Source: Lentisphaerota bacterium (GTDB taxonomy: Bacteria; Verrucomicrobiota; Kiritimatiellia; CAIQIC01; JAGNIJ01). Taken from it: a stretch of 64,000 bases of DNA. The position numbers and the translations under genes were made by a program. The stretch spans positions 58,695 to 122,694 of the forward strand of contig JBPOJF010000003.1 in NCBI GenBank assembly GCA_052033915.1, given 5' to 3'. Positions 1 to 64,000 of the stretch are shown in pieces. Position 1 is the first letter of the stretch. Every line of letters starts with the position of its first letter. The notes beneath the pieces were generated by a model. The model had not been told where the DNA came from. It was given only the letters and a program-made list of their open reading frames with translations, and did no database searches.

Positions 1-214
1 ACGCACTGCGTGACGAATTGATGTTTCACGGCCAGGTTGCGGCCCAACTGGCTGTAGTCCATGGCTTCAGCCTCCTTGAGGCCGTGGAACTGCGTGGCCG
101 TGTAAAGCAGCATGAGGATCAGGACGCCGAGGCAGTACAACCCGGCCTGGATCAGGCGCAGGCCGATGCCGACATCGACATTGTAAACAAGGTCCTGGAT
201 TCTGGTTTCAAAAG
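1..214 (-). CDS. Hypothetical membrane protein, 5' end only; the gene runs off the window edge
   Basis: Minus-strand ATG at 212-214; translation MAKPFETRIQDLVYNVDVGIGLRLIQAGLYCLGVLILMLLY... with a hydrophobic segment; absent from the ORF track only because there is no stop inside the window. Confidence 0.35.
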
Positions 215-306
215 GTTTGGCCATGATGATCCCTTCTTCGTCCGCTCCGGCATACTATGGGCTGCTCGCGTCCGGCGCAACGTCGAACATCGAAGCGGGG
301 CCTCGT

Positions 307-1674
307 TCAGCGTCCGGTGTTCTCCCTCAGTCCATACTCATTCAACTTCCGGTGGAGTGTCCGGCGGCTGATCCCGAGCTGGGCCGCCGCCTTCGTCCGG
401 TTCTCGCCGTTGTTTTTCAGCGCGTTGATGATGTGCTGCTTTTCCACTTCGTCCAGGGACATGTTCGGGGCCGAAACGGCGCCGGCCTTCGGCTGGACGC
501 CGTCGCGGATCGCGGCGGGGATGTCTCGGACCGTGAGTTTCTCGCCGCGGGACAGCACGATCATGCGCTCGATGATGTTCCGGAGTTGGCGGACATTGCC
601 GGGCCAGGAGTAGGCCAGGAGAATGTCCATGGCATCCGGCGTGATGCTCTCGATCTTCTTGCCGTTGGTTTCCGAAAGCTCCTTGAGAAAGTGCCGGGCG
701 AGCAGCGGGATATCGCCGGCGCGCTCGCGCAGGGGCGGGAGGTGGATGACGACCACGTACAACCGGTAAAAGAGATCCTCCCGGAACTTGCCCTCCGCGA
801 CCATTTTCTTCAAGTCGCGGTTCGTGGCCGCGATCAGGCGCACGTCCACTTCGATCGTTTCCTGGCCGCCGACGCGCTCGAACTTGCGCTCCTCCAGCAC
901 GCGGAGGATCTTTACCTGGATCGCCGGGTCGATCTCCCCGATTTCGTCGAGGAAGATCGTGCCGCCGTCCGCCAGTTCGAACCGCCCGCGGCGGCGTTCC
1001 GTCGCGCCGGTGAACGCGCCTTTCTCGTGGCCGAAGAGTTCGCTTTCCAGCAGGTTCTGGGACAGCGCCGCGCAATGGACCGGGATGAAGGGCCCCTGCG
1101 CCTGCGCGCTCAACCGGTGGATGGCGTGAGCCGCCAGTTCCTTGCCCGTGCCGCTTTCGCCTTCGATCAGGATGTTCGCCCGGCTCGGGCTGGCCTGCCG
1201 GATCGTGTCGAACACTTCCTGCATCGCGGACGACTGGCCGATGATGCGTTCCAGCCCGTACTTCGTGTCCAGTTGCTTGCGCAACTGGCGGTTCTCGGAC
1301 TCCCTGTCGCGCTCGCGGATCGCGCGCTGGACTAGGAGGTCGAGCCGGTCGAGGTTCACAGGCTTCGTCAGGAAATCGTACGCGCCGCGTTTCATGGCCT
1401 CGACGGCGGTCTCGACGGTCCCGTAGGCGGTCAACAGGATGCATACCGGCTGGGAAGAGTGCGCGAGCGCGCGCTGCATGAGCGTGAGCCCGTCGAGGCC
1501 CGGCATCCGGACGTCGCTGAGCATCACGTCCACGGTATTCTCGTCCAGGAGTTCCAGCGCGCGCGGGCCGTTTTCCGCAAGCAGCACATCGTAGTTCCGT
1601 CTCAACGCGCGCGCAAGCCCGTCGCGGGTGTTCTTCTCGTCGTCCACGATCAGGATCAGGGGTTTCTTCTTCAA
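307..1674 (-). CDS. Sigma-54-dependent response regulator, NtrC/AtoC family (REC + AAA+ sigma54 activator + Fis-type HTH)
   Basis: [13 protein letters not shown] receiver; GESGTGKE Walker A; GAFTGA sigma54-contact motif; C-terminal AAQLGISRRTLHRKL HTH. The first codon is TTG and overlaps the kinase stop as TTGA. Confidence 0.9.
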   Translation of the reverse strand: MKKKPLILIVDDEKNTRDGLARALRRNYDVLLAENGPRALELLDENTVDVMLSDVRMPGLDGLTLMQRALAHSSQPVCILLTAYGTVETAVEAMKRGAYDFLTKPVNLDRLDLLVQRAIRERDRESENRQLRKQLDTKYGLERIIGQSSAMQEVFDTIRQASPSRANILIEGESGTGKELAAHAIHRLSAQAQGPFIPVHCAALSQNLLESELFGHEKGAFTGATERRRGRFELADGGTIFLDEIGEIDPAIQVKILRVLEERKFERVGGQETIEVDVRLIAATNRDLKKMVAEGKFREDLFYRLYVVVIHLPPLRERAGDIPLLARHFLKELSETNGKKIESITPDAMDILLAYSWPGNVRQLRNIIERMIVLSRGEKLTVRDIPAAIRDGVQPKAGAVSAPNMSLDEVEKQHIINALKNNGENRTKAAAQLGISRRTLHRKLNEYGLRENTGR

Positions 1675-2867
1675 GGGGACACTCCGGGCTGGGTCTTCCC
1701 CGAGGGGCGGTGCGCCTTCAGCAGGCGGATCCGATGCTCGTCACGGGGCAGGAAGATCGTGAACGTCGTGCCGATGCGCGGCTCGCTGTGGACCTCGATC
1801 TGTCCGCCGTGGTCGCGGACGATCCGTTGAACAATCATCAGCCCGATCCCGGAGCCCTCGGACTTCGTCGTGTGATGCGCCTCGAAAATCTGGCTGAGTT
1901 CCTCGGGCGAGATGCCCGGCCCGGTGTCCTTGAAGGAGATGGAGACGAAGCGATCCGTGCTCGCCATGGAGATTTTCAGCATGCCCCCGTTGGTCATCGC
2001 CTGGATCGCGTTCCGGATGACGTTGAAGAACGCCTGTTTGATCTGGTTCGCGTCCAACTGCACGGAGGGAAGATCCTCCGGGCATTCGACCTCGACCAGC
2101 ACGTCGCGGTCCTGGATCTCGTGCTTGAGGAACGCGAGCGTCTCGCGGAGCACGGCGGCCACGGAGCCGGGCGCGAGGTTGGGCTGCGTGGGTCGGATCG
2201 CGCGCAGGAACTGCGTGAGGATCTGATCCAGCCGCGCCACCTCCTTCTTCGACACGTCCACCAGCTCTTTCAGGGAATCCCTCTTTTCGGGAGGCAGGGT
2301 ATCCATTTCGCGCTCGATCAACTGGAGGTGGATGTTCAGCGAATTGAGCGGATTGCCGATCTCGTGGGCGACTCCGGCGGCGAGCAGCGTCAGCGCGTTG
2401 AGCCGTTCGGACTCGATCGCCTGCGCCTCGTGCTCCCGGTCGCGCGTGATGTCGCGCAGGATGACCACGGCGCCGCTCTCGCCGGGCGTTTCCGGCGCGA
2501 GCGGAACGACATAGAAATCCAGGAACCGGTGCTCGGGATACGTGATTTCGATTTCGCGGCTCACGAGCCGGGACCATTCCTCCTCGTCGAGCTTCAGCAC
2601 TCGATCCCACTCGATTTCGCGCAGATACCGCTGGATCGACTCTCCCGTGACCGCGTCGGAAGAAAACCCCAGCAGTTTCCCCGCCGCGCGGTTCGCGTAC
2701 TTGATCCGGCTCTCGTGATCGAGCACGATCAGCCCTTCGCGCACCGCGTTGAAAATCGTCTCGAGCAATCCCTTCTCGTTGGCGAGATGCAGAAAATGCG
2801 TCTGCAGACTGCCCGGGTCAATGCGATCCAGCCGATCGATGAGCTTGTCCAAAAAGGCCGATTTCAT
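1671..2867 (-). CDS. PAS-domain sensor histidine kinase (NtrB-like), partner of the NtrC-type regulator
   Basis: [11 protein letters not shown]-box and HATPase_c motifs (DTGPGI, GSGIGL); ATG at 2867, the ORF-track start at 2894 is TTG; stop overlaps the downstream regulator start. Confidence 0.85.
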
Positions 2868-3013
2868 TCGGCGGGAATATGCTCCACGCGACAAAAAGTC
2901 TCAATCGAAAAAATGAAGACGGGAAACGGAGGCGCCAGCCTGGAGGCGAATTGCCATTCTTTGACAGGGGCGGTTTCCTGTGTTATTTTCCGCGGCATTG
3001 TTGTCGGGGAGTT

Positions 3014-3628
3014 ATGTCGGTGGCAGCTTCACAGCAGCGGGTGCTTGTGCTGAACCGCCTCTGGCAGGCGATCAATGTCTGTACGGCAGAGCGGGCGCTC
3101 ACCCTGTTGTATTCCGGCCACGCCCAGGTGGTTTGCGAAAACGACGGCAACTTCAACACGTTTTCCTTTCGGGAATGGTGCGATTTCTCCGAGCAGTACG
3201 CGGGGGACGAGGTGGTCAAGACGATCACCTTCCGCATCCGAATCCCGCGCGTGATCCTGCTCCTGTTCTTCGACCGCCTGCCGAACAAGGAAGTGAAGTT
3301 CACGCGGCACAACGTGTTCGAGCGCGACAAGAACACGTGCCAGTACTGCGGGCACAAGTTCGACCGCAAGGACCTGAACATCGACCACGTGGTCCCGCGG
3401 CATCACGGGGGGCAGACGACGTGGACCAACGTGGTCTGCAGTTGCGTGGACTGCAATCGGCGGAAGGGCAGCCGCTCGCCGGAGGAGGCGCGGATGCGCC
3501 TGATCCGCAAGCCGAAGAAGCCGCGCTGGCGTCCGTTTGTCGAGGTGCAGTTCATTAAGACCGCCGACCATAGTTGGCGGTATTTCCTCGATCTTGCCTA
3601 CTGGAACGTCGAGTTGGGCGAAGACTGA
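3014..3628 (+). CDS. HNH endonuclease family protein (McrA-like, ~204 aa)
   Basis: CQYCGHKFDRKDLNIDHVVPRHHGGQTTWTNVVCSCVDCNRRKG HNH/zinc motif; ATG at 3014 preceded by GGGGAG; sequence upstream of 3014 in this ORF is Cys-rich nonsense. Confidence 0.8.
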   Translation: MSVAASQQRVLVLNRLWQAINVCTAERALTLLYSGHAQVVCENDGNFNTFSFREWCDFSEQYAGDEVVKTITFRIRIPRVILLLFFDRLPNKEVKFTRHNVFERDKNTCQYCGHKFDRKDLNIDHVVPRHHGGQTTWTNVVCSCVDCNRRKGSRSPEEARMRLIRKPKKPRWRPFVEVQFIKTADHSWRYFLDLAYWNVELGED

Positions 3629-3831
3629 CCTTCGGGTTCGGGCCGCCGATTTCCCGTGATTTTTTCCGCCTGTCCGTTTGCATGAAGTTTATTGTTGTGC
3701 AGGCTGCGACAGGTCATTACATTCGCGCCGACCGAAAATTTTTTGCGGAAGAAAATTCTCTAAACGAAAAATCTTCCGCGGGTATATGTACAGGCGAAGA
3801 CGGAACGGACGGATGCGGAGGGTCGTTCATC

Positions 3832-4137
3832 ATGGCGGTAGATGAGGAATCGAATGCGTATGGCATGGGGGCCGGCTGCCCGGTCCACGGGGACGAGCGC
3901 ATGAAGGAATGCGGCATGTGTGGCACGGAGTTCTGCCGCATCTGTTTTCCGCGCTCGGCGGTCTGTCCCGATTGCGCGGAGCAGGTCGACGACGAGGATG
4001 ATGAGGAGAATGACACGTCGGATTTCGACGACATCACGCACGTGGGGATGCTCATCGAGGATGACGAGGAAGAAACCGACGAGAAGGACGAGGACACGAC
4101 CGAGGATATGACGGACGAGGATCGCGAAGGGGACTGA
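3832..4137 (+). CDS. Small Cys-rich zinc-ribbon protein with an extremely acidic C-terminal tail (~101 aa)
   Basis: GGAGG 10 nt upstream of ATG 3832; CPVHG..KEC..CGMCG..CRIC..CPDC cysteine pairs, then a D/E-rich tail (DDEDDEENDTSDFDD...EDMTDEDREGD); the upstream in-frame portion uses AT-rich codons atypical for this genome. Confidence 0.5.
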   Translation: MAVDEESNAYGMGAGCPVHGDERMKECGMCGTEFCRICFPRSAVCPDCAEQVDDEDDEENDTSDFDDITHVGMLIEDDEEETDEKDEDTTEDMTDEDREGD

Positions 4138-4161
4138 GAAACACATCGCTGATCTCTTCGA

Positions 4162-4195
4162 CGGCCCGCGGAAATCCGCGGGCCGTTTGGTTTCC
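4162..4195 (+). terminator. Rho-independent terminator after the zinc-ribbon gene
   Basis: Perfect 10-bp GC stem CGGCCCGCGG / CCGCGGGCCG with AAAT loop, followed by TTTGGTTTCC. Confidence 0.7.
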
Positions 4196-4281
4196 TGCGG
4201 GAAATGGCCGCCCGCCGGGTTACAGGGCCGTGACAATCCCCGCGATTTTGCTAAAGTGGGTCCGCCTTTTTCGGAGAGCGA

Positions 4282-6795
4282 ATGACCGACCAGACCACAC
4301 CCATGATGGGGCAGTACCGGCGAATCCGCGGCGAGGTTTCGCCCGATACGATCCTCTTCTTCCGGCTCGGCGATTTTTACGAGATGTTCTTCGACGACGC
4401 GAAGGAGGCGTCGCGGATTCTCGATATCGCGCTGACGAAGCGCCAGACCGTGCCGATGTGCGGCGTGCCGTATCACGCGGCGGATGTCTACCTCGCGAAA
4501 CTCATCAAAGCCGGCAAGAAGGTCGCCATTTGCGACCAGATGGAGGACCCGGCGTCGGCGAAGGGCATCGTGCGCCGCGAGGTCACGCGCATCATCACGC
4601 CCGGCACGGTCCTCGAGGAGAATGTCCTCGAATCCGCCCGCAACAACTTCCTGGCGGGTGTCTGCCGGCAGGGCGGTGTGTTCGGCCTGGCATTGCTCGA
4701 TCTGTCCACCGGTACGTTCTGGATCGAGGAGGGCGCGGGCCTTGCCGCCCTCCAGGACAACCTCATGCGCTACGCGCCGGCCGAGTGCATCATCCCGGAA
4801 GCGCTGAGGGAGGATCCGTTGTTCGGGACGTGGCTGAGCGGAGCGTCCGGCACGATGCTCAGCCCGTACGACGACTGGACGTTCGAGAAGGACGCGGCGC
4901 TGGATTTGCTCACGCGTCATTTCGGCGTGCATTCCCTGACGGGGTTCGGCTGCGACGGTTGCACCGCGGGGGTCGGAGCGGCCGGCGCGGTCCTGCATTA
5001 CGTGACCCACGAACTGCGGCGGCAGGTCGGGCATGTCCGTCGGCTGTCTGTCAAGAATCCAACCGACTACATGCTGCTGGACGAGGCCACGGTCTCGAAC
5101 CTGGACCTCGTGGCTTCGCGGAGTCCCGGGCGGGCGGGCTCGGCGACCCACCTCCTGCGCGTGCTCGACACGACGTGCACGGCGATGGGCAGCCGGCTCC
5201 TGCGCGACTGGATTCTGCGGCCGCTGATGGATGTGAAGGAGATCGGCCGGCGGCACGACGCGGTCGAGGTGCTGGTCAAGGACCGCAAAGGGCTCGCCGA
5301 CCTGCGCGACGCGATGGCGCAGGTGAAGGACCTGGAACGGCTGATCGCGCGCCTCGGCGCAGGGAGCGGGAATGGCCGCGACTTGAAAGCCCTCAGCGTC
5401 TCCCTCTCGTCGCTGCCCGAACTGAAGGAGAAAGCCGCCGGCCATCCTGTGCCCTTGCTCGCCTCGCTGGCGGACGCCGTCACGCCGCTGCCGGAACTGG
5501 TGGACCTGATCGAAAAAGCGATCGTCGACGAGCCGCCGGTGTCGGTCCGCGACGGCGGGATCATTCGCAAGGACTACCACCGGGAACTCGACGAACTGAA
5601 GGATGCGGCGACGGAGGGCCGCAAGTGGCTGGCGGATTTCCAGGCGCGCGAGCAGGCGCGGACCGGCATCAAGTCGCTGAAGGTTCGCCACAACAAAGTC
5701 TTCGGTTACTACATCGAGATCACGAAGAGCCATCTGGAAGCCGTTCCCGCGGATTACATCCGCAAGCAGACCCTGGTGAACGCCGAACGGTTCATCACGC
5801 CGGAGCTGAAGGAGTACGAGAACAAGATTCTCGGGGCGCAGGAGCGTTCGCTCGAACTCGAACACGAATTGTTCGTGGAAATCCGCAATGCGGCCGTCCG
5901 GGAGACGGCGCGCATCCAGCAGTCCGCCGATGCGATCGCGCGATTCGACGTTCTCGGCGCGCTGGCCGAGCGGGCGCTGGCGCTGAACTACGTGCGGCCC
6001 GCGATGACGGACGGGACGGTTGTGCGAATCCGGGACGGCCGGCACCCGGTCATCGAGCAGATGTCCGAGGCGGAGCGCTTTGTCCCGAACGACACGCTGC
6101 TGGACGGATTGGAGAACCAGCTTATCGTCATCACCGGCCCGAACATGGCGGGCAAGTCGACGTACATCCGGCAGGTCGCGATGATTGTGATCATGGCGCA
6201 GATGGGCTCGTTCGTGCCGGCCGCGGAAGCGGAGATCGGGAGGGTGGACCGCGTGTTCACCCGCGTCGGCGCGAGCGACGACCTCGCGCGCGGCCGCAGC
6301 ACGTTCATGGTGGAGATGCAGGAGACGGCGAACATCCTGAACAACGCCACGGCGCGGAGCCTGATCGTTCTGGACGAGATCGGGCGCGGCACGAGCACGT
6401 TCGACGGCATCAGCATTGCCTGGGCCGTCGCCGAATTCCTGCACAACAACCCGCGCGTGAAGGCGAAGACGCTGTTCGCCACCCATTACCACGAGTTGAC
6501 CGATCTCGCGCTGACGCTGCCCGGCGTGAAGAACTACAATGTGCTGGTCCGTGAGAAGAACGACCGGATCGCGTTCCTGCGCAAAATCGTGGCCGGCGCG
6601 TCGGACAAGAGCTACGGGATCCAGGTCGCGCGGCTGGCCGGCCTGCCGCCCGAAGTCATCGACCGCGCCAAGGAAATCCTCGCGAATCTGGAAGACAGCG
6701 AGTTCGGGGAGGGGGGACAGCCGGTGTTGGCGAAGCACGAGGCGAGGAAGCCCAAGGATGTGCCGGGACAGTTGAGGTTGTTTGGGGAGGAGTAG
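4282..6795 (+). CDS. mutS: DNA mismatch repair protein MutS
   Basis: N-terminal mismatch-binding GDFYEMF motif, Walker A GPNMAGKST, TFMVEMQE and DELGRGTSTFDG signatures; GGAGAG RBS. Confidence 0.95.
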   Translation: MTDQTTPMMGQYRRIRGEVSPDTILFFRLGDFYEMFFDDAKEASRILDIALTKRQTVPMCGVPYHAADVYLAKLIKAGKKVAICDQMEDPASAKGIVRREVTRIITPGTVLEENVLESARNNFLAGVCRQGGVFGLALLDLSTGTFWIEEGAGLAALQDNLMRYAPAECIIPEALREDPLFGTWLSGASGTMLSPYDDWTFEKDAALDLLTRHFGVHSLTGFGCDGCTAGVGAAGAVLHYVTHELRRQVGHVRRLSVKNPTDYMLLDEATVSNLDLVASRSPGRAGSATHLLRVLDTTCTAMGSRLLRDWILRPLMDVKEIGRRHDAVEVLVKDRKGLADLRDAMAQVKDLERLIARLGAGSGNGRDLKALSVSLSSLPELKEKAAGHPVPLLASLADAVTPLPELVDLIEKAIVDEPPVSVRDGGIIRKDYHRELDELKDAATEGRKWLADFQAREQARTGIKSLKVRHNKVFGYYIEITKSHLEAVPADYIRKQTLVNAERFITPELKEYENKILGAQERSLELEHELFVEIRNAAVRETARIQQSADAIARFDVLGALAERALALNYVRPAMTDGTVVRIRDGRHPVIEQMSEAERFVPNDTLLDGLENQLIVITGPNMAGKSTYIRQVAMIVIMAQMGSFVPAAEAEIGRVDRVFTRVGASDDLARGRSTFMVEMQETANILNNATARSLIVLDEIGRGTSTFDGISIAWAVAEFLHNNPRVKAKTLFATHYHELTDLALTLPGVKNYNVLVREKNDRIAFLRKIVAGASDKSYGIQVARLAGLPPEVIDRAKEILANLEDSEFGEGGQPVLAKHEARKPKDVPGQLRLFGEE

Positions 6796-6843
6796 TCCAA
6801 AGTCCAAGGTGCTTGCCGGAATCACTTTGGACCTTGGACTTGA
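6796..6843. repeat. Imperfect hairpin built from GTCCAAAG/GTCCAAGG units (repeat family A) at the mutS 3' end
   Basis: AGTCCAAAGTCCAAGGTG ... CACTTTGGACCTTGGACT inverted arms; same unit family recurs at 18538, 22241, 26357 and 35088. Confidence 0.55.
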
Positions 6844-6883
6844 ACCGATCTCCTATAGGATACATGAAACAGACTGGTGATTC

Positions 6884-8260
6884 ATGAGAAAAGAGAGAGA
6901 TTCGCTCGGCGTCAAAGCGGTTCCGGACGAAGCGTATTACGGCGTCCACACGGCCCGGTCGCTGGATAATTTCAATGCGGCCGGAGAGCCGGTGCCGGTC
7001 GAGATCATCCACGGCATGGTGAAGCTGAAATGGGCCTGCGCGCGCGCCAACCAGCGGTTGGGCCTGCTCTCCGCGAAGAAGGCGGACGCCATCGTCCGCG
7101 CGTGTCGCCGTGTGCTCGCGGGGAAGGCGGCCGATCAGTTTGCGGTGGACGTTTTTCAGGCCGGGTCCGGCACGTCGTCGAACATGAATGTGAACGAGGT
7201 GATCGCGAACCTCGCATGCGTCGCCCTGGGAGGAAAGCGCGGCGACCGGAAGCGGGTTCACCCGAACGACGATGTGAACAAGGGCGAGTCCACGAACAAC
7301 GTGTTCCCGTCGGCGATCCGCATCGCCTCGGTGGAACTCTCGGAAGGGCTTCTGAAAAGCGTCGAAGCGCTGATCCGGCAGTTGAAGCGAAAAGCGGCGG
7401 CGTTTTCCGACGTCGTCAAGAGCGGCCGCACGCATTTGCAGGATGCGGTGCCGGTGACTCTGGGGCAGGAATTCAACGCGTACGCGCGGGCGTTGGAGAA
7501 GGGGGTCGCGCGGGTGGAACAGGCGGTCGGAAAGCTCCTGGAACTGGGTGTGGGCGGTAACGCGATCGGCACGGGCGTGAATACGAAGAAGGCGTTCCGC
7601 CGGTTGATTCTTCAGGAACTCAACCGGGCGACGGGCAGGAAATATCGCGCGGCGAAGGACGGGCTTGAAGCGACGCAGTTCATGACGGACCTGGCTGAAA
7701 TGTCGTCGGCTCTCAAGCTCCTCGCGCTGGATATCCTGAAGATCTGCAACGATCTTCGTCTCCTGAGTTCCGGGCCGAATACGGGCCTCGGCGAGATCGT
7801 TCTGCCGCCGGTCGAGCCGGGTTCGTCCATCATGCCGGGCAAGATCAATCCGAGCATTTGCGAAGCGATGAACATGGCCTGCATCCAGGTCGTCGGTCTG
7901 GACCACGCTGTGGCCGCGGCGTGCGGAGCGGGTCAGCTTGAGCTGAACACGCACATGCCTCTGATCGGCTGCAACCTGGTGAAGTCGTTCCGCATCCTGG
8001 ACCGCGGCTGCGCGATGCTGGCGCGGAAATGCATTTCCGGGATCCGGGCAAACCGGGAAGTCTGCCGGCTGAACTTCGAACGAAGCGCGGGGCTGGCCAC
8101 CGTGCTCAACCCCCGGTTGGGCTATGACCGCGTTGCCGAACTGGTGCAGGAGTCCCTGCGCACGAAGAAGGATCTGCGCCGGCTCGTTCTCGAAAAGAAG
8201 ATCTTGAGCGAGGGCGAACTGAATCGAATTCTCGCGCGTTCAACCGGGCCGAACCTGTAG
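6884..8260 (+). CDS. fumC: Class II fumarate hydratase / aspartate ammonia-lyase family enzyme (closer to FumC by motif)
   Basis: GSGTSSNMNVNEV, KRVHPNDDVNKGESTNNVFP, GRTHLQDAVPVTLGQEF and GSSIMPGKINPSICEAMNMAC signatures of the aspartase/fumarase superfamily; assignment between fumC and aspA not resolved. Confidence 0.8.
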   Translation: MRKERDSLGVKAVPDEAYYGVHTARSLDNFNAAGEPVPVEIIHGMVKLKWACARANQRLGLLSAKKADAIVRACRRVLAGKAADQFAVDVFQAGSGTSSNMNVNEVIANLACVALGGKRGDRKRVHPNDDVNKGESTNNVFPSAIRIASVELSEGLLKSVEALIRQLKRKAAAFSDVVKSGRTHLQDAVPVTLGQEFNAYARALEKGVARVEQAVGKLLELGVGGNAIGTGVNTKKAFRRLILQELNRATGRKYRAAKDGLEATQFMTDLAEMSSALKLLALDILKICNDLRLLSSGPNTGLGEIVLPPVEPGSSIMPGKINPSICEAMNMACIQVVGLDHAVAAACGAGQLELNTHMPLIGCNLVKSFRILDRGCAMLARKCISGIRANREVCRLNFERSAGLATVLNPRLGYDRVAELVQESLRTKKDLRRLVLEKKILSEGELNRILARSTGPNL

Positions 8261-8279
8261 CAAGACGCCGCGGTTCGGG

Positions 8280-8795
8280 CTAGAAGAATATCCTCATGCC
8301 CAGTTCAAGACGGATATCCGTGCTTTCCGTCTCGCCGTGTTTCGCCGGGTAGATGTCGTCCGTGGCGACTTCGCCGACCAGCGCCAGGGAAAGGGCGGCG
8401 TATTCGGTGATGAGGAACTTGGCGCCGCCCTCGATCCCGATGAGGCCCGCGGTGTGGTTCTCGTCCGCGGCCTTGTTGTCCGCGGTGGCGATCTGGAGAT
8501 GCCCGCCGGCGAACGGAACCACCGAGTAGCCGATGTCGAAGTTGTACTCCGCCTTCGGCCCCAGCGCCCAGGTCTCGATGGCGTCGTCGTCGCGATACGC
8601 GCCGGTCAGCCCGATCTCAAGATAGTCCATGAAGAAGTAGCCGTAGAAGAGGTTGAGGTTGAAAAGCGCTCCGTTCGACGTCTCGAAATCCATCAGACCC
8701 GAAACGCTGAGTTCGCTGGTTCCCTTTTCAAGGAACATGGCGTGCGCGGTGGCCGTGAGGACTGCGATCAATACGACAGCGAGAATCTTTTTCAT
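8280..8795 (-). CDS. Outer-membrane beta-barrel protein (OmpW/OmpA-like small porin family)
   Basis: Signal peptide MKKILAVVLIAVLTATAHA, alternating amphipathic strands, C-terminal ...LELGMRIFF aromatic terminus; AGGAG RBS before ATG 8795. Confidence 0.65.
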   Translation of the reverse strand: MKKILAVVLIAVLTATAHAMFLEKGTSELSVSGLMDFETSNGALFNLNLFYGYFFMDYLEIGLTGAYRDDDAIETWALGPKAEYNFDIGYSVVPFAGGHLQIATADNKAADENHTAGLIGIEGGAKFLITEYAALSLALVGEVATDDIYPAKHGETESTDIRLELGMRIFF

Positions 8796-8898
8796 GGACG
8801 CGTCTCCTGTATAGGGATTTTGAATTGCCCGACCGTATGACATCGACGCCGTGGCGGCAAGTGTTTTCAGTTATGTTCGGACGCGGGTCGCGGCCTTT

Positions 8899-9876
8899 TC
8901 AGAACACGCGAGTCTGCATTCCCGCATTCTGATGGATATCCTCCAGGAGAATCCGGTTGAGTTTCCGGAAGACGGGGCCCGGCTTTCCGTCGCCGACCGG
9001 CCGGCCGTCAAATTCCGTCACGGCGGCGACGTTCGGCGTGGTGCCGAAGATCAGCATTTCGGCCGCGTTCTCGACATCCGTCCTCATGATGTCGGCTGTT
9101 TCCACCGCCGCGAGCCGCTGCGCGGCCGGCAGGGAACGCGCCAGTTCCATCACGCGGATCATGGTGGTGCCGGCGAGAATGCGTTCGGGGTTCGGCACGC
9201 GAAGATGGCCGTCGCGGGTCACGATGCCGACGTTTTCCGTCGGGCCCTCGGCCAGGTGCCCGTTTTCGTCAAACGCCACGACAAAATCCACGCCGGAGTC
9301 CACCGCTTCCTTCTTCATCAGCACGTTGGTCAGGTAGTTGACGCTCTTGATGTTCGCGAACGGCGCGACTTTGACCGGCAGGGTGCTGGTTTTGACTTTC
9401 GCGCCTTCCGGGTGGAGTTCCATGAACGGCTTCTTGGATTCCGAGACGACCACGTACAACGCCGGCGCGGGGCAGTCGTACGGGCTGACCCCGAGACTGC
9501 CGGGACCGCGGGAGAGGAGCAGGCGGATCAGGCAGTCCGGATGCTCTCCCGCCAACACGGTCTGAACGATGATGTCGGCCAGCTCTTTTTCGCTGTACGG
9601 CAGGTTGAGCGACAGGCCCTGCGCGGAAGCGGCCAGGCGGCCCAGGTGGGCGCGCAGGTTGTAGATGTTTCCGCGAACGCACTTGAGCGTTTCGAAAACG
9701 GCGTCGCCGCGATGGACCATGTGATCGTCAACGGGCGCCGTCATCAGGAGCGGGTCGGTGACGATCCCCTCGTAGAGGCTGGAGAACATGGCGTAGTACT
9801 GCGCGTGGAAGGGCCGCCTCATCTTGAGGCCCCAGGAACTGAAGTTGGACAAATCGAGATGTCGAATCCGAGTCAT
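8899..9876 (-). CDS. Class IV aminotransferase (branched-chain amino acid / D-amino acid aminotransferase or aminodeoxychorismate lyase family)
   Basis: Fold-type IV PLP enzyme features (...FETLKCVRGNIYNL..., ...NVLMKKEAVDSG...); start taken at MTRIRHL (ATG 9876). Confidence 0.75.
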   Translation of the reverse strand: MTRIRHLDLSNFSSWGLKMRRPFHAQYYAMFSSLYEGIVTDPLLMTAPVDDHMVHRGDAVFETLKCVRGNIYNLRAHLGRLAASAQGLSLNLPYSEKELADIIVQTVLAGEHPDCLIRLLLSRGPGSLGVSPYDCPAPALYVVVSESKKPFMELHPEGAKVKTSTLPVKVAPFANIKSVNYLTNVLMKKEAVDSGVDFVVAFDENGHLAEGPTENVGIVTRDGHLRVPNPERILAGTTMIRVMELARSLPAAQRLAAVETADIMRTDVENAAEMLIFGTTPNVAAVTEFDGRPVGDGKPGPVFRKLNRILLEDIHQNAGMQTRVF

Positions 9877-9958
9877 GGCTTGAAGGTAGGGGCAGCGGGG
9901 GGCGGTTCCAAGTGAAAAAGAATGGCGGCGGCGCGGCGCGCCGGTATACTGCCCGCTC

Positions 9959-10666
9959 ATGCGCGGATTTGGAGAAAACAGAACAGCGGCGGCCGCCGCG
10001 TGGGCCCACGGAATTCCTTTCGCGGCGTGGCTCGCGCTGATGGCGGTTCCGGGTCTTCCGCCGGCGTGGAACTACGCGCTCCGGACCGTGGTTTGCCTCG
10101 CGCTGTTCGTGCGGCTGTCTCCCTGGCGCGGATATGATCGCCCGCAATTCCGGCATCTGCCGCTCGCCTTCGTTGTCGGCGTTGCCGTTTTTGCGGCCTG
10201 GGTTTTGCCGGAGAGTTCCTGGGCCGGGCGCTGGCCCGCGCTGCAGGATCTCTATTTGCGATGGGCGACCCTTCCCCTGGGAAAAATCCCCGAGCCGCAG
10301 ACCCTGTTCCCGTACGCGCCTGAAGCCTGCGGCTGGCCGCTTGCCCTGGTGCGGCTGGCGGGCTCCGCCTTTGTGATCGCGCCGATCGAGGAGTTTTTCT
10401 GGCGCGGGATGGCCTATCGCTGGCTGCTGGGCAAGGAGTTCACGAAGGTTGATCTCGGCACCTTGCGCTGGCCGATCCTGCTCGCCGTTTCCTTTTGCTT
10501 CGGGCTGGAGCATGACCGGTGGCTGGCCGGTATGGTCGCGGGCCTAGCCTACGGGCTCGTTGCGATCCGCGCGCGCAACATCTGGGCCGCGTGCGTGGCG
10601 CACATCGTCACCAATCTTCTGCTGGGGTTGTATGTGCTGGCGATGGCGGCGTACAGATTCTGGTGA
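9959..10666 (+). CDS. CPBP-family intramembrane metalloprotease (CAAX protease / abortive-infection-like)
   Basis: Three CPBP motifs: PIEEFFWRG (EExxxR), FCFGLEH (FxxxH), CVAHIVTN (HxxxN); multiple TM helices. Confidence 0.8.
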   Translation: MRGFGENRTAAAAAWAHGIPFAAWLALMAVPGLPPAWNYALRTVVCLALFVRLSPWRGYDRPQFRHLPLAFVVGVAVFAAWVLPESSWAGRWPALQDLYLRWATLPLGKIPEPQTLFPYAPEACGWPLALVRLAGSAFVIAPIEEFFWRGMAYRWLLGKEFTKVDLGTLRWPILLAVSFCFGLEHDRWLAGMVAGLAYGLVAIRARNIWAACVAHIVTNLLLGLYVLAMAAYRFW

Positions 10667-10723
10667 TCGAAGATCGTACCGCCCGCTTCGACAACCGAGG
10701 GCGAGGAAGAGGACGAGCAGTCC

Positions 10724-12220
10724 TTACGTCGTGAGTTCATCGCCGCTTCGGATGGCATCGAGCGCTTCCGCGGGTGATTGTGCGTCGAGCAGGCGGTCCC
10801 ACACGTAGGAGCTTTCGCGCAGGGTGGCGATGCGCGCGAGCAGGCGGCTCTGCATGCGCGGGATGCTGCTGGGAGTTAGAAGCAGGAAGAGCCCCAGCGC
10901 CTTTTCGTCCGGAAGTTTCGGATCGAATACGACCCCTTCGGCGGAACGCGCGAAGTACAGCACCGGCGTCTTGATCGAGTCGAGGCGGGCATGGGGCACG
11001 GCCAGACCCTCGCCGAGATAGGTGGACAGGCTTTTCTCGCGCGTCTGGACGGCCTCGATGACGGCTTGCGGAGGCATGAAGGTCTCCTCCGAGCCGCACC
11101 GGTTGATGATCTCGGCGATGGCGTCGTTCGCGGTTTCCGCCTGCAGGTCAAGCAGGATGAGGTTTTCCTTCAACACATCCCCGAGGCGAAGCGGAGCTTC
11201 ATTCTCGAACTCGTCCTCGATCGAGCCGACAAGCTGTTCGAGGATATCTTCCAGGGTAATCAGGCCGCAGAGCTGGCCATTGGCGTCCTGTACGAGGGCC
11301 ATATGGATTCGCCGCCGCCGCAATTCGGTCAGGAGCTGTTCCAGCGGGGTGTCGGGGGTGGTGAGAAGCGTCTTGTGAGCGATGGCCTTGAAATCGGTGG
11401 GTTCAGGCCACGGCGTATTGGAGCGCGCGAGATCCTTGATGTGAACGATGCCGATCGGGCGCGGCGGGTCGCCCTCGAGAAGCGGGTATCGGCTGTGCAG
11501 GGTTGACTCGATCTTCTGACGGTTCTCTTCCCAGGGATGATCCGCGTACAGCACGGTGGACTGGTCGAGCGGCCGCATTTCGTCGCGCACCCGTATGCTG
11601 CCGAAGTCGAAGACGTTTTCCATCAGGAGAAGCCGCCGGAAAGGCATCATGCCTTCCTGCTGCGATTTTTCGAGGATGAGCCGGACTTCGGCTTCGGTGG
11701 GCGCGGCGTCCTTGGGCGACTGTTGTATGCCGAACGGCCGGAGAATCAGGCGCACGATCCCGTTCAGCAATATGAGCGGGAGATAGAATATCCAATGGGC
11801 TATGCGCATCGGCCAGGCCACGAGCAGGGTGGACCGGATCGGGTGGCTGATGGCCACGATTTTCGGAACCTGCTCGCCGAGAATGATGTGAAGGGCGGAT
11901 ACGACGATGTAACTGATCGAAATGGCCGCCGCGTGGGCGGCCGCCGGGTTCTCGCCCAGGAACGGCTTCAACATGCCGGCGAGCGCCGGCTCGCCGACGA
12001 AGCCGAGACCGACGCTGGTAAAGGTGATGCCCAGCTGGCAGACCGCAAGGTACTCGTCAAGGTGCTTGTGGATGTGATCCACGAAGGTCACGTTTTGGCC
12101 CTTGTCCTTCAGGACCTCGACCTGCGTTCCGCGCACGCGCACAGCCGCGAACTCCGCGACCACGAAGAATGCGTTCAGCAACAGCAACAGGATCAGGATG
12201 AGAATGTAGACCAGAGTCAT
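10724..12220 (-). CDS. CNNM/CorC/TlyC-family transporter core (DUF21 + CBS pair) fused to a C-terminal PTS EIIA type-2 (EIIA-Ntr-like) domain
   Basis: N-terminal DUF21 TM region, CBS pair (...RIHMALVQDANGQLCGLITLEDILEQLVGSIEDEFE), then a ~150-aa domain with GLAVPHARL phospho-histidine motif in place of the usual CorC_HlyC domain; ATG at 12220 (the 12241 start is TTG). Confidence 0.8.
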   Translation of the reverse strand: MTLVYILILILLLLLNAFFVVAEFAAVRVRGTQVEVLKDKGQNVTFVDHIHKHLDEYLAVCQLGITFTSVGLGFVGEPALAGMLKPFLGENPAAAHAAAISISYIVVSALHIILGEQVPKIVAISHPIRSTLLVAWPMRIAHWIFYLPLILLNGIVRLILRPFGIQQSPKDAAPTEAEVRLILEKSQQEGMMPFRRLLLMENVFDFGSIRVRDEMRPLDQSTVLYADHPWEENRQKIESTLHSRYPLLEGDPPRPIGIVHIKDLARSNTPWPEPTDFKAIAHKTLLTTPDTPLEQLLTELRRRRIHMALVQDANGQLCGLITLEDILEQLVGSIEDEFENEAPLRLGDVLKENLILLDLQAETANDAIAEIINRCGSEETFMPPQAVIEAVQTREKSLSTYLGEGLAVPHARLDSIKTPVLYFARSAEGVVFDPKLPDEKALGLFLLLTPSSIPRMQSRLLARIATLRESSYVWDRLLDAQSPAEALDAIRSGDELTT

Positions 12221-12318
12221 GCTTACGTGTCTGATCAACAAGGGTACCAGAAACTCCAGCGGGGGTCAAACCGGCCCTTGCCCTTGTGCGCGGGCGGGGT
12301 TTTTCTATAATGCGGGGC

Positions 12319-12702
12319 ATGAAGAAACTCGCAGTGCGCACGCAGGGCCGGACGCAATTCGTGGACCTCACCGACCGGGTCCAGTCGGCGGTCTCCGAAC
12401 TCGGGCTGAAGGAGGGCGTGGTCACCGTGTTTGTTCCGCACACGACGGCGGGGGTTACGATCAACGAACACGCCGATCCGGCCGTGATGGCCGACCTGGA
12501 GCAGATCCTGGATCGGATCGTGCCCTGGTCGGGGCCGTATGCCCACGAGGAAGGCAATTCGGCCGCCCACGCGAAGGCCGGCCTGATGGGTTCGTCGGCG
12601 CAGATCATCGTTTCCGGCGGCCGGCTGAAGCTGGGAACCTGGCAGGGAATTTTCCTGTGCGAATTCGACGGGCCGCGCGATCGGGAGGTTTGGGTTCAAT
12701 AG
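12319..12702 (+). CDS. yjbQ: YjbQ/UPF0047 family protein (secondary thiamine-phosphate synthase family)
   Basis: ...VTVFVPHTTAGVTINEHADP...SAAHAKAGLMGSSAQIIVSGGRLKLGTWQGIFLCEFDGPR; a TATAAT hexamer at 12306-12311 sits immediately upstream. Confidence 0.8.
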   Translation: MKKLAVRTQGRTQFVDLTDRVQSAVSELGLKEGVVTVFVPHTTAGVTINEHADPAVMADLEQILDRIVPWSGPYAHEEGNSAAHAKAGLMGSSAQIIVSGGRLKLGTWQGIFLCEFDGPRDREVWVQ

Positions 12703-12752
12703 TCGTCATTCGTCATTGATTAGTCATTCGTCATTGGGCATTAGTCATTGAG
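12703..12752. repeat. Tandem GTCATTC/GTCATTG heptamer array (repeat family B)
   Basis: TCGTCATTCGTCATTGATTAGTCATTCGTCATTGGGCATTAGTCATTG between yjbQ stop and the TPR gene start; an inverted copy set lies at 28194-28273. Confidence 0.55.
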
Positions 12753-14765
12753 ATGTCCCTTATGAAAAACGAATCCTTTCTGGTCGTGCTGTTGGGCTGT
12801 GCGATTCTCGGCGCGGCCTTCGGGTGCGGCGGCAGGCCGGGTGAGCGCGAGTTCCGCGGCGGCGTGCGCGAGTTCGAGCGCGGCAGTTACGTCCGCGCCA
12901 AAACCCTGCTCGAAAAATCCATCAATGAGCGGCCGGGCAGCGCGGAAAACGCCGCGGCGTACAACTACATCGGTCTCGCGGAGTGGAAGCTCGAACAGCT
13001 TCAGCGGGCCATCGAAGCCTTCGAGAACAGCCTGACCCTGGACCCCTCGCGGGTGGAGCCGACGTACAACCTGGCCGCGATCCTGCACGACAGCGGGGAT
13101 CTCTCGCGCGCGGCGACGTTGCTGGAGGAGGCGGCCCTCGCCGATCCGGCCGATTCGCGGTCTCTGGAGTTCCTCGGCCGAATCTACATGCAGTCGGGGA
13201 AGTGGCAGGAAGCCCGCCGCGTGCTGTTCGGCGCGCTGGCGCGCGCGCCGCAATCGCCGCGCGTGCTCGCCGCACTGGCGCTCGCGGAGATTCATGCCAG
13301 CGGCGCGGACAAGGCCGTCTTCTACCTGATGCGCGCGCTGGAGCGGCAGCCGGATTACCCGCCCGCGTTGTTCAACCTCGGCGTGATCTACCTGCAGGAG
13401 ATGAAGGACAAGGAGCAGGCCGCTGCATATTTCAAGAAGTACCTGGAAGTCGCGGGAGACGATCCGCATCGGGAGTACGCGCAGCGGATGGTGGAGGATT
13501 TGTCCGGCGTTCCTGCCGCGCCGCCGGCCGTGGTTCCCGTGGCCACGGTGGAGGTGTCCCGCGTCCGGCAGCCCGTGGTTCAGCCGCCGGCCGTCGAGGC
13601 GCGGCCCCCGCCGGTTGTCGAACCGGATTCAGTTCATCCCCTGGCCGGGGGGCGGACGGTCGAGAATCTGTTGAAGAGCGCACGAATGGAAAGCGGAAAA
13701 GCCAATGTCCAGACGGCGCTGAATCTGTGTCTTGAAGCCGCCGGGAAGGCGGAGAGGGCGGGGGATGCCGCGCTCCAGGAGAAGGCGCTTCGTGAAGCCG
13801 TCAAACTCTGCTTCGACCAGACCCGGGCACACTATGCGCTGGGCCGTTTCCTTTTCGACCAGGGCCGGCATGAAGCCGCGTTGAAAGCGTTCAAGCAGGC
13901 CATCGTTCTCGATCCCCGGTTTGCGCTGGCCCAAATGGGACTGGCCGATGCCGCTCTCAAGACGGGCGAAGTGGACGCCGCGCTGGTGGCCATCCGGCAG
14001 GCCTTGCAGTTGGAGCCGGGCAATCCCGACGCGCTGTGGTCTCTGGCGGCGTTGTACGATCGCGAGCTTCAGAACAAGGACAAGGCCGCGCAGACGTACC
14101 GGCAGTTTGTGGATCAGTTCCCCGGCGATCCGCGCGTGATCAAGGCCCAGGAGCGGCTGAACGAAATGGCGCCGCCTCCCGCGCGCCGCGCGCCGCTGCC
14201 TCCCCCGGCCGCGCGGACGCAGGCCGCCGCGCCGGCGCCCGCGTCCCGTCCGTCCGCGCCGCCGGTCGCGCAGTTGCGGATCAAGCCCACCCTGATTCGC
14301 AACACGCAGGCCGCCGTGCAGGCGTACAATCGGGGGACGCTGTATCAGCAGCAGGAAGATCTGGACCGCGCGATCTACTACTACACCAGGGCGATCGAGA
14401 ACGACGACACGTTCGCCACGGCGTTCTTCAACCTGGGCTCGGTGTACTGGGCCAAGGGCGAGTACGGCATGGCGAGGGATGCGTATGTGCGGGCCGTACA
14501 GCTCCAGCCGGACATGATCGCGGCCCGCTACAACCTGGCCCTCATCAGCCGCGAACTCAAGGATCGGAGGACCGCGATCGAACAGCTCAACATCCTCCTG
14601 AAGAATCGTCCGGATTACGCCCCGGCCCATTACCTGCTGGGCATGCTTTATGCCGATGACCCGGCCACCCTCGGGCTGGCGCGGGAGCAGTATAAGGCGT
14701 TCCTGGGATTGGCGCCCAACGATCCGGCGGCGCCGGTCGTGCGGAATTGGCTCCAGACGCATTGA
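12753..14765 (+). CDS. TPR-repeat lipoprotein with proline/alanine-rich linkers
   Basis: Lipoprotein signal ...LLGCAILGAAFGCGG; many TPR-like repeats (AYNYIGLAEWKLEQLQRAIEAFENSL..., YYYTRAIENDDTFATAFFNLGSVYWAKGEY...); PA-rich spacer. Confidence 0.8.
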   Translation: MSLMKNESFLVVLLGCAILGAAFGCGGRPGEREFRGGVREFERGSYVRAKTLLEKSINERPGSAENAAAYNYIGLAEWKLEQLQRAIEAFENSLTLDPSRVEPTYNLAAILHDSGDLSRAATLLEEAALADPADSRSLEFLGRIYMQSGKWQEARRVLFGALARAPQSPRVLAALALAEIHASGADKAVFYLMRALERQPDYPPALFNLGVIYLQEMKDKEQAAAYFKKYLEVAGDDPHREYAQRMVEDLSGVPAAPPAVVPVATVEVSRVRQPVVQPPAVEARPPPVVEPDSVHPLAGGRTVENLLKSARMESGKANVQTALNLCLEAAGKAERAGDAALQEKALREAVKLCFDQTRAHYALGRFLFDQGRHEAALKAFKQAIVLDPRFALAQMGLADAALKTGEVDAALVAIRQALQLEPGNPDALWSLAALYDRELQNKDKAAQTYRQFVDQFPGDPRVIKAQERLNEMAPPPARRAPLPPPAARTQAAAPAPASRPSAPPVAQLRIKPTLIRNTQAAVQAYNRGTLYQQQEDLDRAIYYYTRAIENDDTFATAFFNLGSVYWAKGEYGMARDAYVRAVQLQPDMIAARYNLALISRELKDRRTAIEQLNILLKNRPDYAPAHYLLGMLYADDPATLGLAREQYKAFLGLAPNDPAAPVVRNWLQTH

Positions 14766-14825
14766 ACGGAGCCAAGAAGTCGGGATGCGAAGGCTTGTCG
14801 CCCGTTCCCATGTTTTCGGCGGCCG

Positions 14826-15869
14826 TCAGGGAGTGGGCGGCGCGGCCGGCGGCTGGATCTCCGGTGTTTCGCCCAGGGCCGCGCTGACGGCGTCCGCCAG
14901 TTCGCAGGCCGGAAGGTCGGCGGCCGCTTCAAACAGGTCCACGGTGATTGTGTTCTGAAGGCTCTCGCCGGGAAGCAGCTTCTTCTCCGCGCTCAACGTC
15001 TCGATTTCCGAATAGCCGAGGCCGGCATTCGAATACATCTCGACCACGCAACCGCCGTCCGGGTGCGCGCCGCCGGATTCTTCCGCGGAGACGCGTTCCA
15101 CGATGACGGCATTCCCTTTCTGCGCCGCGATCCACCCGCGTTTCGAGTCGGAACAGAGTTTGTGTTCGCCCGCCGTCGCGTCATACACCAGCGCGTGGCC
15201 GCAGGAGGTCAGATTCTTGTCGTCCGGCATCGCGAAGAGCAGCGCTTTCGCGCCCTTCTCGAACATCGAATCCGGGCCCTGCGGGATGACCACGCGGCTT
15301 GCGCCGGCGATCTGGCTGATGTTCCAGAGCGCGACCGGCACGTCGGATTCAGCCGTCCGTTCGATTCGCTGGCGGATGGTGAAACGCGCCGCTTCCCGGT
15401 CCAGCTTGATCAGGCGGCTGACCTTGATATGGAGCGGGTCGCCGTACTCGCGCGCCATCTGACAGCATCGTGTGCCGTCGGCGTCCTTCCACGCGGTCGC
15501 CGTCCACGGCGCTTCGGCCAGCGGCCGGGGCGGGGGCCAGTCGGACCCGGCCATCGCGGTCCAGTGCGATTGGGCCGTGGGCCAGATCCAATCGCCGCCG
15601 TAGTTCAGCCAGGTTTCGTCGCCGCCGGCAAGGTTCGCGTCCAGCCGGAGAAAGCTATGGCTGTCTTTGTACGTGATCCGGGCGATTCGCCCGATCGCGG
15701 GGACGATGACGATGCCGGCGTGGGGATTTTTCAATTCAAATGCATGATCCCACTTTTCAAACGGGACCGGGGCGATCGGCGCCACCGGGATGGCGTTGTC
15801 GTTCACAGACTGGGCGCCGCCGATGGATGCGGTCAGGAGAAGCGCCGCAAGCAGGCTTTGCGTTTTCAT
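14826..15869 (-). CDS. Secreted hypothetical protein
   Basis: Signal peptide MKTQSLLAALLLTASIGGAQS; no recognisable catalytic motif. Confidence 0.55.
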   Translation of the reverse strand: MKTQSLLAALLLTASIGGAQSVNDNAIPVAPIAPVPFEKWDHAFELKNPHAGIVIVPAIGRIARITYKDSHSFLRLDANLAGGDETWLNYGGDWIWPTAQSHWTAMAGSDWPPPRPLAEAPWTATAWKDADGTRCCQMAREYGDPLHIKVSRLIKLDREAARFTIRQRIERTAESDVPVALWNISQIAGASRVVIPQGPDSMFEKGAKALLFAMPDDKNLTSCGHALVYDATAGEHKLCSDSKRGWIAAQKGNAVIVERVSAEESGGAHPDGGCVVEMYSNAGLGYSEIETLSAEKKLLPGESLQNTITVDLFEAAADLPACELADAVSAALGETPEIQPPAAPPTP

Positions 15870-15955
15870 GACGTCAAGCTACCCCATGGCCGGTGCCTGT
15901 GCAAGTTTCGGAGACGTGCTGTCTTTGGAGCGCGACACCCGGTCCCGTGGGTAGC

Positions 15956-16606
15956 CTACGACATGAAGAAATTCATTATATCCTCGAAGGACTCGAACAT
16001 CCGCGTGGCCGGCTCGCCGCCCTGTTCGCCCATGCCGCACTTGATGAACCCGCTCCGGACCCCCGCGCGCCGCGCCGCCGCGAGATCGGTCTTGTGGTCG
16101 CCGATCATCCAGGCGTTCTCCGGCAGGGCGCCGGTCCGGGCCATGGCCGTAAGCAGGGGTTCGGGGTGGGGCTTCATGTGCGGCGTGTCGTCGCCGCCGA
16201 GGATGAGGGCGAACAGGTTCGCGATCTTGAAGTGGTTGAGGATACTGCGGCATCCGGCGCCCGGCTTGTTGCTGATCAGCGCGAGCACGTAGCCGGCCGC
16301 GCGCAGCTTCTGGAGGCCGTCGGAGACGCCAGGGTACAAGGTGGTTTCGTCGTACAGATGGCGGCGATAGAACTCGGCGCACTCCTTCACGGCCTTGTCG
16401 AGATTCACGGGATGTCCCTGCAGAGACCGTTCGACCAGCTTGCCGATCCCGTCGCCGATATAGCGGGTGACGATTTCGAGCGGGAGCGGCGGCAGGTCGT
16501 AGTGGGCCCGCAGCAGGTTGACGGCCGTGCAGATGTCCAGACGGGAATCGATCAGCGTCCCGTCGAGGTCGAACATCAACAACCGTATGGGGGGCGTCGC
16601 ATTCAT
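15956..16606 (-). CDS. HAD-superfamily hydrolase (phosphoglycolate phosphatase-like)
   Basis: MFDLDGTLIDS motif I, ALISNKP motif II, C-terminal ...WMIGDHKTDLAAARRAG motif III-IV; ATG at 16606. Confidence 0.8.
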   Translation of the reverse strand: MNATPPIRLLMFDLDGTLIDSRLDICTAVNLLRAHYDLPPLPLEIVTRYIGDGIGKLVERSLQGHPVNLDKAVKECAEFYRRHLYDETTLYPGVSDGLQKLRAAGYVLALISNKPGAGCRSILNHFKIANLFALILGGDDTPHMKPHPEPLLTAMARTGALPENAWMIGDHKTDLAAARRAGVRSGFIKCGMGEQGGEPATRMFESFEDIMNFFMS

Positions 16607-16692
16607 GCTGGAACGGGAGGGAACGACAACATCCCTTCCCATTCAAGTCAATTCTCGCTCGCTCCGCCGTTGCATTCTGCGAGGAGGACGAG

Positions 16693-18381
16693 CTAGTACC
16701 TGAAGCTGCTGCGGCCGATGAACTCGCGGAGGATGGAGGTTGGCGGGACGAGGTGATCCGACACGGTGAGGAATCTGTCGAGGAAGTCCTGCATGCGGCG
16801 GGCTTCGGCATATTGAGGCTTATCGGGTTTCACTTCCGACAACAGCGGTTCGACCAGCGGCTTGAGGACGGCCAGTTCGTAATCGAGCGCGGAGTTGAAC
16901 ACGCTGTCCGCCTCCTGCTGGTACGGGAAAACCCACTTCTTCTCGCCGCGGCGCACGCTGGGCCACATGGTCAGCGTGGTGAGCGCGGAGTTGCCCCGGA
17001 ACATATGGTCGCGCACCAGCCGCCGCACGAGCCGGTTATCCGTGGTCGAGATCCGGTTGTTCGAGTCCAGGTTCAACTGCGTCAGCGCGCTGATGTACAC
17101 CTTGTACTTGTGCTCGATCGGGATCGCGCGGGTCAGGCGCGGGTTCAGCGAGTGGATTCCCTCCACGAGGACCAGTTGGTCGCCGGAGATGCTCAGTTTC
17201 TCACCGCGGAACTCCCGTTTACCGACCTCGAAGTTGAAGCGCGGTATTTCCACTTCCTCGCCGCGGTCGAGCTTCTCCAGGTGTTCGTTGAAAAGCGCCA
17301 GATCGATCGTCTCGATGTTCTCAAAATCGAACGCGCCCGATTCATCCCGCGGCGTCTTCGCCCGATCTACGAAGTAGTTGTCCGTCGAGATCGTCACCGG
17401 TTGCAGGCCGTTGACCCTCAACTGTACGGCGAGCCGCTTGGCGAACGTCGTCTTCCCGGAGGACGACGGTCCGGCGATCAGGATCCATTTCAGCCGTTTC
17501 CGGTTCGCGTGAATATGATCCGCGACCTGCGCGATCTTCTTCTCGTGGAAGGCCTCCGCAATCTTGATGAAATCGCCGACCTCGCGCCGGGCGATGATCT
17601 CGTTCAGCCGCCCGACCGTGCTGACGCCGAGAATCCGGCCCCACTCCTTGTACTCCTTGAATACGTTGAAGAGCAGCGGCTGCGGTTTGAACCGGGCCAT
17701 CTTTTCGGGGTTTTCCTGCTCGGGGAACTGGATCACAAAACCCGGCGGGTAGAGGATCAGCTTGAAGTACGCCAGCGCGCCCGTGTTTTCCGCCAGCGGC
17801 CCGTGACCGAGGTCGGTGAAGCCGTCGCACCGGAACACAACGATCTTCGGCGGGTTCCGGAACCGCAACAGGTTATACTTGTCCATCTGATTTTCCGACT
17901 CGAACTGCTTCATCGCGTCCGTGAACGAGATTTTCCGCCGCTCGATCGGGATGCTTTTCGCGGCCAGCTCGCGCATGCGCTTCTCGATCGCGTCGAGCTG
18001 TCCCTTGGAGATGCCTGGAGGCGCGCCCTCTCCTCCGTTCAGATCGAAACTGCAGTAGAATCCGTTCCCGAGCGAATGTTCGACGGAGAAACGCGCGGTC
18101 GGGAAGATTTCGCGGACGGTCTTGGCCAGGAGGAAGCAGATCGAACGGCGGTAGATGCGCTGGCCGTGCGAATCGGCCAGCGTCAGCAGCTTCACGGTGC
18201 TGTCCACCTCGACGGGGTAGGAAATGGAGACCACGTCGTTATTCACCAGCGCGCCGATGTAATCGAGGCCGTTCGGCGCCTTGAACGACGGGATGATCGC
18301 CTTGACCGGCGTCCCTCTGAGGCATTGGATTTTTTGGCCGTCTTCCAGCGTGACGGCAACGGAATTGCTTGTGTCTGTCAT
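16693..18381 (-). CDS. Uridine-kinase-family P-loop nucleoside kinase fused to an N-terminal ThrRS-like TGS + second-additional domain
   Basis: N-term VAVTLEDGQKIQCLRGTPVKAII (TGS-like) and ...SLGNGFYCSFDL (ThrRS N2-like); C-term GPSSSGKTTFAKRL Walker A and TISTDNYF... udk-like core; ATG at 18381 (the long upstream extension is not coding). Confidence 0.7.
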   Translation of the reverse strand: MTDTSNSVAVTLEDGQKIQCLRGTPVKAIIPSFKAPNGLDYIGALVNNDVVSISYPVEVDSTVKLLTLADSHGQRIYRRSICFLLAKTVREIFPTARFSVEHSLGNGFYCSFDLNGGEGAPPGISKGQLDAIEKRMRELAAKSIPIERRKISFTDAMKQFESENQMDKYNLLRFRNPPKIVVFRCDGFTDLGHGPLAENTGALAYFKLILYPPGFVIQFPEQENPEKMARFKPQPLLFNVFKEYKEWGRILGVSTVGRLNEIIARREVGDFIKIAEAFHEKKIAQVADHIHANRKRLKWILIAGPSSSGKTTFAKRLAVQLRVNGLQPVTISTDNYFVDRAKTPRDESGAFDFENIETIDLALFNEHLEKLDRGEEVEIPRFNFEVGKREFRGEKLSISGDQLVLVEGIHSLNPRLTRAIPIEHKYKVYISALTQLNLDSNNRISTTDNRLVRRLVRDHMFRGNSALTTLTMWPSVRRGEKKWVFPYQQEADSVFNSALDYELAVLKPLVEPLLSEVKPDKPQYAEARRMQDFLDRFLTVSDHLVPPTSILREFIGRSSFRY

Positions 18382-18383
18382 GG

Positions 18384-18432
18384 TTTCCAAGGGTTGGAAA
18401 AAAGCGGTTGAATTTTTCCAATCCGTGGAAAG
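18384..18432. repeat. Two copies of the TTTCC-N7-GGAAA palindrome (repeat family C) in a divergent promoter region
   Basis: TTTCCAAGGGTTGGAAAAAA (18384-18403) and TTTTTCCAATCCGTGGAAAG (18413-18432); near-identical copies at 34108-34128 and 51137-51189. Confidence 0.55.
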
Positions 18433-18579
18433 CATACACGGCCCGCGACCGGATTGAAAGGTTGGAGAGGGCCGCGGCGGCGGTTGTGTCCGCGATGGAC
18501 TTGGGACGTGCCTCCGCCGAGGTGCCGGCGGACACGCTTTGGACTTGGGACTTTGGACTTTTTCTTCTACGATCCTGCC

Positions 18580-19476
18580 ATGCTTGAAACTGTCAAACCC
18601 TCTGAAGCGTCCGACTGGCATCTGCGCCTCTTCAGCAAATCGTTGCTGAAGCAGGCGAAGCTCCGGCAAATCGTCAGCCTGCTGGGGCCCGTGTCGGGTC
18701 AGATGTGTCTCGATGTCGGCGGCGATAACGGGGTCATCAGTTGGAACCTGCGGAAGATGGGCGGGACGTGGACCAGCGTGGATTCGAGCGAAAAGGCGGT
18801 CGAATCGATCCGCGGGCTGGTCGGCGAGCGGGTGGAACGAATGACGGGGCCGGTGCTGCCGTTCGAGGACGGCACCTTCGACGTGGTCGTGATTATCGAC
18901 ATGCTGGAGCACCTGCAGGAGGACTACCGGTTTGTGGTCGAGTGTCACCGCGTCCTGAAGCCGAACGGTCGGCTGGTTTTCAACGTGCCGCACGTTAAGC
19001 CGTTCGCGGTTCTTCCGCCGCTCCGGCGGATGCTCGGGCTCACGGATGATCGCCACGGGCACGTGCGGCCGGGGTACACGGAGGCCCAGGTGTTCGACCT
19101 GATGAAGGACGGGTTCGACGTGCAGGAGGCGCGGACCTACTCGCGGTTTTTCGTCGAGGCGCTGGATACCGCGATCCGGTTTGCCGCCTCGCGCGCGAAC
19201 AAGGACGCTCAGGCCGGGGCCAAGGGCGTGCTGATCGACGAGAGGGATTTCGGGAAGATGGATAAGCTGTTCCGCATCTATTCCTTCCTGTATCCGGTTT
19301 TCTGGTTCGCCGCGCAGTTCGACAAGCTCCTCTTCTTCACGAAGGGCTACAGCCTGATCGGCTGGGCCAAGCGCCGCCGCCAGTGGATGCCCCGCAAGGT
19401 CCCGAAGCTGTCCGATGGCCGGTCCATTGCCGAAGCCGCGCTGGGCAGCAAGATCGGAACGGCCACGCCGTTTTGA
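18580..19476 (+). CDS. Class I SAM-dependent methyltransferase
   Basis: CLDVGGDNG motif I, ...DVVVIIDMLEHL..., HRVLKPNGRLVFNVP; ATG 18580; preceded by TTTGGACTT direct repeats. Confidence 0.75.
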   Translation: MLETVKPSEASDWHLRLFSKSLLKQAKLRQIVSLLGPVSGQMCLDVGGDNGVISWNLRKMGGTWTSVDSSEKAVESIRGLVGERVERMTGPVLPFEDGTFDVVVIIDMLEHLQEDYRFVVECHRVLKPNGRLVFNVPHVKPFAVLPPLRRMLGLTDDRHGHVRPGYTEAQVFDLMKDGFDVQEARTYSRFFVEALDTAIRFAASRANKDAQAGAKGVLIDERDFGKMDKLFRIYSFLYPVFWFAAQFDKLLFFTKGYSLIGWAKRRRQWMPRKVPKLSDGRSIAEAALGSKIGTATPF

Positions 19477-19560
19477 AGAGGGGAGTGGCGGAATGCCGGG
19501 GAGTGATGGGGTAAAGCAACCCGCCTTTCCAATACTCCATGACTCCCTTCTCCCAAAGGA

Positions 19561-19590
19561 TTGACTCTGCCCGAAAACCCGTCTAAAAGA
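19561..19590 (+). promoter_or_regulatory. Putative sigma-70-type promoter for the rpmH operon
   Basis: TTGACT, 17-nt spacer, TAAAAG, ~35 nt upstream of rpmH ATG in an AT-rich patch. Confidence 0.3.
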
Positions 19591-19623
19591 TTACGTTTCT
19601 AAATTATTCATAGAGAACAGAGC

Positions 19624-19758
19624 ATGAAACGGACATATCAGCCTTCGAAGATCAAGAGAAAGCGCACGCATGGGTTCCGCAAGCGCATGAAGACGCGGCA
19701 GGGCCGCGAAGTGATTGCCCGCCGTCGCCGCAAGGGACGCAAAAAGCTTTCGGTGTAA
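19624..19758 (+). CDS. rpmH: 50S ribosomal protein L34
   Basis: [44 protein letters not shown], 44 aa; below the ORF-track size cutoff. Confidence 0.92.
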
Positions 19759-19768
19759 AGGAGTTGCG

Positions 19769-20209
19769 ATGCCGGGGAGTCCCGAAACGGCCCCGGAGTC
19801 GGGGCAGTTTCCCCAGGGCCGGAGCACGGGTCCGGGGAAGCCGGATCAGCGGCTGGGACGGAACCAACGCCTGACCCAGGCGTCTCTATTTCAACAGACC
19901 TATGCGCAGGGCCGGCGCGCCATCGGCCGCTTCATGGTCCTGTGGCTTCGCGAGGGGGAGGGCGCCTCCCTGCGGCTGGGCGTGGTGGCGAGCCGTAAAG
20001 TCGGAGGCGCGGTCCAGCGCGCGCGGGCCAAGCGGTTGATGCGGGAAGCGTATCGCCGCCACCGTCACCAGTTGGCCGGTCCGTTCGATGTCGTGCTTGT
20101 GGCGCGGCGCGGGATTCTGGATGCGGCGTGGGATGAGATTGTGAGCGAACTGCTGGCCTTGGCGAAGCGCGCGGGACTGGCGGCCGCCGAGAGGAAACTT
20201 GAGCCTTGA
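19769..20209 (+). CDS. rnpA: Ribonuclease P protein component
   Basis: AAGGAG RBS then ATG 19769; [17 protein letters not shown]...FMVLWL...[27 protein letters not shown]. Confidence 0.9.
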
Positions 20210-20481
20210 AACCTGGAACATGGAACTGGGTTGTCCGATTGCCGTCCCGAATCGCCGTCGGGTTGATCCGGGCGTACCAGTTCGCGCTTTCGCCGCTGGT
20301 CGGGTCTTGCTGCCGGTTTTATCCGACGTGCTCGAATTACATGATGGAGGCCGTTCAAACGCACGGCGCGTGCCGCGGTGTCTGGCTCGGCGTGAAGAGG
20401 CTTTTCAAGTGCCATCCTCTTCATCCGGGCGGCGTGGATCCCGTTCCGGCCGCCGTACAGGCGCGGATTGATAAGAGATGA
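20206..20481 (+). CDS. yidD: Membrane protein insertion efficiency factor YidD
   Basis: [31 protein letters not shown]...[14 protein letters not shown]; TTG start overlapping rnpA stop (TTGA); stop overlaps yidC ATG (ATGA). Confidence 0.8.
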
Positions 20482-22274
20482 AGAAACAAGACATTGTCAT
20501 TTTAGCCGTTCTGTTCGCGCTGTGGATCGCGTGGCCGACCGTCGATCGCCAGCTCAAGAAACGCTTTTTCAAGACCGCGCCCGCGGCGGAGCAGACGGTT
20601 CAGGCGGAGCAGCCGGCCCAGGCGCCGGCCGCCCTCGTGGAATCCCCCGCGTCGGCGGCGGAACCCGTCATCGCGGAATCCCCCGTTGCCGCTCCGGGTG
20701 CGCCGGCGGTTGTCGAGGAACCTTCGCCCGTAGCGCCGGAAAAGACCGCCGTGCTGGAAAACGAGAAGCTGAAGGTGGTCGTTTCCTCGCGCGGCGCGGC
20801 TGTGGTGTCCGCCGAACTGAAGAATTTCCGGACCGCCTTGGATCCCGCCAGCCAGCCGGTGTTTCTCGACTTCGACAGGGACCGGGCGCTGGTGTACTCG
20901 GGGCTCGACGGATTTTCGGCCGGCAGCGATTTCGAGATCTCCGTGTTCGCGGCAGACCGGTCGGTCCGGTTCAGTCGCAGGGCGGCGTCGGGTCTGACCT
21001 TGAGCAGAACGCTCAGCCTCGGCGAGGGGTACAGGCTCAAGGTGACCGACGAACTGAAAAACGAGGCGGCTCAACCGCTTTTTGTCCCGGCCCATTACAT
21101 CCAGATCGGGCCGATGCGTAACCTCGAAGGCGAAACGCCGATTGCGGGTGTGGCCCCCTTGGGGGTGGATACCCTTTCGCCGGGCGGCGAGAAGGTTGCC
21201 TATTGGGGCAACAATATTCCGAAGGGATTCAGCGCCGCGATGGAGGAGAAGGGCCTTCCCAAAATCCCGGTGAGGATCGATTGGCCCATCGACAAGCCTG
21301 TGGATTGGGTGGCGGTCAAAAACAAGTACTTCACGCAGATCCTCACGCCTGACAGCGGTGGCGAGAAGGTGATGGTCCACGCGGTGCGACAGGTTCCGCC
21401 GGCCGAAAGGGCGGATCCGTCGGTCAAGCCCAAGGGGGCCATGATCGAAGAGATCTTCGCGTCCGTTCTGCTTCCCGATCTCAAGATCGGCGCCGGCGAG
21501 GTCATGGCGCGGACGTTCCAGTATTACGTGGGTCCCAAGCAGTACTCGGAGTTGAGCAAGAACGGGCTTCACCAGGTGGATGTCATGGAGTTCGGGATGT
21601 GGAGGGCCATCGGCAAACTGCTCCTCAAGATCATGAACGCCATCCATGATCACCTCTGGCCGCACAACTACGGCGTGGCGATCATTCTCCTGACGATCCT
21701 CGTGCGCATCGTGTTCTGGCCGATCACGCGCAAGAGCACCGAGAGCATGAAGAAGATGCAGGAGATCCAGCCGCTCGTGAAGGCGGTCCAGGTCAAGTAC
21801 AAGGACAACGTTCAGAAACAGCAGCAGGAGATCATGGACCTGTACAAGGAGCACAAGGTCAATCCGCTCGGCGGCTGTCTTCCGATGCTGATCCAGATTC
21901 CGGTCTTCATTGCCCTCTTCGTGGTGTTGCGCAGCGCGATTGAACTGCGGTTCGCGCACTTCCTTTGGATCAAGGATTTGAGCCAGCCGGAGAACCTGTT
22001 CCCGGGCATCCTTCCGTTCGGCCTGTCGCTCAACCTTCTGCCGATCTTCATGGCCGCCACGATGTTCTGGCAGCAGAAGCTCACGCCGAGCGCCGGCGCC
22101 GATCCGAACCAGCAGAAGATCATGGTGTTCATGCCGGTCATGATGCTGGTCATGTTCTACAACTTCGCCTCCGGCCTTGCGCTGTACTGGACGACGCAGA
22201 ATATCCTGATGATAGCCCAGCAACTGTTGATGAAGAAGAAGTCCAAAGTCCAAGGTCTCAAGTCCAAAGTCTGA
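20478..22274 (+). CDS. yidC: Membrane protein insertase YidC
   Basis: N-terminal TM anchor, large periplasmic domain, conserved C-terminal 5-TM core (...[20 protein letters not shown]..., ...[14 protein letters not shown]...); the last ~11 codons come from family-A repeat units. Confidence 0.95.
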
Positions 22275-22318
22275 GCCCATCTTGAGGGTTGACTTTGGAC
22301 CTTGGACGTTGGACGTTG
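22241..22318. repeat. Repeat family A hairpin element spanning the yidC stop codon
   Basis: GTCCAAAGTCCAAGGTCTCAAGTCCAAAGTCTGAGCCCATCTTGAGGGTTGACTTTGGACCTTGGACGTTGGAC. Confidence 0.6.
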
Positions 22319-22328
22319 AACCCGGTTC

Positions 22329-22850
22329 ATGAGCGATCACGATTCAGTCAAAAGAACCCGCGAACAGGCCCAGACCTTCCTGGCGGACGTGCTGCGCCTC
22401 ATGGGGTTTGAAGCCAGGGTCGAGGCGTTCGATCTGCCGGACAACGAGGTTCTTCTGCACATTGAATCGGCCGACGCCGGCCGCCTGATCGGCCGCGACG
22501 CCCAGGGCCTCGCAGCCCTCCAACTGGTGCTGAACCGCATGGTCTGGCGGTCTCCTGAACGCACCGGCCGCTTCATCGTGGACGTCGAACGCTACCGCGA
22601 GCGCAGGAAGGATCGCCTGTTGAACATGGCGCTCAATGCCGCGGAACAAGTCCGGCAGACGGGACATGCCGTGAAACTGGCCCCGATGAACGCCGCGGAC
22701 CGCCGGATTATCCATCATGCGATCATGAATCAAAAGGATCTGCGGACGTGGTCCGAAGTCCTCGATGGCGAACATGAGAAATGCGTTGTTGTGGACAAGG
22801 CCGAGCCGTCTGTCGGCAGCGACTCGCCGCCCGGCAACCACATCCAGTGA
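22329..22850 (+). CDS. jag: Jag/KhpB RNA-binding protein (Jag_N, KH, R3H)
   Basis: Conserved position downstream of yidC; ...LHIESADAGRLIGRDAQGLAALQLVLNRMV... (KH) and ...LAPMNAADRRIIHHAIMNQKDLRTWSE (R3H). Confidence 0.85.
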   Translation: MSDHDSVKRTREQAQTFLADVLRLMGFEARVEAFDLPDNEVLLHIESADAGRLIGRDAQGLAALQLVLNRMVWRSPERTGRFIVDVERYRERRKDRLLNMALNAAEQVRQTGHAVKLAPMNAADRRIIHHAIMNQKDLRTWSEVLDGEHEKCVVVDKAEPSVGSDSPPGNHIQ

Positions 22851-22896
22851 ACAGCAGACGGTGAGGCGCCAGGAAAGGCTTACCCATCTCCCCTCC

Positions 22897-24564
22897 ATGC
22901 AACGCAACCTCAAACGACTTTCCGCGGAACCCTACGACCTCCTGATCATCGGCGGCGGTATCAACGGCCTCGCCGCGGCCTGGGACGCGTCGCTGCGCGG
23001 CTTGAAGACGGCGCTGGTCGAGAAGAGAGACTTTGGCGCGGAAACATCGTCCGCCACCTTGAAGATTGTCCACGGTGGCCTGCGGTATCTCCAACATCTC
23101 GATTTCGTCCGCATGCGCGAATCGATCCGCGAGCGCTCCACGATGCTTCGCATCGCGCCGCACCTGGTGGAGCCGTTCCCGTTTCTCGTCCCGACCTACG
23201 GGCACTTCATGCAGGGCAAGGAAGCGATGACCGCCGCGGTGCTCATGAATGAGATCATGAGTTTCGACCGCAACCGTCGCCTGCCGGACCCGGCGCGCCG
23301 GATTCCCTCGGGCCGGATCATCTCGAAGAAGGAATGTCTCGAACTCGCGCCGGGCGTCGAGCCGAAGGGTCTGACCGGCGGCATGATTTTCTATGACGCG
23401 CAGATGTACAACTCCGAGCGGCTCACGCTTTGTTTCGCGTTGTCGGCCGCCGCGAAGGGCGCGGACCTGGCCAACTACGTCGAGGTGACGCGCGTCATCC
23501 GCGAGAACAACCGGGTCGTGGGCGCGAAAGCAAAAGACCTTCTGACGGGGTCCGATTTTGAGATTCGGGCGGCGGTCACGGCCAATATGACCGGACCCTG
23601 GTCGGACATAGTCGTGGACCTGATCGACGCGCCGCAGCCCGACCGCCGGGTCGTGCGCTCCAAGGGGATTCAGATCGTCACGCCGAGACTGACCGACAAG
23701 GTCGCGCTTGCCGTGCCCAGCGCGTACGAGGACCCCGATGCGATCCTCAGCCGCGGCGCGCGGAATTTCTTCATCACCCCGTGGCGCGGGGTCTCGCTCG
23801 TCGGCACGACAGACACCGTGTACGAGGGCGACCCGGACCATTTCCGGATCACGGCGAAGGATGTGGCCGATTACGTCGAGGAGATCAACCAGTCCCTGCC
23901 GTCCGCGAAGCTGAAGCCCGAGCAGATCCCGTTCGCCTTCGGCGGCTTGAGGCCGATCACCGAGAAGAACATCGATGCGGGCTCGAAAGTCGCGCGAAAG
24001 TACGAGGTCAATGACCACGCTGTTGACCTGGGCATCGAGGGGTTCTTCTCGATCGTCGGCGTGAAATACACGACCTGCCGTTTCCTCGCGGAGAAGGTGG
24101 TCGATCTTGCGTTTGCGAAACTCGGCCGCCCGTCGCCGAAGGCCGTGACCGACAGCACGCCGCTGGCCGGCGGTGCGATCGAACGCTTTGACGAGTTCAT
24201 GAGCCGCTCGATTGCCGAACGGCCTGCCGGGTTCGACGAACCCATGATGCGCCATCTCGTGCGCAGCTACGGGTCGGACGTTGCCGTCATCACGGACCTG
24301 GCGAAGCAGGACCCGAAGCTTGGGGAGAGGATTCCCGGTTCCGGGGAAGTCGCGAGGGCGGAGGTCGTTCATGCGGTCAGAAACGAATGCGCGCTCCGGC
24401 TGGAAGACGTGGTTCTGCGGCGGACGGATCTCGGCACGCTGGGCCATCCGGGACGGCCCGCGCTGGACGCGTGCGCGGACATCATGGCCGGCGAACTGGG
24501 CTGGGATGCCGGGCGCCGACAGCGCGAGATGGACGCCGTGGAAGATCGATACAGATTCGTTTAA
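22897..24564 (+). CDS. glpD: FAD-dependent glycerol-3-phosphate dehydrogenase
   Basis: YDLLIIGGGINGLAAAWDASLRGLKTALVEKRDFGAETSSATLKIVHGGLRYL FAD-binding N-terminus and GlpD-like C-terminal domain; ATG 22897 gives a start clear of jag. Confidence 0.9.
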   Translation: MQRNLKRLSAEPYDLLIIGGGINGLAAAWDASLRGLKTALVEKRDFGAETSSATLKIVHGGLRYLQHLDFVRMRESIRERSTMLRIAPHLVEPFPFLVPTYGHFMQGKEAMTAAVLMNEIMSFDRNRRLPDPARRIPSGRIISKKECLELAPGVEPKGLTGGMIFYDAQMYNSERLTLCFALSAAAKGADLANYVEVTRVIRENNRVVGAKAKDLLTGSDFEIRAAVTANMTGPWSDIVVDLIDAPQPDRRVVRSKGIQIVTPRLTDKVALAVPSAYEDPDAILSRGARNFFITPWRGVSLVGTTDTVYEGDPDHFRITAKDVADYVEEINQSLPSAKLKPEQIPFAFGGLRPITEKNIDAGSKVARKYEVNDHAVDLGIEGFFSIVGVKYTTCRFLAEKVVDLAFAKLGRPSPKAVTDSTPLAGGAIERFDEFMSRSIAERPAGFDEPMMRHLVRSYGSDVAVITDLAKQDPKLGERIPGSGEVARAEVVHAVRNECALRLEDVVLRRTDLGTLGHPGRPALDACADIMAGELGWDAGRRQREMDAVEDRYRFV

Positions 24565-24624
24565 CGCAATAACGCAAAGAGAAGAAATAGGCGCAAAGCA
24601 TCAATTTTCCGCCTTTGCGTTAAG
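24561..24624. terminator. AT-rich inverted-repeat region between convergent glpD and the ABC permease (possible bidirectional terminator)
   Basis: TTAACGCAATAACGCAAAG ... GGCGCAAAGC ... CTTTGCGTTAAG; three direct and one inverted CGCAAAG copies; low-GC island. Confidence 0.35.
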
Positions 24625-24639
24625 AAACGACCCCTTCCT

Positions 24640-26346
24640 TTACACGCGGAACAGGGCTCCAAGCCGTCTGCCGAGGATGAGGCTGGCGCCGACAATGGTG
24701 ACGGTCAGGAAGCTCATGGCCCACACGCCCATCGCGGAGGCAAGGTATTTCCCGGTGCCAATCAGTTGGAACAGTTCGTAGATGGTTTTTGTGATCGGGT
24801 AGAAGTCCATGCGCTGGGCGAGCATCAGGCTGTCGGACACTTCGAGCATGCTGAACGCAAAGGCGAGCAGGGCGCCCGCGATCAGGTTTGCGAGGATGAG
24901 GGGCAGGGTAATGCGGCGAAGCGTGGTGAAAGGCCCGGCCCCGAGGTTGGCTGCCGACTCCTCGAACGTGACGGAGGTCTGCTGGAGCCCGGCCGCGGCG
25001 GAGCGGACCATGTACGGGAGCCGCCGCACGGCGTAGGCGATCACGAGGAACAGGGTCGGGTTGACGCGCACGTCGAACACCGATTGCCGGAAGGGGCTCT
25101 CCTTGACCCAGTCCGAGTTGCTGAACTGGGAACTGATCGCCAGGTAGCCGAACGCCATGACGAGTCCGGGGACGGCCAGCGGCAGCATCGCCAGGGCGTC
25201 CAGCACGCCCCGCGCGCGGATTTCGGAGCGCACGACGACAAACGCGATGGCGATCCCGATCACGATGTTCAGCAGAACGGCGAGCGAGGAATAGAGGAGG
25301 CTGTTCCGGATGCTGCTCACCGTCATGCTGTGGCCGAGCGCCTCGACGTAGTTCGCCGGCGAGTATTTCGCGGGCAGGACGGACTGGTACCAGCTTCCGG
25401 GCTCGCTGAAGCTCGTCAGGATGACCCCGGCATGCGGCAGGAGCGCCACGCCGATGACGGCGACGAACGGCAGCAGGACGAGAAGAGCCTTGATGCCGCG
25501 GACCGGCGTGGACGCCGCGGCCGTCGCGGCCTTGCTCTGCATTGCGAACGCCTTCCGGCCGAACAGCAGCTTGCCGGCGGCGTAGAGCAGGATGCTTACG
25601 GAAAGCATCACGGAGACGAGCGCGTACGGAAACGGATTGGAGCCGATCTCCTTCAGCGCGTCGAACACCTGCACCGGCGCGCAGCGCATGTAGTTCATGA
25701 TCAGCGGCGTGCCGAGCTCGGTGAAGCTCCAGATGAACACGATCGTGCCGCCGGCGAACAGTCCCGGCATGGTCAGCGGCAGGGTGATCCGGAAGAACCG
25801 CTTGAGCGGGGGACAGCCGAGGTTGGCGGCGGATTCCTCCATCGCGGGATCGATGTTCGCCAGCGCCGCCGCCACGTTGAGATACAGGATCGGGTAGAGC
25901 GACAGCGCCTGGAGGAGGATCACGCCGAAGTACCGCCCGCGCCCGAGCCAGTCGATCGGTCCGAGCCCGAGCAGGGCGTTCAGCGCGCCGTACTGGCCGA
26001 GAATTTGCTGGAAGCCGATTGCGCCGACGAAGGGCGGCAGGATCATCGGCACGAGCACGAGCCCGGTGACCCATTTCTTGCCGGGGAAGTCGAAGCGGTT
26101 CGAGAGCCAGGCGAGCGGGACGGAAATCAGCGTGACCAGCGCGGTGGCGCCGACGGCAATCATCAGACTGTTGAGCAGTCCCTCGGCGTAGATTGGGTTC
26201 TGGAAAACGCCCGCGAGGTACTTGAGCGTGAATTGGCCGCCGACGAAGAATCCGCCGCGGATGACTATCCAGAGCGGCGCGAGCAGGGCGACGCCGAGGA
26301 TCGTCAGCGTGGTCCAGAAGATGAGATGTGCCAATCCGCGTTGCAT
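24640..26346 (-). CDS. ABC transporter permease with two fused transmembrane domains (FbpB/ThiP-type)
   Basis: Two EAA-loop-bearing permease halves (..EESAANLGCPPLKRFFRITLPL.. and ..EESAANLGAGPFTTLRRITLPL..); ATG at 26346, ORF-track start is TTG. Confidence 0.85.
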   Translation of the reverse strand: MQRGLAHLIFWTTLTILGVALLAPLWIVIRGGFFVGGQFTLKYLAGVFQNPIYAEGLLNSLMIAVGATALVTLISVPLAWLSNRFDFPGKKWVTGLVLVPMILPPFVGAIGFQQILGQYGALNALLGLGPIDWLGRGRYFGVILLQALSLYPILYLNVAAALANIDPAMEESAANLGCPPLKRFFRITLPLTMPGLFAGGTIVFIWSFTELGTPLIMNYMRCAPVQVFDALKEIGSNPFPYALVSVMLSVSILLYAAGKLLFGRKAFAMQSKAATAAASTPVRGIKALLVLLPFVAVIGVALLPHAGVILTSFSEPGSWYQSVLPAKYSPANYVEALGHSMTVSSIRNSLLYSSLAVLLNIVIGIAIAFVVVRSEIRARGVLDALAMLPLAVPGLVMAFGYLAISSQFSNSDWVKESPFRQSVFDVRVNPTLFLVIAYAVRRLPYMVRSAAAGLQQTSVTFEESAANLGAGPFTTLRRITLPLILANLIAGALLAFAFSMLEVSDSLMLAQRMDFYPITKTIYELFQLIGTGKYLASAMGVWAMSFLTVTIVGASLILGRRLGALFRV

Positions 26347-26356
26347 GGGGTTCAAA

Positions 26357-26433
26357 CGTCCAAGGTCTAAAGTCCAAAGCTAGAGGATTCCTCCGACCTT
26401 CGACTTTGGACTCTAGACTTTAGATTTTAGACT
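26357..26433. repeat. Repeat family A hairpin element inside the ABC operon
   Basis: ACGTCCAAGGTCTAAAGTCCAAAGCTAGAGGATTCCTCCGACCTTCGACTTTGGACTCTAGACTTTAGATTTTAGAC between permease start and substrate-binding-protein stop. Confidence 0.6.
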
Positions 26434-26443
26434 ACTCCCGTCT

Positions 26444-28183
26444 TCATCTTTCCGCCATTTGCTTAGCTCTTCTGTAGTTTTCCCTGTAGAACGCCGTCCA
26501 CTCCCTCAGGTAATCCAGCCGATCATACTTTTTTGAAAACGTCACGGCGGATTGCCATGTCAGCGGTTCCGGCTTGTCGGGCAGGCGGCTGAACAGTTCC
26601 ATCGCCGCGGCCTGCTTTTCCGGCCCGCCGTTCCGGATGATCGCGTTCCACGCGTCGTGCAGTTCATCCACGGAATCGAGGCACATCGCGCGGACGAGGT
26701 CGCGCTGGATGTTGAAGTGCCGGGCAGTCCACCGGCTCCGGTACGTGAAGTTGGTCGCGAGGGAGTAGGGGTTGACGGCGGGATCGGCGAGGTTGTCCAC
26801 GGAGTACTTGGCGTGTTCGCGCCACCCGAATGTCCCCATCCCACACTTTATAAAGTGTGGGATACCGGTGTCCGGTGTCGGGGGATAGAAGTTGCGTTGG
26901 ATCGGGAGGCGGCGCAGGGCGAACTTGTGCGGGCCGCCGGGTGTTCCGGGCCGGTAGGCCCACAGTTTCTGGCCGTCCTCGCTCAGCAGGTACCGGATGA
27001 AACGGGTCGCAGTTTCGCGGTTCTCCGCGCCGCGCAGGAGGCCGACGGGGTCGCAACTGACGCTCGACCCGCCCACGGGCGTGACGTAGATCATGCGCTC
27101 GGAACCATCCGGCGCGCGGCTGCACTGAGCCTGGTACCGGCCATAGAAATCGATCGCCAGTCCGATCGCCGCATCGCCCATGCTCACGTCGATGGTCACC
27201 TTGCCGGCGGCGTCGGTGAAATACCGCGCGTTCGCGCCGATGCGCTGGATCAGCCGGATGCCGTTTCCCCAACCGCGCTCCACGGCGGCCTGGTATTCCG
27301 ACGGAACGTCCTCCGGCCGTTCGCCCGGCGGAAGATGTGCGGCCTGAAAGGAGGCTTCGAACGTCTCGATCTGCGCGTCGTTGAAGCCCGCGCTGATGAC
27401 CGACTGATGGCATTTCTGCTGGACGATCATCTCGAAAGCTTTTGCGATGCTTCCGCTCTTGGTCGGGTCGCACGCGGCGACCTGCCGGAAGTACGCCGGG
27501 TCGGCGAGATCGTCCCATTGCGTCGGCGGCTTGCCGACTTTCAGGTCTCGGAGCCGGTCCAGGTTGTAACAGATCCCGAACGTGCTGAGGACGTTGCCGA
27601 ACATCCGCGATGTGCGCCACGTCTCGCCGCTCATCTTCTCGGGGATGTCGGTGACTTCCGCCGGCGTCTTGCCCGCCGGCCAGGGGTCAACAATCAGGCC
27701 CTGCCGGTACGCGTCACTGTGGTCGTACTCGCCGCCGCCCCAGAGCAGATCCACCTTGCTCGTGAATTCCCGGGGATCGTCGGTATTCCGGAAGATTTCG
27801 TGGATTTCCTTCAGTTCGGGCGCCGTGCCGGGATCGAGCGTGCGCGCCACGACCGCGTCGCCGGCCCCCGCAGGCCACGGCTTGCCTTTGCCCATCCACC
27901 AGCCGCGCGCCGCGGCGACGTATTCGGAACCCAGGTAGCGCATGATTTCTGATGTCCCGCCCAGCGCGCGCCAGTCCACCTTCGCAGGCCGGCCGAAGTT
28001 TCTGGAGTGCCATTCCGAAAAACCGCGCGCAAACTCATATCGGATCGCCTCGTTCATCGGCGTGATGATGACGACCACGGGATCGCCCGGCCGCCACGCT
28101 AAATCCTCCTGAGGCCGGCGGAAGAGAAAGGGGAGGGCGATGATGAGGGCGGCGAGGAGAAGGATGATAGTGTTTCGAATCAT
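26444..28183 (-). CDS. ABC transporter extracytoplasmic substrate-binding protein (large, ~580 aa; N-terminal signal anchor)
   Basis: MIRNTIILLLAALIIALPFLF signal anchor; operon context with PotA-like ATPase and fused permease; family-B repeat between it and the ATPase supports start at 28183. Confidence 0.7.
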   Translation of the reverse strand: MIRNTIILLLAALIIALPFLFRRPQEDLAWRPGDPVVVIITPMNEAIRYEFARGFSEWHSRNFGRPAKVDWRALGGTSEIMRYLGSEYVAAARGWWMGKGKPWPAGAGDAVVARTLDPGTAPELKEIHEIFRNTDDPREFTSKVDLLWGGGEYDHSDAYRQGLIVDPWPAGKTPAEVTDIPEKMSGETWRTSRMFGNVLSTFGICYNLDRLRDLKVGKPPTQWDDLADPAYFRQVAACDPTKSGSIAKAFEMIVQQKCHQSVISAGFNDAQIETFEASFQAAHLPPGERPEDVPSEYQAAVERGWGNGIRLIQRIGANARYFTDAAGKVTIDVSMGDAAIGLAIDFYGRYQAQCSRAPDGSERMIYVTPVGGSSVSCDPVGLLRGAENRETATRFIRYLLSEDGQKLWAYRPGTPGGPHKFALRRLPIQRNFYPPTPDTGIPHFIKCGMGTFGWREHAKYSVDNLADPAVNPYSLATNFTYRSRWTARHFNIQRDLVRAMCLDSVDELHDAWNAIIRNGGPEKQAAAMELFSRLPDKPEPLTWQSAVTFSKKYDRLDYLREWTAFYRENYRRAKQMAER

Positions 28184-28193
28184 AATCAGCCAA

Positions 28194-28273
28194 ATAACGA
28201 ATGACGAATAACCAATGACGGATTGGGTCGCACTGGGCATTTAGTCGTTGGACATTCATTCGTCATTTCGTCA
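28194..28273. repeat. Repeat family B (GTCATTC heptamers) in inverted arrangement, spanning the ATPase stop codon
   Basis: AACGAATGACGAATAACCAATGACG ... CATTCATTCGTCATTTCGTCA. Confidence 0.55.
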
Positions 28274-29345
28274 GCACGACCACGTCCTCCGGCTCAAACC
28301 ATGTCTTTGTCTTTTCCACGTGCTCGTCGCGCGCGACGAATTTCGGGTGAAGCTCGAACACCTTGAGTTCAACGCCGCCCTGGGCGATCGTCACCTGGTG
28401 CTGGGCGACTTCGCCGAGGTACATCGTGTCGTGGATGGCGCAGTCGAATACGTTGGCCGCGCCGGCCTGCGGCCGGCCCACGCGGATGGTCTCCGGGCGC
28501 AGGGAGAGGGTCACGGGGTCGCCGGTGCGGACAGGTTGCGGCGGTTGGGCCGTGCTGACGATGTTGCCGATCGGCGTGCCGATTTCCAGGTGACCGTCGG
28601 AGGCTTGCCGTACGGCGCCTTCGATGAAGTTCGTTTCGCCGATGAAGTTGGCGACGAAGCGGCTGTTGGGACGCAGGTACACTTCCTGGGGCTTGCCGCA
28701 TTGCCGGATCAGGCCCTTGTCGAGAATCGCGAGGCGGTCGGCGATGGAGAGCGATTCCTTCTGGTCGTGCGTGACGTAGATCGCGGTGAGCCCCGCCTGC
28801 TTGCAGATGCGGCGGATTTCCAAGCGCATTTCGAGGCGCAATTTCGCGTCGAGGTTCGAAAGCGGCTCGTCGAGCAGGAGGCACTGCGGCCTGATCACCA
28901 GCGCGCGCGCAAGAGCCACGCGCTGCTGCTGGCCGCCCGACAGCTCGTTCGGCTTGCAGTCTGCGCGGTCCGCCATCTTCACCATGTCGAGGGCGTCCGC
29001 GACACGCCGCCGACGCTCGCCGGGGGAGACCTTCCGAAGCTCCAGGCCGAACGCGACGTTCTCGCTTACGGTCATGTGCGGCCACAGGGCGTAGCTCTGG
29101 AATACCATGCCGGTGTCGCGCTCGTGGGGCGGCAGGTTCGAAATGTCCGCACCGCCGATCCGGATCGAGCCGCTGTCCGGGATGCAGAAGCCCGCGACGC
29201 ATCGGAGCAGCGTCGTCTTGCCGCAGCCGCTCGGGCCGAGCAGGAAAAAGAGTTCGCCGGGTTCGATCAGGAGGCTTACGTCGTCCAGCGCGCGGGTGGA
29301 ACCGAACGCCTTGTTCAGTTTATTCATGTGGACCGAAACGGCCAT
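28263..29345 (-). CDS. ABC transporter ATP-binding protein (PotA/FbpC-like with C-terminal TOBE-like domain)
   Basis: GPSGCGKTT Walker A, LSGGQQQRVALARAL signature, LLLDEPLSNLD Walker B, H-loop YVTHD. Confidence 0.9.
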   Translation of the reverse strand: MAVSVHMNKLNKAFGSTRALDDVSLLIEPGELFFLLGPSGCGKTTLLRCVAGFCIPDSGSIRIGGADISNLPPHERDTGMVFQSYALWPHMTVSENVAFGLELRKVSPGERRRRVADALDMVKMADRADCKPNELSGGQQQRVALARALVIRPQCLLLDEPLSNLDAKLRLEMRLEIRRICKQAGLTAIYVTHDQKESLSIADRLAILDKGLIRQCGKPQEVYLRPNSRFVANFIGETNFIEGAVRQASDGHLEIGTPIGNIVSTAQPPQPVRTGDPVTLSLRPETIRVGRPQAGAANVFDCAIHDTMYLGEVAQHQVTIAQGGVELKVFELHPKFVARDEHVEKTKTWFEPEDVVVLTK

Positions 29346-29438
29346 GAGTGGAAGTAGTGTATCGGGCCGGCAGGGTATGGAAAGAGGCTTTTTTCAGCAT
29401 CGACTCGCTTTTCGGAATGGATGATGAAATTGCTTTCA

Positions 29439-29930
29439 TCAGGCGGAATCTGTTCTTCGCTCGAACCGGATCGGTCCGTCGGCGCCTTTCTTGAGGAACA
29501 GTTGGGCGCTGAGCCACATGGACCACGCGCAGAGCCCGGCCAGCAGAATCCACGCCCGCCATCGCTCGGAGGCCTTTTCCACGAGATGGAACACCTCGCC
29601 GATTCTCCAGGCCACTCCGAAAGGAATGGCGATGCCCCAGAACAGGCTGCCGCTGCGGCCCATGTCGTGGAGGCGTCGTACGATTTGAAGGATGACCCAG
29701 AAAACGATTCCGGCGAATAGGAGCGAGAACAGGATCGACAGCGTCCGGAAGGACTCCGCCCGGCAGATTTTCTGGATGTACAGGATGGCCGCAAATCCCG
29801 CTGCCGCCAGGGCCATGCGCAGCGCGAAGGCGGCGCGACCGATTCGCGCCTCGAACTTGGTTTCGATCCAGATGCAGAAATCCTTGAGCTTCAGTTGGAG
29901 GGGCGAGGCCTGGATATCCGAGGGTGTCAC
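29439..29930 (-). CDS. DUF805-family inner membrane protein
   Basis: RRLHDMGRSGSLFWG motif typical of DUF805 (YhaH-like); GTG start overlapping upstream stop (GTGA). Confidence 0.65.
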   Translation of the reverse strand: MTPSDIQASPLQLKLKDFCIWIETKFEARIGRAAFALRMALAAAGFAAILYIQKICRAESFRTLSILFSLLFAGIVFWVILQIVRRLHDMGRSGSLFWGIAIPFGVAWRIGEVFHLVEKASERWRAWILLAGLCAWSMWLSAQLFLKKGADGPIRFERRTDSA

Positions 29931-31450
29931 GGCCGATCTCCTTTCCCGGCGGGGACCTGCTCGGCGGGGGCTTGGCGCCGGTCATGGATTGCTTTCTGTT
30001 TCCGATACTGCGGGATGCCGAAGATGACGGCGGCGATCACGATCAGGGCCATGAAACCGATCACGATGCGGCTGGCCGTCTGTCGGCCGTTCTGGCGGAA
30101 GAGCAGGGAGAGCATCGCGCACCCGCCGAAGAAGGCGAAGCACGTCATCACGCCGAACCAGAACGTGTAGTTTCCGTCCGAAACCGACAACAGGCGGCCG
30201 GTGATGAAGAGGCCGATCGCCGCGCCGTAGTACTGGAAGGAGTCAATGACGCCGGAGGCAAAGCCGGCCATCTTTTTTCCGCCGATATCCATGGGCGCGG
30301 CCGCGCCCACGATGGAGTGCGTGCTGTTGGCCGTGATGGCGATGAGCACGAGAAACAGACAGCCCAGCAGAACGCCGCCGGCGGTCGGGCCGATGAGGTG
30401 GAGCGCCATCACGGTGGCCGCGGTGGCGATGACGCAGGCTTCGCCGTAGTACAGGATCATAGCGACGGGATACCGGTGGCCGCGAAAAAATCGGTCGGAC
30501 ACCCAGCCCGACAAGACGGAGCCGGCCACGGCGACGATCGGGATGAGGGCCAGGGTGCCGATGGCGATCTCCGGCATATTGGTCTTCATGTTGAAGCCGA
30601 GGACGTCCTCGAAGTAGAGCGGGGCAAGCTGGTCCGACGCGTGCCGGACGGCGCCGGTGCAGCCGTAGGCCACCGCGTAGAACCAGACCAGCGGATTGGA
30701 AAATACGAATTTGAACGCGTCCTTCACGCGCACGGTGGTGCCGGCGGAGTTGTCCACATCGTCGTGGATGGTTCCGGGGTAGCCGGCCTCGTCGGGCGAT
30801 TGCGCGGATACGAAGTAGAACCAGAGCGCGACGAGGGCGACGAAGATCGGTGGGATACAGAAGAGCATGCGCCACTGGCCCGGCCCGACGACAAAGGCGA
30901 GGAAGGTGAAGCCGTTCAGGATGACGGGTGCGAGCAGGCTGATCATCGTCTGTCCCGACTGGATCATGAAGCCGAAGATGCCGGCGAACACGCCGCGCTC
31001 CTCCCGGTTGAACCACGCGGCGTTGATCTTGACCATGCCGGGCGTGCCGGCGGCTTGGATGTAACCGTTGAGCATCCACAGCGCCGCGAAGGCGGCGAAG
31101 TTCGCCGTGAGGGAGGAAAAGCCGATGATCAGGTTGATCGTGATGGTTCCGACGGCCCCGATAAGCATCGAGCATCGGCCGCCGATCCGGTCACAGATGA
31201 GGCCGTTGATGAGTTGCCCGGTCCCGTAGGCGAGGGAGAACCATGCGGCCAGGTCGGCGATTTGCTGCGCGCCGAAGCCGAACTCTTGGCGCATGCCCGG
31301 ACCGGCGAAGCGGAAATTGTAGCGGCACATGTAGAACATGGCGTACATGAGCCCCACGGTGAACCAGTTGATGCCGCGGCGGGCTCGGAATCCGGGAGGG
31401 TGCCTGCGCGATTCCTTCCATCCTGTCTTGGACTTTACGGCCATGGTCAT
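29927..31450 (-). CDS. glpT: MFS organophosphate:phosphate antiporter (GlpT/UhpT-like glycerol-3-phosphate transporter)
   Basis: 12-TM MFS; ...NWFTVGLMYAMFYMCRYNF..., ...VSDRFFRGHRY... resemble GlpT; AAAGGAA RBS before ATG 31450. Confidence 0.8.
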   Translation of the reverse strand: MTMAVKSKTGWKESRRHPPGFRARRGINWFTVGLMYAMFYMCRYNFRFAGPGMRQEFGFGAQQIADLAAWFSLAYGTGQLINGLICDRIGGRCSMLIGAVGTITINLIIGFSSLTANFAAFAALWMLNGYIQAAGTPGMVKINAAWFNREERGVFAGIFGFMIQSGQTMISLLAPVILNGFTFLAFVVGPGQWRMLFCIPPIFVALVALWFYFVSAQSPDEAGYPGTIHDDVDNSAGTTVRVKDAFKFVFSNPLVWFYAVAYGCTGAVRHASDQLAPLYFEDVLGFNMKTNMPEIAIGTLALIPIVAVAGSVLSGWVSDRFFRGHRYPVAMILYYGEACVIATAATVMALHLIGPTAGGVLLGCLFLVLIAITANSTHSIVGAAAPMDIGGKKMAGFASGVIDSFQYYGAAIGLFITGRLLSVSDGNYTFWFGVMTCFAFFGGCAMLSLLFRQNGRQTASRIVIGFMALIVIAAVIFGIPQYRKQKAIHDRRQAPAEQVPAGKGDRP

Positions 31451-31535
31451 CGGTAGGTTCCTTTGGGTCAGGCGCCGCGCCGGTGCGGTGAAAGCCCGCG
31501 CACCAGAATACACGTTTGCGTCCTGCTCGTGGAAC

Positions 31536-32525
31536 TTATTTCGCGCCCGCGGGCCGCTCGAAATACACCAGCTTCTTCTTGGGCGCGAGGGTGATCTTGA
31601 ATTTCGACAGAAGCTGGCGGCCGATGCGCGGTTGCGACAGCCGCAGGTTGAGGGTTCGGCTGTCCACCACCGACACGTTTCTGAAGACCACGTTGCCCAC
31701 GCTGACCTGCTTCAATTCGTCAGAAGGCGGGTTGGTCATGGCGATTTCAAATTCGCCGGCCGTATCCAGGATGAACACTTTCCTTTCTCCGTCGATCGCG
31801 CCTTCCACGGCGAATGCGCCGCCGACCTGCTTCAGCTTCATCGCGTCGATCAGGTTCACTTCCTTCGGCGCGTAGTCGATCGTGGCGGAGAGCATGACGG
31901 CGTAATTTGGATAATCGATCTGCGCGAAGGCAAAGGCCTTGAGGATGTCGCAGCCCAGGATCGCCTCCGGCGCCGGGTTCTCCAGGTTCCGCGCGAGGGG
32001 GCCGAGCGGACCGGTCGCCGCCCGGAAATGGAACAGCGCGTTTTCGACATGGAGATGGTCGAATCGGAGTTTCGTCATGATGCAGGCATAGCCGGGAATA
32101 TCCTCGTTGACGTTGGCCGGCGTGTAGTCGTAGGCGGGAGGCCCCAGCGGGATGGTCCGGGTCCGCAGGAACGTGGGAAAATCAAGCCAACTTCGACCGG
32201 CGGTCGTATCGACGAGGACGGAGAAGGTTTCCTCCCGCCCGTTGTCCGCCACGATCACAGGCGCCGTGGACAGACCCTTCTTGGCAAAGTCGCGGCTCGC
32301 GACATGCTCGGGATGCAGTCGGTTTGCGCCCGAGAACCGCACGCTGTTCTTGCCCGACGGGTATGCCGTGATCCAGAAACGGCGCGCGTCCCGGGCCTTC
32401 GAAAAGACGTGGCGAAGCTCCGTCTCCGTGAGAGGCCTGGTTGTCTGGGGTGGTGTCGTGGCGCACCCGCCTGCCAGCGCCGCCAGACCGATCCCGACGC
32501 AGAGAATACGAACGAATTTCAACAT
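31536..32525 (-). CDS. Lipoprotein, possible two-lobed retropepsin-like aspartic protease
   Basis: Lipobox LAALAGGC; two VxxDTxAG-like segments (VLVDTTAGRSW and VFILDTAGEFEI) ~150 aa apart. Confidence 0.5.
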   Translation of the reverse strand: MLKFVRILCVGIGLAALAGGCATTPPQTTRPLTETELRHVFSKARDARRFWITAYPSGKNSVRFSGANRLHPEHVASRDFAKKGLSTAPVIVADNGREETFSVLVDTTAGRSWLDFPTFLRTRTIPLGPPAYDYTPANVNEDIPGYACIMTKLRFDHLHVENALFHFRAATGPLGPLARNLENPAPEAILGCDILKAFAFAQIDYPNYAVMLSATIDYAPKEVNLIDAMKLKQVGGAFAVEGAIDGERKVFILDTAGEFEIAMTNPPSDELKQVSVGNVVFRNVSVVDSRTLNLRLSQPRIGRQLLSKFKITLAPKKKLVYFERPAGAK

Positions 32526-32665
32526 GGGCGTACGTTGACATGCGGCTTGGGAGGAAACAAGCCGTATTCAGAGGTCAGCCGGACAAGACCCTTGCGCGGC
32601 CTGGCCCGGGGTCGACCCATCCGCGTGGATACGCACACGGGGGACAAGTCCGGTATGATTCATGC

Positions 32666-33673
32666 CTATTCTCTTTCGGCTTTTGGATCCCGCCCCATCA
32701 GGTCGTGAACGGCTGTGCGTGGATCCTTGCCTTCGTGGATCACGGCGTACACTTCGTCCGTGATCGGAACCGGCACGCCGTATTTTTGCGCGAGCGCCCG
32801 GGCGGTCGCGCAGGTCCACACGCCCTCGGATACTTGCTCCATGGATTGAAGAATGTGGTTGATCGACTCGCCGCGGCCCAGCCGCTCGCCGACCGAGTGG
32901 TTGCGGCTGAGCCGGCTCGCGCAGGTCACGACGAGGTCGCCCATACCGCTCAGGCCGGCGAACGTCGCGGGGTTCGCGCCGAGCGCGCAGCCCAGCCGTG
33001 CGATCTCCGCCAACCCGCGTGTGATCAGCGCCGCCTTCGTGTTGTCGCCGAAGCGGATGCCGTCGCAGACGCCCGCCGCGATCGCGATGACGTTTTTCAG
33101 CGCGCCGCCGATCTCCACGCCGATCACGTCATCGGACGTGTACACCCGGAACGCCGGGTTCATGAGCAGGCTCTGGAAGCCCTGGGCGATCCCGGCATCG
33201 GCGCAGGCGACGGTGACCGCGGTCGGTATGCCGCGCGCCGTCTCCGCCGCGAGGCTCGGGCCGGAGAGCGCCGCGACCGGGCGTTTCAGCAGTTCCTCCG
33301 CGACCTCGGTCATCCGCTTCCCGGTTTTCTCGTCCAGGCCCTTGGTCACGCTCAGGACCGGCGCGGAGGGGGGGATCAGCGCGGCGAAGGGTTTCAGCAC
33401 GGGTCGGAAATAACGGGAGGGCACGGCGAGGATCACGACATCCGTCCCGGCGACCGCCTCGGCCTGATCGGCCGTCCACAGAATATCCGGCGGCAGCTTG
33501 ATGCCCGGCAGGAATTTCTCGTTCTTGTGGCGGCGTCGGATTTCCGCGATGTAGTCCTCGAACGGGCCCCACACGCGCACCGCGTGGCCGTTATTGTGCA
33601 GAACGACCGCGAGCGCCGTTCCCCAGCCGCCGTCTCCGATAATCGAAACCTTTCTGGGAGTTCCAAGTTCCAT
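32666..33673 (-). CDS. gpsA: NAD(P)H-dependent glycerol-3-phosphate dehydrogenase
   Basis: VSIIGDGGWGTALAVVL Rossmann motif; ...GALKNVIAIAAGVCDG... GpsA signature. Confidence 0.95.
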   Translation of the reverse strand: MELGTPRKVSIIGDGGWGTALAVVLHNNGHAVRVWGPFEDYIAEIRRRHKNEKFLPGIKLPPDILWTADQAEAVAGTDVVILAVPSRYFRPVLKPFAALIPPSAPVLSVTKGLDEKTGKRMTEVAEELLKRPVAALSGPSLAAETARGIPTAVTVACADAGIAQGFQSLLMNPAFRVYTSDDVIGVEIGGALKNVIAIAAGVCDGIRFGDNTKAALITRGLAEIARLGCALGANPATFAGLSGMGDLVVTCASRLSRNHSVGERLGRGESINHILQSMEQVSEGVWTCATARALAQKYGVPVPITDEVYAVIHEGKDPRTAVHDLMGRDPKAERE

Positions 33674-33683
33674 GTTTCAAGCT

Positions 33684-34340
33684 TCAAGTTGCGAGTTGCG
33701 AGTTTCCGGTTTGAGTCTTCTTCCTGAAGCTGAACCGGTGCTCGCTTCCATCGATCAGTCTTTGAATATTCGACTTATGACGCCAAACCGCGAGCAGTCC
33801 GAGATTTGTCAGTACGATCGGCAGCAAGCGGCCCTCCTCCGAATAGAGGGACCACGAGACCACCGGCACCACGATGGCCGCGCCGATGGAGGCGACCGAG
33901 ACGTAGCGGGTGGCGAGGAGCAGGACGAACCAGCTCAGCAGTCCCCAGGCCACGGCCTGCGGCGCAATTCCGAGGAGCACGCCCGCGCTGGTCGCGATGC
34001 CCTTGCCGCCCTTGAACTTCAGGTACACCGGCCAGTTGTGGCCCGCGATCGCCGCGACGCCGCACAGCAGGCCGATTTCCGGACCTTGGACCATTCCGGT
34101 GATCCATTTTCCAAGGATTGGAAAAAAGTACGCGGGCACAAACCCTTTCACGGCGTCGCCGACGAACGTCAGGATGCCCAGCGGCTTGCTGACGGATCGG
34201 AAGACGTTCGTTGCGCCGATGTTCCCGCTGCCGACGGTGCGGATATCGACGCCTTTCATCCGTGAAAGGAGCAGGCCGATCGGAATCGCGCCCAGAAGAT
34301 AGGCGGCGACGATCTGCAGAATAGGGAAAATGATAGACAT
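33684..34340 (-). CDS. plsY: Glycerol-3-phosphate acyltransferase PlsY
   Basis: MSIIFPILQIVAAYLLGAIPIG..GSGNIGATNVFR..KGGKGIATSAG; last codons come from a CAAGTTGCGAG tandem repeat; contains an internal family-C palindrome. Confidence 0.95.
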   Translation of the reverse strand: MSIIFPILQIVAAYLLGAIPIGLLLSRMKGVDIRTVGSGNIGATNVFRSVSKPLGILTFVGDAVKGFVPAYFFPILGKWITGMVQGPEIGLLCGVAAIAGHNWPVYLKFKGGKGIATSAGVLLGIAPQAVAWGLLSWFVLLLATRYVSVASIGAAIVVPVVSWSLYSEEGRLLPIVLTNLGLLAVWRHKSNIQRLIDGSEHRFSFRKKTQTGNSQLAT

Positions 34341-34366
34341 GGTCGATGGCTTCCGTTTCTCGTGTC

Positions 34367-35044
34367 CTACCGCACGCCTTCCTGCTCCACCCATCGCACG
34401 GCCTCGCGGAACACCTGCGCGGCATCTTCGCAGCGCAGCTTCCGTTTGATGTGCGCCCGGTGGACTTCCACGGTTCGGTCGCTCAGCCCGAGTTTGTCCG
34501 CGATCTTCCGAGTGGACAGACCCTGGCCGATTCCCTGGAAGACTTCCATTTCGCGTTCCGTCAACGCCTCGACGCCGAACTCCGGCGCTTCCTTTTTCTC
34601 GCCCTTGATGAAATTCTTCAGCATGCGCGTCGCCGTCTCGCCGCTCACGAAAATCTCGCCGCGCAGGACCGTCCGCAAGGCGTCCACGATCACCTCGTCC
34701 GCCTTTTCCTTCATGACATAGCCTTGCGCGCCGGCGCGCAGGGCCTTCTCGGCGTAGACGGATTCATCGTGCATGGACAGCACGAGATACTTTACGGCGG
34801 GGTACTTCTCGCGCGCGTCGCGGATCAGCTCCAGCCCGCTCTTGTCCTTGAGCGTGATATCCACGATGGCCACGTCGGGCGTTTGCCTCGAGAGCGCTTC
34901 AAAAGCTTCGTCATAGCTAGCCGCCTCGCCGATGATGCTGAATCCCTTCTCGCGGGCGAGGAGGCTGGTCAGCCCATGCCGAACGACGGAATGATCATCC
35001 ACGATCAGGATGGTATAGGCGGATTCTTTGTCTTTTTCTTTCAC
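34367..35044 (-). CDS. LuxR/NarL-family response regulator (REC + LuxR HTH)
   Basis: ILIVDDHSVVRHG receiver; C-terminal LTEREMEVFQGIGQGLSTRKIADKLGLSDRTVEVHRAHIKRKL; GTG start with AGGGAG RBS. Confidence 0.9.
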   Translation of the reverse strand: MKEKDKESAYTILIVDDHSVVRHGLTSLLAREKGFSIIGEAASYDEAFEALSRQTPDVAIVDITLKDKSGLELIRDAREKYPAVKYLVLSMHDESVYAEKALRAGAQGYVMKEKADEVIVDALRTVLRGEIFVSGETATRMLKNFIKGEKKEAPEFGVEALTEREMEVFQGIGQGLSTRKIADKLGLSDRTVEVHRAHIKRKLRCEDAAQVFREAVRWVEQEGVR

Positions 35045-35087
35045 GACTCCCTACTGATTAGCAGAGATTGACCCGGCAGGGAAGCTT

Positions 35088-35155
35088 GAGTCCAAGGTCT
35101 AAAGTCCAATGTCCAAAATCGTCTGCCTGGGACCTTAGACTTTGGACGTTGGACT
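35088..35155. repeat. Repeat family A hairpin element between the sensor kinase and its response regulator
   Basis: GAGTCCAAGGTCTAAAGTCCAATGTCCAAAATCGTCTGCCTGGGACCTTAGACTTTGGACGTTGGACTC. Confidence 0.6.
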
Positions 35156-36802
35156 CATATCAAAGCGGCATGTCACGACCGTTCCGCCTTCCCGGCGCGG
35201 CTGTACGTCCAGAGAACCGTCAATCATTGAAGTCCGGTAGCGCATGATTCGAAGTCCCATCCCCTGGCCGCGTTCAGATTCGGAAGGAATTCCCGCCCCG
35301 TTGCTTTCCACCGTGAGTTGCCCTCCGCGGTCGGCTTCCGCGGCCAGCGTGATCAGGATCCGGCTCGGCTTCGCGTGGCGCACGGCGTTGTTCACCGCTT
35401 CCTGCGCGATGTGGTACAGGTGAACGGCCGTGTTGTTGTCGCGCACACGAGCGTCGCCCCTCGTGTGCAATTCGCACTGGATTCCGAACGTTTCGCGGGT
35501 GTCTGCCGCCAACCGCTGGAGCGCATTGGCCAGCCCCTCGTCTTCCAGTTCAACGGGGGCCAGGCCGCGGGCTAACCTGCGCACTTGGGCGAGGGCGTCT
35601 TTCAGAAGCTCGTTGATGTGTTCTGCGCTGTCGCGCGCCTCGCCGCCGGTTTCCGCAAGATTTGTGGCCAGGGTGCGGCTCAGGAACACGGCGCCGGTGA
35701 GTTTTTGTCCCAGCGAGTCGTGGAGATCCTGTCCGACACGCAGCTTCTCGCGTCCGCTGATTTCAAGGATCTCGCTCTCCAGCCGCATCCGTTCCGCCAT
35801 CTCGCGCTCGATCTGGGCCTTGGCCGCGACGAGGTCCGCAGTTCGGTTCCGGACAAGCTGTTCGATCCTTTGTCCGCGGCGGGCCATGAGCAAAAGCTCG
35901 ATCGTCACGAGCAGGGTAACGGCCAGTCCGATCACCAGGATGAACTCCGGCCGGCGGGCGCCATGCGCAAGCAAGTAGTCCGGCGACGCCGCGCAATTCA
36001 GAATCCATGTTTGGTCGGCCACTGCGATGGGGCCTTGGTAGCTGTACCCGCCGGTGTCCAACGGGGTGTATTCTTCTGTAAGGGATATCCGCAAATTCCG
36101 CGAGGCGGGAGTTGCCGCAACGCGGCTGATCACCTGGTTCGGCCGGAAAATGGCGACCGCGAACCCAACGAGGAAGCCCGGAGGCACCACGATGGATCCT
36201 TGAAGATGGGGATACATAATGGGCGCGAAGACATAGTACTCGGTCGGCGAATTGCGGGTCTTGCCGGCAAGAGACGGACTGCCTGTTTCCCTCATCCTGT
36301 TAATGGCTTGGGAGCAGGACTCCTCCGATGCAAAGTCGAATCCGATCGGAACGCCGAGGGCATTGGCGGGCGTCTGGTAGGTGAGGGCGAAGTACTCGGG
36401 CCTGTTGCCGGCGGGGTTGAACCCGTTCTGACCGTCGAAATCCTGGATGACCATGCTTGTCTGGGCTTCGCCCGGGTCGAGTTGTCTTATCAGTTGCCGC
36501 GTGTTCTCGTCGATGCGTTGGACGAATCCGAAGCCTTGGAGAACCCTTTTTTGGAACGACATACCTTTTCTGACGAACTCCTCGAAATCCTTGCTCGTGA
36601 TCTGGTCGGAAATACTGTGCAGTTGCCGGATCGAATCCAACACGTCCATGAAGAGCTGGATTTCCTGCGCCGCCATGCTTTGGAGATTGCGCGCCTCGAT
36701 CTGAAACTCCTCGCGGGTCGCGTTTTGCTCGAGGACCGTGCGCGTGTGCCACAGAAAGACGCTGATCGCGGTCCCTGCCGCCGCCACGAGGAACGCGAAC
36801 AT
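35135..36802 (-). CDS. Sensor histidine kinase, HisKA_3 (NarX/DegS-type) with large periplasmic domain
   Basis: TM1 MFAFLVAAAGTAISVFLW, ~240-aa periplasmic region, TM2, then ...LHDSLGQKLTG... H-box and HATPase_c (..GQGMGLRIM..). Confidence 0.85.
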   Translation of the reverse strand: MFAFLVAAAGTAISVFLWHTRTVLEQNATREEFQIEARNLQSMAAQEIQLFMDVLDSIRQLHSISDQITSKDFEEFVRKGMSFQKRVLQGFGFVQRIDENTRQLIRQLDPGEAQTSMVIQDFDGQNGFNPAGNRPEYFALTYQTPANALGVPIGFDFASEESCSQAINRMRETGSPSLAGKTRNSPTEYYVFAPIMYPHLQGSIVVPPGFLVGFAVAIFRPNQVISRVAATPASRNLRISLTEEYTPLDTGGYSYQGPIAVADQTWILNCAASPDYLLAHGARRPEFILVIGLAVTLLVTIELLLMARRGQRIEQLVRNRTADLVAAKAQIEREMAERMRLESEILEISGREKLRVGQDLHDSLGQKLTGAVFLSRTLATNLAETGGEARDSAEHINELLKDALAQVRRLARGLAPVELEDEGLANALQRLAADTRETFGIQCELHTRGDARVRDNNTAVHLYHIAQEAVNNAVRHAKPSRILITLAAEADRGGQLTVESNGAGIPSESERGQGMGLRIMRYRTSMIDGSLDVQPRREGGTVVTCRFDMSPTSKV

Positions 36803-36960
36803 CCAGGGCCGGCGAGAGGATCGGTTTCCTTGTGCAGATGCTGTCACGGCAGTGAAGTATACGTGACAGACGCTGTGGGACGAAGGAATTCTAAACATCG
36901 CGTCATCCCGACGCGCCTGACGCCGCATTCCGGGTGCCCGACATTTTTCACATCTACGTA

Positions 36961-36989
36961 TTGACACGTAGTTAGCCTATACGTAATTT
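36961..36989 (+). promoter_or_regulatory. Candidate promoter and palindromes in the AT-rich divergent region upstream of the PEP-CTERM cluster
   Basis: TTGACA (36961-36966), 17-nt spacer, TAATTT; overlapping palindromes CTACGT-ATTGAC-ACGTAG and CGTAATTTACG. Confidence 0.2.
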
Positions 36990-37109
36990 ACGGGAAGCGG
37001 GTGAATTATTTCCCGCTCGGTTGGCGGCCCGAAAAGGTGCGAGGAATGCTTAAAACTTTTCTTGACTGTGTACACGGTTAAGGCAAAAGTGCAACAAGAC
37101 GGAGGCGCT

Positions 37110-37856
37110 ATGAAGAAGATTCTATTGCTGGTTCTCGGCGTGATGCTTGTGGGTTCTATGGCGTTCGGCCAAGCCACTCAAGTTCTCAGTCGTAACGCGG
37201 TGGGGTATGTGAAGATCGACGCAAGATCGAATGGGTTGACATTGGTGAGCATTCCGTTCAATGCGTTCTCGAACACAATTTCAGGGGTGCTTGGCTCGCA
37301 ACTTGTCGGCAATAACAATCCGGCAGGTGCGGATCAAATATTCAAATGGGATAACGCTGTGCAGACGTATGTTCGGTACTACAAGCGCGCAACCCCTGAG
37401 AATGAGTGGCGCAAGGTTGGCGAGACGGTTCCGACGACTGATACATTGAGCCCTGGTGAGAGCTTTTTTATCAAGAATAGCCGGCTAACGAACCAGACTG
37501 TATACTTAATGGGTGAAGTGCCTGACGCGCTTACTGCGCCTACATCGACGGTGTCCGGCGTGCCTGGTCTTCAGATGATTTCGTATTCGTATCCTGTGGA
37601 AACAGCGATAAGCAACCTGACACTCTTTGACACGGCAATCAAGAACAACAACCCGGCGGGTGCGGATCAGATTTTGAAGTGGGATATTCCCGCGCAGACG
37701 TATATTCGCTACTACGTTCGTACAACCGGGTGGCGGAAAGTCGGCGAAACCACAAACACAGCGGATACATTGACGCCAAACGAGGGTTTCTTCTATCTTC
37801 GCCGTGGGACAACCTCGTTTGACTGGACTGAAAAAAAGCCGTACACGTGGCCATAA
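37110..37856 (+). CDS. Secreted protein with internal tandem duplication (two ~110-aa repeats ending in a KPYTWP terminus)
   Basis: GGAGG RBS; signal peptide MKKILLLVLGVMLVGSMAFG; repeats NNNPAGADQIFKWDNAVQTYVRYYKR...GESFFI and NNNPAGADQILKWDIPAQTYIRYYVR...EGFFYL. Confidence 0.7.
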   Translation: MKKILLLVLGVMLVGSMAFGQATQVLSRNAVGYVKIDARSNGLTLVSIPFNAFSNTISGVLGSQLVGNNNPAGADQIFKWDNAVQTYVRYYKRATPENEWRKVGETVPTTDTLSPGESFFIKNSRLTNQTVYLMGEVPDALTAPTSTVSGVPGLQMISYSYPVETAISNLTLFDTAIKNNNPAGADQILKWDIPAQTYIRYYVRTTGWRKVGETTNTADTLTPNEGFFYLRRGTTSFDWTEKKPYTWP

Positions 37857-37903
37857 GTATTTGTAGTATCTAGCGTAATAAACGGTTTGAAAGGAGACCG
37901 CAA

Positions 37904-38545
37904 ATGAAGATTAGGTTACTAGCTACTGTTGCCGCGTTGGTCAGCATGGTTGTTTGCGCAAATGCTCAGGTGCAGGTCGCTTGGTGGAACGAGGAGACGT
38001 CTCCGGGTAGCTTTGTGTACAAAGCAGCGATCGATCCAATTAGTGGACTTGTTGTGATGAGCAGTAGCGCTGATCCGTTGGCTGGCGCATTGTTCCAGTT
38101 GATCGAAGCGGCTGGTGCTGCTCCCTCGGCCCCAACCATTGCGGATTTTGGCATCGGAACAGGTCTCACCGGTGGTGACGCGCTTAATAGTTTCGCTTGG
38201 GCTGGCAAGGATGACTATGGTGCTGGCGTGATCTATGAGTTGGCTGGAGCATTCAGCGGCACAAAGCAACTGTATGTGCGCATTTGGGATCGGCCCACTT
38301 CCGGATCTGGCAATATGCCCAATTCGTTTGACTACGGTGGGGGATTGGTTGGTGCGTATTACTATGACACAGCCGTTGAGAGCTTCACAGGCGTTTCCGG
38401 GAGCCCCTCGGCGGCAGACTTAGACTTCACGCCTCCCACGCAGAATGATTGGACCTTCCTTGCGATACCGGAGCCGACCTCGGTGGCCTTGGGCCTTCTC
38501 GGCTTGGGCGTGATTGTGATCCGTCGTCGCCTGATGCGCAAATAG
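37904..38545 (+). CDS. PEP-CTERM sorting-domain protein (exosortase substrate)
   Basis: AAGGAG RBS; N-terminal signal peptide; C-terminal IPEPTSVALGLLGLGVIVIRRRLMRK (PEP motif + TM + basic tail). Confidence 0.85.
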   Translation: MKIRLLATVAALVSMVVCANAQVQVAWWNEETSPGSFVYKAAIDPISGLVVMSSSADPLAGALFQLIEAAGAAPSAPTIADFGIGTGLTGGDALNSFAWAGKDDYGAGVIYELAGAFSGTKQLYVRIWDRPTSGSGNMPNSFDYGGGLVGAYYYDTAVESFTGVSGSPSAADLDFTPPTQNDWTFLAIPEPTSVALGLLGLGVIVIRRRLMRK

Positions 38546-38567
38546 GTTAGGTCACATCGTTCTCCGC

Positions 38568-38606
38568 GCGGGCGTCCCGGTTTCGGGACGCCCGCGTTGT
38601 TTGTGT
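38568..38606 (+). terminator. Rho-independent terminator after the PEP-CTERM gene
   Basis: Perfect 12-bp stem GCGGGCGTCCCG / CGGGACGCCCGC with GTTT loop, then GTTGTTTGTGT. Confidence 0.8.
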
Positions 38607-38673
38607 AGCGTCGCCCGTCCTCGGGCGAGTTCCGAATTGGTCGTGTCCAGATTCTTTCGCACTTTGGTCTTAG

Positions 38674-39321
38674 GTAGATCATCCATCTGGTCATCCTCCC
38701 TTTCCCCTCTCTAGTATCAACACCGTTGGTTACGTCAAACTTTCCGCCGAGAAGGGCAAGTTGACTCTGGGACGCTTCGATTTCGAGCCCATGAACAAGT
38801 CCGGAGGTCTCACTGTTTCCGACATGTTTGGTGAACAGTTGCCCGTGGGTAGCCGGCTTTATCTTTGGGACAGGTCGGTGAAGATGTTCAAGATCGTCGT
38901 GAAACCTCTCGGTGCGGGTTGGGGCGCGGCAGGGCGTACACGGGTTTCAAGAGGGGAGGGCTTCTGGATTCATGTGCCGGAGTCGGCGGCTTCAAACAGA
39001 TATTCCGTCATCATCACGGGCATGGTTCCCAGCGGCATGACTGCGACGACCACGACGATATCAGGCGTGAATCTGCTCGGCCTGCCGTATCCGGTGGAGA
39101 TGAAGTGGACGAACACGGGTATCGCAAAGACGGCGCCGGTGAATTCGGCCGTGTATCTCTGGAATCAGAGCAATCAAACGTACTTATCCTGTGTGAAGTC
39201 GGCCGGCGCGGGTTGGGATGGGGCCGCAGCGGATGCCATCCTGTATCCCGGACAGGGATTTTGGTTTCGGAATACCGGCACGTTTGAATGGGCGGAAGCG
39301 AAACCATACAGCTGGCCGTAG
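38674..39321 (+). pseudogene. 5'-truncated paralog of the secreted tandem-repeat protein (no signal peptide; homology starts right after a stop codon; only a TTG at 38761 could act as a start)
   Basis: NTVGYVKLSAEKGKLTLGRFDF... aligns with NAVGYVKIDARSNGLTLVSIPF... of the 37110 gene; both end in a ...KPY(T/S)WP terminus; two internal repeats with W(D/N)..Y..GW..G..PG(E/Q)GFW pattern. Confidence 0.5.
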
Positions 39322-39549
39322 TGCAACGGGATTTCAATCGGGGGGTTCATCACACGGTTGTGGGCACGTATCCATGGGGGGCTGAGTAGCTCGGTCGGCC
39401 GGATTCTCGTTTCCTTGGGAAATCCTTCCTACAGGTACGACTGGGCGTTACTGGATTCAGCAAAGGAATATTTCTGTTCTTGGAACGAAGCGCTCAACAA
39501 GAGCGGCCTGATTTTATCCAAACAGGACAGGGAAACAGTTGAGGCCCGC

Positions 39550-42500
39550 TTATCGCTTCAACACTTTCAGCGCGCGTTCGCGCCATTCGCCGGAGAGGTT
39601 GGGGAGGGCTTTCACGGCGAGGTCGAAGCCGTTCTTGGCCTGGCCCTGCGCGATCAGGATCTCGCCTTGTACGAGAGTGTGGTTGGCGTCGTCCGGATCG
39701 ATCGTCGATGCCAGCAGGATATGCTCCATCGCCTTGTCGTACTGCCCAAGGCCCTTGCAGGCCTCGGCGAGCGTGTGGTGGTACTTGTCGTTTGAAGGCT
39801 TCAGATTGACCGCCTCCTGCGCCAGCGTCATGGCTTCGGTGAAGCGGCCCATGCGGACCAAGTCGTAGGCCAGGTTGTTCAGGGCGACATCGTAGAGCGG
39901 ATTGTCTCGATTCTTGAGGCATCGGCGCAAGTAAGTCTCCCTGGCTTCAGGCGTATCCATCAAAGACGCCATGGCCAGGTTCCCGATCATGTTGCCGGGA
40001 TCGCCGGACAGCAACTCTTCGGCCTTCTTGCGCGCTTCGCTGTTCCGTCGCAGTTGCATCGAAAGCCGGATGATGTTCTCGCGCAGGGCTGTGTCCTGCG
40101 GGGTCGTGGCCTCGATCGTCTTCATGTGGCTGAGCGCGGTCGCCAGGTCGCCTTTTTTCTGGGCCACGGACGCCATCAGCTTGAGCATGGGCAGGTTCGC
40201 GGCATCGACGGCCAGGACTTTGCGCGCGAACAACTCCGCCTTGTCGTACTGGTTCAACTGCCATGCCGACATCGCGATAAACGACGCCGAAAGAGTCGTC
40301 TGGTTCGTAGTCGAGAGCAACTGGTTGTAGATGTCCTCCCCGCGCGCCGTATCGCGGTTCTCGAGGTAGAGCAGAGCCAGCAGACTCCGGGCGTTCACGT
40401 TGGCGGCCGACGCCGGGTTCTCCTCCAGAACCTGTATTGCCTTCGCGTAGTCTCTCATGTCCCGCGCCGCGACCGCCAAGCCGATCCGGGCGGAGATGTT
40501 GTCGGGCTGAGTCTGAAGGATGCTGCGGTACTCGGCCTCGGCTTCCGCGAGGTCGCCCTTGCCCTGGGCCAGCAGGGCCGAACTGATCTTCACGGAGAGG
40601 CTGTCCGGGTTGATCATCCGGGCTTGGTTGATCGCGCCGGCTTCCATATCGCGCTGGCCGCCGCGCCGCGCGATGTTGGCCATGTTCAGCGCGAAATGCT
40701 CGGAATAGAGGTATCCGTAGTTCGCAGTCATCATGAACGCGGAACGAAGGAACTTGGGGAACGCCGCCGCTTCTCTCTGGGCCCGCTCCAGAAGGGCCTG
40801 TGCCTTCTGGGTCAGCATCTCCGATCGGACGGTATCGCCGCCGCTGTCGGCTTCCTTGAGGTAGATTGCCCTCTGGTTGAGCAGCGCGCTCGGGTTCTGG
40901 GGCAGGATCTTGAGCGCCAGGTCGTAGGCCTTCTGCGCCAGATCGTCCGACTTCAGCAGTTGCAGGGTCACGCCGAGGTTGTTCGCGCACCGCGAGTAGT
41001 TCTGGCGGACGAACATCTTGAGGGTGTTCGTGCTGTGGTCCGAGATCACCGCTTGGAGCTGATTCGCGAAGGTGTTCTCGAAGTAGTTGACGTTCTTCAG
41101 GTAGACCTCAGATGCCTTCAGGCCGGACAAGTTCTCGACAGGCCGCACCACCAGACCGTTCGGCACGAACTGGTAGCCGATTGACAGGGTCAGGTCGGGA
41201 TTGAACAGCGAACATCCGGCGGGGCCCTTTGCGTTGCCGGACACAATCGCCTTCAGGATGTCCGTTTGCGTGGCGTACGCGGAGGCGTTGATGTTGCATT
41301 CAGGGAATAGGGTGGAGAGGTAACGGCGGTACGATGGCCGACTGATGTCCTGGGCCATGACGATGCGCTCGGGCTGGCCTTCCTCAAAGGCGGCATGAAG
41401 GATCATGTCGTCCATGAAGGAGCGCGAAACGACGAAGACGGGCCGGTTTTCGCACGACCGGACGATGTTCCGGATCAACGCCGTCAGTTCGGGGGTCCGC
41501 GGCGGCACGAAGTGGATGTAGTTCATCACGGCGGTCACGATGGCGATCACGAGGTTCGCGATAGCCGCGGTCTTCCAGACCGGCCTCATCCACAGGGAGG
41601 ATAAGTTCGGGCTCGGGATCACCGCGCGAAACCACCAGTATCCCGCGAGATATCCCATCCACGACGCGATCGCGAGATAGGGGATCAGGAAGGGGTCGTT
41701 CAGACCCATGATGATCGTCGGCGTCATGCCCTTCTCGAGGATCTGCGCGACGCCGAGCACGTTCAGCACAAGCAGGGTGACGATGGTCAGCGCATGCGCG
41801 AGCCGCGTCGAGCCGTAATCCGGCCGCGGCACCAGATACACGTAGATCCACGGCACAAACGCGCAGAGCGCGATCAGAAGACCGCCGACACGCGGAAAGA
41901 TGGATTTGACCTCCAAGTACTGCTTGCGCCACAGATCCAGCAGGACGTTCCAGAACCCCGAGTATTCCTGATATCCCCACTCGGGCAGGCGGGCGACGGC
42001 CCCGACAGGCACGATGTAGAAGAGAAGGCCGCAGAAACCAAGGGCGACGAGCAGCCACAGCCGCTTGGCCGTCAACGCGCGCCGGTACAGCAGGGCGACG
42101 AGCGCCGCGATGACGAAGACAGGGCCGAGAGCGATCATTGTCGCGTATTCGGTGACTCCGAGCCCGTAGAGTAGCGCGGCCCCCATGATCCACCGGACGC
42201 TCGCGTTGGCTCGCGCGTACTGGAGGACCATCCAGAAGCACGACAGCAGGATGAAGAGGTCGAACGTGTGGTTGTCCGGCCGCGTGGAGGCAGTCCACAG
42301 CGGCGCGCAGAACATGACGAACAGCGCGGACGCCAGGATCGCCACGCTCTTTGACGCGCGGGACGCGCCGGCGGGGATCGGCGACGCCTTGTCGTGCACG
42401 ACGAACATCGGCAGTCGGTTCAGCAACTGCACGAACAGGACGATCGAAAGGGATCCGAACACGGCGGAAATGAGATTGAGGTTCATGAGGGTCGGACCGG

Positions 42501-42717
42501 GCATCACGCGAACCACGAGCTTCGCGAGCGAGGAATAGAGGAAGTGCGGGAGCACGGGGAGGTAGTAAAGCCCGTTGACGGTGTTGATGATTCGGACTGA
42601 TGTTCCCGGAACAACATCGCGGACCATTGTCGCGAGGTACAGAATAAAGGATCCGATTCCCGCGATCCACGGTGTTAGGCCGGCCAGCTTGGACAATGGA
42701 TGTTTCGATCCCTGCAT
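39550..42717 (-). CDS. GT-C-fold membrane glycosyltransferase-like protein (DUF2723/TMEM260- and PMT-like N-terminal multi-TM domain) with C-terminal TPR array, paralog 1
   Basis: ~450-aa polytopic N-terminus (LYLATMVRDVVPGTSV... loop-1 acidic motif), ~600 aa of TPR repeats; same architecture as the 45624-48620 gene. Confidence 0.55.
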   Translation of the reverse strand: MQGSKHPLSKLAGLTPWIAGIGSFILYLATMVRDVVPGTSVRIINTVNGLYYLPVLPHFLYSSLAKLVVRVMPGPTLMNLNLISAVFGSLSIVLFVQLLNRLPMFVVHDKASPIPAGASRASKSVAILASALFVMFCAPLWTASTRPDNHTFDLFILLSCFWMVLQYARANASVRWIMGAALLYGLGVTEYATMIALGPVFVIAALVALLYRRALTAKRLWLLVALGFCGLLFYIVPVGAVARLPEWGYQEYSGFWNVLLDLWRKQYLEVKSIFPRVGGLLIALCAFVPWIYVYLVPRPDYGSTRLAHALTIVTLLVLNVLGVAQILEKGMTPTIIMGLNDPFLIPYLAIASWMGYLAGYWWFRAVIPSPNLSSLWMRPVWKTAAIANLVIAIVTAVMNYIHFVPPRTPELTALIRNIVRSCENRPVFVVSRSFMDDMILHAAFEEGQPERIVMAQDISRPSYRRYLSTLFPECNINASAYATQTDILKAIVSGNAKGPAGCSLFNPDLTLSIGYQFVPNGLVVRPVENLSGLKASEVYLKNVNYFENTFANQLQAVISDHSTNTLKMFVRQNYSRCANNLGVTLQLLKSDDLAQKAYDLALKILPQNPSALLNQRAIYLKEADSGGDTVRSEMLTQKAQALLERAQREAAAFPKFLRSAFMMTANYGYLYSEHFALNMANIARRGGQRDMEAGAINQARMINPDSLSVKISSALLAQGKGDLAEAEAEYRSILQTQPDNISARIGLAVAARDMRDYAKAIQVLEENPASAANVNARSLLALLYLENRDTARGEDIYNQLLSTTNQTTLSASFIAMSAWQLNQYDKAELFARKVLAVDAANLPMLKLMASVAQKKGDLATALSHMKTIEATTPQDTALRENIIRLSMQLRRNSEARKKAEELLSGDPGNMIGNLAMASLMDTPEARETYLRRCLKNRDNPLYDVALNNLAYDLVRMGRFTEAMTLAQEAVNLKPSNDKYHHTLAEACKGLGQYDKAMEHILLASTIDPDDANHTLVQGEILIAQGQAKNGFDLAVKALPNLSGEWRERALKVLKR

Positions 42718-42873
42718 GAATGAGGAATGCTATAGCGTATCCGGGGCTGCAAATCAATGACTCGCTGTGGTCACGATCTCGCGCACCTGAGCGCGTCCAC
42801 AGACGGTAGAGCTCATGCGCATCGTCCGCCTTACAGCTTGGCGGGTGGCCCTCTTTCTGGCAATGATTTCCGT

Positions 42874-43770
42874 ATGGGTTCCCGCTGTTTCATCGTGGTC
42901 CTTTGCCTTTCGGTTTTGACGCGTGTTGCCGAAGCACAGCCCCCGCCTCTTCGGGTCGTCAGCCTGGCCCCCAACTTGACGGAACTGATGTTTACGTTGG
43001 GCTTCGGCAGCAATCTGGTGGGCAGGTCATCGGCGTGTGATTACCCGCCCGAGGCGAAGCGGATTCCGATCGTCGGCGGCTTCGGAAGGCCGAATTGGGA
43101 GAAGCTCGAAAGCTTGCGGCCGGACCTTGTCATCGCGACGGATCTCGAGAAGCCGGGGCTTCTGGATCGCCTCAAGGAGAGGGGCGTCGAAACCCTGCTC
43201 CTGCCCTGCGAGAGCTGGGATGAGCTTGTTCAGGCGGGACTCACGATCAGTGAGGCGCTGGGCCGGCGCGCGGCCGGGGAGGAGTTTGTCCGCGGCATGA
43301 CCGCGTGTCGCCGCGCGCTCGAGAGCAGAGTCGCCGCCTTCTACGCCGGAAAGCCCGGACCGCGCGTTTATGTCGAGGTCTGGGGCGATCCGTTGCTGAC
43401 GGCGGGGGCGCAGTCGTTCATCGATGATCTGGTGCGGCTGGCGGGAGGCGCGAATATTGCGGCGGAACTGCGACCGACATATGTCCACGTCAGCGCGGAG
43501 TGGGTGATCCAACAGGACCCGGACGTGATTCTGCTGGCCTATATGTTCCCGAACGCTTCGTCCATCGGAAGTGTTGTGAAGCGGCCGGGCTGGGATAAGA
43601 TGCGGGCGGTCCGAAAAAACGCGATCTGCGCCCATATCCCGCCCGACTTGCTGCTTCGGCCCGGCCCGAGAATCCTGGAGGGGGCGGAGATGTTTGCCGA
43701 GTGGATGATGAGGCGGTCGGAGGTCGCCGGCCGGCAGGAAAACAACGAACAACGAACAACTGACAACTGA
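42874..43770 (+). CDS. btuF: Periplasmic binding protein of a cobalamin/iron-siderophore-type ABC importer (BtuF/TroA-like)
   Basis: Signal peptide MGSRCFIVVLCLSVLTRVAEA; RVVSLAPNLTELMFTLGFGSNLVG...PDLVIAT... class III SBP pattern; C-terminal codons come from an AACAACGAACAACTGACAAC tandem repeat. Confidence 0.75.
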   Translation: MGSRCFIVVLCLSVLTRVAEAQPPPLRVVSLAPNLTELMFTLGFGSNLVGRSSACDYPPEAKRIPIVGGFGRPNWEKLESLRPDLVIATDLEKPGLLDRLKERGVETLLLPCESWDELVQAGLTISEALGRRAAGEEFVRGMTACRRALESRVAAFYAGKPGPRVYVEVWGDPLLTAGAQSFIDDLVRLAGGANIAAELRPTYVHVSAEWVIQQDPDVILLAYMFPNASSIGSVVKRPGWDKMRAVRKNAICAHIPPDLLLRPGPRILEGAEMFAEWMMRRSEVAGRQENNEQRTTDN

Positions 43771-43774
43771 CAAC

Positions 43775-44752
43775 ATGCGCGCCCGGATCACATGGTTTCG
43801 AGTTCTGCTCATCGTCTGCCCGATCCTTGTAGCCGCAAGTGTTTTTCTTGGCGACGGCTGGCGCGATCCGCTGTCGCTGTTTCAACCTGAGCGCGCCGGG
43901 ATTCTGACCGTTCGGCTTTGGCGCGTGGCGTTGGGTGCCCTCGTGGGAGCGTCGCTGTCCGTGGCGGGCTGCGCCCTGCAGGCGGTGCTGCGCAATCCGC
44001 TGGCGGAACCGTACGTGCTGGGCTTGTCCTCCGGCGCGGGGCTTGGAACGGCGCTGTGCATCATTGGCGGAGGGCTGGTGCTGAGTTCCCTGGTGTTGCC
44101 GGCGGCGGGGTTTTTCGGGGCCTTGATCAGCATGCTGATTGTCTATCGGCTGGCCAGGGTGGGGCGGGGGACGGCGCCGCATACGCTGATCCTGGCCGGC
44201 GTGATCTGGGGCGCCGTGTGCGGGAGCGTGCTGATGTTCATCGTGTCGCAGTCGTCCGCCGAAGGGCTCCATGCGATCATGTGGTGGTTCCTGGGGGATC
44301 TGCAGGTGTTCGATGTGCGTCTTGTTCAAGCGACCGCCGTGTTAAGTCTGCTGGCGTTTCTCGGGCTCCTGACGATTTCACGGCCGCTGAACGTCCTCAT
44401 GCTGGGCGAGGAAATGGCGGGGCATGTCGGCCTTGAGCCGGAACGGGTCAAGGGAATGGCCCTGGGCCTGGCGGCGGTGCTGACGGCGGCTTCCGTCTCG
44501 GCCAGCGGCCTGATTTCATTTGTCGGTCTGACCATCCCGCACGCCACGCGGGCGCTGGTGGGGCCGGATCACCGCCGCCTTCTGCCGGCGGCCGCGCTGG
44601 CGGGCGCCGCGTTTCTTGCGCTGGCGGACGGGTTTGGGCGGATGCTGTTGTATCCGACGGAAATCCCCGTCGGCGTGATCACGGCTCTGATCGGCGGGCC
44701 GTTCTTCCTGATGATCCTGCGGACGAAGAGGAAGGAAGTCTGGATTGGATAG
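43775..44752 (+). CDS. btuC: FecCD-family ABC permease (BtuC-like)
   Basis: 9-10 TM FecCD permease; ...GLSSGAGLGTALCII..., ...LGEEMAGHVGLEPERVK..., ...GLTIPHATRALVGPDHRRLLP... Confidence 0.9.
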   Translation: MRARITWFRVLLIVCPILVAASVFLGDGWRDPLSLFQPERAGILTVRLWRVALGALVGASLSVAGCALQAVLRNPLAEPYVLGLSSGAGLGTALCIIGGGLVLSSLVLPAAGFFGALISMLIVYRLARVGRGTAPHTLILAGVIWGAVCGSVLMFIVSQSSAEGLHAIMWWFLGDLQVFDVRLVQATAVLSLLAFLGLLTISRPLNVLMLGEEMAGHVGLEPERVKGMALGLAAVLTAASVSASGLISFVGLTIPHATRALVGPDHRRLLPAAALAGAAFLALADGFGRMLLYPTEIPVGVITALIGGPFFLMILRTKRKEVWIG

Positions 44753-45563
44753 AATCTTGAAACTGGAAACTGGAAGCCTGGATTCGGCGGCGCTCGAACT
44801 GAAAGACATTTCGTCCGGGTATGGAGGGGAGACTGTTCTTCGGACGGTTTCTCTTGCCGTTGCGGCCGGCTCTCTTCTCGGAATCATCGGACCGAACGGG
44901 GCGGGGAAGACCACGTTGCTTCGCGTTCTTGGGGGCGGATTGCCCTTCTGGGCGGGCAGCTTGTCCATTCATGGCAGGGATATCCGCCTGTTCGGGCGTC
45001 GTGAGCTGGCGCAGATCGTCGGGTTCGTCCCGCAGACGCTGGATGTGCCGGTGGCTTTTACCGTGGCGGAGTTCGTGGCTATGGGGCGCACGCCGTACGT
45101 CGCGGGCTGGTCGCGGCTGTCCGAGGCCGATCATGCGGCGGTCCGCAGGGCGATGGCAATGACGGATGTCGAGAGGCTGGAAGGCCGGCTGATTGACGAG
45201 CTGAGCGCGGGCGAGAAACAGCGCGCCGTTGTGGCCATGGCTCTGGCGCAGGAGCCCCGGATTCTTCTGTTGGACGAACCGACCGCGCACCTCGATATCC
45301 ACCATGCCTGGAGCCTGATGGCGCTGATCGTGAAGCTGAACAGGGAGCATGGGGTTACGGTGGTTATGTCGTCCCACGATCTCAATCTGGCCGGGGAATT
45401 CTGTTCGCATCTTCTGTTGATGGATCGCGGCCGGGCCGTGGCGCAGGGAACTCCGCGGGACGTATTGGACGTGGGGAGACTGTCCCGTGTTTACCAGCAT
45501 CCGCTGGAGATCGCAATTCTGCAGGGCGATCAGCGGTTCGTGGCGCCGAAAAGGGCGGAGTAA
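44745..45563 (+). CDS. btuD: ABC ATP-binding protein (BtuD/FecE-like)
   Basis: GPNGAGKTT Walker A, LSAGEKQRAVVAMAL signature, LLLDEPTAHLD Walker B; TTG start overlapping btuC end. Confidence 0.85.
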   Translation: MDRILKLETGSLDSAALELKDISSGYGGETVLRTVSLAVAAGSLLGIIGPNGAGKTTLLRVLGGGLPFWAGSLSIHGRDIRLFGRRELAQIVGFVPQTLDVPVAFTVAEFVAMGRTPYVAGWSRLSEADHAAVRRAMAMTDVERLEGRLIDELSAGEKQRAVVAMALAQEPRILLLDEPTAHLDIHHAWSLMALIVKLNREHGVTVVMSSHDLNLAGEFCSHLLLMDRGRAVAQGTPRDVLDVGRLSRVYQHPLEIAILQGDQRFVAPKRAE

Positions 45564-45623
45564 TGGAATACCGGCGTGTCGGACCCAAGGGGGTCTTTCA
45601 CATTACCCCGCCCCTCCGTCTTT

Positions 45624-48620
45624 CTACAGCATCGGCATTCCGGGAAGGCTCATGGGGAGGCCCGGCTGCTGGATCGGGGGCACCAAGGCCTTGAACTCAT
45701 GGTTCTCGCGCACGGGATTGAACCGCGGATCTTTCCGGATCACATCGCGTACCGGCTCTCCGCCGAGTTCGATGGCGCGCTTGATCGATTGCACGCACTC
45801 GTTCGGTTTCTGCATGGCCGCCTGGATGGCCGCGAGATCGATCCACACATTGGGGTTCGCGGGCTCGCGGGCCAGGTATTTCTCGAGGGCCGTGGCCAGG
45901 AGATCCATGCGCTTGGCGTCCGCATACATCTTGGCGACGGCCAAGTAGGCGTTCGGCGGGATGTTCGTATCGTTCAGAATGCTCATGGTCAGGCCCTGGA
46001 ACTGGCCTTCGAGGTTGAGCTTGCGGTACAGATCCGCCAGTTCCATGGCCGTGTTCAGTTCGCCCTGTCCCTGGTTGAACTGCGCTTCGAGTTGCGCGCG
46101 CCGGTTGTCCGCTTTCTCGGTCTCGCGGATCTGGTTCAGGAAATCGCCGACCTTGGCGTTGCCGGGATCCTCGCGGAGGAATGCGTCAATCAGCTTGCCG
46201 GCATCGGAGAAACGCCGCTGCTGCATGAGGACGTCCGCCAGCCGGAAATTGGCCTCCGGGCTGAGCGGGTAGAGGTCAATGGCCTGCTGGAAGGCGTACT
46301 CGGCCTCGGGGAACATGCGGCGATAGGCATAGATGCCCGCGATCGCGCCGCGCAGCTTGGAGAACGTTTTCCGGGCCACCACGTCGCGCAGGAACTTGGG
46401 GTTTCCGAGCAGGCGCTGCGTGTACCAGTCCCAGAAATCGCGGTCCTTCTTCACCAGTTCCGGCGACAGGGACGGCAGCGGGTCTGAGTTCAGCTTCATG
46501 ATCAGCCCGTTGGGGGTGAGGTAGGGGTACATCCACGGGATGACGTAACTTTCTTCGACGTAGAATGCGTGCTTGTGCTTGTTGGCCTCGAAGATCATCC
46601 GGCACAGGATGCCGTTGATCATCATGACGCCCTGCACGCCCTGCACGCTGACGCGTCCGTTATCGAACTGCACATCCGCGCCCGGGGGGATGCGCCCGGC
46701 CTGCACGTCCTCCACGTACTTCTGGAACGCGAAATTGCTGTCCTGCTGCGACGGAATCCAGATCGTGTCGCCGTACAGGTCGCGCATGACGCTCATGTAC
46801 GTGTTGTCGGCCAGCGCATTCTGCGTAATGAGGTACACATCCGACCGCACCTTGGCGCAGTAGATCATGTACGTGGGGACGAACCGTCCGGGGTCGGTGC
46901 CCCCGAAGAAAATCGCGTTGGTGTCCATCGGCGGGGGGTAATCCGGCGTGGGATACTGCTTCCAGATCTGTTCGAATTCCTCCGCGGACTTCTTGTAACC
47001 GAGGTCCGATCGAATTCCGTCCACACCCTGAAGCTGCCAGTTGCCGAATTGCCAGCCGAAGTCGTGCTGGTTCTGCTCGGCCCCGCCGACGATCTTGATC
47101 TGCTCCTTGTCGTACGCGTTCTGATACAGGAGCACCGCCGGGAACACGACGACGATGACCAGGGCCAGCGGCTTGATGATGCCGCGCCCGCCGAGAAGCG
47201 TTTCAAGATAGGCGAGCGCAAAGAGGGCTCCGTACCCGAGCCAGATGGCGTACACCGCGTGCGACTGGATGAATTGCACGCGGCCGATGAAGAGCGTCTG
47301 GATATCCAGGTCGGGGTTCTGGAATGTGATGAGAACAATGCTGAGCGAGACGAACGCGACCAGCGAGGTGATCAGCCAGGTCCGGCCCCGGCGGTCGATG
47401 CGTCCGATGAAGAAGAAGGGCACCAGGCCGATGAGGGCAAGGGGAAGCGTGAACTGTTGGCGCAGATCCTTGAAGTACGCGCCCAACTGCGCGACGAACT
47501 TGGCCGAGAAGATGTCCGACGCGGTGATCTTCTCGTATTGCCCGCGCGTGAGGGCGTGCTTGAAGCCTTCCGGCGTGCGGGGGTATCCCCAGTTGATCGG
47601 GGGGTTCTGCTCGGAGGAGATGGGCATGAACCCGTTGAACCCGAGCCCCAGCAGGCACAGACTGCCGATGAGCAGGACGCGCTTCCATTCGGTCATGAGC
47701 TTGCGCTCGATCAGGAACAGGCCCACGGGCGCGAGCAGGAACAACACCGCCATCGTGGTTGTTGTGTTCTTCGAGCGCAGGACTTCCGGCGAGAGGTGGC
47801 CGGTCATGGCGCCGGCTTTCCAGAACAGGTACCCGGAAACGCAGAGGGACAGCGCGGCCATGCAGTCGCGGAAGAGCGAGCGGTCGCGGAACCAGATGGC
47901 GGTCACCAGCGCCGGGCCGACGAAGAGAAGGGTCTGGTGGTTCGTGATGCCGAATCCGAACAGGAACGCGGTGATGTAGAGGATTTTGTCCTCCTTCGGC
48001 CGGCACATCCACATGTACGTCAGGAGGAGCAGAAGCATCTGGAAGAAGGCGTTCAGCGCGTACACCTCGACGATGACCGCCTGGGACCAGAGCACGGGGC
48101 TGAAGGCCAGCAGGAGTCCGCCGGTGACGCCGCCGACCCAGCACAAGAGGCTTTCCGTGGAGATCCCGATCACGTCCGTGGTCTTCTTCACGCTGCGGAG
48201 CATGTCCGTTCCGGAGCGGCTGACCAGGAGAGCGAGCATCCCGCAGGCGAGGGCTCCGAAGAAGGCCGAGGCCAGTCCGACGCTCCACGCCGGATTCGGA
48301 TTCCCGTAGTAGCGAACCCAGCCGAAGATCCATTGGAAGAACCATGTGAACAACGTCCAACTGGGATATCCCGGCGGGTGCGGGACGCCGAGATAGTCCG
48401 AACCCACGGCCAGTTCGCCGCTGTCTTCCAGCGTGACGGTGGGGGCCAGGGTGTAGCAGTACACGCCGAAGGTGATCAGGAAGGTGGTCCAGAACGCCCC
48501 CCAGTCCAGTTTCCGGAAGAAGGCGCCGCTTTGATGGTCGAAGAACGCGGCTTTCTCTTCCGGAGATTGCGAAACGGCTTGGGCACGCACGGTTTTATTC
48601 GGGTTTTTATGATCAGCCAT
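45624..48620 (-). CDS. GT-C-fold membrane glycosyltransferase-like protein (DUF2723/TMEM260-like) with C-terminal TPR array, paralog 2
   Basis: ...YCYTLAPTVTLEDSGELAVGSDYLGVPHPPGYP... N-terminal loop motif typical of DUF2723; ~11 TM helices; C-terminal TPR repeats (...YAFQQAIDLYPLSPEANFRLADVLMQQRRFSDAGKL...). Confidence 0.7.
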   Translation of the reverse strand: MADHKNPNKTVRAQAVSQSPEEKAAFFDHQSGAFFRKLDWGAFWTTFLITFGVYCYTLAPTVTLEDSGELAVGSDYLGVPHPPGYPSWTLFTWFFQWIFGWVRYYGNPNPAWSVGLASAFFGALACGMLALLVSRSGTDMLRSVKKTTDVIGISTESLLCWVGGVTGGLLLAFSPVLWSQAVIVEVYALNAFFQMLLLLLTYMWMCRPKEDKILYITAFLFGFGITNHQTLLFVGPALVTAIWFRDRSLFRDCMAALSLCVSGYLFWKAGAMTGHLSPEVLRSKNTTTTMAVLFLLAPVGLFLIERKLMTEWKRVLLIGSLCLLGLGFNGFMPISSEQNPPINWGYPRTPEGFKHALTRGQYEKITASDIFSAKFVAQLGAYFKDLRQQFTLPLALIGLVPFFFIGRIDRRGRTWLITSLVAFVSLSIVLITFQNPDLDIQTLFIGRVQFIQSHAVYAIWLGYGALFALAYLETLLGGRGIIKPLALVIVVVFPAVLLYQNAYDKEQIKIVGGAEQNQHDFGWQFGNWQLQGVDGIRSDLGYKKSAEEFEQIWKQYPTPDYPPPMDTNAIFFGGTDPGRFVPTYMIYCAKVRSDVYLITQNALADNTYMSVMRDLYGDTIWIPSQQDSNFAFQKYVEDVQAGRIPPGADVQFDNGRVSVQGVQGVMMINGILCRMIFEANKHKHAFYVEESYVIPWMYPYLTPNGLIMKLNSDPLPSLSPELVKKDRDFWDWYTQRLLGNPKFLRDVVARKTFSKLRGAIAGIYAYRRMFPEAEYAFQQAIDLYPLSPEANFRLADVLMQQRRFSDAGKLIDAFLREDPGNAKVGDFLNQIRETEKADNRRAQLEAQFNQGQGELNTAMELADLYRKLNLEGQFQGLTMSILNDTNIPPNAYLAVAKMYADAKRMDLLATALEKYLAREPANPNVWIDLAAIQAAMQKPNECVQSIKRAIELGGEPVRDVIRKDPRFNPVRENHEFKALVPPIQQPGLPMSLPGMPML

Positions 48621-48759
48621 AGCTCACACCACGGGTCGTCGTTCGTTATTCGTAAAAGCCCAGAAGGTATGTTTTTTACAGACCGAGAGCAAGCTTTCAT
48701 GAATGGACAGGAAGAGTGGGGCGGGCGTTCAAAAAGCGCGTGGGATCGGCCGGGGAAAG

Positions 48760-49656
48760 TTACCTCAACAACAGGATCCCGGCCACGGTCAAGCCGTACA
48801 GCGCCAGGTCCGCCAGCAGCGGTTTATCCGTCAGAAGGATCACCTCCGGCTGGCCGCCTTTTTCGTGGCGATAGACCAGGTCGAGGTAGCGGAACAGGCC
48901 GAAGATTACGAACGGGATGGTCAGGCCAAGCTTGGTCGTTCCGAACTTGGCGACGGTATCCGGCCACAGCGTGTACAGCGCGTAGGAAATCAGCGTGGCC
49001 GCGCTGACCACGGCAATCAACTGGTCCAGGAGCTGGCTGCTGTACTGCGCGAGGCTTTCGCGCGTTTCGCCGCCCGTGTCGTTGATCACGACGAACTCGT
49101 GCCGCCGCTTGCAGAGCGCAAGGAAGAGCGCCAGCAGCAGGGCGCACAGGAGCAGCCAGGGCGAAATCGGCACCTGGAGAACGACGGCTCCCGCCAGGGC
49201 GCGGAGGACGAAGCCGGAGGCGATCACGAACAGGTCAACCAGCGCGATCTGCTTCAGCGCGAACGTGTACACGAATTGCAGCGCCACGTAGCCCGCCACG
49301 ACGTAGAAGAACGGCACGGAGAGCCACGCCGCCGCGCCGAGCCCGGCGGCAAGAAGCAGAAAGGCCGTCGCCGCCGCGGTCGCAGTCGAAATCTCGCCGG
49401 CGGCCAGCGGGCGCAGTTTCTTCGTCGGATGCGCCCGGTCCAGCTCCACGTCGCGGATGTCGTTGATCAGGTAAATGCCGCTCGATACGGCGCAGAACAG
49501 GAGGGCCGCCTTCAGTACGATCCAGAAATCGGCGAGGCTGACGTTCAAATGCCGGTCGCCGAGGGCGAAGATGAACGCGGCCAGCACGACAATGTTCTTC
49601 GTCCACTGCCGGGGCCGCATGGCTTGAACGATGCTGGCCGGCCGGGGCTTGCTCAT
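48760..49656 (-). CDS. UbiA-family prenyltransferase resembling decaprenyl-phosphate phosphoribosyltransferase
   Basis: AMRPRQWTKN N-terminal signature of the DPPR-synthase subfamily; NDIRDVELD aspartate-rich motif; 8-9 TM helices; start overlaps upstream gene stop (ATGA). Confidence 0.75.
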   Translation of the reverse strand: MSKPRPASIVQAMRPRQWTKNIVVLAAFIFALGDRHLNVSLADFWIVLKAALLFCAVSSGIYLINDIRDVELDRAHPTKKLRPLAAGEISTATAAATAFLLLAAGLGAAAWLSVPFFYVVAGYVALQFVYTFALKQIALVDLFVIASGFVLRALAGAVVLQVPISPWLLLCALLLALFLALCKRRHEFVVINDTGGETRESLAQYSSQLLDQLIAVVSAATLISYALYTLWPDTVAKFGTTKLGLTIPFVIFGLFRYLDLVYRHEKGGQPEVILLTDKPLLADLALYGLTVAGILLLR

Positions 49657-50420
49657 GATCCGCTTCCGCCTGCCTTCACGCTTCTCGCGTTGCGCTCATC
49701 CGGCACGGAGCGTTTCAGCCTGTTCCGGAACAGGAGTTTCCAAACCATCCAGAGGGCCTCGCGCACGATCGACGAGTTCATCTTCGAGTGGCCGGAGCGG
49801 CGTTCCTCGAACGTGATCGGCACCTCGACGACATGGAAGCCGCGCCGCCAGGTCTCGTTGGTCATCTCGATCTGGAACGAGTAGCCGTTGGACTTGATCC
49901 GGTCCAGATCGATGGACTCCAGAACCGCGCGGCGATAGCACTTGAACCCGCCGGTCGGATCGGAAAACGGCATGCCGGTGACCAGGTGGACATAGATGGC
50001 CGCGCCCTTGCTCAAAATCAGCCGGCTCAGCGGCCAGTTGATGATCCGGATGCCGCCCACGTAGCGCGAGCCGAGGGCCAGGTCGGCCTCCTGCGCCGCG
50101 TCGAGAATCCGCGGTAGATCGTTCGGGTTGTGGGAGAAATCGGCGTCCATCTCGAAGATGAACTCGTAACCGCGCTCCAGCGCCCACTTGAAGCCCGCGA
50201 TGTACGCGCGGCCGAGCCCCTGCTTGCCTTCCCGGTGGAGGCCGTGGATGCGCGGGTCCTGGGCCGCGAGTTCGTCGACGATCCGCCCGGTGCCGTCGGG
50301 GGAGTTGTCGTCCACAAAAAGGATGTGCCCTTCCGGCAGGGCGGCCAGAACGGCCTTGGAAACGTCCCGGACGTTTTCCTTCTCGTTGTAGGTTGGGATG
50401 ACGACCAGAGCCCGGTTCAT
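49653..50420 (-). CDS. GT2 polyprenyl-phosphate mannose/hexose synthase (DPM1/Ppm1-like)
   Basis: VVIPTYNEKENV, FVDDNSPDGT, GKQGLGRAYIAGF, FEMDADFSHNP (DxD) motifs. Confidence 0.85.
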   Translation of the reverse strand: MNRALVVIPTYNEKENVRDVSKAVLAALPEGHILFVDDNSPDGTGRIVDELAAQDPRIHGLHREGKQGLGRAYIAGFKWALERGYEFIFEMDADFSHNPNDLPRILDAAQEADLALGSRYVGGIRIINWPLSRLILSKGAAIYVHLVTGMPFSDPTGGFKCYRRAVLESIDLDRIKSNGYSFQIEMTNETWRRGFHVVEVPITFEERRSGHSKMNSSIVREALWMVWKLLFRNRLKRSVPDERNARSVKAGGSGS

Positions 50421-50482
50421 GCCCCGGTACTTTAGGGGAAGGGTTCCAAAACAGCAAGTCCCGCGTGGAGGGGGCCGACGGA

Positions 50483-50510
50483 TTGATTTGCCTCAAAAGC
50501 AGGATATAAT
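50483..50510 (+). promoter_or_regulatory. Near-consensus sigma-70 promoter for def
   Basis: TTGATT (50483-50488), 16-nt spacer, TATAAT (50505-50510); def ATG at 50526 implies a very short leader. Confidence 0.45.
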
Positions 50511-50525
50511 AAACACAAACGTCCC

Positions 50526-51089
50526 ATGAAACTGGAGATTCGAAAATACGGCGACCCGGTGCTGCGCGAAAAAGCGGAGCCCGTGAAGTCCGTGGACGAC
50601 CGGATCCGCGCACTGGCCAGGGACATGATCGAGACCATGCACGGAGACAACGGCGGCGTCGGGCTGGCCGCCCAGCAGGTCGGGGAGACCGTGTCCGTCT
50701 GCGTGATCGAAGTGCCGGCCGAATACGACGCGGACGAAAACGGGGTGCGCCTCAACCCCGACGTGAAGATGCCGCTCGTCCTGATCAACCCGGTGATGGT
50801 CGAATCGTCCAAGGAGACGGAAGCGCGCGATGAGGGATGCCTCAGTTTCCCCGGGATCTACGCGCCCGTCCGGCGTCCCGTGGAGATCGCGATCGAATAC
50901 CTGGACACGAACGGAAAATCGCGGAGCCTGCGGCTCCGGCACTTCGTGGCGCGCGTTGTCCAGCACGAGATGGATCACCTGAACGGCGTGCTGCTGGTCG
51001 ACCGCATGACCCACCTCAAGAAAATCGCGCTCGCCGGCCAGCTCAAGCGGATGAGGCGCGAGACGCGCGAAGAGCTGGGCGTGAAGTAG
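50526..51089 (+). CDS. def: Peptide deformylase
   Basis: GVGLAAQQVG, EGCLSFPG, QHEMDHLNG motifs. Confidence 0.95.
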   Translation: MKLEIRKYGDPVLREKAEPVKSVDDRIRALARDMIETMHGDNGGVGLAAQQVGETVSVCVIEVPAEYDADENGVRLNPDVKMPLVLINPVMVESSKETEARDEGCLSFPGIYAPVRRPVEIAIEYLDTNGKSRSLRLRHFVARVVQHEMDHLNGVLLVDRMTHLKKIALAGQLKRMRRETREELGVK

Positions 51090-51136
51090 CCGCCGGCGCA
51101 AGCCGGTGGAATCCGTCCGGCAACGCTCTTGCGAGC

Positions 51137-51189
51137 TTTTTTCCAAGGGTTGGAAAAAGCGCCCGGAAATTTTCCAAGGATTGGAAGAA
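51137..51189. repeat. Two copies of the family-C palindrome between convergent def and parA
   Basis: TTTTTTCCAAGGGTTGGAAAAAG (51137-51158) and TTTTCCAAGGATTGGAAGAA (51170-51189), the latter abutting the parA stop codon. Confidence 0.55.
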
Positions 51190-52062
51190 TCAATCGACCG
51201 GCGGTATCGGCGCGGCGGGTTCGGGAGCGGCCGGCGCGGCGGGGGCTTCTTCCTTCCATTCCTCTTCGACGGCGGTCTCCTTGCCGGTCTGTTTGCGGCG
51301 TCCGAGAAATTCGCGGGCGAGCTGGCGGTAGGCGGCCGCGCCGGTGCAGTGTTTGTCGTGCTGGATGATCGGCTTTCCGTAGCTGGGCGCCTCGCTGAGC
51401 CGGACGCTGCGCGGGATCAGCGTCTCGTACACCTTGTCGCCGAAATGCGAGACGACTTCCTGGACAACCTGCTGGGACAGGTTGGTGCGCATGTCGTACA
51501 TCGTCATCACGATGCCCTCGATGTGCAGGGCGGGGTTCGCCCCGCTGTCGTGAAGCTGCTGAACGAGCCGCGTGATGACGCTCAGGCCTTCCAGTGCGTA
51601 GTACTCGCACTGGAGCGGGATGAGGATCGATTGCGCGGCGACGAGCGCGTTCATGGTCAGGATGCCGAGCGAGGGCGGGCAATCCACGAAGATATAGTCG
51701 TAGCGGTTCGCCGTCGAAACGGGCGTGACGGCCTCGGTGAACCGGTGCAGGTAGCGATCGGCGCGCGCGACGTCGATTTCCGAGCCGGCGAGATCGAGTT
51801 CGGAGGGGACGATCTCGAGCCGCTCGATCGACGTCGGCTTGATGAGATGTTCCAGCAGGCCGTTGCCCAGGAGGGCCTGGTAGATGCTCTGGCCTTCCTT
51901 TTTTTCGATGCCGAGCCCGCTGGTCGCGTTGGCCTGGGGGTCCAGATCGATGAGCAGGATTTTCTTGCGGCGTTCGGCAAGACAGGCGGCCAGGTTGAGC
52001 GCGGTGGTCGTCTTGCCGACGCCGCCCTTCTGGTTCGCGAACGCAATGATCGGTGTGCTCAT
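51190..52062 (-). CDS. parA: ParA/Soj-family partitioning ATPase with Pro/Ala-rich C-terminal tail
   Basis: NQKGGVGKTTTALNLAA deviant Walker A; ILLIDLDPQANATSGLG; tail ...EEEWKEEAPAAPAAPEPAAPIPPVD; no parB adjacent. Confidence 0.85.
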   Translation of the reverse strand: MSTPIIAFANQKGGVGKTTTALNLAACLAERRKKILLIDLDPQANATSGLGIEKKEGQSIYQALLGNGLLEHLIKPTSIERLEIVPSELDLAGSEIDVARADRYLHRFTEAVTPVSTANRYDYIFVDCPPSLGILTMNALVAAQSILIPLQCEYYALEGLSVITRLVQQLHDSGANPALHIEGIVMTMYDMRTNLSQQVVQEVVSHFGDKVYETLIPRSVRLSEAPSYGKPIIQHDKHCTGAAAYRQLAREFLGRRKQTGKETAVEEEWKEEAPAAPAAPEPAAPIPPVD

Positions 52063-52110
52063 GAGTGGCCGATAGAATAGTCGGGGTGTGGGGGTCCGCT
52101 CAAGTCCGGA

Positions 52111-52938
52111 TTACTTGCGGACGTTCCAGCCCAGGTTGCGGCCCAGCAACTGGAACAGGGCTTCGTTGTGCGGTTCGAAGTATTTTTGCAGATCCTCGTA
52201 AACGGATTCGGGGACGCCGGGCGCCCGTCCGCTCAGGTCCTGGGCCACGACTCTGGACGGCACGAAGCCCGCGTTGACTTCGAGAAACGAGAAGATCACG
52301 TGCAGGGCGTGTTCCGGGTCCGAGAAGAACTCCTCGCTGGTGAGCACCAGAAGCCGGCGCCGCTCGAACAGATCGAAATACCGCTTGAGCTGATCCACGT
52401 AGATTCCGCGCGTCTTGTAGCTCTTGCGGTGATGGATTTCGCTGACGTAGAACTCGTCGTTCCGCATCTTCTCCAACTCGGGCTTCAGCCGGCTTTCCTC
52501 CAGCCGCAGGGCTTCCTCGATGGGCTGATCCTCTTCGCCCATGTGCGTCTCCCGGAAGTAGTGGGATACGGCGCGCTCCACCGGATTCCGCAGGAGCGCG
52601 ATCATCTTCACGTCGGGCAGGACGTGACGGATGCGCTCCGGGGCGCGGGGGTGAAACAGGTAATACGGGGTCGCTTCGCCGGTGATCCGGTTGTCGCCCA
52701 TCCGCTTGCGGGTGGGGAAGTGAAGCCGGTACCAGGGAACGCCCTTCTGGAAATTCCGGTCGAAGAAGTGAATCTCCTTTTCCGTCCCCGGCAGGATCTG
52801 CGGGTGCTTCATCATCCACTTGTAGAGACGGGTGGTTCCCGATCGCTGGGCGCCGAGGATGAGGAACTGGGGCAGGGCGTGCCGGGGCGCCAGCAGTCTG
52901 TAGAGGGAACGTTCGAGAATGGACGGATGGCTGTTCAT
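52111..52938 (-). CDS. PAPS-dependent sulfotransferase family protein (cytoplasmic)
   Basis: ILGAQRSGTTRL 5'-PSB motif and ALLRNPVERAVSHY 3'-PB motif. Confidence 0.85.
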   Translation of the reverse strand: MNSHPSILERSLYRLLAPRHALPQFLILGAQRSGTTRLYKWMMKHPQILPGTEKEIHFFDRNFQKGVPWYRLHFPTRKRMGDNRITGEATPYYLFHPRAPERIRHVLPDVKMIALLRNPVERAVSHYFRETHMGEEDQPIEEALRLEESRLKPELEKMRNDEFYVSEIHHRKSYKTRGIYVDQLKRYFDLFERRRLLVLTSEEFFSDPEHALHVIFSFLEVNAGFVPSRVVAQDLSGRAPGVPESVYEDLQKYFEPHNEALFQLLGRNLGWNVRK

Positions 52939-52957
52939 CGCGTGGCCCGTGGCCGGC

Positions 52958-53986
52958 TTATTCCTCCTGCGGCGCCGGCGCGGCCGGACCGCTCAACTCC
53001 TTGATCGTGCCGTCGATCTGTCCGAACCGGTTCTGAATCTTGCCGAACCATTTTTCGGCCTCCTCGAACTTGCCCTGCGAGTTGCCCAGGTGCTGGCCGA
53101 CGAGACGGAACGACTCCTCGAACCGGCCGAACTCCTTGCCGAGGCTCGCGAGCTGGTTGAGCATTTCCCGCGCGCGCTCTTCGATCCGCATGCCCTTGAG
53201 GCCCAGGAGGATGGTTTGCAGGTACGCGTAGAAGCTGTTCGGCGATACGGGGATCACGCGCTTGCCCAGCGCGTAGTTGAACAGCGACATCTCGCCGCCG
53301 AACTCGTCGTCGCGGACGATGCTTTCGTAGTAGACGTTCTCGGCCGGGATGTACATCAGGGCGAAATCGAAGGTGCCTTCGTCCGTCCGGATGTACTTCG
53401 AAGCGATCGCGTCAATGTGCTTCCGGACGTCGCGCAGGAAGTTCTTCTTCGCGAGTTTCCGCTCGTTCTCGCCGGCTGCGGCGACCAGGACCCGGAAGTT
53501 CTCGAGGGGAAACTTGGCGTCCACCGGCACGAGCCCGGCCTTCAAGACGATGACCGCGTCGACCTTCTCGCCGCTCCCGAAGGCGTGCTGAAGCCGGAAA
53601 TGTTCGGAGGGGAGAATCTGCGCGAGCAGATCCCCGAGGAACAGTTCGCCGAGATTGCCGCGGAGCTTGGGGGCGCGGAGGATTTCCTGCAAGCTCGAGA
53701 TGTCCTTGCCGAGATCGAAGATGCGCCGGGAGGCCTCGCCGAGCTGGCCCAGTTGTCCGCTCACGCCCTGGATCACCTGGGCGGCCTTGTCGAGCCGGAG
53801 GTTCATCGATTCGCGCGTCGTTTCCATGGATTGCGCGACCTGCGCGTTGAGCGCGTTCACCTGGTTCTGGAGCAGGACCAGCGCCTGGTCGTCCCGCGGC
53901 TGCGCGATGGCGCGGCGAATCCACCACGCGGCGAGAAACGTCGCGAGGAGAACAACGCCCACGGCCATGATTACAATCTGTTCCAT
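52958..53986 (-). CDS. rmuC: DNA recombination protein RmuC
   Basis: N-terminal TM anchor and coiled coil, conserved ...DFALMYIPAENVYYE...GKRVIPVSPNSFYAYLQTILLGLKGM... Confidence 0.9.
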   Translation of the reverse strand: MEQIVIMAVGVVLLATFLAAWWIRRAIAQPRDDQALVLLQNQVNALNAQVAQSMETTRESMNLRLDKAAQVIQGVSGQLGQLGEASRRIFDLGKDISSLQEILRAPKLRGNLGELFLGDLLAQILPSEHFRLQHAFGSGEKVDAVIVLKAGLVPVDAKFPLENFRVLVAAAGENERKLAKKNFLRDVRKHIDAIASKYIRTDEGTFDFALMYIPAENVYYESIVRDDEFGGEMSLFNYALGKRVIPVSPNSFYAYLQTILLGLKGMRIEERAREMLNQLASLGKEFGRFEESFRLVGQHLGNSQGKFEEAEKWFGKIQNRFGQIDGTIKELSGPAAPAPQEE

Positions 53987-54001
53987 CAGCCCTCTTCTCT
54001 T

Positions 54002-54844
54002 CTACCGCACCAGCATTACGGGCGCCGTGGAATTCGCGATGATCTGCGCGGTCGTGCTGCCGACGATCATCTTCCGGATACGGCTGTGGCCGTACGCGCC
54101 GATGACGATCAGATCGCAGCGCTCGTTGCGCGCGTTCTCGAGAATCGCCGCGGACGGCTTGCCCTGGACGACGAGGTTCAGCGCCTGCAGCCCGTGCGCC
54201 TTGACCAGGTCGCACGCGTCCTTCGAGATGTCGTCCGCGCGCGTCGCGTCCTCGTTCTCCGCGACGGTCAGCAGCACGAGTTCCGCCTGGATCGCCTGCG
54301 CCAGTTCCGTGGCCTCGTGGAGGGCCCGGCCGGCGTGCGAGCTGCCGTCGTACGCGGCGAGAATCCGGGTGATGGGCCGGAAGGCGCCGGGCGTGACCAG
54401 GCAGGGTTTGGCCGACTGGCGCACCACGCGCTCCACGATGGACCCGCTCATGTCGCCGATCCATTTCGCGTGCTCGCCCTTCTGGCCCATGACGACCAGT
54501 TCCGCGCGCGCTTCTTCTTCGAGGATGACTTTCGGCGGATGGCCCCTCTTCACGACGGCCTCGGCCTGGATGCCCGCCTCCTCGCAGCGGCTGTGGAACG
54601 CGCGAAGGATCGTGTTGCCCTTTTCCTCCATCAATTTCCGGAACTGCTGAAGCTGGGCCCCGTACGGCTGGGCGCCGATCCAGCCGGAGATATCGGCCAT
54701 CAGCGGACCTTCGAGCATGCGCGAATCGAGCACGTGCAGCCCGAGCAGGCGCGCGCCGAGCTGACGGGTCAGGTGTATCGCGTATTCGCAGGCCACATCG
54801 CCGTGCGGGGATCCATCCGTGCAGACCAGAATGCTCTTGATCAT
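54002..54844 (-). CDS. Universal stress protein with tandem UspA domains
   Basis: Two ~140-aa Usp modules (ILVCTDGS...MGQKG...GSIVERVVRQS... and ILAAYDGS...VIGAYGHS...GSTTAQIIANS...). Confidence 0.85.
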   Translation of the reverse strand: MIKSILVCTDGSPHGDVACEYAIHLTRQLGARLLGLHVLDSRMLEGPLMADISGWIGAQPYGAQLQQFRKLMEEKGNTILRAFHSRCEEAGIQAEAVVKRGHPPKVILEEEARAELVVMGQKGEHAKWIGDMSGSIVERVVRQSAKPCLVTPGAFRPITRILAAYDGSSHAGRALHEATELAQAIQAELVLLTVAENEDATRADDISKDACDLVKAHGLQALNLVVQGKPSAAILENARNERCDLIVIGAYGHSRIRKMIVGSTTAQIIANSTAPVMLVR

Positions 54845-54970
54845 GAGGGTATCCTTTTCCTGAGCTTGAAATCTGCCGTCATGATGCCGGGCCGTCCGCG
54901 ATTTGTCGAGGCCGGGGAGTTGACGCGTCGTTCTTGCACGGGGCGGCTTCCGGTTGCTATGTTACCGCCC

Positions 54971-57349
54971 ATGGCTGTCAAAAAGGAAATTGTCCGCACC
55001 GGCTGGAGAGAGCTTTGGGGCATCATCCTGGTCGGGTTGAGCGTGCTCGTGCTTTTGAGTCTGATCTCGTACCAGCCGGGGGATATTCCGCTGGTCCAGA
55101 CGCCCCCCAACTCTCCGGCCCAGAATTTCATCGGCCCGGTCGGGGCATGGATTGCCTACACGATTTTCATGGGGCTGGGCGTGGTCGGCTACCTGGTGTC
55201 GGTCATTCTCGGGATCACCGGCCTCCTGCTGATCTTTAAGCGCGAGGGGCGCGTGTGGCCAAAGGTGCTGTGGATGCTGGCGATTCTCGTCTCGTTCCTG
55301 TGCCTGGTCGAACTCAAGGACTCGTCGTGGTCCGGCTGGACCGAGCGGTTCAACATCGGCGGTCCCGGCGGGGCGCTGGGCATGCTGATCGCCCGGGACT
55401 TCTTCATCCGCTTCCTCGGCGTGATGGGCGCCGGTCTGATCGCCACGGTCGTGCTGATCGCCGGGATCATCTTCCTGATCGAAGTTCATCCCGTCACCCT
55501 GGCCCGGCAGTTGGGCGCACTCTCAGGCGCGCTGTACCGCAAGTTCGACGCGCTGCTGGCGGAGCGGCGCGACCAGCGGGATCAGATCGAGCGCGAACAG
55601 CGTGAGCTGGCGAAGCGGCGGCGGCGTCTCGAAGAGGCGATGAAGGAGCAGGAGTCCGTCAAACAGAAAGAGACGCGCCGCAAGCCCGCGATCGGGCCTG
55701 CCGTGGTCATCAAGCCCGAGGCGCTTCAGCCGCCGGTTCCCGAGGACGATGAGCCCGAAGAGATCATTCCGCCTCCGCCTCCCAGACGCGAGCGGCAGAA
55801 ATCGGTCAAGACGGAGGATTCGGCTGCGGGTCCGGCCGTGGTCGGTTCCGCCGGCTCGCCGTTCAAGCTCCCGCCGATGGAACTGATCGATCCTCTGCCT
55901 CCGGAGAAGGACCGGGAGATCAAGGGCGATTTCCAGGCCGGTGCCGCTGTCCTGAAGGAAACGCTCACCGAGTTCGGCATTGACGCGGATATCACGAATG
56001 TCGAACGCGGGCCGGTGGTCACCCGCTACGAGGTGCTGCCCGCCCCGGGCGTGCGCGTGGAGCGAATTGCCGCGCTGAACAACAACATCGGGCTTGCGAT
56101 GAAGGCGGAGAGCGTGCGCATCCAGGCGCCGATTCCGGGCAAGGGCGTCGTCGGTATCGAGGTTCCCAATTCCAATACCACCCTGGTCTGCCTGCGCGAG
56201 GTGCTCGAGAGCAACGCGTGGCTGTCCGGCAAGGCGGCCTTGCCGCTGGTGCTGGGCAAGGACGTCGGCGGGCGCGTGATCGTGGCCGATCTCTCGGAAA
56301 TGCCCCACATGCTGATTGCCGGCGCGACCGGCTCCGGCAAGACCGTCTGCATGAATTCCGTGCTCGCCGGCCTGCTGATGTCGCGCACGCCCGACCAGAT
56401 GCGCCTGATGCTGATCGATCCCAAGATCGTCGAATTTGCGGCGTACAACCGCCTGCCGCACCTGGTGGTTCCCGTCATCACGGACCCGAAGAAAGTCGCG
56501 ATCGGGTTGCGCTGGGCGATCACGGAGATGGAGAAGCGGTACAAGCTGTTCGCGCGCGTCGGGGTCCGGAACATCAAGTCGTTCAACAGCCGGCCGATCG
56601 CCAAGCAGGAGGAACTGTTCGCGGGTCCGGAGTCGGAAGAGGAGAGGCCCGAGGAGAAGACGCCGGACCGCCTGCCGTATATCGTCATCGTCGTGGACGA
56701 ACTCGCCGATCTGATGCTCGCGGCGCAGGCGGACATCGAGAACGGCATTGCGCGCCTGGCCCAGTTGTCGCGCGCGGTCGGTATTCACATGATCCTCGCC
56801 ACGCAGCGGCCCTCGGTCAATGTCATCACCGGCACCATCAAGGCCAACTTCCCCGCGCGGATCTCCTTCCAGGTGGCCCAGAAGGTGGATAGCCGGACGA
56901 TCCTCGACGCGAACGGCGCCGACAAGCTGCTGGGCAAGGGCGATATGCTCTTCCTGCCCCCGGGCAGCGGCAAGCTGATCCGCGCGCAGGGCACCATGAC
57001 GACGGACGCGGAGCTTCATCGCATCGTGGATTTCTGGAAGAAGCAGGGCGTGCCGAACTACGAGACCGCCATCAAGGAAAAGATCGAAAACGCCAGCGCG
57101 ATCGACATGGACAACGGCGAGGACGACGAGTTGTTGGAGGCGGCGATCGAGATTATCCGGCAGACCAAGCGCGCTTCGACCTCCTCCCTTCAGCGGCGTC
57201 TGCGGATCGGTTACACGCGCGCCGCGCGGCTGATGGATATCCTGGAAGCCCGCGGAGTGGTGGGCCCGGCGCAGGGTTCGGATCCGCGGGAGATTCTGGT
57301 CGATTTGGACGGCCAGATACCGCAGAATAAACCGGACGGCACGGAGTAA
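54971..57349 (+). CDS. ftsK: DNA translocase FtsK
   Basis: N-terminal 4-TM domain, PA-rich linker, motor domain GATGSGKTVCMNSVL and IVIVVDELADL, C-terminal gamma domain ...RRLRIGYTRAARLMDILEARGVV...; the ORF-track extension upstream of 54971 is not coding. Confidence 0.95.
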   Translation: MAVKKEIVRTGWRELWGIILVGLSVLVLLSLISYQPGDIPLVQTPPNSPAQNFIGPVGAWIAYTIFMGLGVVGYLVSVILGITGLLLIFKREGRVWPKVLWMLAILVSFLCLVELKDSSWSGWTERFNIGGPGGALGMLIARDFFIRFLGVMGAGLIATVVLIAGIIFLIEVHPVTLARQLGALSGALYRKFDALLAERRDQRDQIEREQRELAKRRRRLEEAMKEQESVKQKETRRKPAIGPAVVIKPEALQPPVPEDDEPEEIIPPPPPRRERQKSVKTEDSAAGPAVVGSAGSPFKLPPMELIDPLPPEKDREIKGDFQAGAAVLKETLTEFGIDADITNVERGPVVTRYEVLPAPGVRVERIAALNNNIGLAMKAESVRIQAPIPGKGVVGIEVPNSNTTLVCLREVLESNAWLSGKAALPLVLGKDVGGRVIVADLSEMPHMLIAGATGSGKTVCMNSVLAGLLMSRTPDQMRLMLIDPKIVEFAAYNRLPHLVVPVITDPKKVAIGLRWAITEMEKRYKLFARVGVRNIKSFNSRPIAKQEELFAGPESEEERPEEKTPDRLPYIVIVVDELADLMLAAQADIENGIARLAQLSRAVGIHMILATQRPSVNVITGTIKANFPARISFQVAQKVDSRTILDANGADKLLGKGDMLFLPPGSGKLIRAQGTMTTDAELHRIVDFWKKQGVPNYETAIKEKIENASAIDMDNGEDDELLEAAIEIIRQTKRASTSSLQRRLRIGYTRAARLMDILEARGVVGPAQGSDPREILVDLDGQIPQNKPDGTE

Positions 57350-57356
57350 CGGATTC

Positions 57357-57905
57357 ATGGCGACCATCGGACAGGTTTTGAAAGCAGCTCGCGAACAGAA
57401 GGGCGTGACGGCCTCCCAGGCCGCCGCCGCGACCCATATGAAAGTCCAGGTCGTGGAGGCGCTCGAGCGAGACGACTACAGCCGGATTGCCGCGCCCATG
57501 TACGTGAGGGGATTCCTCAAGCTGTACGGAGAGTACCTGGGCCTCGACCCGGCGCCGCTGATCCGGGAATACATGGAACTGCACTCGCCGAAGGATCGGC
57601 CGCCGCTCGTTTCGCAGGAAGCCCCGCCGTCGGATTCGGCCACCGAGCGCAAAAAGATCGAAATCGACGGGTCCAGGCTCAAGGCGTTTTTCGACAAGGT
57701 GAAGAAGCCGGTCGCCGTCGGCCTCGGCGTGATCGTGCTGGTCGTTGCGGCGGTGAACGGAATCACCCGCTGCAGCCGCCGGATTACCGAACCCCGGCAG
57801 GCGGCTGCGCCGGCGGCGTCGGAGAAAAAGACGCCGCTGCCCGTTCTTCGCGAGCCTCCTGATCCGTATATCGAGATTCCCACCCCAGGCCGGCCAAATC
57901 CGTGA
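57357..57905 (+). CDS. RodZ-like HTH protein (N-terminal XRE-type HTH, single TM, periplasmic C-terminus)
   Basis: MATIGQVLKAAREQKGVTASQAAAATHMKVQVVEALERDDYSRIAAPMYVRGFLKLYGEYLGLD then TM VAVGLGVIVLVVAAV. Confidence 0.6.
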   Translation: MATIGQVLKAAREQKGVTASQAAAATHMKVQVVEALERDDYSRIAAPMYVRGFLKLYGEYLGLDPAPLIREYMELHSPKDRPPLVSQEAPPSDSATERKKIEIDGSRLKAFFDKVKKPVAVGLGVIVLVVAAVNGITRCSRRITEPRQAAAPAASEKKTPLPVLREPPDPYIEIPTPGRPNP

Positions 57906-58489
57906 ATGTCCCTAATACATTGACTCTCAGCCGGCTTGTCCTGGCAGTCATAATGATGGTTTTTCTCTCGGTGGACCTCCCGTTCGCGAGCACCCTCGCT
58001 CTGCTGGTGTTCGTGGTTGCGGGAATCACGGACTACCTGGATGGCTACCTGGCGCGCAACAGGTACGGCGTGACCTCGTTCGGCAGCCTCATGGATCCGG
58101 TCACGGACAAGGTGCTCGTCTGCGCGGCGTTTGTCAGCTTCGTGGAGGTCGGAATCGTCCCCGCGTGGATCGTCGTCATCATCATCTCCCGGGAGTTCCT
58201 GGTGACGGGCCTGCGCCTTCTCGCGGCGAACAAGGGCCTGATGCTCGCGGCCGGAAGATGGGGGAAACACAAAACGATCTGGCAGATCATCGCCATCTCG
58301 GCCCTCCTCCTCGGTCTGGCCATCCGCAACGACCTGCTGCGGAACTCCGACGCCAAGTTGTTGCAGGACTACGACTTCTGCTTCGGAGTGATCGCGCTGG
58401 CCACGGCCTTCGGGGTGGCCCTCATCACGATGGCCTCCGGCATTCTTTATTTCATGGAACATCGCAGTGTCATTTCAGGCCGCGGATGA
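57902..58489 (+). CDS. pgsA: CDP-diacylglycerol--glycerol-3-phosphate 3-phosphatidyltransferase
   Basis: PNTLTLSRL..., DYLDGYLAR..., G..MDPVTDK CDP-alcohol phosphatidyltransferase motifs; GTG start overlapping upstream stop (GTGA). Confidence 0.9.
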   Translation: MNVPNTLTLSRLVLAVIMMVFLSVDLPFASTLALLVFVVAGITDYLDGYLARNRYGVTSFGSLMDPVTDKVLVCAAFVSFVEVGIVPAWIVVIIISREFLVTGLRLLAANKGLMLAAGRWGKHKTIWQIIAISALLLGLAIRNDLLRNSDAKLLQDYDFCFGVIALATAFGVALITMASGILYFMEHRSVISGRG

Positions 58490-58514
58490 CCGCCGGCGCA
58501 CAGGAATCCCCCGT

Positions 58515-59072
58515 ATGAATCCACAGGAATGGAATATCAAGGCGCGCAGCGACAGTTGCCAGGCGTGCAACAAAGCCTTCGCGGATGACGAAGTCTTCTT
58601 TTCGCGGCTGGACTTCGGCGAAGAGGGGTACGGGCGGCGGGATTACTGCGCCGTGTGCTGGAACGCCGCGGCCAGGAAGAACGCCCTCAGCGTCTGGAAA
58701 AGCGTGTACAAACTGCCGCCCCCGCCGGCGCCCGAGCCGTTAAAGAAAGAGACGGCGGAGTCGCTGCTGCGCGAACTCATGGAGACCGAGGATTCGGCGA
58801 ATCGGAACACGATCTACATTCTCGCCGTCATGCTGGAACGCCGCCGCATCCTGATCGAACGCGACGTGCAGACGCGCGAAGACGGGGTGAAAGTCCGCGT
58901 GTACGAGCATCGGAAGACGGGCGAGACGTTTCTCGTTCCCGACCCGGGCCTCAAGTTATCGGAGCTGAAATCCGTCCAGGAAGAAGTCGTCGCTCGGCTC
59001 GGCGGCCGGGCGCCGGGGCAGGCTGAAGAGGCGGCGGGTTCCGCCACGGCTGCGGAAAACGTCGAATGCTGA
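58515..59072 (+). CDS. Hypothetical protein with N-terminal CxxC...CxxC zinc ribbon
   Basis: ATG 58515; CQACNKAF...CAVCW; proline-rich linker PPPPAPEP; no other recognisable motif. Confidence 0.45.
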   Translation: MNPQEWNIKARSDSCQACNKAFADDEVFFSRLDFGEEGYGRRDYCAVCWNAAARKNALSVWKSVYKLPPPPAPEPLKKETAESLLRELMETEDSANRNTIYILAVMLERRRILIERDVQTREDGVKVRVYEHRKTGETFLVPDPGLKLSELKSVQEEVVARLGGRAPGQAEEAAGSATAAENVEC

Positions 59073-59159
59073 ACGTCCAATCTTGAAGTGAGATAGGTAA
59101 GAGCCCGGTACCTTTAGAGTTCAGCGTTGGGTGTTCGATCGAGGAACGGAGAATCCTTC

Positions 59160-60722
59160 ATGTTCGACCTCAAGATCACAGGCGGTCAACTGTTTGACGG
59201 AACCGGCAGGCCGGCGGTCCGCGCCGATGTGGGGATCATGGGCGACCGGATCGCGGACATCGGCGACCTCTCGGGTGCGGAGGCAAAAAGCTCCGTCGAT
59301 GCGGCGGGCAGGACCCTCTGTCCCGGATTCATTGATGTCCATTCCCATTCCGACGCGTACCTGCTGATCGAGCCTTCCGCGCCGAGCAAGATCCATCAGG
59401 GCGTGACGACCGAAGTGTGCGGAAACTGCGGCGCCTCAGCCGCCCCGCGCGTCGGGCGTTACCCGATGCCCTCGGACTGGCGGGACAAGAAGTACCCTGG
59501 TCCGTGGACGACGGTTTCCGAGTATCGCGCGCTGCTCGAGCAGGTGAAGCCGGCGGTCAACGTGGTCCTGTTGATTGGTCATAACGCCATTCGCGCGGGG
59601 GTGCTTGGGTACGAAGGGCGGTCGGCGACGGACTCGGAGTTCAGGGCCATGGCGGACCTGCTGGCCCGGTCCCTCGACGAGGGCGGGGCGGGGTTGAGCA
59701 CGGGATTGATCTACTCGCCCGGGATGTTCGCGCCGCCGGAGGAGATCATCGGTCTCGCGCGGGTTCTCGCACAACGCGGCAAGATTTACACCTCCCACAT
59801 GCGCAGCGAGGGGGCGAGGCTGCTGGAGGCCATTGACGAAACGCTCCACATCGGCCGGCAAACCGGTGTGCGGGTTCAAATTTCCCACCTCAAGACATCA
59901 GGCCGGAAAAACTGGCCTCTGCTCGACGCCGCGCTGGACAAGATCCGCAGGGCGAGGAATGAGGGTATCGAGGCGGCTTCCGACCGCTATCCCTACACGG
60001 CCGCCTGCACCGACCTCGATGTCATACTGCCCGATTGGGCTTCGGAAGGCGGCCGTGAAGTCGTTCTGAAGCGATTGCGCGACCCGCAGACCCGGAAACG
60101 AATTCGGGACGAACTGGCCGCCTCGCGCGACGCGCAGTACTGGGAGAGCGTCACCATCGGTACGACTCATCATCCGGCGAACCGGTCGTTCCAGGGCCTG
60201 CCGTCGGTCCATGTGGCGAAACAACTCTCCCTGGAGCCCGTGGATGCCGTTCTGCATCTCATGGATTCGGACGAACTTCATACCGGCGGAATCTTCTTTG
60301 GGATGAGCGAGGACAACCTGTGGCGGATTCTGCGGGAGCCGTACGTCATGCTCGGATCGGATGCCTCGATCCGTTCGCCGGACGGGCCGTTGAGCCAGGA
60401 TCATCCGCATCCGCGCGCCTACGGCAGCTTCCCTCGGTTTCTGCGCGCCGCGCTCGACGGGAAGACCGTGGCTCTTCCCGAGGCGATTCGCAAGATGACG
60501 TCCCTTCCGGCGTCGCAATTCGGCTTAAAGGACCGGGGCGTCCTCGCCGTGGGGAAAAAGGCCGATATCGTGGTGTTTGATCCGGCGGAAGTGCGCGATA
60601 CGGCCTCCTTTGAGAAGCCCCACCAGCTCGCGAAAGGCATCGACCTCGTTGTGGTGAACGGCATTGTCACAATACAGGACGGCCGGATGACGGGGAAGAG
60701 GGCGGGGGCGTTCCTGGATTGA
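59160..60722 (+). CDS. N-acyl-D-amino-acid deacylase (D-aminoacylase) family amidohydrolase
   Basis: GFIDVHSHSD metal-binding motif, ...GGAGLSTGLIYSPG..., YTSHMRSEG..., SHLK..., ...VMLGSDAS... characteristic of D-aminoacylases. Confidence 0.85.
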   Translation: MFDLKITGGQLFDGTGRPAVRADVGIMGDRIADIGDLSGAEAKSSVDAAGRTLCPGFIDVHSHSDAYLLIEPSAPSKIHQGVTTEVCGNCGASAAPRVGRYPMPSDWRDKKYPGPWTTVSEYRALLEQVKPAVNVVLLIGHNAIRAGVLGYEGRSATDSEFRAMADLLARSLDEGGAGLSTGLIYSPGMFAPPEEIIGLARVLAQRGKIYTSHMRSEGARLLEAIDETLHIGRQTGVRVQISHLKTSGRKNWPLLDAALDKIRRARNEGIEAASDRYPYTAACTDLDVILPDWASEGGREVVLKRLRDPQTRKRIRDELAASRDAQYWESVTIGTTHHPANRSFQGLPSVHVAKQLSLEPVDAVLHLMDSDELHTGGIFFGMSEDNLWRILREPYVMLGSDASIRSPDGPLSQDHPHPRAYGSFPRFLRAALDGKTVALPEAIRKMTSLPASQFGLKDRGVLAVGKKADIVVFDPAEVRDTASFEKPHQLAKGIDLVVVNGIVTIQDGRMTGKRAGAFLD

Positions 60723-60791
60723 ACGCCGCACGCGGATGCCCGCTCCCTGCCCGACGCGCGGCTCGGGGGATGCGCCTTCGTCTCTATCGAT

Positions 60792-61712
60792 TTACGGATT
60801 GATACGGATCAGGCTGGCCTGGCCGGTCACGGAAGACTCTTCCGTCTCAAAGACGCCGGTGATTTGATTCCCGACGTGCGTCCCCATCACATGAATCATG
60901 TCAAACGGATCCGCGTTGTCCGGGTTAACGCCTTTCGTGTAGAAGAACCCGCTGGCGGGGCCCTCGTTCAGCGAGAAGAGCCGGCCGATATTGTTGCTGC
61001 CGAAACCGATAATGTTCGTGGCCAGGCCGCGCGAATCGACCTCCAGCCGGATTGGGCGATGGATTGTGGCGCCGGGAAACGTATGTGTCAGGACGCCCGT
61101 CCAGACACCCATGCAGCGTGAATCATCCTCCACGCGGCGGATGACGGCGCCTGCATAAGGGGCGCCCAGCAGGATCAGGTTACGGTCCGAGAACCCGCCG
61201 CGCAGATGGACCTGCTCGTCGTTGGTGATGAAGGTGAGATCGACCATGCCCGTCGCCCCGACGGTAAAGTATCCCGAAGGAGCCCTGGGGATGAACAGCG
61301 CGCTTTCGCTGATGATCCCGTCCTCCAGGGCGACGAAGTGAGTATTTCCGTGGGTCTCGTCGATGATTATCCATGCGTCGCGCATGTCGGCCGGTGTGAA
61401 GGATTGACGGACCCGGTAGAACATCGGCACAGATACCGTGGTCGCGGCGCCTGTGGTCACGATGCTGTCCAGACTGTGCCAGTCGTTTGACCAGGGACCG
61501 GAGAGATTGGGCGCCCACTGCACGGCGAATCCATGTACGCCGGGCGTGTTCGTCCAAGACAGCCAGCCGTTGCCGGATAAGGATACGATCACGGGCGGAT
61601 TTTCGGCGGGGGCCGGCAAGGTCATCGAGCCGACGAGCCATAGAAAAGCCGCGGCAACGATCCCATACCGGAATATGCGCGCCCGGCTCCAAGCAGAGAA
61701 GTGGGAAGACAT
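60792..61712 (-). CDS. Secreted hypothetical protein
   Basis: Strong RBS GAAGGAG before ATG 61712; signal anchor IFRYGIVAAAFLWLVGSMTLPAPA; no recognisable catalytic motif. Confidence 0.55.
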   Translation of the reverse strand: MSSHFSAWSRARIFRYGIVAAAFLWLVGSMTLPAPAENPPVIVSLSGNGWLSWTNTPGVHGFAVQWAPNLSGPWSNDWHSLDSIVTTGAATTVSVPMFYRVRQSFTPADMRDAWIIIDETHGNTHFVALEDGIISESALFIPRAPSGYFTVGATGMVDLTFITNDEQVHLRGGFSDRNLILLGAPYAGAVIRRVEDDSRCMGVWTGVLTHTFPGATIHRPIRLEVDSRGLATNIIGFGSNNIGRLFSLNEGPASGFFYTKGVNPDNADPFDMIHVMGTHVGNQITGVFETEESSVTGQASLIRINP

Positions 61713-61886
61713 TTGCGTCTCCTTCCTACTACTATTTTCGCTACTTCTAGACGCCGCCGGGGTTGTTGTCAAAAACTTTGTATCAGGAAGTGATCGGGGG
61801 AGGGCAAAACACCCGAATTCAGCCCTTAAAACGATCATTATTGCGGAGGGGATACTTATGGCCCTGGAATTGATAACGTTTTAGCC

Positions 61887-61990
61887 ATGACCGTACACAC
61901 CGGCGCGACGTCACAAACCTACTTTTATGTCAAGGATCGGCTCGGTTCTGTCCACGCCCTCGTCAACTCCTCGAGGGGGAGGGGGCCAGT
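61887..61990 (+). pseudogene. Fragment resembling the RHS-repeat-associated core motif (orphan remnant)
   Basis: TGATSQTYFYVKDRLGSVHALVNSS matches the YxYxxDHLGS-type Rhs core motif; lies in an AT-rich patch next to tRNA-Phe with no upstream YD-repeat body. Confidence 0.35.
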
Positions 61991-62117
61991 AGTGTTGGGG
62001 CATGATCTTTGCGGATGGACGTTGCGGGAGTTGGGCGAGAAAGCGGGAGGGATGGATGAGCATGGCGGGCAAGTTCGAGAGAGGGCTCAAGGAGGACGGA
62101 GCAAGGAGGCTGACGAA

Positions 62118-62193
<76 letters not shown>

Positions 62194-62417
62194 ACGCAAG
62201 GGGCTGATACTACTGACAAACGGCTCGATGTCAACGCGAAGAAAAATAGTTCAAAAAAATTTAACACAAAGAATGACCGGGGTATATTTACTTGTAGCTC
62301 TGCGGATTGGTCAGCCTTGAGGATCAAATATACCGAGAAAGAGCTAGGCTTGTTGAGGATAGCCTTTTAAGGTTCTGACCAGCACGCAGAGCCTTCTCTA
62401 TTGTCCCGCCTTGACCC

Positions 62418-62876
62418 TTATGTTCCGGCCGGCCCTGAAAGGGCGTCAAGCACTTCATCCGGGCTGGTCGCGCTGAGAATGCGGTCGCGCACGGCGCTGT
62501 CGTTGAGTTGGCGGCTGATCTCGGCGAGGAATTGGATGTGCGGTCCGGTGCGCGTGTCGGGCGAGAGCGTCATCACGAAGATCCTCGAGGGCAGGCCGTC
62601 CAGAGACCCGAAATCCGTGCCGTCTTTCTTGACCGCGATCGCCGCCACGAGGGAGTCCACCTTGTCGGTCTTTCCGTGCGGAATGGCGATGCCGTTCTGC
62701 ATGCCGGTGGACATCTTGCGCTCCCGGTCGATGACGGCTTTCAGGGCGTCTTTCTTCTCCCTGATCTTTCCGGATGCCATCAGAAAATCGATCATCTCCT
62801 CGATGATCGCTTCCTTCGCGTTGCTCTTCAGATCCAGCAGAACCGCGTCTTTCGACAATGTCTTTCTGAGGTTCAT
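62418..62876 (-). CDS. ptsN: Standalone PTS EIIA type-2 protein (PtsN/EIIA-Ntr-like)
   Basis: NGIAIPHGK phospho-histidine motif; ~150 aa; ATG at 62876. Confidence 0.85.
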   Translation of the reverse strand: MNLRKTLSKDAVLLDLKSNAKEAIIEEMIDFLMASGKIREKKDALKAVIDRERKMSTGMQNGIAIPHGKTDKVDSLVAAIAVKKDGTDFGSLDGLPSRIFVMTLSPDTRTGPHIQFLAEISRQLNDSAVRDRILSATSPDEVLDALSGPAGT

Positions 62877-63180
62877 TCTTCCGGCCTTTTTTGAGACTGC
62901 CGAGCAGGCTCTTAAAGAGCGGCATAATGCCGTTAATCCGAGAACCCGGTCAATACAATTGCGCGCGGATGTGCATGACGGCGGGGCGTCGGAAGATCGT
63001 ACAACGATCCCGGACTCAAGGATTTTCAGGGAGATCGAGATTCTGCGCATTGCACATTCTCGCGCCGGATGCTATAAAAATCGTTGCAGCTTTACCAAGG
63101 ATCGGCATGGCGGAGGGCTCGATAGGGTTCCGAATGTAACCGATGAAATTCCGGTCGCTGCCCGGAACAAGAAAGGACCG

Positions 63181-64000
63181 ATGCATAAGATCATCAAACA
63201 CCTCATTCAACTTCAGGAACTCATGGTCGCCAGGGCGCAACAGGAGGCTTCCATGCCCGGCGCGCGGTTGTCCCAGTTGGATGCTTCCATCCAGACGCTG
63301 TTCAGCGAGTTGCCTCCGGACGTGGCGGAACATTTCCGGAAGATCGAGAAGAAGGGCATGCTGGCGATGGTCCCCATTTCAAACGGCTTCTGCTCGGCCT
63401 GCGGGATGTCTCTGCCGGTGAGCCTGGTTCATGAAGTCCATGCGGCGAAGAAGCTGTATTTCTGCCCCGCCTGCACGCGCATGTTGTACTATCCCGAAGC
63501 GCCGACGCGGAACATCGGCAAGCGGAAGCGCCGGAGCGAGCCGCCCAAGATCGGCATCGAGCGGTTTTCGTCGCCCGAACTGATGATCCCCGATCTGAAG
63601 TCGACGGAGCGTGACGATGCGCTTGCGGAGTTGTGCGCGAAGATGGAGGCGGAGGGGTTTGTGGACAATGCGGCGAAACTTCTCGAGGAGGCCTTGAAGC
63701 GCGAGGCGATCATCAGCACCGCGGTGGATCACGGGCTTGCGTTCCCGCACGTGCGCGGCGTCGAGGGCGGCGGCCTGACCATGGTGCTCGGGCTCAGCCG
63801 TAAGGGGGTCAAGTTCTCGCCCGGCTCGCGCGCGCTGACGCGCATCATCTTCTTCATGGTGATTCCGACGGCGGCCAGCGCGTTCTATCTGAAGCTGCTT
63901 TCGGGTTTGAACCAGGCGTTCCAGAAGGAAGAGGCGCGGGAAAAACTGTTCGAGGCCGAGACGCCGGAACAGTTGTGGAAGTTTCTCTTCAAGGCGACGA
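63181..64000 (+). CDS. N-terminal coiled-coil + C4 zinc-ribbon domain fused to a PTS EIIA type-2 domain (3' end beyond window)
   Basis: AAAGGA RBS; CSACGMSLP...CPACTRMLY zinc ribbon; HGLAFPHVRGVEGG phospho-histidine motif; no stop before the window end. Confidence 0.7.
   Translation, partial: MHKIIKHLIQLQELMVARAQQEASMPGARLSQLDASIQTLFSELPPDVAEHFRKIEKKGMLAMVPISNGFCSACGMSLPVSLVHEVHAAKKLYFCPACTRMLYYPEAPTRNIGKRKRRSEPPKIGIERFSSPELMIPDLKSTERDDALAELCAKMEAEGFVDNAAKLLEEALKREAIISTAVDHGLAFPHVRGVEGGGLTMVLGLSRKGVKFSPGSRALTRIIFFMVIPTAASAFYLKLLSGLNQAFQKEEAREKLFEAETPEQLWKFLFKAT

Follow-up and report, generated by a model that had tools for sequence, protein, structure and literature searches.

PEP-CTERM/exosortase (XrtA/EpsH) systems with PrsK/PrsR/PrsT are said to have been described by Haft and co-workers in 2006. 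NCBIfam holds models for PEP-CTERM/exosortase systems (TIGR02595 and TIGR02917), and the XrtA-type set comprises a PrsK-type kinase, a sigma-54-dependent NtrC-type PrsR regulator and the TPR lipoprotein PrsT. Eukaryotic TMEM260/TMTC proteins are GT-C/TPR protein O-mannosyltransferases, which glycosylate beta-sandwich domains in their folded state, on the non-cytoplasmic face of the membrane. REP/RAYT elements combine repetitive extragenic palindromes with an IS200-like Y1 transposase. Features reminiscent of all three adjoin each other in the 64-kb stretch of DNA analysed here (the window; Table 1).

The locus represents one instance of a module that Kiritimatiellia conserve widely. It holds an operon of two genes, g1 and g2, encoding proteins A and B, and a third gene, g3, behind the operon terminator. 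Our favoured reading, which we consider likely, is that of a conserved Kiritimatiellia module with a regulated A–B operon, with g3 beside it as a non-functional remnant of a paralogous second cassette.

Table 1 Features of the locus, with positions in the window
Feature	Position	Strand	Description
NarL/LuxR-type response regulator	34367..35044	-	REC and GerE HTH
Sensor histidine kinase	35135..36802	-	Periplasmic CHASE, HisKA_3 and HATPase_c
Palindrome CTACGTATTGACACGTAG	36954..36971		In the divergent intergenic region; contains TTGACA
Leader/promoter block 5' of g1	37050..37109	+	Near-invariant in four orthologous loci
g1	37110..37856	+	Sec-exported two-repeat beta protein, 248 aa, subfamily 1
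g2	37904..38545	+	PEP-CTERM protein, 213 aa
Intrinsic terminator of the g1–g2 operon	38566..38597	+	14-pair stem with 12 G–C pairs, T-rich tail
REP-like palindromic unit GTAGCGTCGCCCGTCCTCGGGCGAG	38605..38629	+	~90% matches to three REP-array sites of L013
g3	38713..39321	+	5'-truncated subfamily-2 gene of the KPYTWP family
Downstream spacer co-transferred with g3	39322..39380	+	Collinear with L010 2555-2613
Short fragment ...YFCSWNEALNKSGL...	39445..39510	+	Resembles the repeat unit of a 553-aa protein upstream of the intact L010 homolog
TMEM260-like GT-C membrane protein with TPR fusion	39550..42717	-	1055 aa; Pfam TMEM260-like 2.6e-8 and many TPR families

The conserved g1–g2 pair

Protein A starts with MKKILLLVLGVMLVGSMAFG ahead of a Q, and its mature N-terminus is the conserved QxxQVLSRNAVGYVK. 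Aligned with each other, the two halves of g1 share 51% identity over 79 aa (E = 1e-24), which bears out the first-pass annotation of a secreted protein with two internal repeats and a KPYTWP terminus. Both ends are conserved in the protein A family (QVLSRNAVGYVK... and ...KPYTWP). g1 has all the features of this KPYTWP family: a signal peptide, VLSRNAVGYVK, two ~100-aa repeats, an MGEVP linker and the C-terminal KPYTWP. Profile search sized the family at 4,991 cluster representatives at E <= 1e-3, and at 392 at E <= 1e-30. The fold of g1 is confidently predicted (AF2 pLDDT 93.5, pTM 0.85), and comparison of the predicted fold with the PDB returned no structural neighbour. Searches of the g1 and g3 repeat proteins against Pfam and NCBIfam gave no family match, just as the first pass could not place the repeat pattern in a known family.

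Protein B consists of a signal peptide, an Ig/transthyretin-like beta-sandwich and then IPEP, a TM helix and RRRLMRK. Its N-terminal Sec signal peptide, read from the sequence as MKIRLLATVAALVSMVVCANA before a Q, is modelled as a helix over residues 2-18. The C-terminal end, ...AIPEPTSVALGLLGLGVIVIRRRLMRK, has the PEP motif, hydrophobic helix and basic cluster of a PEP-CTERM protein, and scores above cutoff with both Pfam PF07589 (22.9 bits; cutoff 20.7) and TIGR02595 (16.6; cutoff 16). Both the first-pass assignment of g2 as a PEP-CTERM protein with a PEP, TM and RRR tail and the strong terminator placed after it stand. The terminator arms are perfect over 13 nt, and the hairpin is kept in two of the orthologous loci, L001 and L013.

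The EPS association suggested in the first pass gained no support from the window, where no exosortase or EPS genes were found. Of the multi-TM ORFs there, the five largest encode an MFS-like transporter (assigned through synteny with L003), FecCD, FtsK and a pair of TMEM260-like proteins. PlsY, a CNNM protein and an Rce1-like protease contain fewer TM segments, and none of all these is an exosortase. Given this absence from the window, exosortase processing of g2 is assumed: B would be displayed at the cell surface after processing by an exosortase whose gene lies elsewhere in the genome.

In 42 of 46 distinct loci, the gene for A is followed within about 70 bp by a PEP-CTERM gene, whose product measures about 185-250 aa and mostly 190-225. 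This near-obligate co-occurrence suggests that A and B act jointly. Both would cross the inner membrane via Sec and, judging from the gene neighbourhood, A, which has no anchor of its own, would work with B, probably by binding it. We regard the g1–g2 pair as the more interesting result of this analysis, being conserved across Kiritimatiellia yet uncharacterised.

The regulatory genes and the GT-C/TPR neighbour

The kinase and regulator genes are divergent from the g1–g2 operon. Pfam identifies Response_reg (7.9e-25) and GerE (3.2e-17) in the regulator, and CHASE (1.1e-16), HisKA_3 (8.5e-13) and HATPase_c (6.9e-15) in the kinase, whose ~240-aa periplasmic sensor is the CHASE domain. HisKA_3, HATPase_c, REC and the GerE/LuxR HTH all exceed Pfam cutoffs, which identifies a NarL/FixJ-type two-component system; the best NCBIfam matches of the two proteins, to MctS/MctR and NarL, are all below cutoff. 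The kinase ORF reaches 36967 (35135-36967), and translation probably starts at the ATG at 36802; the kinase is 555 aa long in the gene call of an independent assembly, L009.

A HisKA_3 kinase with a periplasmic sensor of this size and a LuxR-type regulator had been proposed on the opposite strand, beside the gene pair. Pfam supports both proteins, and the pairing recurs: a CHASE kinase and/or LuxR regulator lies near the cassette in 19 of 35 informative loci. CHASE-sensor kinase homologs adjoin the cassette in 14 loci, and orthologs of the regulator (56-83% identity) adjoin it in 12 other loci.

The palindrome in the divergent intergenic region is identical in the window, L001, L002 and L013 despite diverged flanking DNA, and is a putative target of the response regulator. 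The kinase would sense a periplasmic signal, and the regulator would bind this palindrome and control the g1–g2 operon. Closer to g1, the leader block contains a GGAGG ribosome-binding site (37101-37105); searched against Rfam, the block gave no match.

In 15 of 34 informative loci, a homolog of the TMEM260-like protein is encoded downstream of the cassette at a distance of no more than 4 kb; about half of the informative loci lack a kinase/regulator or GT-C gene over that distance. From its position, the adjacent GT-C/TPR enzyme may glycosylate A or B. TMEM260-like genes are multi-copy in these genomes. The recurrence of this neighbour, like the wide conservation of the g1–g2 pair, had been overlooked in the first pass.

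Origin and state of g3

g3 falls in subfamily 2 of the KPYTWP family, which is more widespread than the subfamily of g1, and is 60% identical to five other subfamily-2 proteins. An intact homolog is P0087, a 226-aa protein encoded on metagenome contig L010 (83% amino-acid and 90% nucleotide identity). The g3 DNA matches L010 1946-2554, while the L010 CDS starts at 1874 behind the RBS GGGGAGGGGG, and the g3 breakpoint (38712/38713) lies 24 codons into the intact gene. Because the homology begins only there, g3 is without promoter, RBS, start codon and signal peptide, all of which a 5' cut at this point would have removed. In BLAST comparisons with 84 family members, g3 always aligned from their residue ~25-27, just past the signal peptide. 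The remaining family features are kept, except part of the N-terminal motif, and the C-terminus reads KPYSWP.

The reading frame of g3 has a TAG at 38671-38673 and no ATG, GTG or TTG until a TTG at 38761. A hydrophobic N-terminus was looked for in g3, and none was found. The first-pass description, a paralog without signal peptide or ATG and with only an internal TTG, is therefore accurate, except that the homology starts 13 codons past the stop codon, not directly after it. The pseudogenisation it proposed also agrees with the alignments, in which the 5' end is lost relative to intact homologs; g3 is probably a dead, 5'-truncated copy.

Alternatively, g3 could be translated from the TTG at 38761 into a functional leaderless protein of 186 aa, cytoplasmic or otherwise in a new role, which we consider unlikely. 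NCBI and Logan call exactly this ORF, the TTG is preceded by a purine-rich stretch (GAGAAGGG), and the intact homolog has TTC at that codon. No internal stop or frameshift was found in the 202 homologous codons, which are open and gap-free against P0087, and dN/dS is below 1, so that either the truncation is recent or some constraint persists. At 0.38 (dS 0.22), however, dN/dS is higher by a factor of two to four than in eight intact family pairs (0.09-0.19), although these lie at dS 0.9-2.1 and divergence confounds the comparison; among intact pairs, L031/L032 alone has a comparably low dS (0.025), and it gives 0.58. Changes at conserved sites number 11 specific to g3 versus 6 to P0087, a difference short of significance, and the stem that both share evolved fast as well (17 changes). 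Against function, g3 stands behind the strong terminator, no sigma-70-like promoter site was found for it, and its partner gene is deleted. It also lacks the signal peptide found in essentially every complete member of the family, as well as the most conserved N-terminal strand; a TTG start would cost the predicted fold its first beta-strand (E31-38).

The first-pass annotation saw the module as undergoing duplication. Such a reading, with g3 as an in-situ tandem duplicate of g1 or g1–g2 that is now decaying, has little probability. g3 is indeed a g1 homolog on the same strand, 168 bp past the g2 stop codon, and the cassette copies L031 and L032, 98% identical and about 10 kb apart on one contig, show that cassettes do duplicate elsewhere. 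But g3 is only 31% identical to g1 (225 aa, E = 1e-22), far from its identity to P0087, and is missing from the syntenic position in the three closest syntenic relatives, L001, L002 and L013. The fragment also came with a downstream spacer and a partner stub of its own, both collinear with L010: the last 33 nt of this spacer (39348-39380) correspond to the start of a remnant of the PEP-CTERM partner, itself already deleted, and L010 2581-2700 aligns with g2 residues 174-213. The 3' cut would thus lie inside the stub of the deleted partner.

Since the three relatives are without g3, it appears to be a piece of a different cassette, inserted into a variable spacer that bears a REP element. The 961 bp at 38595-39555 correspond to 87 bp in L001. 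At the same site, L013 has a 175-aa RAYT-like transposase ORF in which the IS200/RAYT-like motif MPDHVHLF was recognised by eye; at least five related REP units flank this ORF, and the unit in the window is a single copy. The short fragment further downstream matches its counterpart near the intact homolog with 54.5% identity over 22 aa (tblastn, E = 4.7e-5), a weak match from a pairwise search. The stretch that holds g3, bounded by the operon terminator on one side and the convergent GT-C/TPR gene on the other, would be prone to rearrangement, and the REP element may have been causal in bringing the fragment there.

A metagenomic assembly chimera, with a related organism's reads spliced in, is highly improbable: the source is a MAG and the nearest g3 homolog comes from a different sample and genomic context, but two junctions would be needed because the segment is embedded between two syntenic flanks, the REP unit upstream occupies the same position as in L013, and another assembly agrees at 100% identity across 9 kb, although both may stem from the same reads.

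Comparison with described systems

Among domain families, DUF7015 (PF22839) resembles the KPYTWP family in its length of ~100 aa, near that of one repeat, in being without assigned function, and in weak partial matches of a few subfamily-1 members over the W..Y.. region of one repeat. Neither g1 nor g3 matches it, listed relatives reach 14-19 bits against a gathering score of 35.2, and matches at E <= 0.01 occur in only 4 of 85 family members. Named NCBIfam PEP-CTERM cargo families (XDP1 NF041927, PEP_CTERM_TLD_A, FxDxF and others) are, like g2, small and secreted with a PEP-CTERM tail. g2, however, matches them via the tail only, at 12-18 bits against cutoffs of 50-125, and its body is a separate family.

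The neighbouring gene shares with eukaryotic TMEM260/TMTC proteins an N-terminal TMEM260-like GT-C domain (PF11028) followed by TPR repeats; the adjacent copy matches at 34 bits. The palindromic unit directly 3' of the terminator recalls REP/RAYT elements, but the window contains a single unit and lacks a transposase gene.

A further likeness is to the XrtA/EpsH systems. g2 has a canonical signal peptide, PEP motif, TM helix and basic tail, and a two-component system and a TPR protein adjoin the cargo gene. The PrsK/PrsR/PrsT set itself was considered and rejected: the TPR protein is a TMEM260-like GT-C fusion that reaches 74 bits where the PrsT cutoff is 312, and the kinase and regulator belong to the CHASE–HisKA_3 and NarL/LuxR types instead of sigma-54-dependent PrsK/PrsR. 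Finally, in contrast to the XrtA/EpsH systems, the g2 cargo is accompanied by an obligate partner protein without a PEP-CTERM tail.

Locus architecture and the KPYTWP family

The locus centres on g1, which encodes a two-repeat exported protein ending in KPYTWP (protein A), and g2, which encodes its PEP-CTERM partner (protein B). Together they form the A–B cassette, and g3, a homologue of g1 that lacks a signal peptide, lies behind their terminator. ORF listing, direct reading and Pfam, together with the homology between g1 and g3 (31% identity, E = 1e-22) and the internal duplication of each (halves 51% identical in g1, E = 1e-24; 41% identical over 44 aa in g3, E = 8e-5), confirmed the elements that the first-pass annotation had described here. 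The ~240-aa periplasmic sensor it had noted in the kinase corresponds to a CHASE domain, as the Pfam matches to CHASE, HisKA_3 and HATPase_c indicate. The likely start codon of this kinase agrees with an independent assembly, in which the gene is called at 555 aa. The divergent spacer between the kinase and g1 (307 bp) has a G+C content of 0.50–0.53 versus 0.62 for the window, and carries a conserved 60-nt leader and an invariant palindrome, CTACGTATTGACACGTAG, which by inspection resembles a NarL-type 7-2-7 site.

Features of the locus and its surroundings (window coordinates)
Feature	Coordinates	Strand	Content and basis
NtrC-type response regulator and PAS-HisKA kinase	307-2894	-	sigma-54-dependent regulator
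Response regulator	34367-35044	-	REC + GerE (Pfam)
Histidine kinase ORF	35135-36967	-	CHASE + HisKA_3 + HATPase_c (Pfam); likely ATG at 36802
Palindrome	36954-36971		in divergent spacer
g1	37110-37856	+	ORF listing and direct reading
g2	37904-38545	+	PEP-CTERM above gathering score (Pfam)
Terminator	38566-38597		14-pair hairpin
g3	38674-39321 (open frame)	+	ORF listing and direct reading
Repeat-unit fragment	39445-39510	+	single degenerate unit, 3' of g3
First GT-C/TPR gene, converging on the group	39550-42717	-	1055 aa; TMEM260-like GT-C domain + TPR repeats (Pfam)
ABC transporter	42757-45563	+	Peripla_BP_2 binding protein, FecCD permease, ATPase
Second GT-C/TPR gene	45624-48620	-	997 aa; TMEM260-like; 3 kb from the first

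An Rfam search over 36700-39700 gave a single match, sub-threshold and on the terminator, and tblastn with g1, g2, g3 and partner proteins found no further paralogues in the window. The ABC transporter sits between the two GT-C genes, an arrangement also present in two syntenic relatives of the locus (L001 and L002).

The first-pass annotation could not place the pattern of the repeat proteins in a known family, and neither g1 nor g3 has a Pfam or NCBIfam match, and Pfam on 38 relatives returned only sub-threshold DUF7015 and chance matches. Among curated families, DUF7015 alone gives protein A any signal, at 14–19 bits in a few relatives against a cutoff of 35.2. A sequence profile search of the PDB gave no E value below 0.03. 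The g1 query recovered 85 relatives, all annotated as hypothetical, the few with a named source coming from Kiritimatiellae/Kiritimatiellia. They divide into a g1-like subfamily of 238–257 aa (mostly 244–257; 43–75% identity to g1) and a second, larger subfamily of roughly 220–235 aa. When 1.84 billion representatives were searched with a profile, 4,991 members passed E ≤ 1e-3 and 392 passed E ≤ 1e-30. The predicted g1 structure is confident (pLDDT 93.5, pTM 0.85), with two lobes rich in beta structure, each built of about seven strands.

Distant members (26–31% identical) occur on MAG contigs labelled Krumholzibacteriota (L052), Deltaproteobacteria (L054), Planctomycetota (L055) and Chloroflexota (L041); no PEP-CTERM partner accompanies those in L052 and L054. 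The family also appears as a domain within a 3,405-aa multi-domain protein (P0231). In the g1-like subfamily, the DNA of the two internal repeats is 73–86% identical within any one genome (window 37311-37394 versus 37644-37727; L001 8199-8285 versus 8526-8612; the syntenic relative L013 2424-2467 versus 2745-2788), and the motif that the repeats share varies from genome to genome (window, NNNPAGADQI; L013, GTPGA.DQV; L002,.FPANADQIM). This combination suggests either concerted evolution, through gene conversion inside the gene, or selection acting symmetrically on both lobes.

The A–B pair and its recurrent neighbours

Neighbour counts were drawn from 55 collected loci. A PEP-CTERM gene of about 185–250 aa (mostly 190–225) follows the KPYTWP gene within about 70 bp at 42 of 46 distinct loci, a count that takes in two loci with a frameshifted partner. 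A homologue of the CHASE kinase and/or an orthologous LuxR regulator (56–83% identical) lies within 4 kb of the KPYTWP gene in 19 of 35 informative loci, and a TMEM260-like GT-C/TPR gene, usually directly after the partner, within the same distance in 15 of 34. The predicted structure of g2 is a generic Ig/transthyretin-like sandwich; its PEP-CTERM tail is almost invariant across homologues that are just 38–50% identical overall. Partner defects were seen at two loci: in L002 the gene is split by a frameshift (8759-9417), and in L016, from a low-coverage MAG (coverage ~1), it lacks its tail (3236-3835). Either sequencing error or further decay may account for these defects.

The cassette (window 37110-38545 and 39 related loci) has a G+C content consistently about 8 points below that of its flanks (mean 0.53/0.54 versus 0.61), a difference seen in diverged lineages, syntenic ones among them. 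Special codon usage in genes with high expression, or lateral exchange on repeated occasions, could explain this.

Origin and state of g3

BLAST of g3 against all 85 relatives placed it in the second subfamily. Counted in the frame that opens at 38674, its alignments always begin with residue 14, and in the subject with residue ~25–27, just past the signal peptide, at VLSRNAVGYVK, the most conserved motif of the family. A dedicated search identified a full-length homologue, P0087 (226 aa, 83% identical to g3), on the metagenome contig L010. Window 38713-39380 aligns to L010 1946-2613 without gaps at 90% nucleotide identity, and the P0087 coding sequence starts at 1874, preceded by a GGGGAGGGGG ribosome-binding site; g3 therefore misses exactly the first 24 codons (MRAIISIVVFALAGSIALGQCPDI) and all sequence 5' of them. 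A signal peptide displaced by a frameshift is ruled out, as 38546-38712 encodes no hydrophobic leader in three frames and DNA homology to the intact gene ends at 38713.

Downstream of P0087, L010 carries no partner gene, just the last ~40 codons of one, terminating in ...IPEPGSMAVGLLRLGVILIRRRLARK, and then a terminator. At L010 2554-2703, a 49-codon GTG-initiated ORF runs into a PEP-CTERM tail standing alone (…DKYPWWLITIPEPGSMAVGLLRLGVILIRRRLARK), the sorting signal being all that is left of the partner gene. The first 33 nt of the L010 stub are present in the window at 39348-39380, so the partner had been lost before the two copies diverged; the window copy was subsequently cut again at both ends. 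No second partner remnant was found past 39380 by tblastn against the window. On these alignments, g3 is best read as a beheaded fragment of a different cassette.

The syntenic relatives L001, L002 and L013 share with the window PlsY, the regulator, the kinase, orthologues of g1 (75%, 62% and 56% identical to g1, respectively) and g2, and the convergent GT-C/TPR gene. All three lack g3, and the 961 bp at window 38595-39555 correspond to 87 bp in L001. Immediately 3' of the conserved terminator, the window carries a palindromic unit, GTAGCGTCGCCCGTCCTCGGGCGAG, and in L013 an array of related units, at least five in number, begins at the same position. At L013 3550-4520, these REP units (GTAGAGTCGCsCGTCCmCGsGCGA) surround a 175-aa ORF that fills exactly the spacer carrying g3 in the window; by its motif, recognised by eye, the ORF is IS200/RAYT-like. 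The spacer is thus a landing pad for REP/RAYT elements and plausibly a hot spot of illegitimate recombination. No convincing direct or inverted repeats, of the kind that could mark a mobile element, were found on either side of the g3 segment. The short fragment 3' of g3 (YFCSWNEALNKSGL) resembles a repeat unit of the gene adjoining P0087, which encodes a 553-aa protein built of repeats ...FGSWDEALRAAGL... (L010 3-1661, minus strand), and fits a spacer that is a mosaic of debris. An assembler artefact is countered by a second assembly that matches at 100% over 9 kb, possibly built from the same reads.

The first-pass annotation had proposed duplication followed by decay. Decay stands; local duplication does not, because g3 belongs to the other subfamily and is missing from the syntenic relatives. 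An insertion at a variable site accounts better for the sequence comparisons. Recent cassette duplication does occur in the family: CAUZEO010000025.1 carries two complete A–B cassettes (L031 and L032), 98% identical and separated by ~10 kb, both having a TMEM260-like gene in the vicinity.

We consider it highly probable that g3 is non-functional. It has no signal peptide, sits 3' of a strong terminator, and no promoter-like site was found for it; a product initiated at the TTG at 38761 would also miss the first beta-strand of the predicted fold. For g3 versus its L010 homologue, dN/dS is 0.38 at dS 0.22, compared with 0.09–0.19 for eight intact family pairs at dS 0.9–2.1. Short divergence time may explain part of this gap, since L031/L032 (dS 0.025), the one intact pair whose divergence is comparably low, gives 0.58, and the evidence from selection is suggestive rather than conclusive. 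Among 131 outgroup-conserved sites, 11 changes are private to g3, 6 to P0087 and 17 are shared, the g3 excess being not significant; the entire partner-less lineage evolves fast. The frame is free of internal stops and frameshifts, which makes the truncation recent unless some constraint on g3 persists. As a pseudogene, g3 represents routine genome decay and matters mainly through its listing in public databases as an ordinary 186-aa protein.

Working model and relation to known systems

Kiritimatiellia are important degraders of sulfated polysaccharides; to our knowledge, few of their envelope components have been characterised. The value of g3 lies in leading to the KPYTWP family, which has ~5,000 cluster representatives, no curated model and no PDB structural neighbour, is almost always accompanied by a PEP-CTERM partner, and recurs beside the same kinase/regulator and GT-C/TPR enzyme. 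From this conserved gene content, the neighbour counts and the properties of the family and module, we infer a working model in which the two-component system, responding to a signal, would drive an operon of two exported proteins; B would be sorted by an exosortase, A would act together with B at the cell surface, and the GT-C/TPR enzyme is a candidate modifier, with the linker T-A-P-T-(S/T)-T as a candidate site of glycosylation. A more specific joint reading, which we regard as rather unlikely, is that the KPYTWP protein, with a new fold, and its partner form an undescribed two-protein surface system of Kiritimatiellia, switched on by a dedicated CHASE two-component system, and that the adjacent TMEM260/TMTC-like enzyme may O-glycosylate one of the proteins in the periplasm. 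If true, this would provide the first companion protein known to be required by an exosortase cargo, and a bacterial counterpart to eukaryotic TPR-guided O-mannosylation of beta-sandwich domains. As a defined, regulated two-gene module, the pair offers something concrete to pursue by genetics, localisation and glycoproteomics.

Little is understood of the biology of exosortase cargo, and a literature search for Kiritimatiell* with PEP-CTERM or exosortase returned no papers. No exosortase or EPS genes are visible within the 64-kb window. The locus resembles the classical PEP-CTERM/XrtA setting in combining a cargo gene with a two-component system and a TPR protein. It differs in that membership tests on the module recovered none of PrsK, PrsR and PrsT, NCBIfam models ruling out a PrsK/PrsR identity for the two-component system at g1–g2, and in that no PEP-CTERM cargo family named in NCBIfam matches the body of g2. 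Given this partial likeness and the lack of a curated family match, we class the locus as an exosortase-cargo operon that pairs its cargo with an uncharacterised protein, an obligate companion.

Follow-up and report, generated by a model that had tools for sequence, protein, structure and literature searches.

A putative lipid-carrier-dependent glycosylation cluster with a TMEM260-family GT-C protein in a Kiritimatiellia bacterium

Introduction

Three neighboring genes of a Lentisphaerota bacterium (Kiritimatiellia; contig JBPOJF010000003.1) raise the question of whether two putative makers of lipid-linked sugars and a large membrane glycosyltransferase form one pathway, and which sugar would be transferred to which acceptor. 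In humans and other metazoans, TMEM260 (CAZy GT117, PF11028) O-mannosylates the IPT domains of proteins in the ER. The initial annotation described the locus as a periplasmic glycosylation system not characterized in bacteria. This holds for the DUF2723/TMEM260 family, of which we found no characterized bacterial protein in the searchable literature, but not for the concept: Pseudomonas aeruginosa TfpW is a GT-C+TPR enzyme that O-glycosylates pilin and is supplied by a polyprenyl-phosphate phosphoribosyltransferase (PPPRS), and three-component pentofuranose systems of PPPRS, flippase, and GT-C have been described (Kelly et al., 2024). In this work we analyzed a 64-kb window (the whole stretch of DNA examined; 62% GC).

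Results

Layout of the cluster

The features are listed in Table 1. Three minus-strand ORFs lie in a row exactly where an operon had been annotated, and both motifs quoted for their products, MRPRQWTKN and TLAPTVTLEDSGEL, are found in the encoded proteins. Their third-position GC is 0.87-0.88, as for real genes of the 62% GC window. A Pfam search of the three proteins, suggested earlier, matched Glycos_transf_2, UbiA, and PF11028. Consensus scanning of the gap between the UbiA and GT-C genes detected no terminator-like or promoter-like site; a spacer lacking a terminator-like site is consistent with co-transcription of all three genes but is no proof of it. A search of the ORFs called in the window turned up neither a flippase (GtrA/SMR/MATE/Wzx) nor a 5-phosphatase nor a DprE1/E2-type epimerase, and the system can therefore not be called self-contained, contrary to the earlier claim.

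Table 1. Positions of features in and around the three-gene cluster
Feature	Position	Strand	Evidence or remark
GT2, soluble DPM1/Ppm1-type polyprenyl-phosphate mannose synthase-like	49653..50420	-	255 aa; Pfam and PDB match
Translational-coupling site, GT2 stop/UbiA start	49653..49656	-	4-nt ATGA overlap from ORF coordinates
UbiA-superfamily polyprenyl-phosphate 5-phosphoribosyltransferase, PPPRS/DPPRS-like	48760..49656	-	298 aa; Pfam, NCBIfam, and PDB match
UbiA/GT-C spacer, 139 nt	48621..48759	-	Consensus scan
TMEM260-family GT-C glycosyltransferase (TM core, conserved α/β domain, TPR)	45624..48620	-	998 aa
Polytopic GT-C membrane domain, ~aa 37-505	47106..48512	-	AF2 helices, hydropathy, fold alignment
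First periplasmic loop motif TLAPTVTLEDSGEL…GVPHPPGYP with D66 and H81	48363..48449	-	Alignment to TMEM260 SVPGGDSGEL…GVAHPPGYP
Periplasmic α/β middle domain, ~aa 555-755, GGTDPG motif invariant (D576)	46356..46958	-	Densest invariant-column block of orthologue alignment
C-terminal TPR array, ~aa 760-980	45681..46343	-	Pfam TPR_19/TPR_2/TPR_16/TPR_14
Peptide deformylase def	50526..51089	+	PF01327, E=1.6e-50; divergent, marks 5' boundary
ABC-transporter operon	42757-45563	+	Convergent, bounds cluster on GT-C side
Divergent DUF2723+TPR paralogue, 1055 aa	39550..42717	-	PF11028, E=2.7e-8, plus TPRs

Donor synthases

GT2 matched PF00535 (Glycos_transf_2, E=1.7e-30) and the Pyrococcus DPM synthase PfDPMS (PDB 5mlz, E=7.5e-33); its match to ArnC (~1e-9) was far weaker than the latter. 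The functional residues of PfDPMS are kept: E12 (E13 in GT2), D39 (D38, guanine), D89/D91 (D92/D94), H94 (H97), R117 (R119), R131 (R133), S135 (S137), R202 (R207), and K208 (K213). By alignment, D92 and H97 of GT2 correspond to mannose-contacting positions of DPMS, and the earlier DPM1/Ppm1-like label is borne out down to the signature residues. Hydropathy analysis detected no TM segment in GT2.

The UbiA protein matched Pfam UbiA (E=1.2e-21) and passed the cut-offs of two curated NCBIfam equivalog models named decaprenyl-phosphate phosphoribosyltransferase, NF008977 (238.4 bits; cut-off 234) and NF008978 (231.6 bits; cut-off 207). It also matched Mycobacterium tuberculosis Rv3806c (PDB 8j8j, E=1.5e-43), whose PRPP, Mg, and 5-phosphate ligands R22, K28, Y70, N73, D77, K87, R90, Q135, Y138, K143, and Y157 correspond to R14, K20, Y62, N65, D69, K79, R82, Q127, Y130, K135, and F149. 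All 11 positions are invariant among 16 homologues, and according to the Rv3806c paper the phosphoribose-binding sites are not conserved across the wider UbiA superfamily. Judged by its sequence, the protein is a PPPRS, because the PRPP/Mg-binding residues of Rv3806c are kept; the earlier assignment to this type stands.

The GT-C protein

The large protein matched PF11028 (TMEM260-like, E=7.8e-32) plus TPR families, and the TMEM260 structure 9rql (E=3e-15; 3e-21 with a profile) at ~20-25% identity restricted to the TM core. Its membrane domain, helical over residues 37-503 in the AF2 model, has at least nine strongly hydrophobic segments, and solved GT-C enzymes align over 350-390 residues in a fold search, which confirms the predicted GT-C fold. 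The fold search cannot tell the donor, because the score of the arabinofuranosyltransferase AftB equals that of mannosyltransferases. In loop 1, TMEM260 D52 and H67, both essential there, correspond to D66 and H81, invariant in 18 orthologues; D66 is thereby placed as the loop-1 acidic residue that the initial annotation had proposed to locate. TMEM260 R264/Y267 (DLL) align to the invariant R359/Y362.

The DUF2723-type polytopic domain and TPR array had both been annotated correctly, but the polytopic part extends to ~505, not ~450, and is followed by a strongly conserved non-TPR domain of ~250 aa. The AF2 model, poor in every active-site loop, gives this middle domain a mixed α/β fold at low pLDDT. 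It may be the equivalent of the Rossmann-like domain of TMEM260. In a local alignment of 40 residues with TMEM260 438-477, a segment that includes the catalytic base D441, D576 falls one position off D441; at 0.9 bits this match is not significant on its own. The TPR array is modeled as helical hairpins (pLDDT 80-93) and matches CTPR and OGT TPR structures in Foldseek. A likeness to both TMEM260 and TMTC proteins had been suggested; the former is upheld by the PF11028 match, but a TMTC-like architecture was rejected, PMT_2 scoring 17.9 bits against a 26.1-bit cut-off and the layout being that of TMEM260 itself.

Gene neighborhoods in other genomes

Across the loci compared, GT2-UbiA is a tightly kept and often overlapping pair, with def divergent beside GT2 in most cases; the 4-nt overlap recurs in the called genes of L081, L082/83, and L084/85. 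The co-occurrence expected of the three genes is recurrent, with GT-C adjacent to the pair in 17 of 68 informative species-level ortholog loci, scattered over one major clade including basal branches, but GT-C is unlinked in 50 of the 68. Among metagenomic GT2-UbiA loci GT-C follows in ~12 of ~28 informative ones (about 40%). The conserved unit is GT2-UbiA, which GT-C adjoins in a minority of loci.

Discussion

Proposed mechanism

The sequence comparisons make it plausible that the three genes encode a pathway for cell-envelope glycosylation, one whose general type is known. We tentatively propose a lipid-carrier-dependent module that works at the outer side of the inner membrane. On the cytoplasmic face, soluble GT2 would move mannose from GDP-mannose to polyprenyl phosphate, and the translationally coupled UbiA-type enzyme would move 5-phosphoribose from PRPP to the same carrier; we infer that the TM-less GT2 may be anchored by the 9-TM PPPRS as one membrane complex. 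Proteins encoded elsewhere would have to carry out the flipping and to remove the 5'-phosphate of the ribosyl lipid. On the periplasmic face, the GT-C core would hold a polyprenyl-P-sugar via D66, H81, R359, Y362, and ~R447 and pass the sugar to an acceptor gripped by the α/β and TPR lobe. A mannose-type donor is favored because the mannose or phosphate contacts of TMEM260 (D52, H67, R264, Y267) align to the first four of these residues, all invariant. By homology to TMEM260 the enzyme would most likely O-mannosylate Ser/Thr residues of an extended polypeptide, and the ribosyl lipid may be a second donor or feed a different transferase.

Alternative readings

The immediate upstream neighbor of GT-C in every triple locus is PPPRS rather than GT2. 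This arrangement, together with the precedents of P. aeruginosa TfpW with its PPPRS PsPA7_6246 and of the PPPRS, flippase, and GT136 systems, would fit a TfpW-like pentofuranosyltransferase that uses the PPPRS product (polyprenyl-P-ribofuranose, or an epimer from unlinked enzymes) on protein or glycan, the GT2 product being used in another step or by another transferase. At locus L011 two pilin-like genes flank the GT-C orthologue, as pilA adjoins tfpW. We nevertheless consider a pentofuranose donor rather unlikely: the mannose-contacting residues of TMEM260 are invariant in the orthologues, PPPRS has no 5-phosphatase, epimerase, or flippase beside it in the window, and in whole clades whose GT-C active sites are near-identical no PPPRS lies within 10 kb. 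GT2 lies directly upstream of GT-C at L074, where UbiA is absent, and L011 has an ArnC-like GT2 ~1.7 kb upstream of GT-C and no PPPRS nearby.

The acceptor may instead be a glycan or lipid, with polyprenyl-P-mannose or another hexose added to LPS/lipoglycan, exopolysaccharide, or a peptidoglycan-linked polymer, and with GT2 and PPPRS making two building blocks of one envelope polymer, a system comparable to the mannosyl- and arabinosyltransferases of mycobacterial LM/LAM or to Gtr-type O-antigen modification. The constant pairing of PPM synthase and PPPRS resembles the mycobacterial PPM/DPA donor pair, which builds LM/LAM/AG; most characterized bacterial GT-Cs on polyprenyl monophosphate sugars modify glycans or lipids (ArnT, Aft/Emb, GT136); Pontiella-clade orthologues adjoin polysaccharide genes (GT4s, GDP-Man dehydratase, a GT2-Polysacc_synt fusion); and TPR domains can also bind sugars. 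Proteins, however, are the acceptors of TMEM260, the sole characterized family member, and of like architectures (TfpW, TMTC, OGT TPRs), and a Pfam search found no carbohydrate-binding module in the GT-C protein, which makes a glycan or lipid acceptor unlikely in our estimate. That the periplasmic lobe is very highly conserved fits a constant macromolecular partner but does not tell the two kinds of acceptor apart.

It seems improbable that GT2-UbiA is a housekeeping donor module by def, with GT-C downstream by chance in some lineages and taking whatever lipid-linked sugars exist or playing a non-catalytic role. FR_21 (GT-C on a separate contig), GWF2_57_35, and ~60% of the metagenomic loci do have the pair without GT-C beside it, and the GT-C orthologue recurs in at least three further conserved neighborhoods. 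Against chance, the triple order survives between lineages that have different outer flanks and proteins diverged to 51-70% identity, and a fold that uses polyprenyl-P-sugars adjoins two polyprenyl-P-sugar synthases here and GT2 or GtrA-like genes elsewhere; the invariant catalytic residues speak against a non-enzymatic role.

Comparison with known systems

The preferred model, O-mannosylation of polypeptides, draws on TMEM260, which has the same Pfam family, the same order of parts (~11-TM GT-C core, α/β luminal or periplasmic domain, TPR), the loop-1 DSGEL…HPPGYP motif with D52/H67 as D66/H81, and R264/Y267 as R359/Y362; the GT-C protein is likewise expected to take its sugar from a polyprenyl-type monophosphate donor. 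Unlike TMEM260, this protein is bacterial, would act in the periplasm instead of the ER with a bacterial polyprenol instead of dolichol, and has ~290 aa more; its middle domain is larger and its TPR longer. D576 is only a candidate equivalent of D441, and the gene shares a predicted operon with putative donor synthases.

In the P. aeruginosa TfpW system (PsPA7_6246-6249 plus TfpW; D-Araf pilin glycosylation), a UbiA-type PPPRS also starts the donor pathway, and TfpW is a bacterial GT-C that combines 11 TM helices and an acidic motif in loop 1 with a TPR at its periplasmic C terminus and has Ser/Thr of a protein as acceptor. TfpW, likened here by its described architecture, has 646 aa and no described middle α/β domain; its cluster includes a GtrA-like protein, DprE1/E2 epimerases, and a pilA neighbor, none present at the Kiritimatiellia cluster, and involves no DPM1-like GT2. 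For pentofuranose side chains, Citrobacter youngae encodes a PPPRS-PRP (ORF15), a MATE flippase (ORF14), and a GT136 GT-C (ORF12) (Kelly et al., 2024). An Rv3806c-type PRPP-dependent polyprenyl-P-ribose synthase is there too genetically coupled to a GT-C acting outside the cytoplasm, with the NDxxDxxxD and RxxE motifs kept. The Kiritimatiellia PPPRS differs in lacking a fused HAD phosphatase and the cluster in lacking a flippase; its GT-C belongs to PF11028, not GT136, with TPR replacing the CBM, and a GT2 hexose-donor synthase is added.

Actinobacteria (Ppm1/PMT and DPPRS(UbiA)/Emb-Aft) likewise make polyprenyl-P-Man by a DPM1-like GT2 and polyprenyl-P-phosphoribose by an Rv3806c-type UbiA, and their GT-C enzymes use both donors on the outer face of the membrane. 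Shared as well is a GT2 of the soluble catalytic type, which needs a membrane partner, as in the Ppm1/Ppm2 partnership, and Ppm1/PMT protein O-mannosylation is another bacterial precedent for the concept. The Kiritimatiellia host is, in contrast, a diderm of the PVC group; its GT-C is not GT39/GT53/GT85, DprE1/E2 are absent nearby, and, unlike in mycobacteria, the donor synthases form one translationally coupled gene pair. In Gtr-type (GtrA/GtrB/GtrC) and CsbB/GtcA/YfhO systems, a GT2 also charges polyprenyl phosphate and a GT-C moves the sugar outside the cytoplasm, and Pontiella-clade GT-C orthologues adjoin a cluster with a GtrA-like gene and GT2 genes. The Kiritimatiellia GT2, however, is nearest to DPM synthases and, unlike GtrB, carries no TM anchor, and the window has no GtrA.

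A second DUF2723 protein

The 1055-aa paralogue in the window lacks the EDSGEL and HPPGYP motifs, and its loop 1 has no acidic residue invariant among 8 relatives; by sequence it is probably non-canonical. It is possibly associated with the three-gene cluster, and distant relatives of it occur near GT-C in L001, L003, L004, L022, L028, L063, and L079.

Gene Organization of the Three-Gene Cluster

ORF calling returned the three minus-strand ORFs of the initial annotation at exactly the same coordinates (see table of features). Their third-position GC of 0.87-0.88 agrees with that of other real genes (window GC 62%) and sets them apart from the many spurious overlapping ORFs. The UbiA start overlaps the GT2 stop by 4 nt. 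A spacer of 139 nt lies between UbiA and the GT-C gene, and a consensus scan found no terminator-like site in it; in the scan of the operon for terminators and promoters, counts were at shuffle level or modestly above it. The cluster lies between def, which is divergently transcribed, and a convergent operon for an ABC transporter of the Fe/B12 type; the remaining window is ordinary chromosome (rnpA, yidC, ftsK, plsY, gpsA, mutS, and one tRNA-Phe). The window can be assigned to a Kiritimatiellia/PVC organism not yet in culture, because a UbiA protein relative is found at 100% identity, Logan contig L081 carries identical genes in identical order, and other homologues reach up to 96% identity.

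Coordinates of the features discussed (positions in the window unless locus L011, an orthologue locus of GT-C, is named)
Feature	Positions	Strand	Remarks
GT2	49653-50420	-	255 aa
UbiA (predicted PPPRS)	48760-49656	-	298 aa
GT-C	45624-48620	-	998 aa
GTC2 (second DUF2723+TPR protein)	39550-42717	-	1055 aa
Lower-GC stretch with three small secreted proteins	37062-39321	+	GC 0.54-0.57
Sulfotransfer_1 family protein	52111-52938	-	
ParA-like ATPase	51190-52062		
FtsK	52919-57349	+	1476 aa
HAD_2 hydrolase and 789-aa protein	15956-19062	-	HAD_2 hydrolase 228 aa
L011, ArnC-like GT2	7024-8160		
L011, GT-C orthologue	9890-13078		
L011, pilin-like genes	9352-9687 and 15606-15974	+	N-terminal FTLVEIMIVVAIIGLLAAIGIP, Pfam N_methyl

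The Two Predicted Lipid-Donor Enzymes

GT2 belongs to Pfam Glycos_transf_2 (E = 1.7e-30), and its best solved relative is the Pyrococcus dolichyl-P-mannose synthase PfDPMS (5mlz, E = 7.5e-33), ArnC-type enzymes scoring only ∼1e-9. The HMMER alignment was read against the published PfDPMS structure to map residues. The DPMS catalytic signature is kept in GT2: the guanine-binding Asp (D38), the DAD…H motif (D92-A-D94 and H97, aligned to the PfDPMS mannose O2/O3 contacts), the acceptor-phosphate R/R/S triad (R119, R133, and S137) and the A-loop R/K (R207/K213). The triad is described in the PfDPMS structure paper as conserved in bona fide DPM synthases. No NCBIfam equivalog reaches its cut-off for GT2 (the best, AglJ, scores 56 bits vs. 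325), so that mannose specificity is probable rather than proven. GT2 differs from PfDPMS at Q93→S and K178→S, as does the motif of the human DPM1 type. Its sequence stops at residue 255, and hydropathy analysis detected no hydrophobic segment in it; GT2 is therefore of the soluble DPM1/Ppm1 type.

The UbiA protein exceeds the cut-offs of two curated decaprenyl-phosphate phosphoribosyltransferase models (NF008977, 238.4 bits vs. 234; NF008978, 231.6 bits vs. 207) and matches M. tuberculosis Rv3806c (8j8j) at E = 1.5e-43. The paper on the Rv3806c structure names the residues in contact with Mg and with the pyrophosphate, ribose and 5-phosphate groups of PRPP, and notes that the phosphoribose site is not conserved across the wider UbiA superfamily. 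Ten of 11 such residues in Rv3806c (R22, K28, Y70, N73, D77, K87, R90, Q135, Y138, K143, and Y157) are identical in UbiA, where the counterparts are R14, K20, Y62, N65, D69, K79, R82, Q127, Y130, K135, and F149; the sole change, Y157 to F149, is a Tyr→Phe substitution reported within mycobacteria. All 11 positions are invariant in 16/16 UbiA homologues. The phosphoribosyltransferase assignment thus withstood a check against the quinone/heme O clade: a quinone, heme O or chlorophyll prenyltransferase was rejected on NCBIfam models far below their cut-offs and on the PRPP-site residues. We concluded that the UbiA protein, as judged by its sequence, is a genuine polyprenyl-phosphate phosphoribosyltransferase (PPPRS) of the Rv3806c type.

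In other organisms, soluble DPM1/Ppm1-type synthases need a membrane partner. The gene overlap between the TM-less GT2 and the 9-TM PPPRS is conserved in several genomes, which suggests, by inference, that the PPPRS could be the membrane partner of GT2.

The Large Protein Is a TMEM260-Family GT-C

Residues 66-246 of GT-C match the model of the TMEM260/DUF2723 family (Pfam PF11028; CAZy GT117) with 110.9 bits, the gathering cut-off being 24.2 bits (E = 7.8e-32), its polytopic domain has a GT-C fold, and a profile of 18 orthologues matches human TMEM260 (9rql) at E = 3e-21 in an alignment spanning TMH1-11. These results bear out the DUF2723/GT-C placement that had been proposed from the sequence. 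A 2026 cryo-EM preprint divides TMEM260 into a GT-C core with 11 TMH, a luminal domain of the Rossmann-like kind, and TPRs that bind extended peptides; it gives D52, H67, R264, Y267, R355, and the catalytic base D441 as essential residues. The loop-1 residues D52 and H67 of the sugar-recognition motif and the DLL residues R264 and Y267 align to D66, H81, R359, and Y362 of GT-C, all four invariant among the 18 orthologues; R355 has an approximate counterpart only, R447.

The membrane domain of GT-C reaches to about residue 505 and the TPRs occupy ∼760-980. The repeats are indicated by Pfam TPR families over residues 760-955, a confident helical-repeat model and Foldseek TPR matches; by eye, and by analogy with the Asn ladder of OGT/TMEM260, the ladder position carries an invariant Arg, not Asn. 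Between the two, at the place of the TMEM260 Rossmann-like domain, lies an α/β domain of ∼250 aa. No other part of GT-C is as highly conserved, and the GGTDPG motif of this domain (D576) is invariant. A local match to TMEM260 438-477 (∼13/40 identities) scores only 0.9 bits, not significant alone, and places D576 one position off D441; AF2 confidence in this domain is <50. The equivalence of D576 and D441 may be taken as a lead. The initial annotation had compared this architecture to TMTC proteins, a comparison that did not hold: PMT_2 (PF13231) scores 17.9 bits against a cut-off of 26.1, and the TPRs do not follow the TM core directly but only after a non-TPR domain of 250 aa. The module order is that of TMEM260 itself, not of TMTC, and the resemblance to TMTC1-4 (GT105) is architectural only. 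We concluded that GT-C is a member of the TMEM260 family on its domain model, fold, donor-site residues and TPR. Its predicted activity, by homology to TMEM260, would be O-mannosylation of Ser/Thr from polyprenyl/dolichyl-P-mannose.

Conservation of the Gene Neighborhood

A profile search for GT-C orthologues, with one genome per GTDB species, gave 80 loci at 44-96% best-segment identity, nearly all in MAGs labelled Kiritimatiellia or Verrucomicrobiota (many Pontiellaceae). Enough upstream DNA was present in 68 of the 80 to be informative. Co-occurrence of the three genes in relatives, as anticipated by the initial annotation, was found in part: the order GT2-UbiA-GT-C occurs in 17/68 informative loci, but 50/68 have neither GT2 nor UbiA upstream of GT-C; one locus (L074) has GT2-GT-C without UbiA. 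In a neighbor-joining tree, loci with the triple arrangement are dispersed over one of two major clades, basal branches included, which suggests an ancestral linkage that was repeatedly broken. The other major clade has different conserved neighborhoods, among them a divergently oriented cluster with a GtrA-like gene adjoining GT-C on its upstream side in 11 loci. Where the flank reaches far enough, this Pontiella-type cluster (L034, L036, L040, L050, L051, L057-L059, L067, L078, and L080) encodes a 793-aa polytopic protein with no Pfam match, a GT2-Polysacc_synt fusion of ∼700 aa, GT4s, a GDP-mannose 4,6-dehydratase and the GtrA-like protein; a further GT4 lies downstream of GT-C.

Metagenomes were also searched with the UbiA profile. 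Wherever enough upstream sequence was available, all UbiA homologues with identities of 56% or more had GT2 immediately upstream; the GT2-UbiA pair was found in 33 loci in total, including two at 51-52% identity, and def is often divergent from GT2. GT-C follows the pair in ∼12 of ∼28 informative metagenome loci. In MAG FR_21 the pair and GT-C are on separate contigs, and Lentisphaerae GWF2_57_35 has the pair without an adjacent GT-C. Since GT2 always precedes UbiA at this level of identity, whereas GT-C follows only sometimes, we concluded that GT2-PPPRS is the invariant unit and GT-C a frequent, ancient, but dispensable neighbor. UbiA homologues at 44-53% identity have other gene contexts. 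Five of them (L115, L118, L120, L121, and L126; 48-50% identity) lie in a conserved SDR-UbiA-DUF362-SMR-Wzy_C cluster, in which the SDR is GDP-Man-dehydratase-like; it is a candidate pentofuranose system, with a Wzy_C-type enzyme replacing the classical GT-C.

Proposed Pathway and Alternative Explanations

The best-supported reading of the cluster is a polyprenyl-phosphate-sugar-dependent glycosylation module. Two lipid donors would be charged on the cytoplasmic face, and on the periplasmic face the TMEM260-type GT-C would transfer the sugar to an acceptor held in its α/β and TPR lobe. The operon is not self-contained as had been supposed, because a search of the ORFs called across the 64 kb turned up no flippase (GtrA/SMR/MATE/Wzx), 5-phosphatase (PAP2, fused HAD-PRP) or DprE1/E2-type epimerase. 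The only HAD gene of the window is 30 kb from the PPPRS gene and not linked to it, and a GtrA-like gene adjoins GT-C orthologues only in the Pontiella clade. The missing phosphatase and epimerase bear on pathway completeness only and leave the family membership of the PPPRS unaffected. With no epimerase linked, ribofuranose is more likely than arabinofuranose as the end product.

The whole chain with mannose as GT-C donor and polypeptide Ser/Thr as acceptor is our tentative preference, held at somewhat below even confidence. It is favored because GT-C has invariant counterparts of the TMEM260 residues that contact mannose and phosphate, the TMEM260 TPR binds extended peptides, L074 keeps GT2-GT-C without UbiA, and the L011 orthologue is paired with an ArnC-like GT2 (E = 1.4e-63 to ArnC; NeuB also lies upstream). 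The main rival is a TfpW-like pentofuranosyltransferase fed by the product of the adjacent PPPRS. It has a precedent in P. aeruginosa TfpW, a GT-C that O-arabinofuranosylates pilin from a PPPRS-initiated lipid donor and combines 11 TM helices with a periplasmic TPR and with an acidic motif in loop 1 that is essential, and systems of PPPRS, flippase and GT-C have been generalised by Kelly et al. (2024); set against the invariant mannose contacts and the UbiA-less L074, we regard it as a serious but rather unlikely alternative. A glycan or lipid acceptor in place of the polypeptide is a little more doubtful still. Mere adjacency of GT-C and GT2-UbiA we consider improbable.

A more far-reaching joint reading is speculative as a whole and probably incorrect in some part. 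Kiritimatiellia would have a prokaryotic TMEM260 pathway, i.e., a periplasmic TPR-guided protein O-glycosyltransferase whose targets are extended polypeptides (pilin-like proteins, perhaps, or other secreted proteins of the envelope), together with an undescribed two-enzyme donor complex in which the UbiA-type PPPRS makes polyprenyl-P-ribose and anchors the TM-less DPM1-like mannose-P-polyprenol synthase. If this is true, bacterial DUF2723 proteins would have a function assigned to them for the first time, and the bacterial pathway would serve as a model of a human disease enzyme or represent its ancestor.

The initial annotation had called the system uncharacterised in bacteria. This stands for the proteins: the searchable literature mentions bacterial DUF2723 proteins only as 'distant homologs in bacteria' and assigns no function to the bacterial DUF2723/TMEM260 family, of which 2391 homologues were found at E≤1e-10 among scored candidates. 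It does not stand for the concept, since TfpW is known and bacteria are well known to pair a donor synthase with a GT-C, in some cases a GT-C with TPR that modifies proteins; no concept is overturned. What is new is that, in a PVC bacterium, a TMEM260-family GT-C is combined with a donor module made of a PPM synthase and a PPPRS as a fused pair. The operon is the first genomic-context clue for bacterial DUF2723 proteins, which here adjoin makers of polyprenyl-phosphate sugars and keep the donor-binding residues of human TMEM260, whose loss leads to SHDRA syndrome. The operon is of value mainly because it hints at what a large, uncharacterised family of bacterial proteins does, and possibly as a model of the human disease enzyme. 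If the pathway is real, it would make TMEM260-type catalysis and TPR-guided acceptor selection tractable in a bacterium, extend PPPRS-dependent lipid donors to the PVC superphylum, and point to an envelope modification so far unexplored in the Kiritimatiellia, a group of abundant polysaccharide degraders.

Pilin-Like Genes, GTC2 and Other Features

At L011 the GT-C orthologue lies between two type IV pilin-like genes that are nearly identical to each other, an arrangement that recalls P. aeruginosa pilA-tfpW. No other pilin-like ORFs were found near the 80 orthologues (1.3 Mb of neighborhoods), and a general pilin link of GT-C is unsupported; the L011 case fits a protein acceptor as an anecdote.

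GTC2 matches PF11028 at E = 2.7e-8 and is without the EDSGEL/HPPGYP loop-1 motifs. In seven other loci the main GT-C has a relative of GTC2 nearby; these relatives are very divergent (23-27% identity) and have no invariant acidic loop-1 residue in common. GTC2 may therefore be a paralogue that works by a different mechanism or has no catalytic activity. A scheme of two donors and two GT-Cs, with GTC2 using the ribosyl lipid, is unlikely on the same two grounds.

The lower-GC stretch encodes, in order, a 264-aa protein with two internal repeats, a 213-aa protein with a PEP-CTERM-like tail (PEPTSVALGLLGLGVIVIRRRLMRK), and a 186-aa protein paralogous to the first. In three loci (L001, L022, and L079) relatives of this 264/186-aa family occur near the GTC2-like gene, and the proteins of the stretch could be partners or substrates.

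Elsewhere in the window, the Sulfotransfer_1 family protein adjoins the ParA-like ATPase, and no relative of it was found in the 80 orthologue loci. The HAD_2 hydrolase is encoded directly downstream of a 789-aa protein whose sole Pfam match is a C-terminal PRK/uridine-kinase domain. FtsK has an N-terminal extension of ∼690 residues ahead of its 4TM domain, the Pfam match of which begins at residue 696.

Follow-up and report, generated by a model that had tools for sequence, protein, structure and literature searches.

A divergent pair of EIIA type-2 genes conserved in Kiritimatiellia, one of which encodes a fusion with a FlgZ/CdsZ-related zinc ribbon

In many proteobacteria, the rpoN operon includes ptsN and ptsO, and a link between PTS-Ntr and sigma-54 has long been suspected. 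To our knowledge, this link has not yet been explained, and the sigma-54 machinery is not among the known targets of EIIA-Ntr, which include K+ transporters, kinases and metabolic enzymes. In the Firmicutes PRD regulators MtlR, LicR and ManR, an EIIA-2-like domain is joined covalently to a transcription-acting module; these regulators carry HTH and PRD domains, are part of complete sugar PTSs and are switched in activity through histidine phosphorylation by PTS proteins. Only a few factors have been reported to bind sigma-54 and stabilise it, FlgZ/CdsZ proteins being among them. Kiritimatiellota, the lineage considered here, are understudied polysaccharide degraders.

Canonical members of the FlgZ/CdsZ family (DUF164, COG1579, Zn_ribbon_9) are ~240-260 aa long and consist of a ~170-residue coiled-coil hairpin with the zinc ribbon at the C-terminus. 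In a 2011 census, 3 of 349 DUF164 proteins had any other domain, and EIIA was found in none (PMC3372290). RpoN accumulation requires the zinc ribbon of FlgZ, and DUF164 is found together with RpoN, but DUF164 proteins are also present in bacteria without sigma-54 (PMC3372290). HP0958 and CT398 are the only members known to bind and stabilise RpoN or the sigma-54 holoenzyme (PMC3372290; bioRxiv 10.64898/2026.07.15.738315). A recent preprint predicts that FlgZ/CdsZ is a widespread RNA-polymerase-docking family, with AF3 models in which the zinc ribbons of ML1638 and CT398 lie on the RNAP beta' shelf/jaw and the coiled-coil tip contacts sigma-54 (bioRxiv 10.64898/2026.07.15.738315). As for PTS proteins, Spring et al. 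(2016) proposed a "rudimentary phosphotransferase system" directed at pH/sodium homeostasis proteins in Kiritimatiella glycovorans, and the idea of a permease-independent regulatory PTS is thus already proposed for this type species of the phylum (PMC5148204). PTS-Ntr has also been reported in other PVC lineages (PMC13104625). The system of K. glycovorans and the incomplete regulatory PTSs of Brucella, Chlamydiales and Planctomycetales represent the same concept as that proposed here, namely a PEP-driven cascade without sugar permeases that conveys the metabolic state to ion-homeostasis and other proteins.

The window, which is the whole 64,000-nt stretch of DNA analysed, contains at its end two divergent genes for EIIA type-2 domains. 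The first, on the minus strand at 62418..62876, was noted in the preliminary description as a stand-alone EIIA-type gene, and its 152-aa translation and PTS_EIIA_2 match bear this out (Pfam, residues 7-147, E 2e-31, 109.3 bits against a cut-off of 27). Homologues of this solo EIIA are 148-152 aa long and 64-96% identical, and those named by organism belong to PVC bacteria, mostly Kiritimatiellia. Its predicted phospho-acceptor is His67 in the motif GIAIPH (codon 62676..62678, minus strand), which falls in the same column as the GIAIPH histidine of E. coli PtsN, a column that is invariant (alignment A3). In close relatives, a Na_H_Exchanger gene is located 26-113 bp downstream of the solo EIIA gene.

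The second gene occupies 63181..64000 on the plus strand, from an ATG at 63181, with 273 of its 278 codons inside the window; it continues for 15 nt, encoding the last 5 residues, and a stop codon past the window end. Its full-length product of 278 aa, ending in KSTIQ, was obtained from two Logan contigs that are identical to the window across a 1844-nt overlap. The start at 63181 is backed by many 278-aa homologues, and conservation in the family begins exactly at M1. A Shine-Dalgarno-like AAAGGA lies upstream, and no in-frame start codon occurs between 63100 and 63181. Two other forms were rejected: a 254-aa call from Met25 in the Logan contigs would remove a conserved N-terminal helix carrying the invariant Gln12 and Leu14, and the 297-aa form found in homologues has no corresponding start codon in the window.

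The product of this second gene is a fusion of a zinc ribbon with an EIIA domain, as originally proposed from the motifs CSACG...CPACT, which contain Cys71, Cys74, Cys95 and Cys98, and HGLAFPHVRG, which holds His190. The AlphaFold2 model (pLDDT 75), built on the 273-aa window sequence, comprises two domains and a disordered linker. The N-terminal helical region (aa 1-57, 63181..63351, delimited from the model and alignments A4/A5) is predicted to form helices at residues 2-24, 31-43 and 46-57, with Gln12 and Leu14 lying within a conserved L-x-Q-L-Q-E-L consensus. It is followed by the C4 zinc ribbon of CxxC-x20-CxxC form (63391..63474), to which Zn_ribbon_9 (PF02591) matches over aa 71-102 with 37.5 bits against a cut-off of 29.1. 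The linker of ~22 residues (63490..63552, RNIGKRKRRSEPPK) is predicted to be disordered, with pLDDT <50 at residues 107-127, and is basic in the window's clade. Its length is conserved, and its charge is +5 in the window protein and -5 to +6 across the family; a basic linker was rejected as a family-wide nucleic-acid-binding feature, since it is basic in part of the fusion family only. The EIIA type-2 domain (aa 125-273, 63553..63999) gave a PTS_EIIA_2 match over aa 131-270 (E 2.4e-22, 79.9 bits against 27), and the alignments place its predicted phospho-acceptor at His190 in LAFPH (codon 63748..63750); these features are all on the plus strand. In Foldseek searches with the model, the EIIA-Ntr structures 2a0j and 1a6j ranked first with a TM of ~0.8 on the target, and CT398 was also matched (E 1.9e-3).

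PtsN (E. coli 1A6J, Neisseria meningitidis 2A0J, Burkholderia 3URR/4GQX) shares the EIIA type-2 fold with the window EIIAs (TM ~0.8), and also the phospho-acceptor histidine in G-x-A-x-P-H after RE..ST. The pair further resembles PtsN in that a permease partner is absent nearby and regulation is expected to proceed via protein-protein contacts. In contrast to PtsN, both the solo EIIA and the fusion score below the PtsN equivalog cut-offs (NCBIfam TIGR01419, NF008145), with 72.4 and 35.7 bits, respectively, against 138.7 for TIGR01419, and neither gene is in an rpoN operon: the setting of an rpoN-hpf-ptsN-(rapZ)-ptsO cluster was not found, as no Sigma54 factor or HPr was seen in the window or related loci. 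The fusion differs additionally by its N-terminal zinc-ribbon module and by Tyr236, which replaces the second conserved histidine of canonical EIIA-2 and is invariant in alignments A1/A2. Against the fructose-type IIA domain TIGR00848, the solo EIIA scored 98.2 bits, its best NCBIfam match and narrowly under the cut-off of 103.5, and the fusion scored 62.4 bits, also below it. The earlier label "PtsN-like" therefore describes the role of these proteins but not their family membership.

A third EIIA-2 domain is found in a 505-aa CNNM-CBS-EIIA_2 fusion encoded on the minus strand at 10724..12241, for which Pfam detected CNNM (E 3e-41), CBS (E 9e-13) and a C-terminal PTS_EIIA_2 domain (E 1.4e-22, 80.6 bits against 27). 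The HMM scans suggested in the preliminary description thus identified PTS_EIIA_2 in three proteins and Zn_ribbon_9 in the fusion. The count of three EIIA-2 domains in 64 kb was right; it comprises a conserved pair plus one gene that lies 50 kb away and is unlinked to the pair. All three proteins retain the phospho-acceptor histidine and the RE..ST motif (the histidine lies in AVPH in the CNNM fusion), and the phospho-acceptor column is invariant across the three domains and E. coli PtsN. The second conserved histidine is Gln in the CNNM fusion. In ~1.3 Mb of related DNA, only two more EIIA-like ORFs were found outside the solo EIIA and Zn-ribbon fusion families. A related genome (locus L038) encodes an HTH_17-EIIA fusion, which is a nearer in-lineage analogue of MtlR, LicR and ManR than the Zn-ribbon fusion, in which the Pfam scan found neither PRD nor HTH.

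The preliminary description left the zinc-ribbon module open as a nucleic-acid- or protein-binding effector, and the Zn_ribbon_9 and profile matches narrow it to a truncated member of the FlgZ/CdsZ family. A profile of the N-terminal module alone matched CT398/CdsZ (E 1.2e-12), HP0958/FlgZ (3e-9) and MSMEG_4306 (9e-5), covering the last ~70-95 residues of these proteins, and the profile of the whole fusion family matched solved PtsN structures as well as CT398/CdsZ, HP0958 and MSMEG_4306. In the alignment with CT398 and HP0958, positions 34-57 of the fusion correspond to the final coiled-coil segment of these two proteins. These comparisons indicate that the ribbon and preceding helix are homologous to those of FlgZ (HP0958, 3NA7), CdsZ (CT398, 4ILO) and MSMEG_4306/ML1638 (5Y05). 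Judged from sequence, the module is a "mini" FlgZ/CdsZ that comprises the ribbon and neighbouring helices without the ~170-residue coiled-coil hairpin. Unlike canonical DUF164 proteins, the fusion has only ~57 helical residues before the ribbon and an EIIA domain after it; it scored 26.6 bits against the cut-off of 275 of the CdsZ equivalog NF047363. The N-terminus of CT398 (MHDALQSILAIQEL) resembles the MH..I..LIQLQEL of the fusion by eye, a resemblance that is not statistically significant. A DksA/TraR-like reading of the coiled coil and C4 finger was rejected, as no zf-dskA_traR match was obtained (Pfam, E <= 0.1) and Zn_ribbon_9 was matched instead.

A total of 2758 homologues of the fusion were found, of which the best 120 all carry PF02591 and PF00359. 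Members of the family occur in 261 GTDB species genomes, virtually all of which carry a Kiritimatiellia or PVC label. Identities range from 31 to 92%, the fusion in the assembly that contains CALMZY010000050.1 being 92% identical. The family has ~30-35 full-length representatives of 50%-identity clusters, down to ~30% identity. The Cys residues, AFPH histidine, RE motif and Tyr236 are conserved throughout the family: among 28 fusion sequences of 31-60% identity, Cys74, Cys95 and Cys98 are invariant and Cys71 is kept in 27. His190 is invariant in alignments A1/A2, and at least 90% of remote members retain it, even at identities as low as 31%; one remote member (P0131) has Phe in its place. The solo EIIA and the Zn-ribbon fusion both have a bona fide EIIA-2 fold with its phospho-acceptor histidine, conserved lineage-wide. 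In the texts consulted on DUF164, on the PTS of PVC bacteria and on K. glycovorans, we saw neither the Zn-ribbon-EIIA architecture nor the conserved divergent pair described. The fusion is thus undescribed yet widely conserved, and it may link metabolic phosphorylation directly to transcription.

In 27 of 80 related species loci, the two genes are again arranged divergently, with a spacer of 170-310 bp, and the pair is retained where both flanks differ, which argues that the arrangement is not due to chance. A consensus scan of the spacer identified a sigma-70-like promoter for the solo EIIA gene (TTGACC, 18 nt, CATTAT; 62924..62953, minus strand), whose -35 box, GGTCAAT on the plus strand, recurs in 21 of 30 intergenic spacers from related loci. 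For the fusion gene, a putative sigma-70-like promoter was read from the sequence at 63050..63078 on the plus strand (TTGCAC, 17 nt, TATAAA, the -10 box being preceded by TGC); it scores below the threshold of the promoter-scan tool. The spacer alignment contains the conserved blocks "ttgcat" and "tgcTATAA", and TGCTATA occurs in 11 of the 30 spacers. No sigma-54 promoter within 2 mismatches of TGGCAC-N5-TTGCW was found in the divergent spacer, and matches to sigma-54 promoters in the whole window are fewer than in its shuffles. The window encodes an NtrC-type activator with a GAFTGA motif at 307-1674, so that sigma-54 is presumably in use in the source genome, as in most DUF164 hosts (PMC3372290).

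The Pfam scan of the ~50 ORFs in the window detected no PTS EI, HPr, EIIB or EIIC domain, in agreement with the reported absence of EIIB/EIIC from these 64 kb, and no EIIB/EIIC-like gene is present in annotated related loci either; absence of a permease from one 64-kb window says little about the whole genome. The proposed search for ptsP (EI-Ntr) and ptsO (NPr) was likewise negative. Six-frame translations of the window and ~80 related loci, searched with strict regular expressions, contained no HPr, EI, HprK or RpoN signatures, and tblastn with E. coli and B. subtilis queries found no HPr, NPr or EI in the window or in 87 records (1.24 Mb), negatives that are weak in that the loci resample the same neighbourhoods and distant HPr homologues could escape. 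Beside remote fusion members, too, no EI, HPr/NPr, HprK or rpoN was seen. The gene context therefore supports neither a relay nor a link to sigma-54.

Among the explanations considered, we tentatively favour, with somewhat less than even confidence, two permease-independent PTS-Ntr-like EIIA proteins expressed from back-to-back sigma-70-type promoters, with the fusion putting an EIIA switch on the transcription machinery. The expanded regulatory PTS-Ntr-like relay of the preliminary description is the best reading in that the phospho-acceptor histidine and RE..ST are kept, no EIIB/EIIC is present and an HTH_17-EIIA protein exists in the lineage, but it is not new to this lineage and no EI, HPr or HprK was seen. 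In the proposed mechanism, an EI/HPr-type relay encoded elsewhere in the genome would respond to the PEP/pyruvate state by phosphorylating His67, His190 and the histidine of the CNNM fusion, which would make the three proteins parallel outputs of one relay. Separate proteins would be the targets of the solo EIIA; in close relatives, the target would probably be the Na+/H+ exchanger whose gene lies just downstream. The CNNM fusion would control the gating of the transporter to which its EIIA domain is joined. In the Zn-ribbon fusion, the ribbon would mediate docking to RNA polymerase or to the sigma-54 holoenzyme, a role already proposed for CT398, HP0958 and ML1638. The transcription machinery would then carry an EIIA domain that can be switched by phosphorylation. 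These proteins, together with the HTH-EIIA protein, would add outputs to the rudimentary PTS proposed in 2016.

Several observations weigh against this favoured reading. The distal coiled-coil tip, the part of CT398 predicted to touch sigma-54, is what the fusion lacks, and the ribbon-RNAP contact is known only as an AF3 prediction in a preprint (bioRxiv 10.64898/2026.07.15.738315). The replacement of the second conserved histidine by Tyr236, the lack of a sigma-54 promoter in the spacer and the scores of the fusion far below the PtsN and CdsZ equivalog cut-offs also count against it. A more specific form, which we regard as unlikely, is an EIIA-Ntr resident on the transcription machinery: the ribbon would anchor on the beta' shelf/jaw or the sigma-54 holoenzyme, and phosphorylation of His190 by the PEP-driven relay would alter the contact of EIIA with polymerase or sigma-54. 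If this is true, the fusion would serve as a "Rosetta stone" revealing that PTS-Ntr and sigma-54 are directly and physically linked. A phylum-wide fusion of EIIA with FlgZ/CdsZ makes such a connection a concrete, testable hypothesis, and a minimal "ribbon-only" version of FlgZ/CdsZ could show which part docks. If the ribbon is only a scaffold, the fusion would be an ordinary lineage-specific domain shuffle.

That case belongs to the rival that survives best, although we consider it somewhat unlikely: the relay would be real, but the mini coiled coil and ribbon would serve in oligomerisation, as a scaffold or as an RNA or protein binder rather than in RNAP docking, and the fusion would control a process encoded nearby, such as that of the Ser/Thr kinase-CHAD-PPK1-PPX (polyphosphate) cluster. 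HP0958 also binds FliH and flaA mRNA. A review associates its family with roles in chemotaxis, in the synthesis of flagellin and in type III secretion. The strongly basic linker in the window's clade would fit this rival, but the linker is not basic across the fusion family. The neighbours of the pair are a prepilin-like gene and genes for a Ser/Thr kinase, CHAD, PPK1 and Ppx-GppA, and E. coli PtsN regulates polyphosphate synthesis (bioRxiv 10.1101/2021.10.15.464621). A Ser/Thr kinase gene lies at most 8 kb away in 26 of 80 loci, including 20 of the 28 that also hold a solo EIIA, but these counts are not phylogenetically independent; a Fisher test of co-occurrence of pair and kinase (p 9e-8) was set aside as evidence, the loci being related. 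A more meaningful observation is that the kinase block is found on the opposite side of the pair in the related loci L021 and L079, which indicates that the kinase linkage survived rearrangement. On the other hand, about two-thirds of the loci lack the kinase/polyphosphate neighbourhood. The second common context of the fusion gene is one of housekeeping genes (DNA_alkylation, AcrB efflux, shikimate kinase, ABC permease, LeuA), and the kinase neighbourhood is also missing at remote members, whose contexts (HypA/CobW...SBF; LolA...AlaS) are uninformative.

A distinctly improbable alternative is that the EIIA-2 folds act in regulation or ligand binding independently of phosphorylation, like the cytoplasmic domain of Band 3/SLC4, and that no relay feeds them. 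The failure to find EI or HPr in the window or related loci, the loss of the second histidine in two of the three proteins and the Phe of P0131 are consistent with it, as are SLC4 EIIA-like folds among the structural matches (5jho, 7x1i, 8gvh) and a weak Band_3_cyto Pfam match. However, the retention of the phospho-acceptor histidine and RE..ST in all three window proteins, and of the histidine across nearly the whole fusion family, argues for phosphorylation, as do the rudimentary PTS reported for K. glycovorans (PMC5148204) and the PTS-Ntr described for other PVC bacteria (PMC13104625). Finally, a reading in which the solo EIIA serves as soluble IIA component of a conventional fructose- or mannitol-type PTS, with its EIIBC elsewhere, and is only incidentally adjacent to the fusion, is very improbable: its best match is to TIGR00848 and homologues are annotated as fructose-specific IIA component, but EIIB/EIIC was found neither in the window nor in annotated related loci, its recurrent neighbours are the Na+/H+ exchanger and the Zn-ribbon fusion, and Spring et al. 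describe a rudimentary PTS only in K. glycovorans (PMC5148204). In addition, an Rfam scan of the window identified tRNA-Phe as its only hit.

At the right end of the window (62% G+C), two divergent genes separated by 304 bp encode proteins built around EIIA type-2 domains. The 152-aa product of the minus-strand gene (62418-62876), hereafter solo EIIA, is essentially a single PTS_EIIA_2 domain (Pfam, E 2e-31). The plus-strand gene, which begins at an ATG at 63181 and runs beyond the window end, encodes a fusion of Zn_ribbon_9 (PF02591; 37.5 bits, above the 29.1 cut-off, over aa 71-102) with PTS_EIIA_2 (aa 131-270, E 2.4e-22). These Pfam matches confirmed the domain reading of both genes in the preliminary description, and likewise a third EIIA-2 domain, which forms the C-terminus of a CNNM and CBS protein (10724-12241, minus strand; the CNNM fusion) 50 kb from the pair. 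The proposed absence of sugar-PTS permease parts from the 64 kb was also borne out, as no PTS EI, HPr, EIIB or EIIC domain was detected when about 50 ORFs of the window were scanned with Pfam. The 3' end of the fusion gene was recovered from two Logan contigs, reached by exact-protein look-up with solo EIIA, which are identical to the window over a 1844-nt overlap and extend farther. The full fusion has 278 aa, of which the window misses just the last five residues, KSTIQ. The start at 63181 is preferred to the Met25 start called on the Logan contigs, because a length of exactly 278 aa is shared by many homologues, conservation extends from M1 on (with Q12 and L14 invariant), AAAGGA lies immediately 5' of the ATG, and 63100-63181 contains no in-frame start codon.

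In alignments spanning 31-92% identity, the fusion ribbon has three invariant cysteines, Cys74, Cys95 and Cys98, along with a nearly invariant Cys71, and its second CxxC is followed by a conserved Arg100. An L-x-Q-L-Q-E-L consensus, which includes the invariant Q12 and L14, marks the N-terminus, and a linker of about 22 residues joins the ribbon to the EIIA domain, whose conserved motifs are G-I-x-R-F-S-S, R-E, L-A-F-P-H-V-R-G (His190) and S-A-F-Y-L. The AlphaFold2 model (mean pLDDT 75, pTM 0.57) contains helices at 2-24, 31-43 and 46-57, a small beta-ribbon, disorder at 107-127 and then an alpha/beta EIIA domain. Its top Foldseek matches in the PDB are EIIA-Ntr of Neisseria meningitidis (2A0J) and Escherichia coli (1A6J), with TM about 0.8 on the target, and CT398 was also matched to its N-terminal part (E 1.9e-3). 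Moreover, a sequence profile built only from the module preceding the linker matched three proteins of solved structure, CT398/CdsZ (E 1.2e-12), HP0958/FlgZ (E 3e-9) and MSMEG_4306 (E 9e-5), over their last ~70-95 residues, which hold the last coiled-coil segment together with the ribbon. These matches indicate that the N-terminal module is a truncated DUF164/COG1579 member, in which the ribbon and hairpin base are kept, whereas the long coiled coil of FlgZ and CdsZ has been lost, and that the ribbon is a bona fide C4 ribbon of this family. The first residues of the fusion, MHKIIKHLIQLQEL, resemble by eye the N-terminus of CT398, MHDALQSILAIQEL; this likeness, which is not statistically significant, would be consistent with retention of both hairpin-base strands. 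In addition, a 3802-aa library protein, P0145, contains 40 separate stretches matching fusion residues 23-57 (44% identity), and may be a giant repeat protein of the same helical unit or merely similar in coiled-coil composition.

Both proteins are members of large families that are well conserved. Database homologues of the fusion number 2758; all of the best 120 (63-92% identity) have the PF02591 plus PF00359 architecture, and the named ones among them come from Kiritimatiellia, Verrucomicrobiota or Lentisphaerae MAGs and are labelled only 'PTS sugar transporter subunit IIA' or 'IIA component (Ntr-type)'. When each GTDB species was represented by a single genome, 261 genomes encoded the fusion, and nearly all of the best 80 are labelled Kiritimatiellia, Verrucomicrobia, Lentisphaerae or PVC, apart from a few with generic labels and a single 'Mollicutes' one. 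A 50%-identity library included roughly 30-35 full-length cluster representatives, down to ~30% identity; the two remote ones with an organism name are a Kiritimatiellia and a Thermodesulfobacteriota MAG. For solo EIIA, 2305 homologues with lengths of 148-152 aa were found; the top 120 are 64-96% identical to it, and the named ones among these come from the same lineages. By these affiliations, the source of the window is a PVC bacterium, most probably a member of Kiritimatiellota. The EIIA-2 domains and the C4 ribbon are under strong purifying selection across a phylum. The domain-level finding is solid and phylum-wide. Neither domain is new, nor is the notion that this phylum has a regulatory PTS without permeases; the Zn-ribbon-EIIA architecture seems undescribed to date. 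In 2011, the ribbon lay close to the C-terminus in each of the 349 Pfam DUF164 proteins, and only three of these had an extra domain, never EIIA (PMC3372290). Neither zinc nor fusions come up in a 2026 review on PTS-Ntr, our literature search found no paper naming both Pfam families, and databases label the fusion solely as a PTS IIA component.

The divergent gene pair is itself conserved: of 80 loci from related species, 27 have solo EIIA on the strand opposite the fusion and 170-310 bp upstream of it, and on a 1.1-Mb contig of an 82%-identical relative the pair is intact with entirely different genes on both sides. Related spacers share two conserved promoter-like elements, one directed towards solo EIIA (62953-62924, minus strand; TTGACC-18-CATTAT, with GGTCAAT in 21 of 30 spacers) and one towards the fusion (63050-63078, plus strand; TTGCAC-17-TATAAA, TGC before the -10 box, with TGCTATA in 11 of 30). 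No sigma-54 -24/-12 element was found within the 304-bp spacer. If the latter promoter is used, the fusion would have a leader of about 100 nt (63079-63180), which contains more short conserved blocks in the spacer alignment and has no Rfam match. On the other side, solo EIIA is recurrently linked to an ion exchanger gene, as a Na+/H+ exchanger follows it after 26-113 bp in the nearest relatives. In another Kiritimatiellia lineage (L083-L085:9273-12104), its orthologue is flanked by an FHA-domain protein, a neighbour seen only there, and by a Na_H_Exchanger gene, and the 23-bp gap to the latter suggests an operon. The window has at the exchanger's position (60792-62417) an AT-rich spacer (62200-62417), tRNA-Phe (62118-62193, minus strand), the sole RNA gene of the window, and an orphan ORF (60792-61838; 348 aa) of lower GC3 with no homologue in the 80 related loci. 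Both of two independent Logan assemblies break at 62157, within tRNA-Phe, and the segment has the appearance of an insertion or rearrangement at this tRNA gene that varies between strains.

The appeal of the fusion lies in a hypothetical direct link from PTS-Ntr to the sigma-54/RNA polymerase machinery, on which it may dock, via its ribbon module, at RNA polymerase or the sigma-54 holoenzyme. This docking is suggested by its homologues: RpoN accumulation needs the FlgZ ribbon and DUF164 co-occurs with RpoN outside Actinobacteria (PMC3372290), CT398 reportedly binds the sigma-54 holoenzyme, and AlphaFold3 predictions in a 2026 preprint place the ML1638 and CT398 ribbon anchors on the beta' shelf/jaw, with the coiled-coil tip reaching sigma-54 (bioRxiv 10.64898/2026.07.15.738315). 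In the window, an NtrC-type response regulator with a receiver, a sigma-54 activator AAA+ domain (GAFTGA at aa 219) and a Fis-type HTH adjoins a PAS histidine kinase (both genes within 307-2894, minus strand), which implies that this genome uses sigma-54. The fusion would keep the anchor, drop the sigma-contacting arm and gain a phosphorylation-switchable EIIA on a flexible tether. This is the weakest step of the model, because the homologues' own mechanism is only partly established and gene contexts do not support it: neither PTS nor rpoN genes turned up in the fusion contexts surveyed (the window and related loci). In a Kiritimatiellae MAG, a gene 1.2 kb downstream of the Zn-ribbon-EIIA gene (L038:9969-10859, minus strand) encodes a 246-aa protein with an N-terminal HTH_17 (E 4.6e-9) and PTS_EIIA_2 (E 1.5e-24), so that EIIA domains with transcription-related heads recur in this lineage.

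Alternatively, the ribbon might have a scaffolding role, or its ligand might be RNA or some other partner, and the output would then be tied to adjacent Ser/Thr kinase and polyphosphate genes. Past the window end (L001:355-8280), genes convergent with the fusion encode a prepilin-like protein (~180 aa), a 572-aa Ser/Thr kinase, CHAD, PPK1, Ppx-GppA and a ROK kinase. At L089, L021 and L079 the kinase block likewise adjoins the pair, even though at the last two it lies on the opposite side, a hint that EIIA signalling may be connected with Ser/Thr phosphorylation and polyphosphate metabolism. Correspondingly, polyphosphate synthesis is under PtsN control in E. coli (bioRxiv 10.1101/2021.10.15.464621). 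However, this neighbourhood occurs in only about one third of loci: 26 of the 80 have the Ser/Thr protein kinase within 8 kb, among them 20 of the 28 where solo EIIA is also present, and the remaining contexts place the fusion among housekeeping genes.

The EIIA folds could also be phosphorylation-independent regulatory domains, but the phospho-acceptor His is conserved in all three (His67 of solo EIIA, His190 of the fusion and the AVPH His of the CNNM fusion), together with the RE..ST motif. In an alignment with E. coli PtsN, only solo EIIA has the second conserved His of canonical EIIA-2 domains, a position taken in the fusion by Tyr236 of the S-A-F-Y-L motif. Both proteins of the pair have bona fide EIIA-2 domains with a phospho-acceptor His. 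Solo EIIA (72 bits) and the fusion (36) fall below the curated PtsN equivalog cut-off of 138.7, so that 'PtsN-like', the term used in the preliminary description, denotes an expected role and not membership of that family; solo EIIA also narrowly misses the fructose-type IIA cut-off (98.2 against 103.5). That it serves a real sugar permease encoded elsewhere in the genome could be proposed, but the gene contexts found lend this no support. In the favoured, phosphorylation-dependent model, a PEP-driven EI/HPr relay encoded elsewhere in the genome would phosphorylate the three His residues, with solo EIIA, the fusion and the CNNM fusion as parallel outputs. Such a relay would fit the 'rudimentary phosphotransferase system' put forward by Spring et al. 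for Kiritimatiella glycovorans, with signalling to pH and sodium homeostasis proteins (PMC5148204), and would also fit the occurrence of PTS-Ntr in other PVC lineages (PMC13104625).

The other window genes are ordinary chromosomal ones, including mutS, fumarase, yidC, glycerol-3-phosphate dehydrogenase (DAO family), ABC transporters, two-component systems and TPR/TMEM260-like proteins (Pfam). Two of the latter, each of ~1000 aa (TMEM260-like, i.e. protein O-mannosyltransferase-like, plus TPR; 39550-42717 and 45624-48620, minus strand), flank a Peripla_BP_2/FecCD/ABC transporter operon. A 1477-aa ORF with high first-position GC (52919-57349, plus strand) exemplifies the long spurious ORFs of this GC-rich DNA, and is probably the shadow of four minus-strand genes, namely RmuC (52958-53986), a tandem Usp protein (54002-54844) and two genes without a Pfam match (54962-55489 and 55523-57367).
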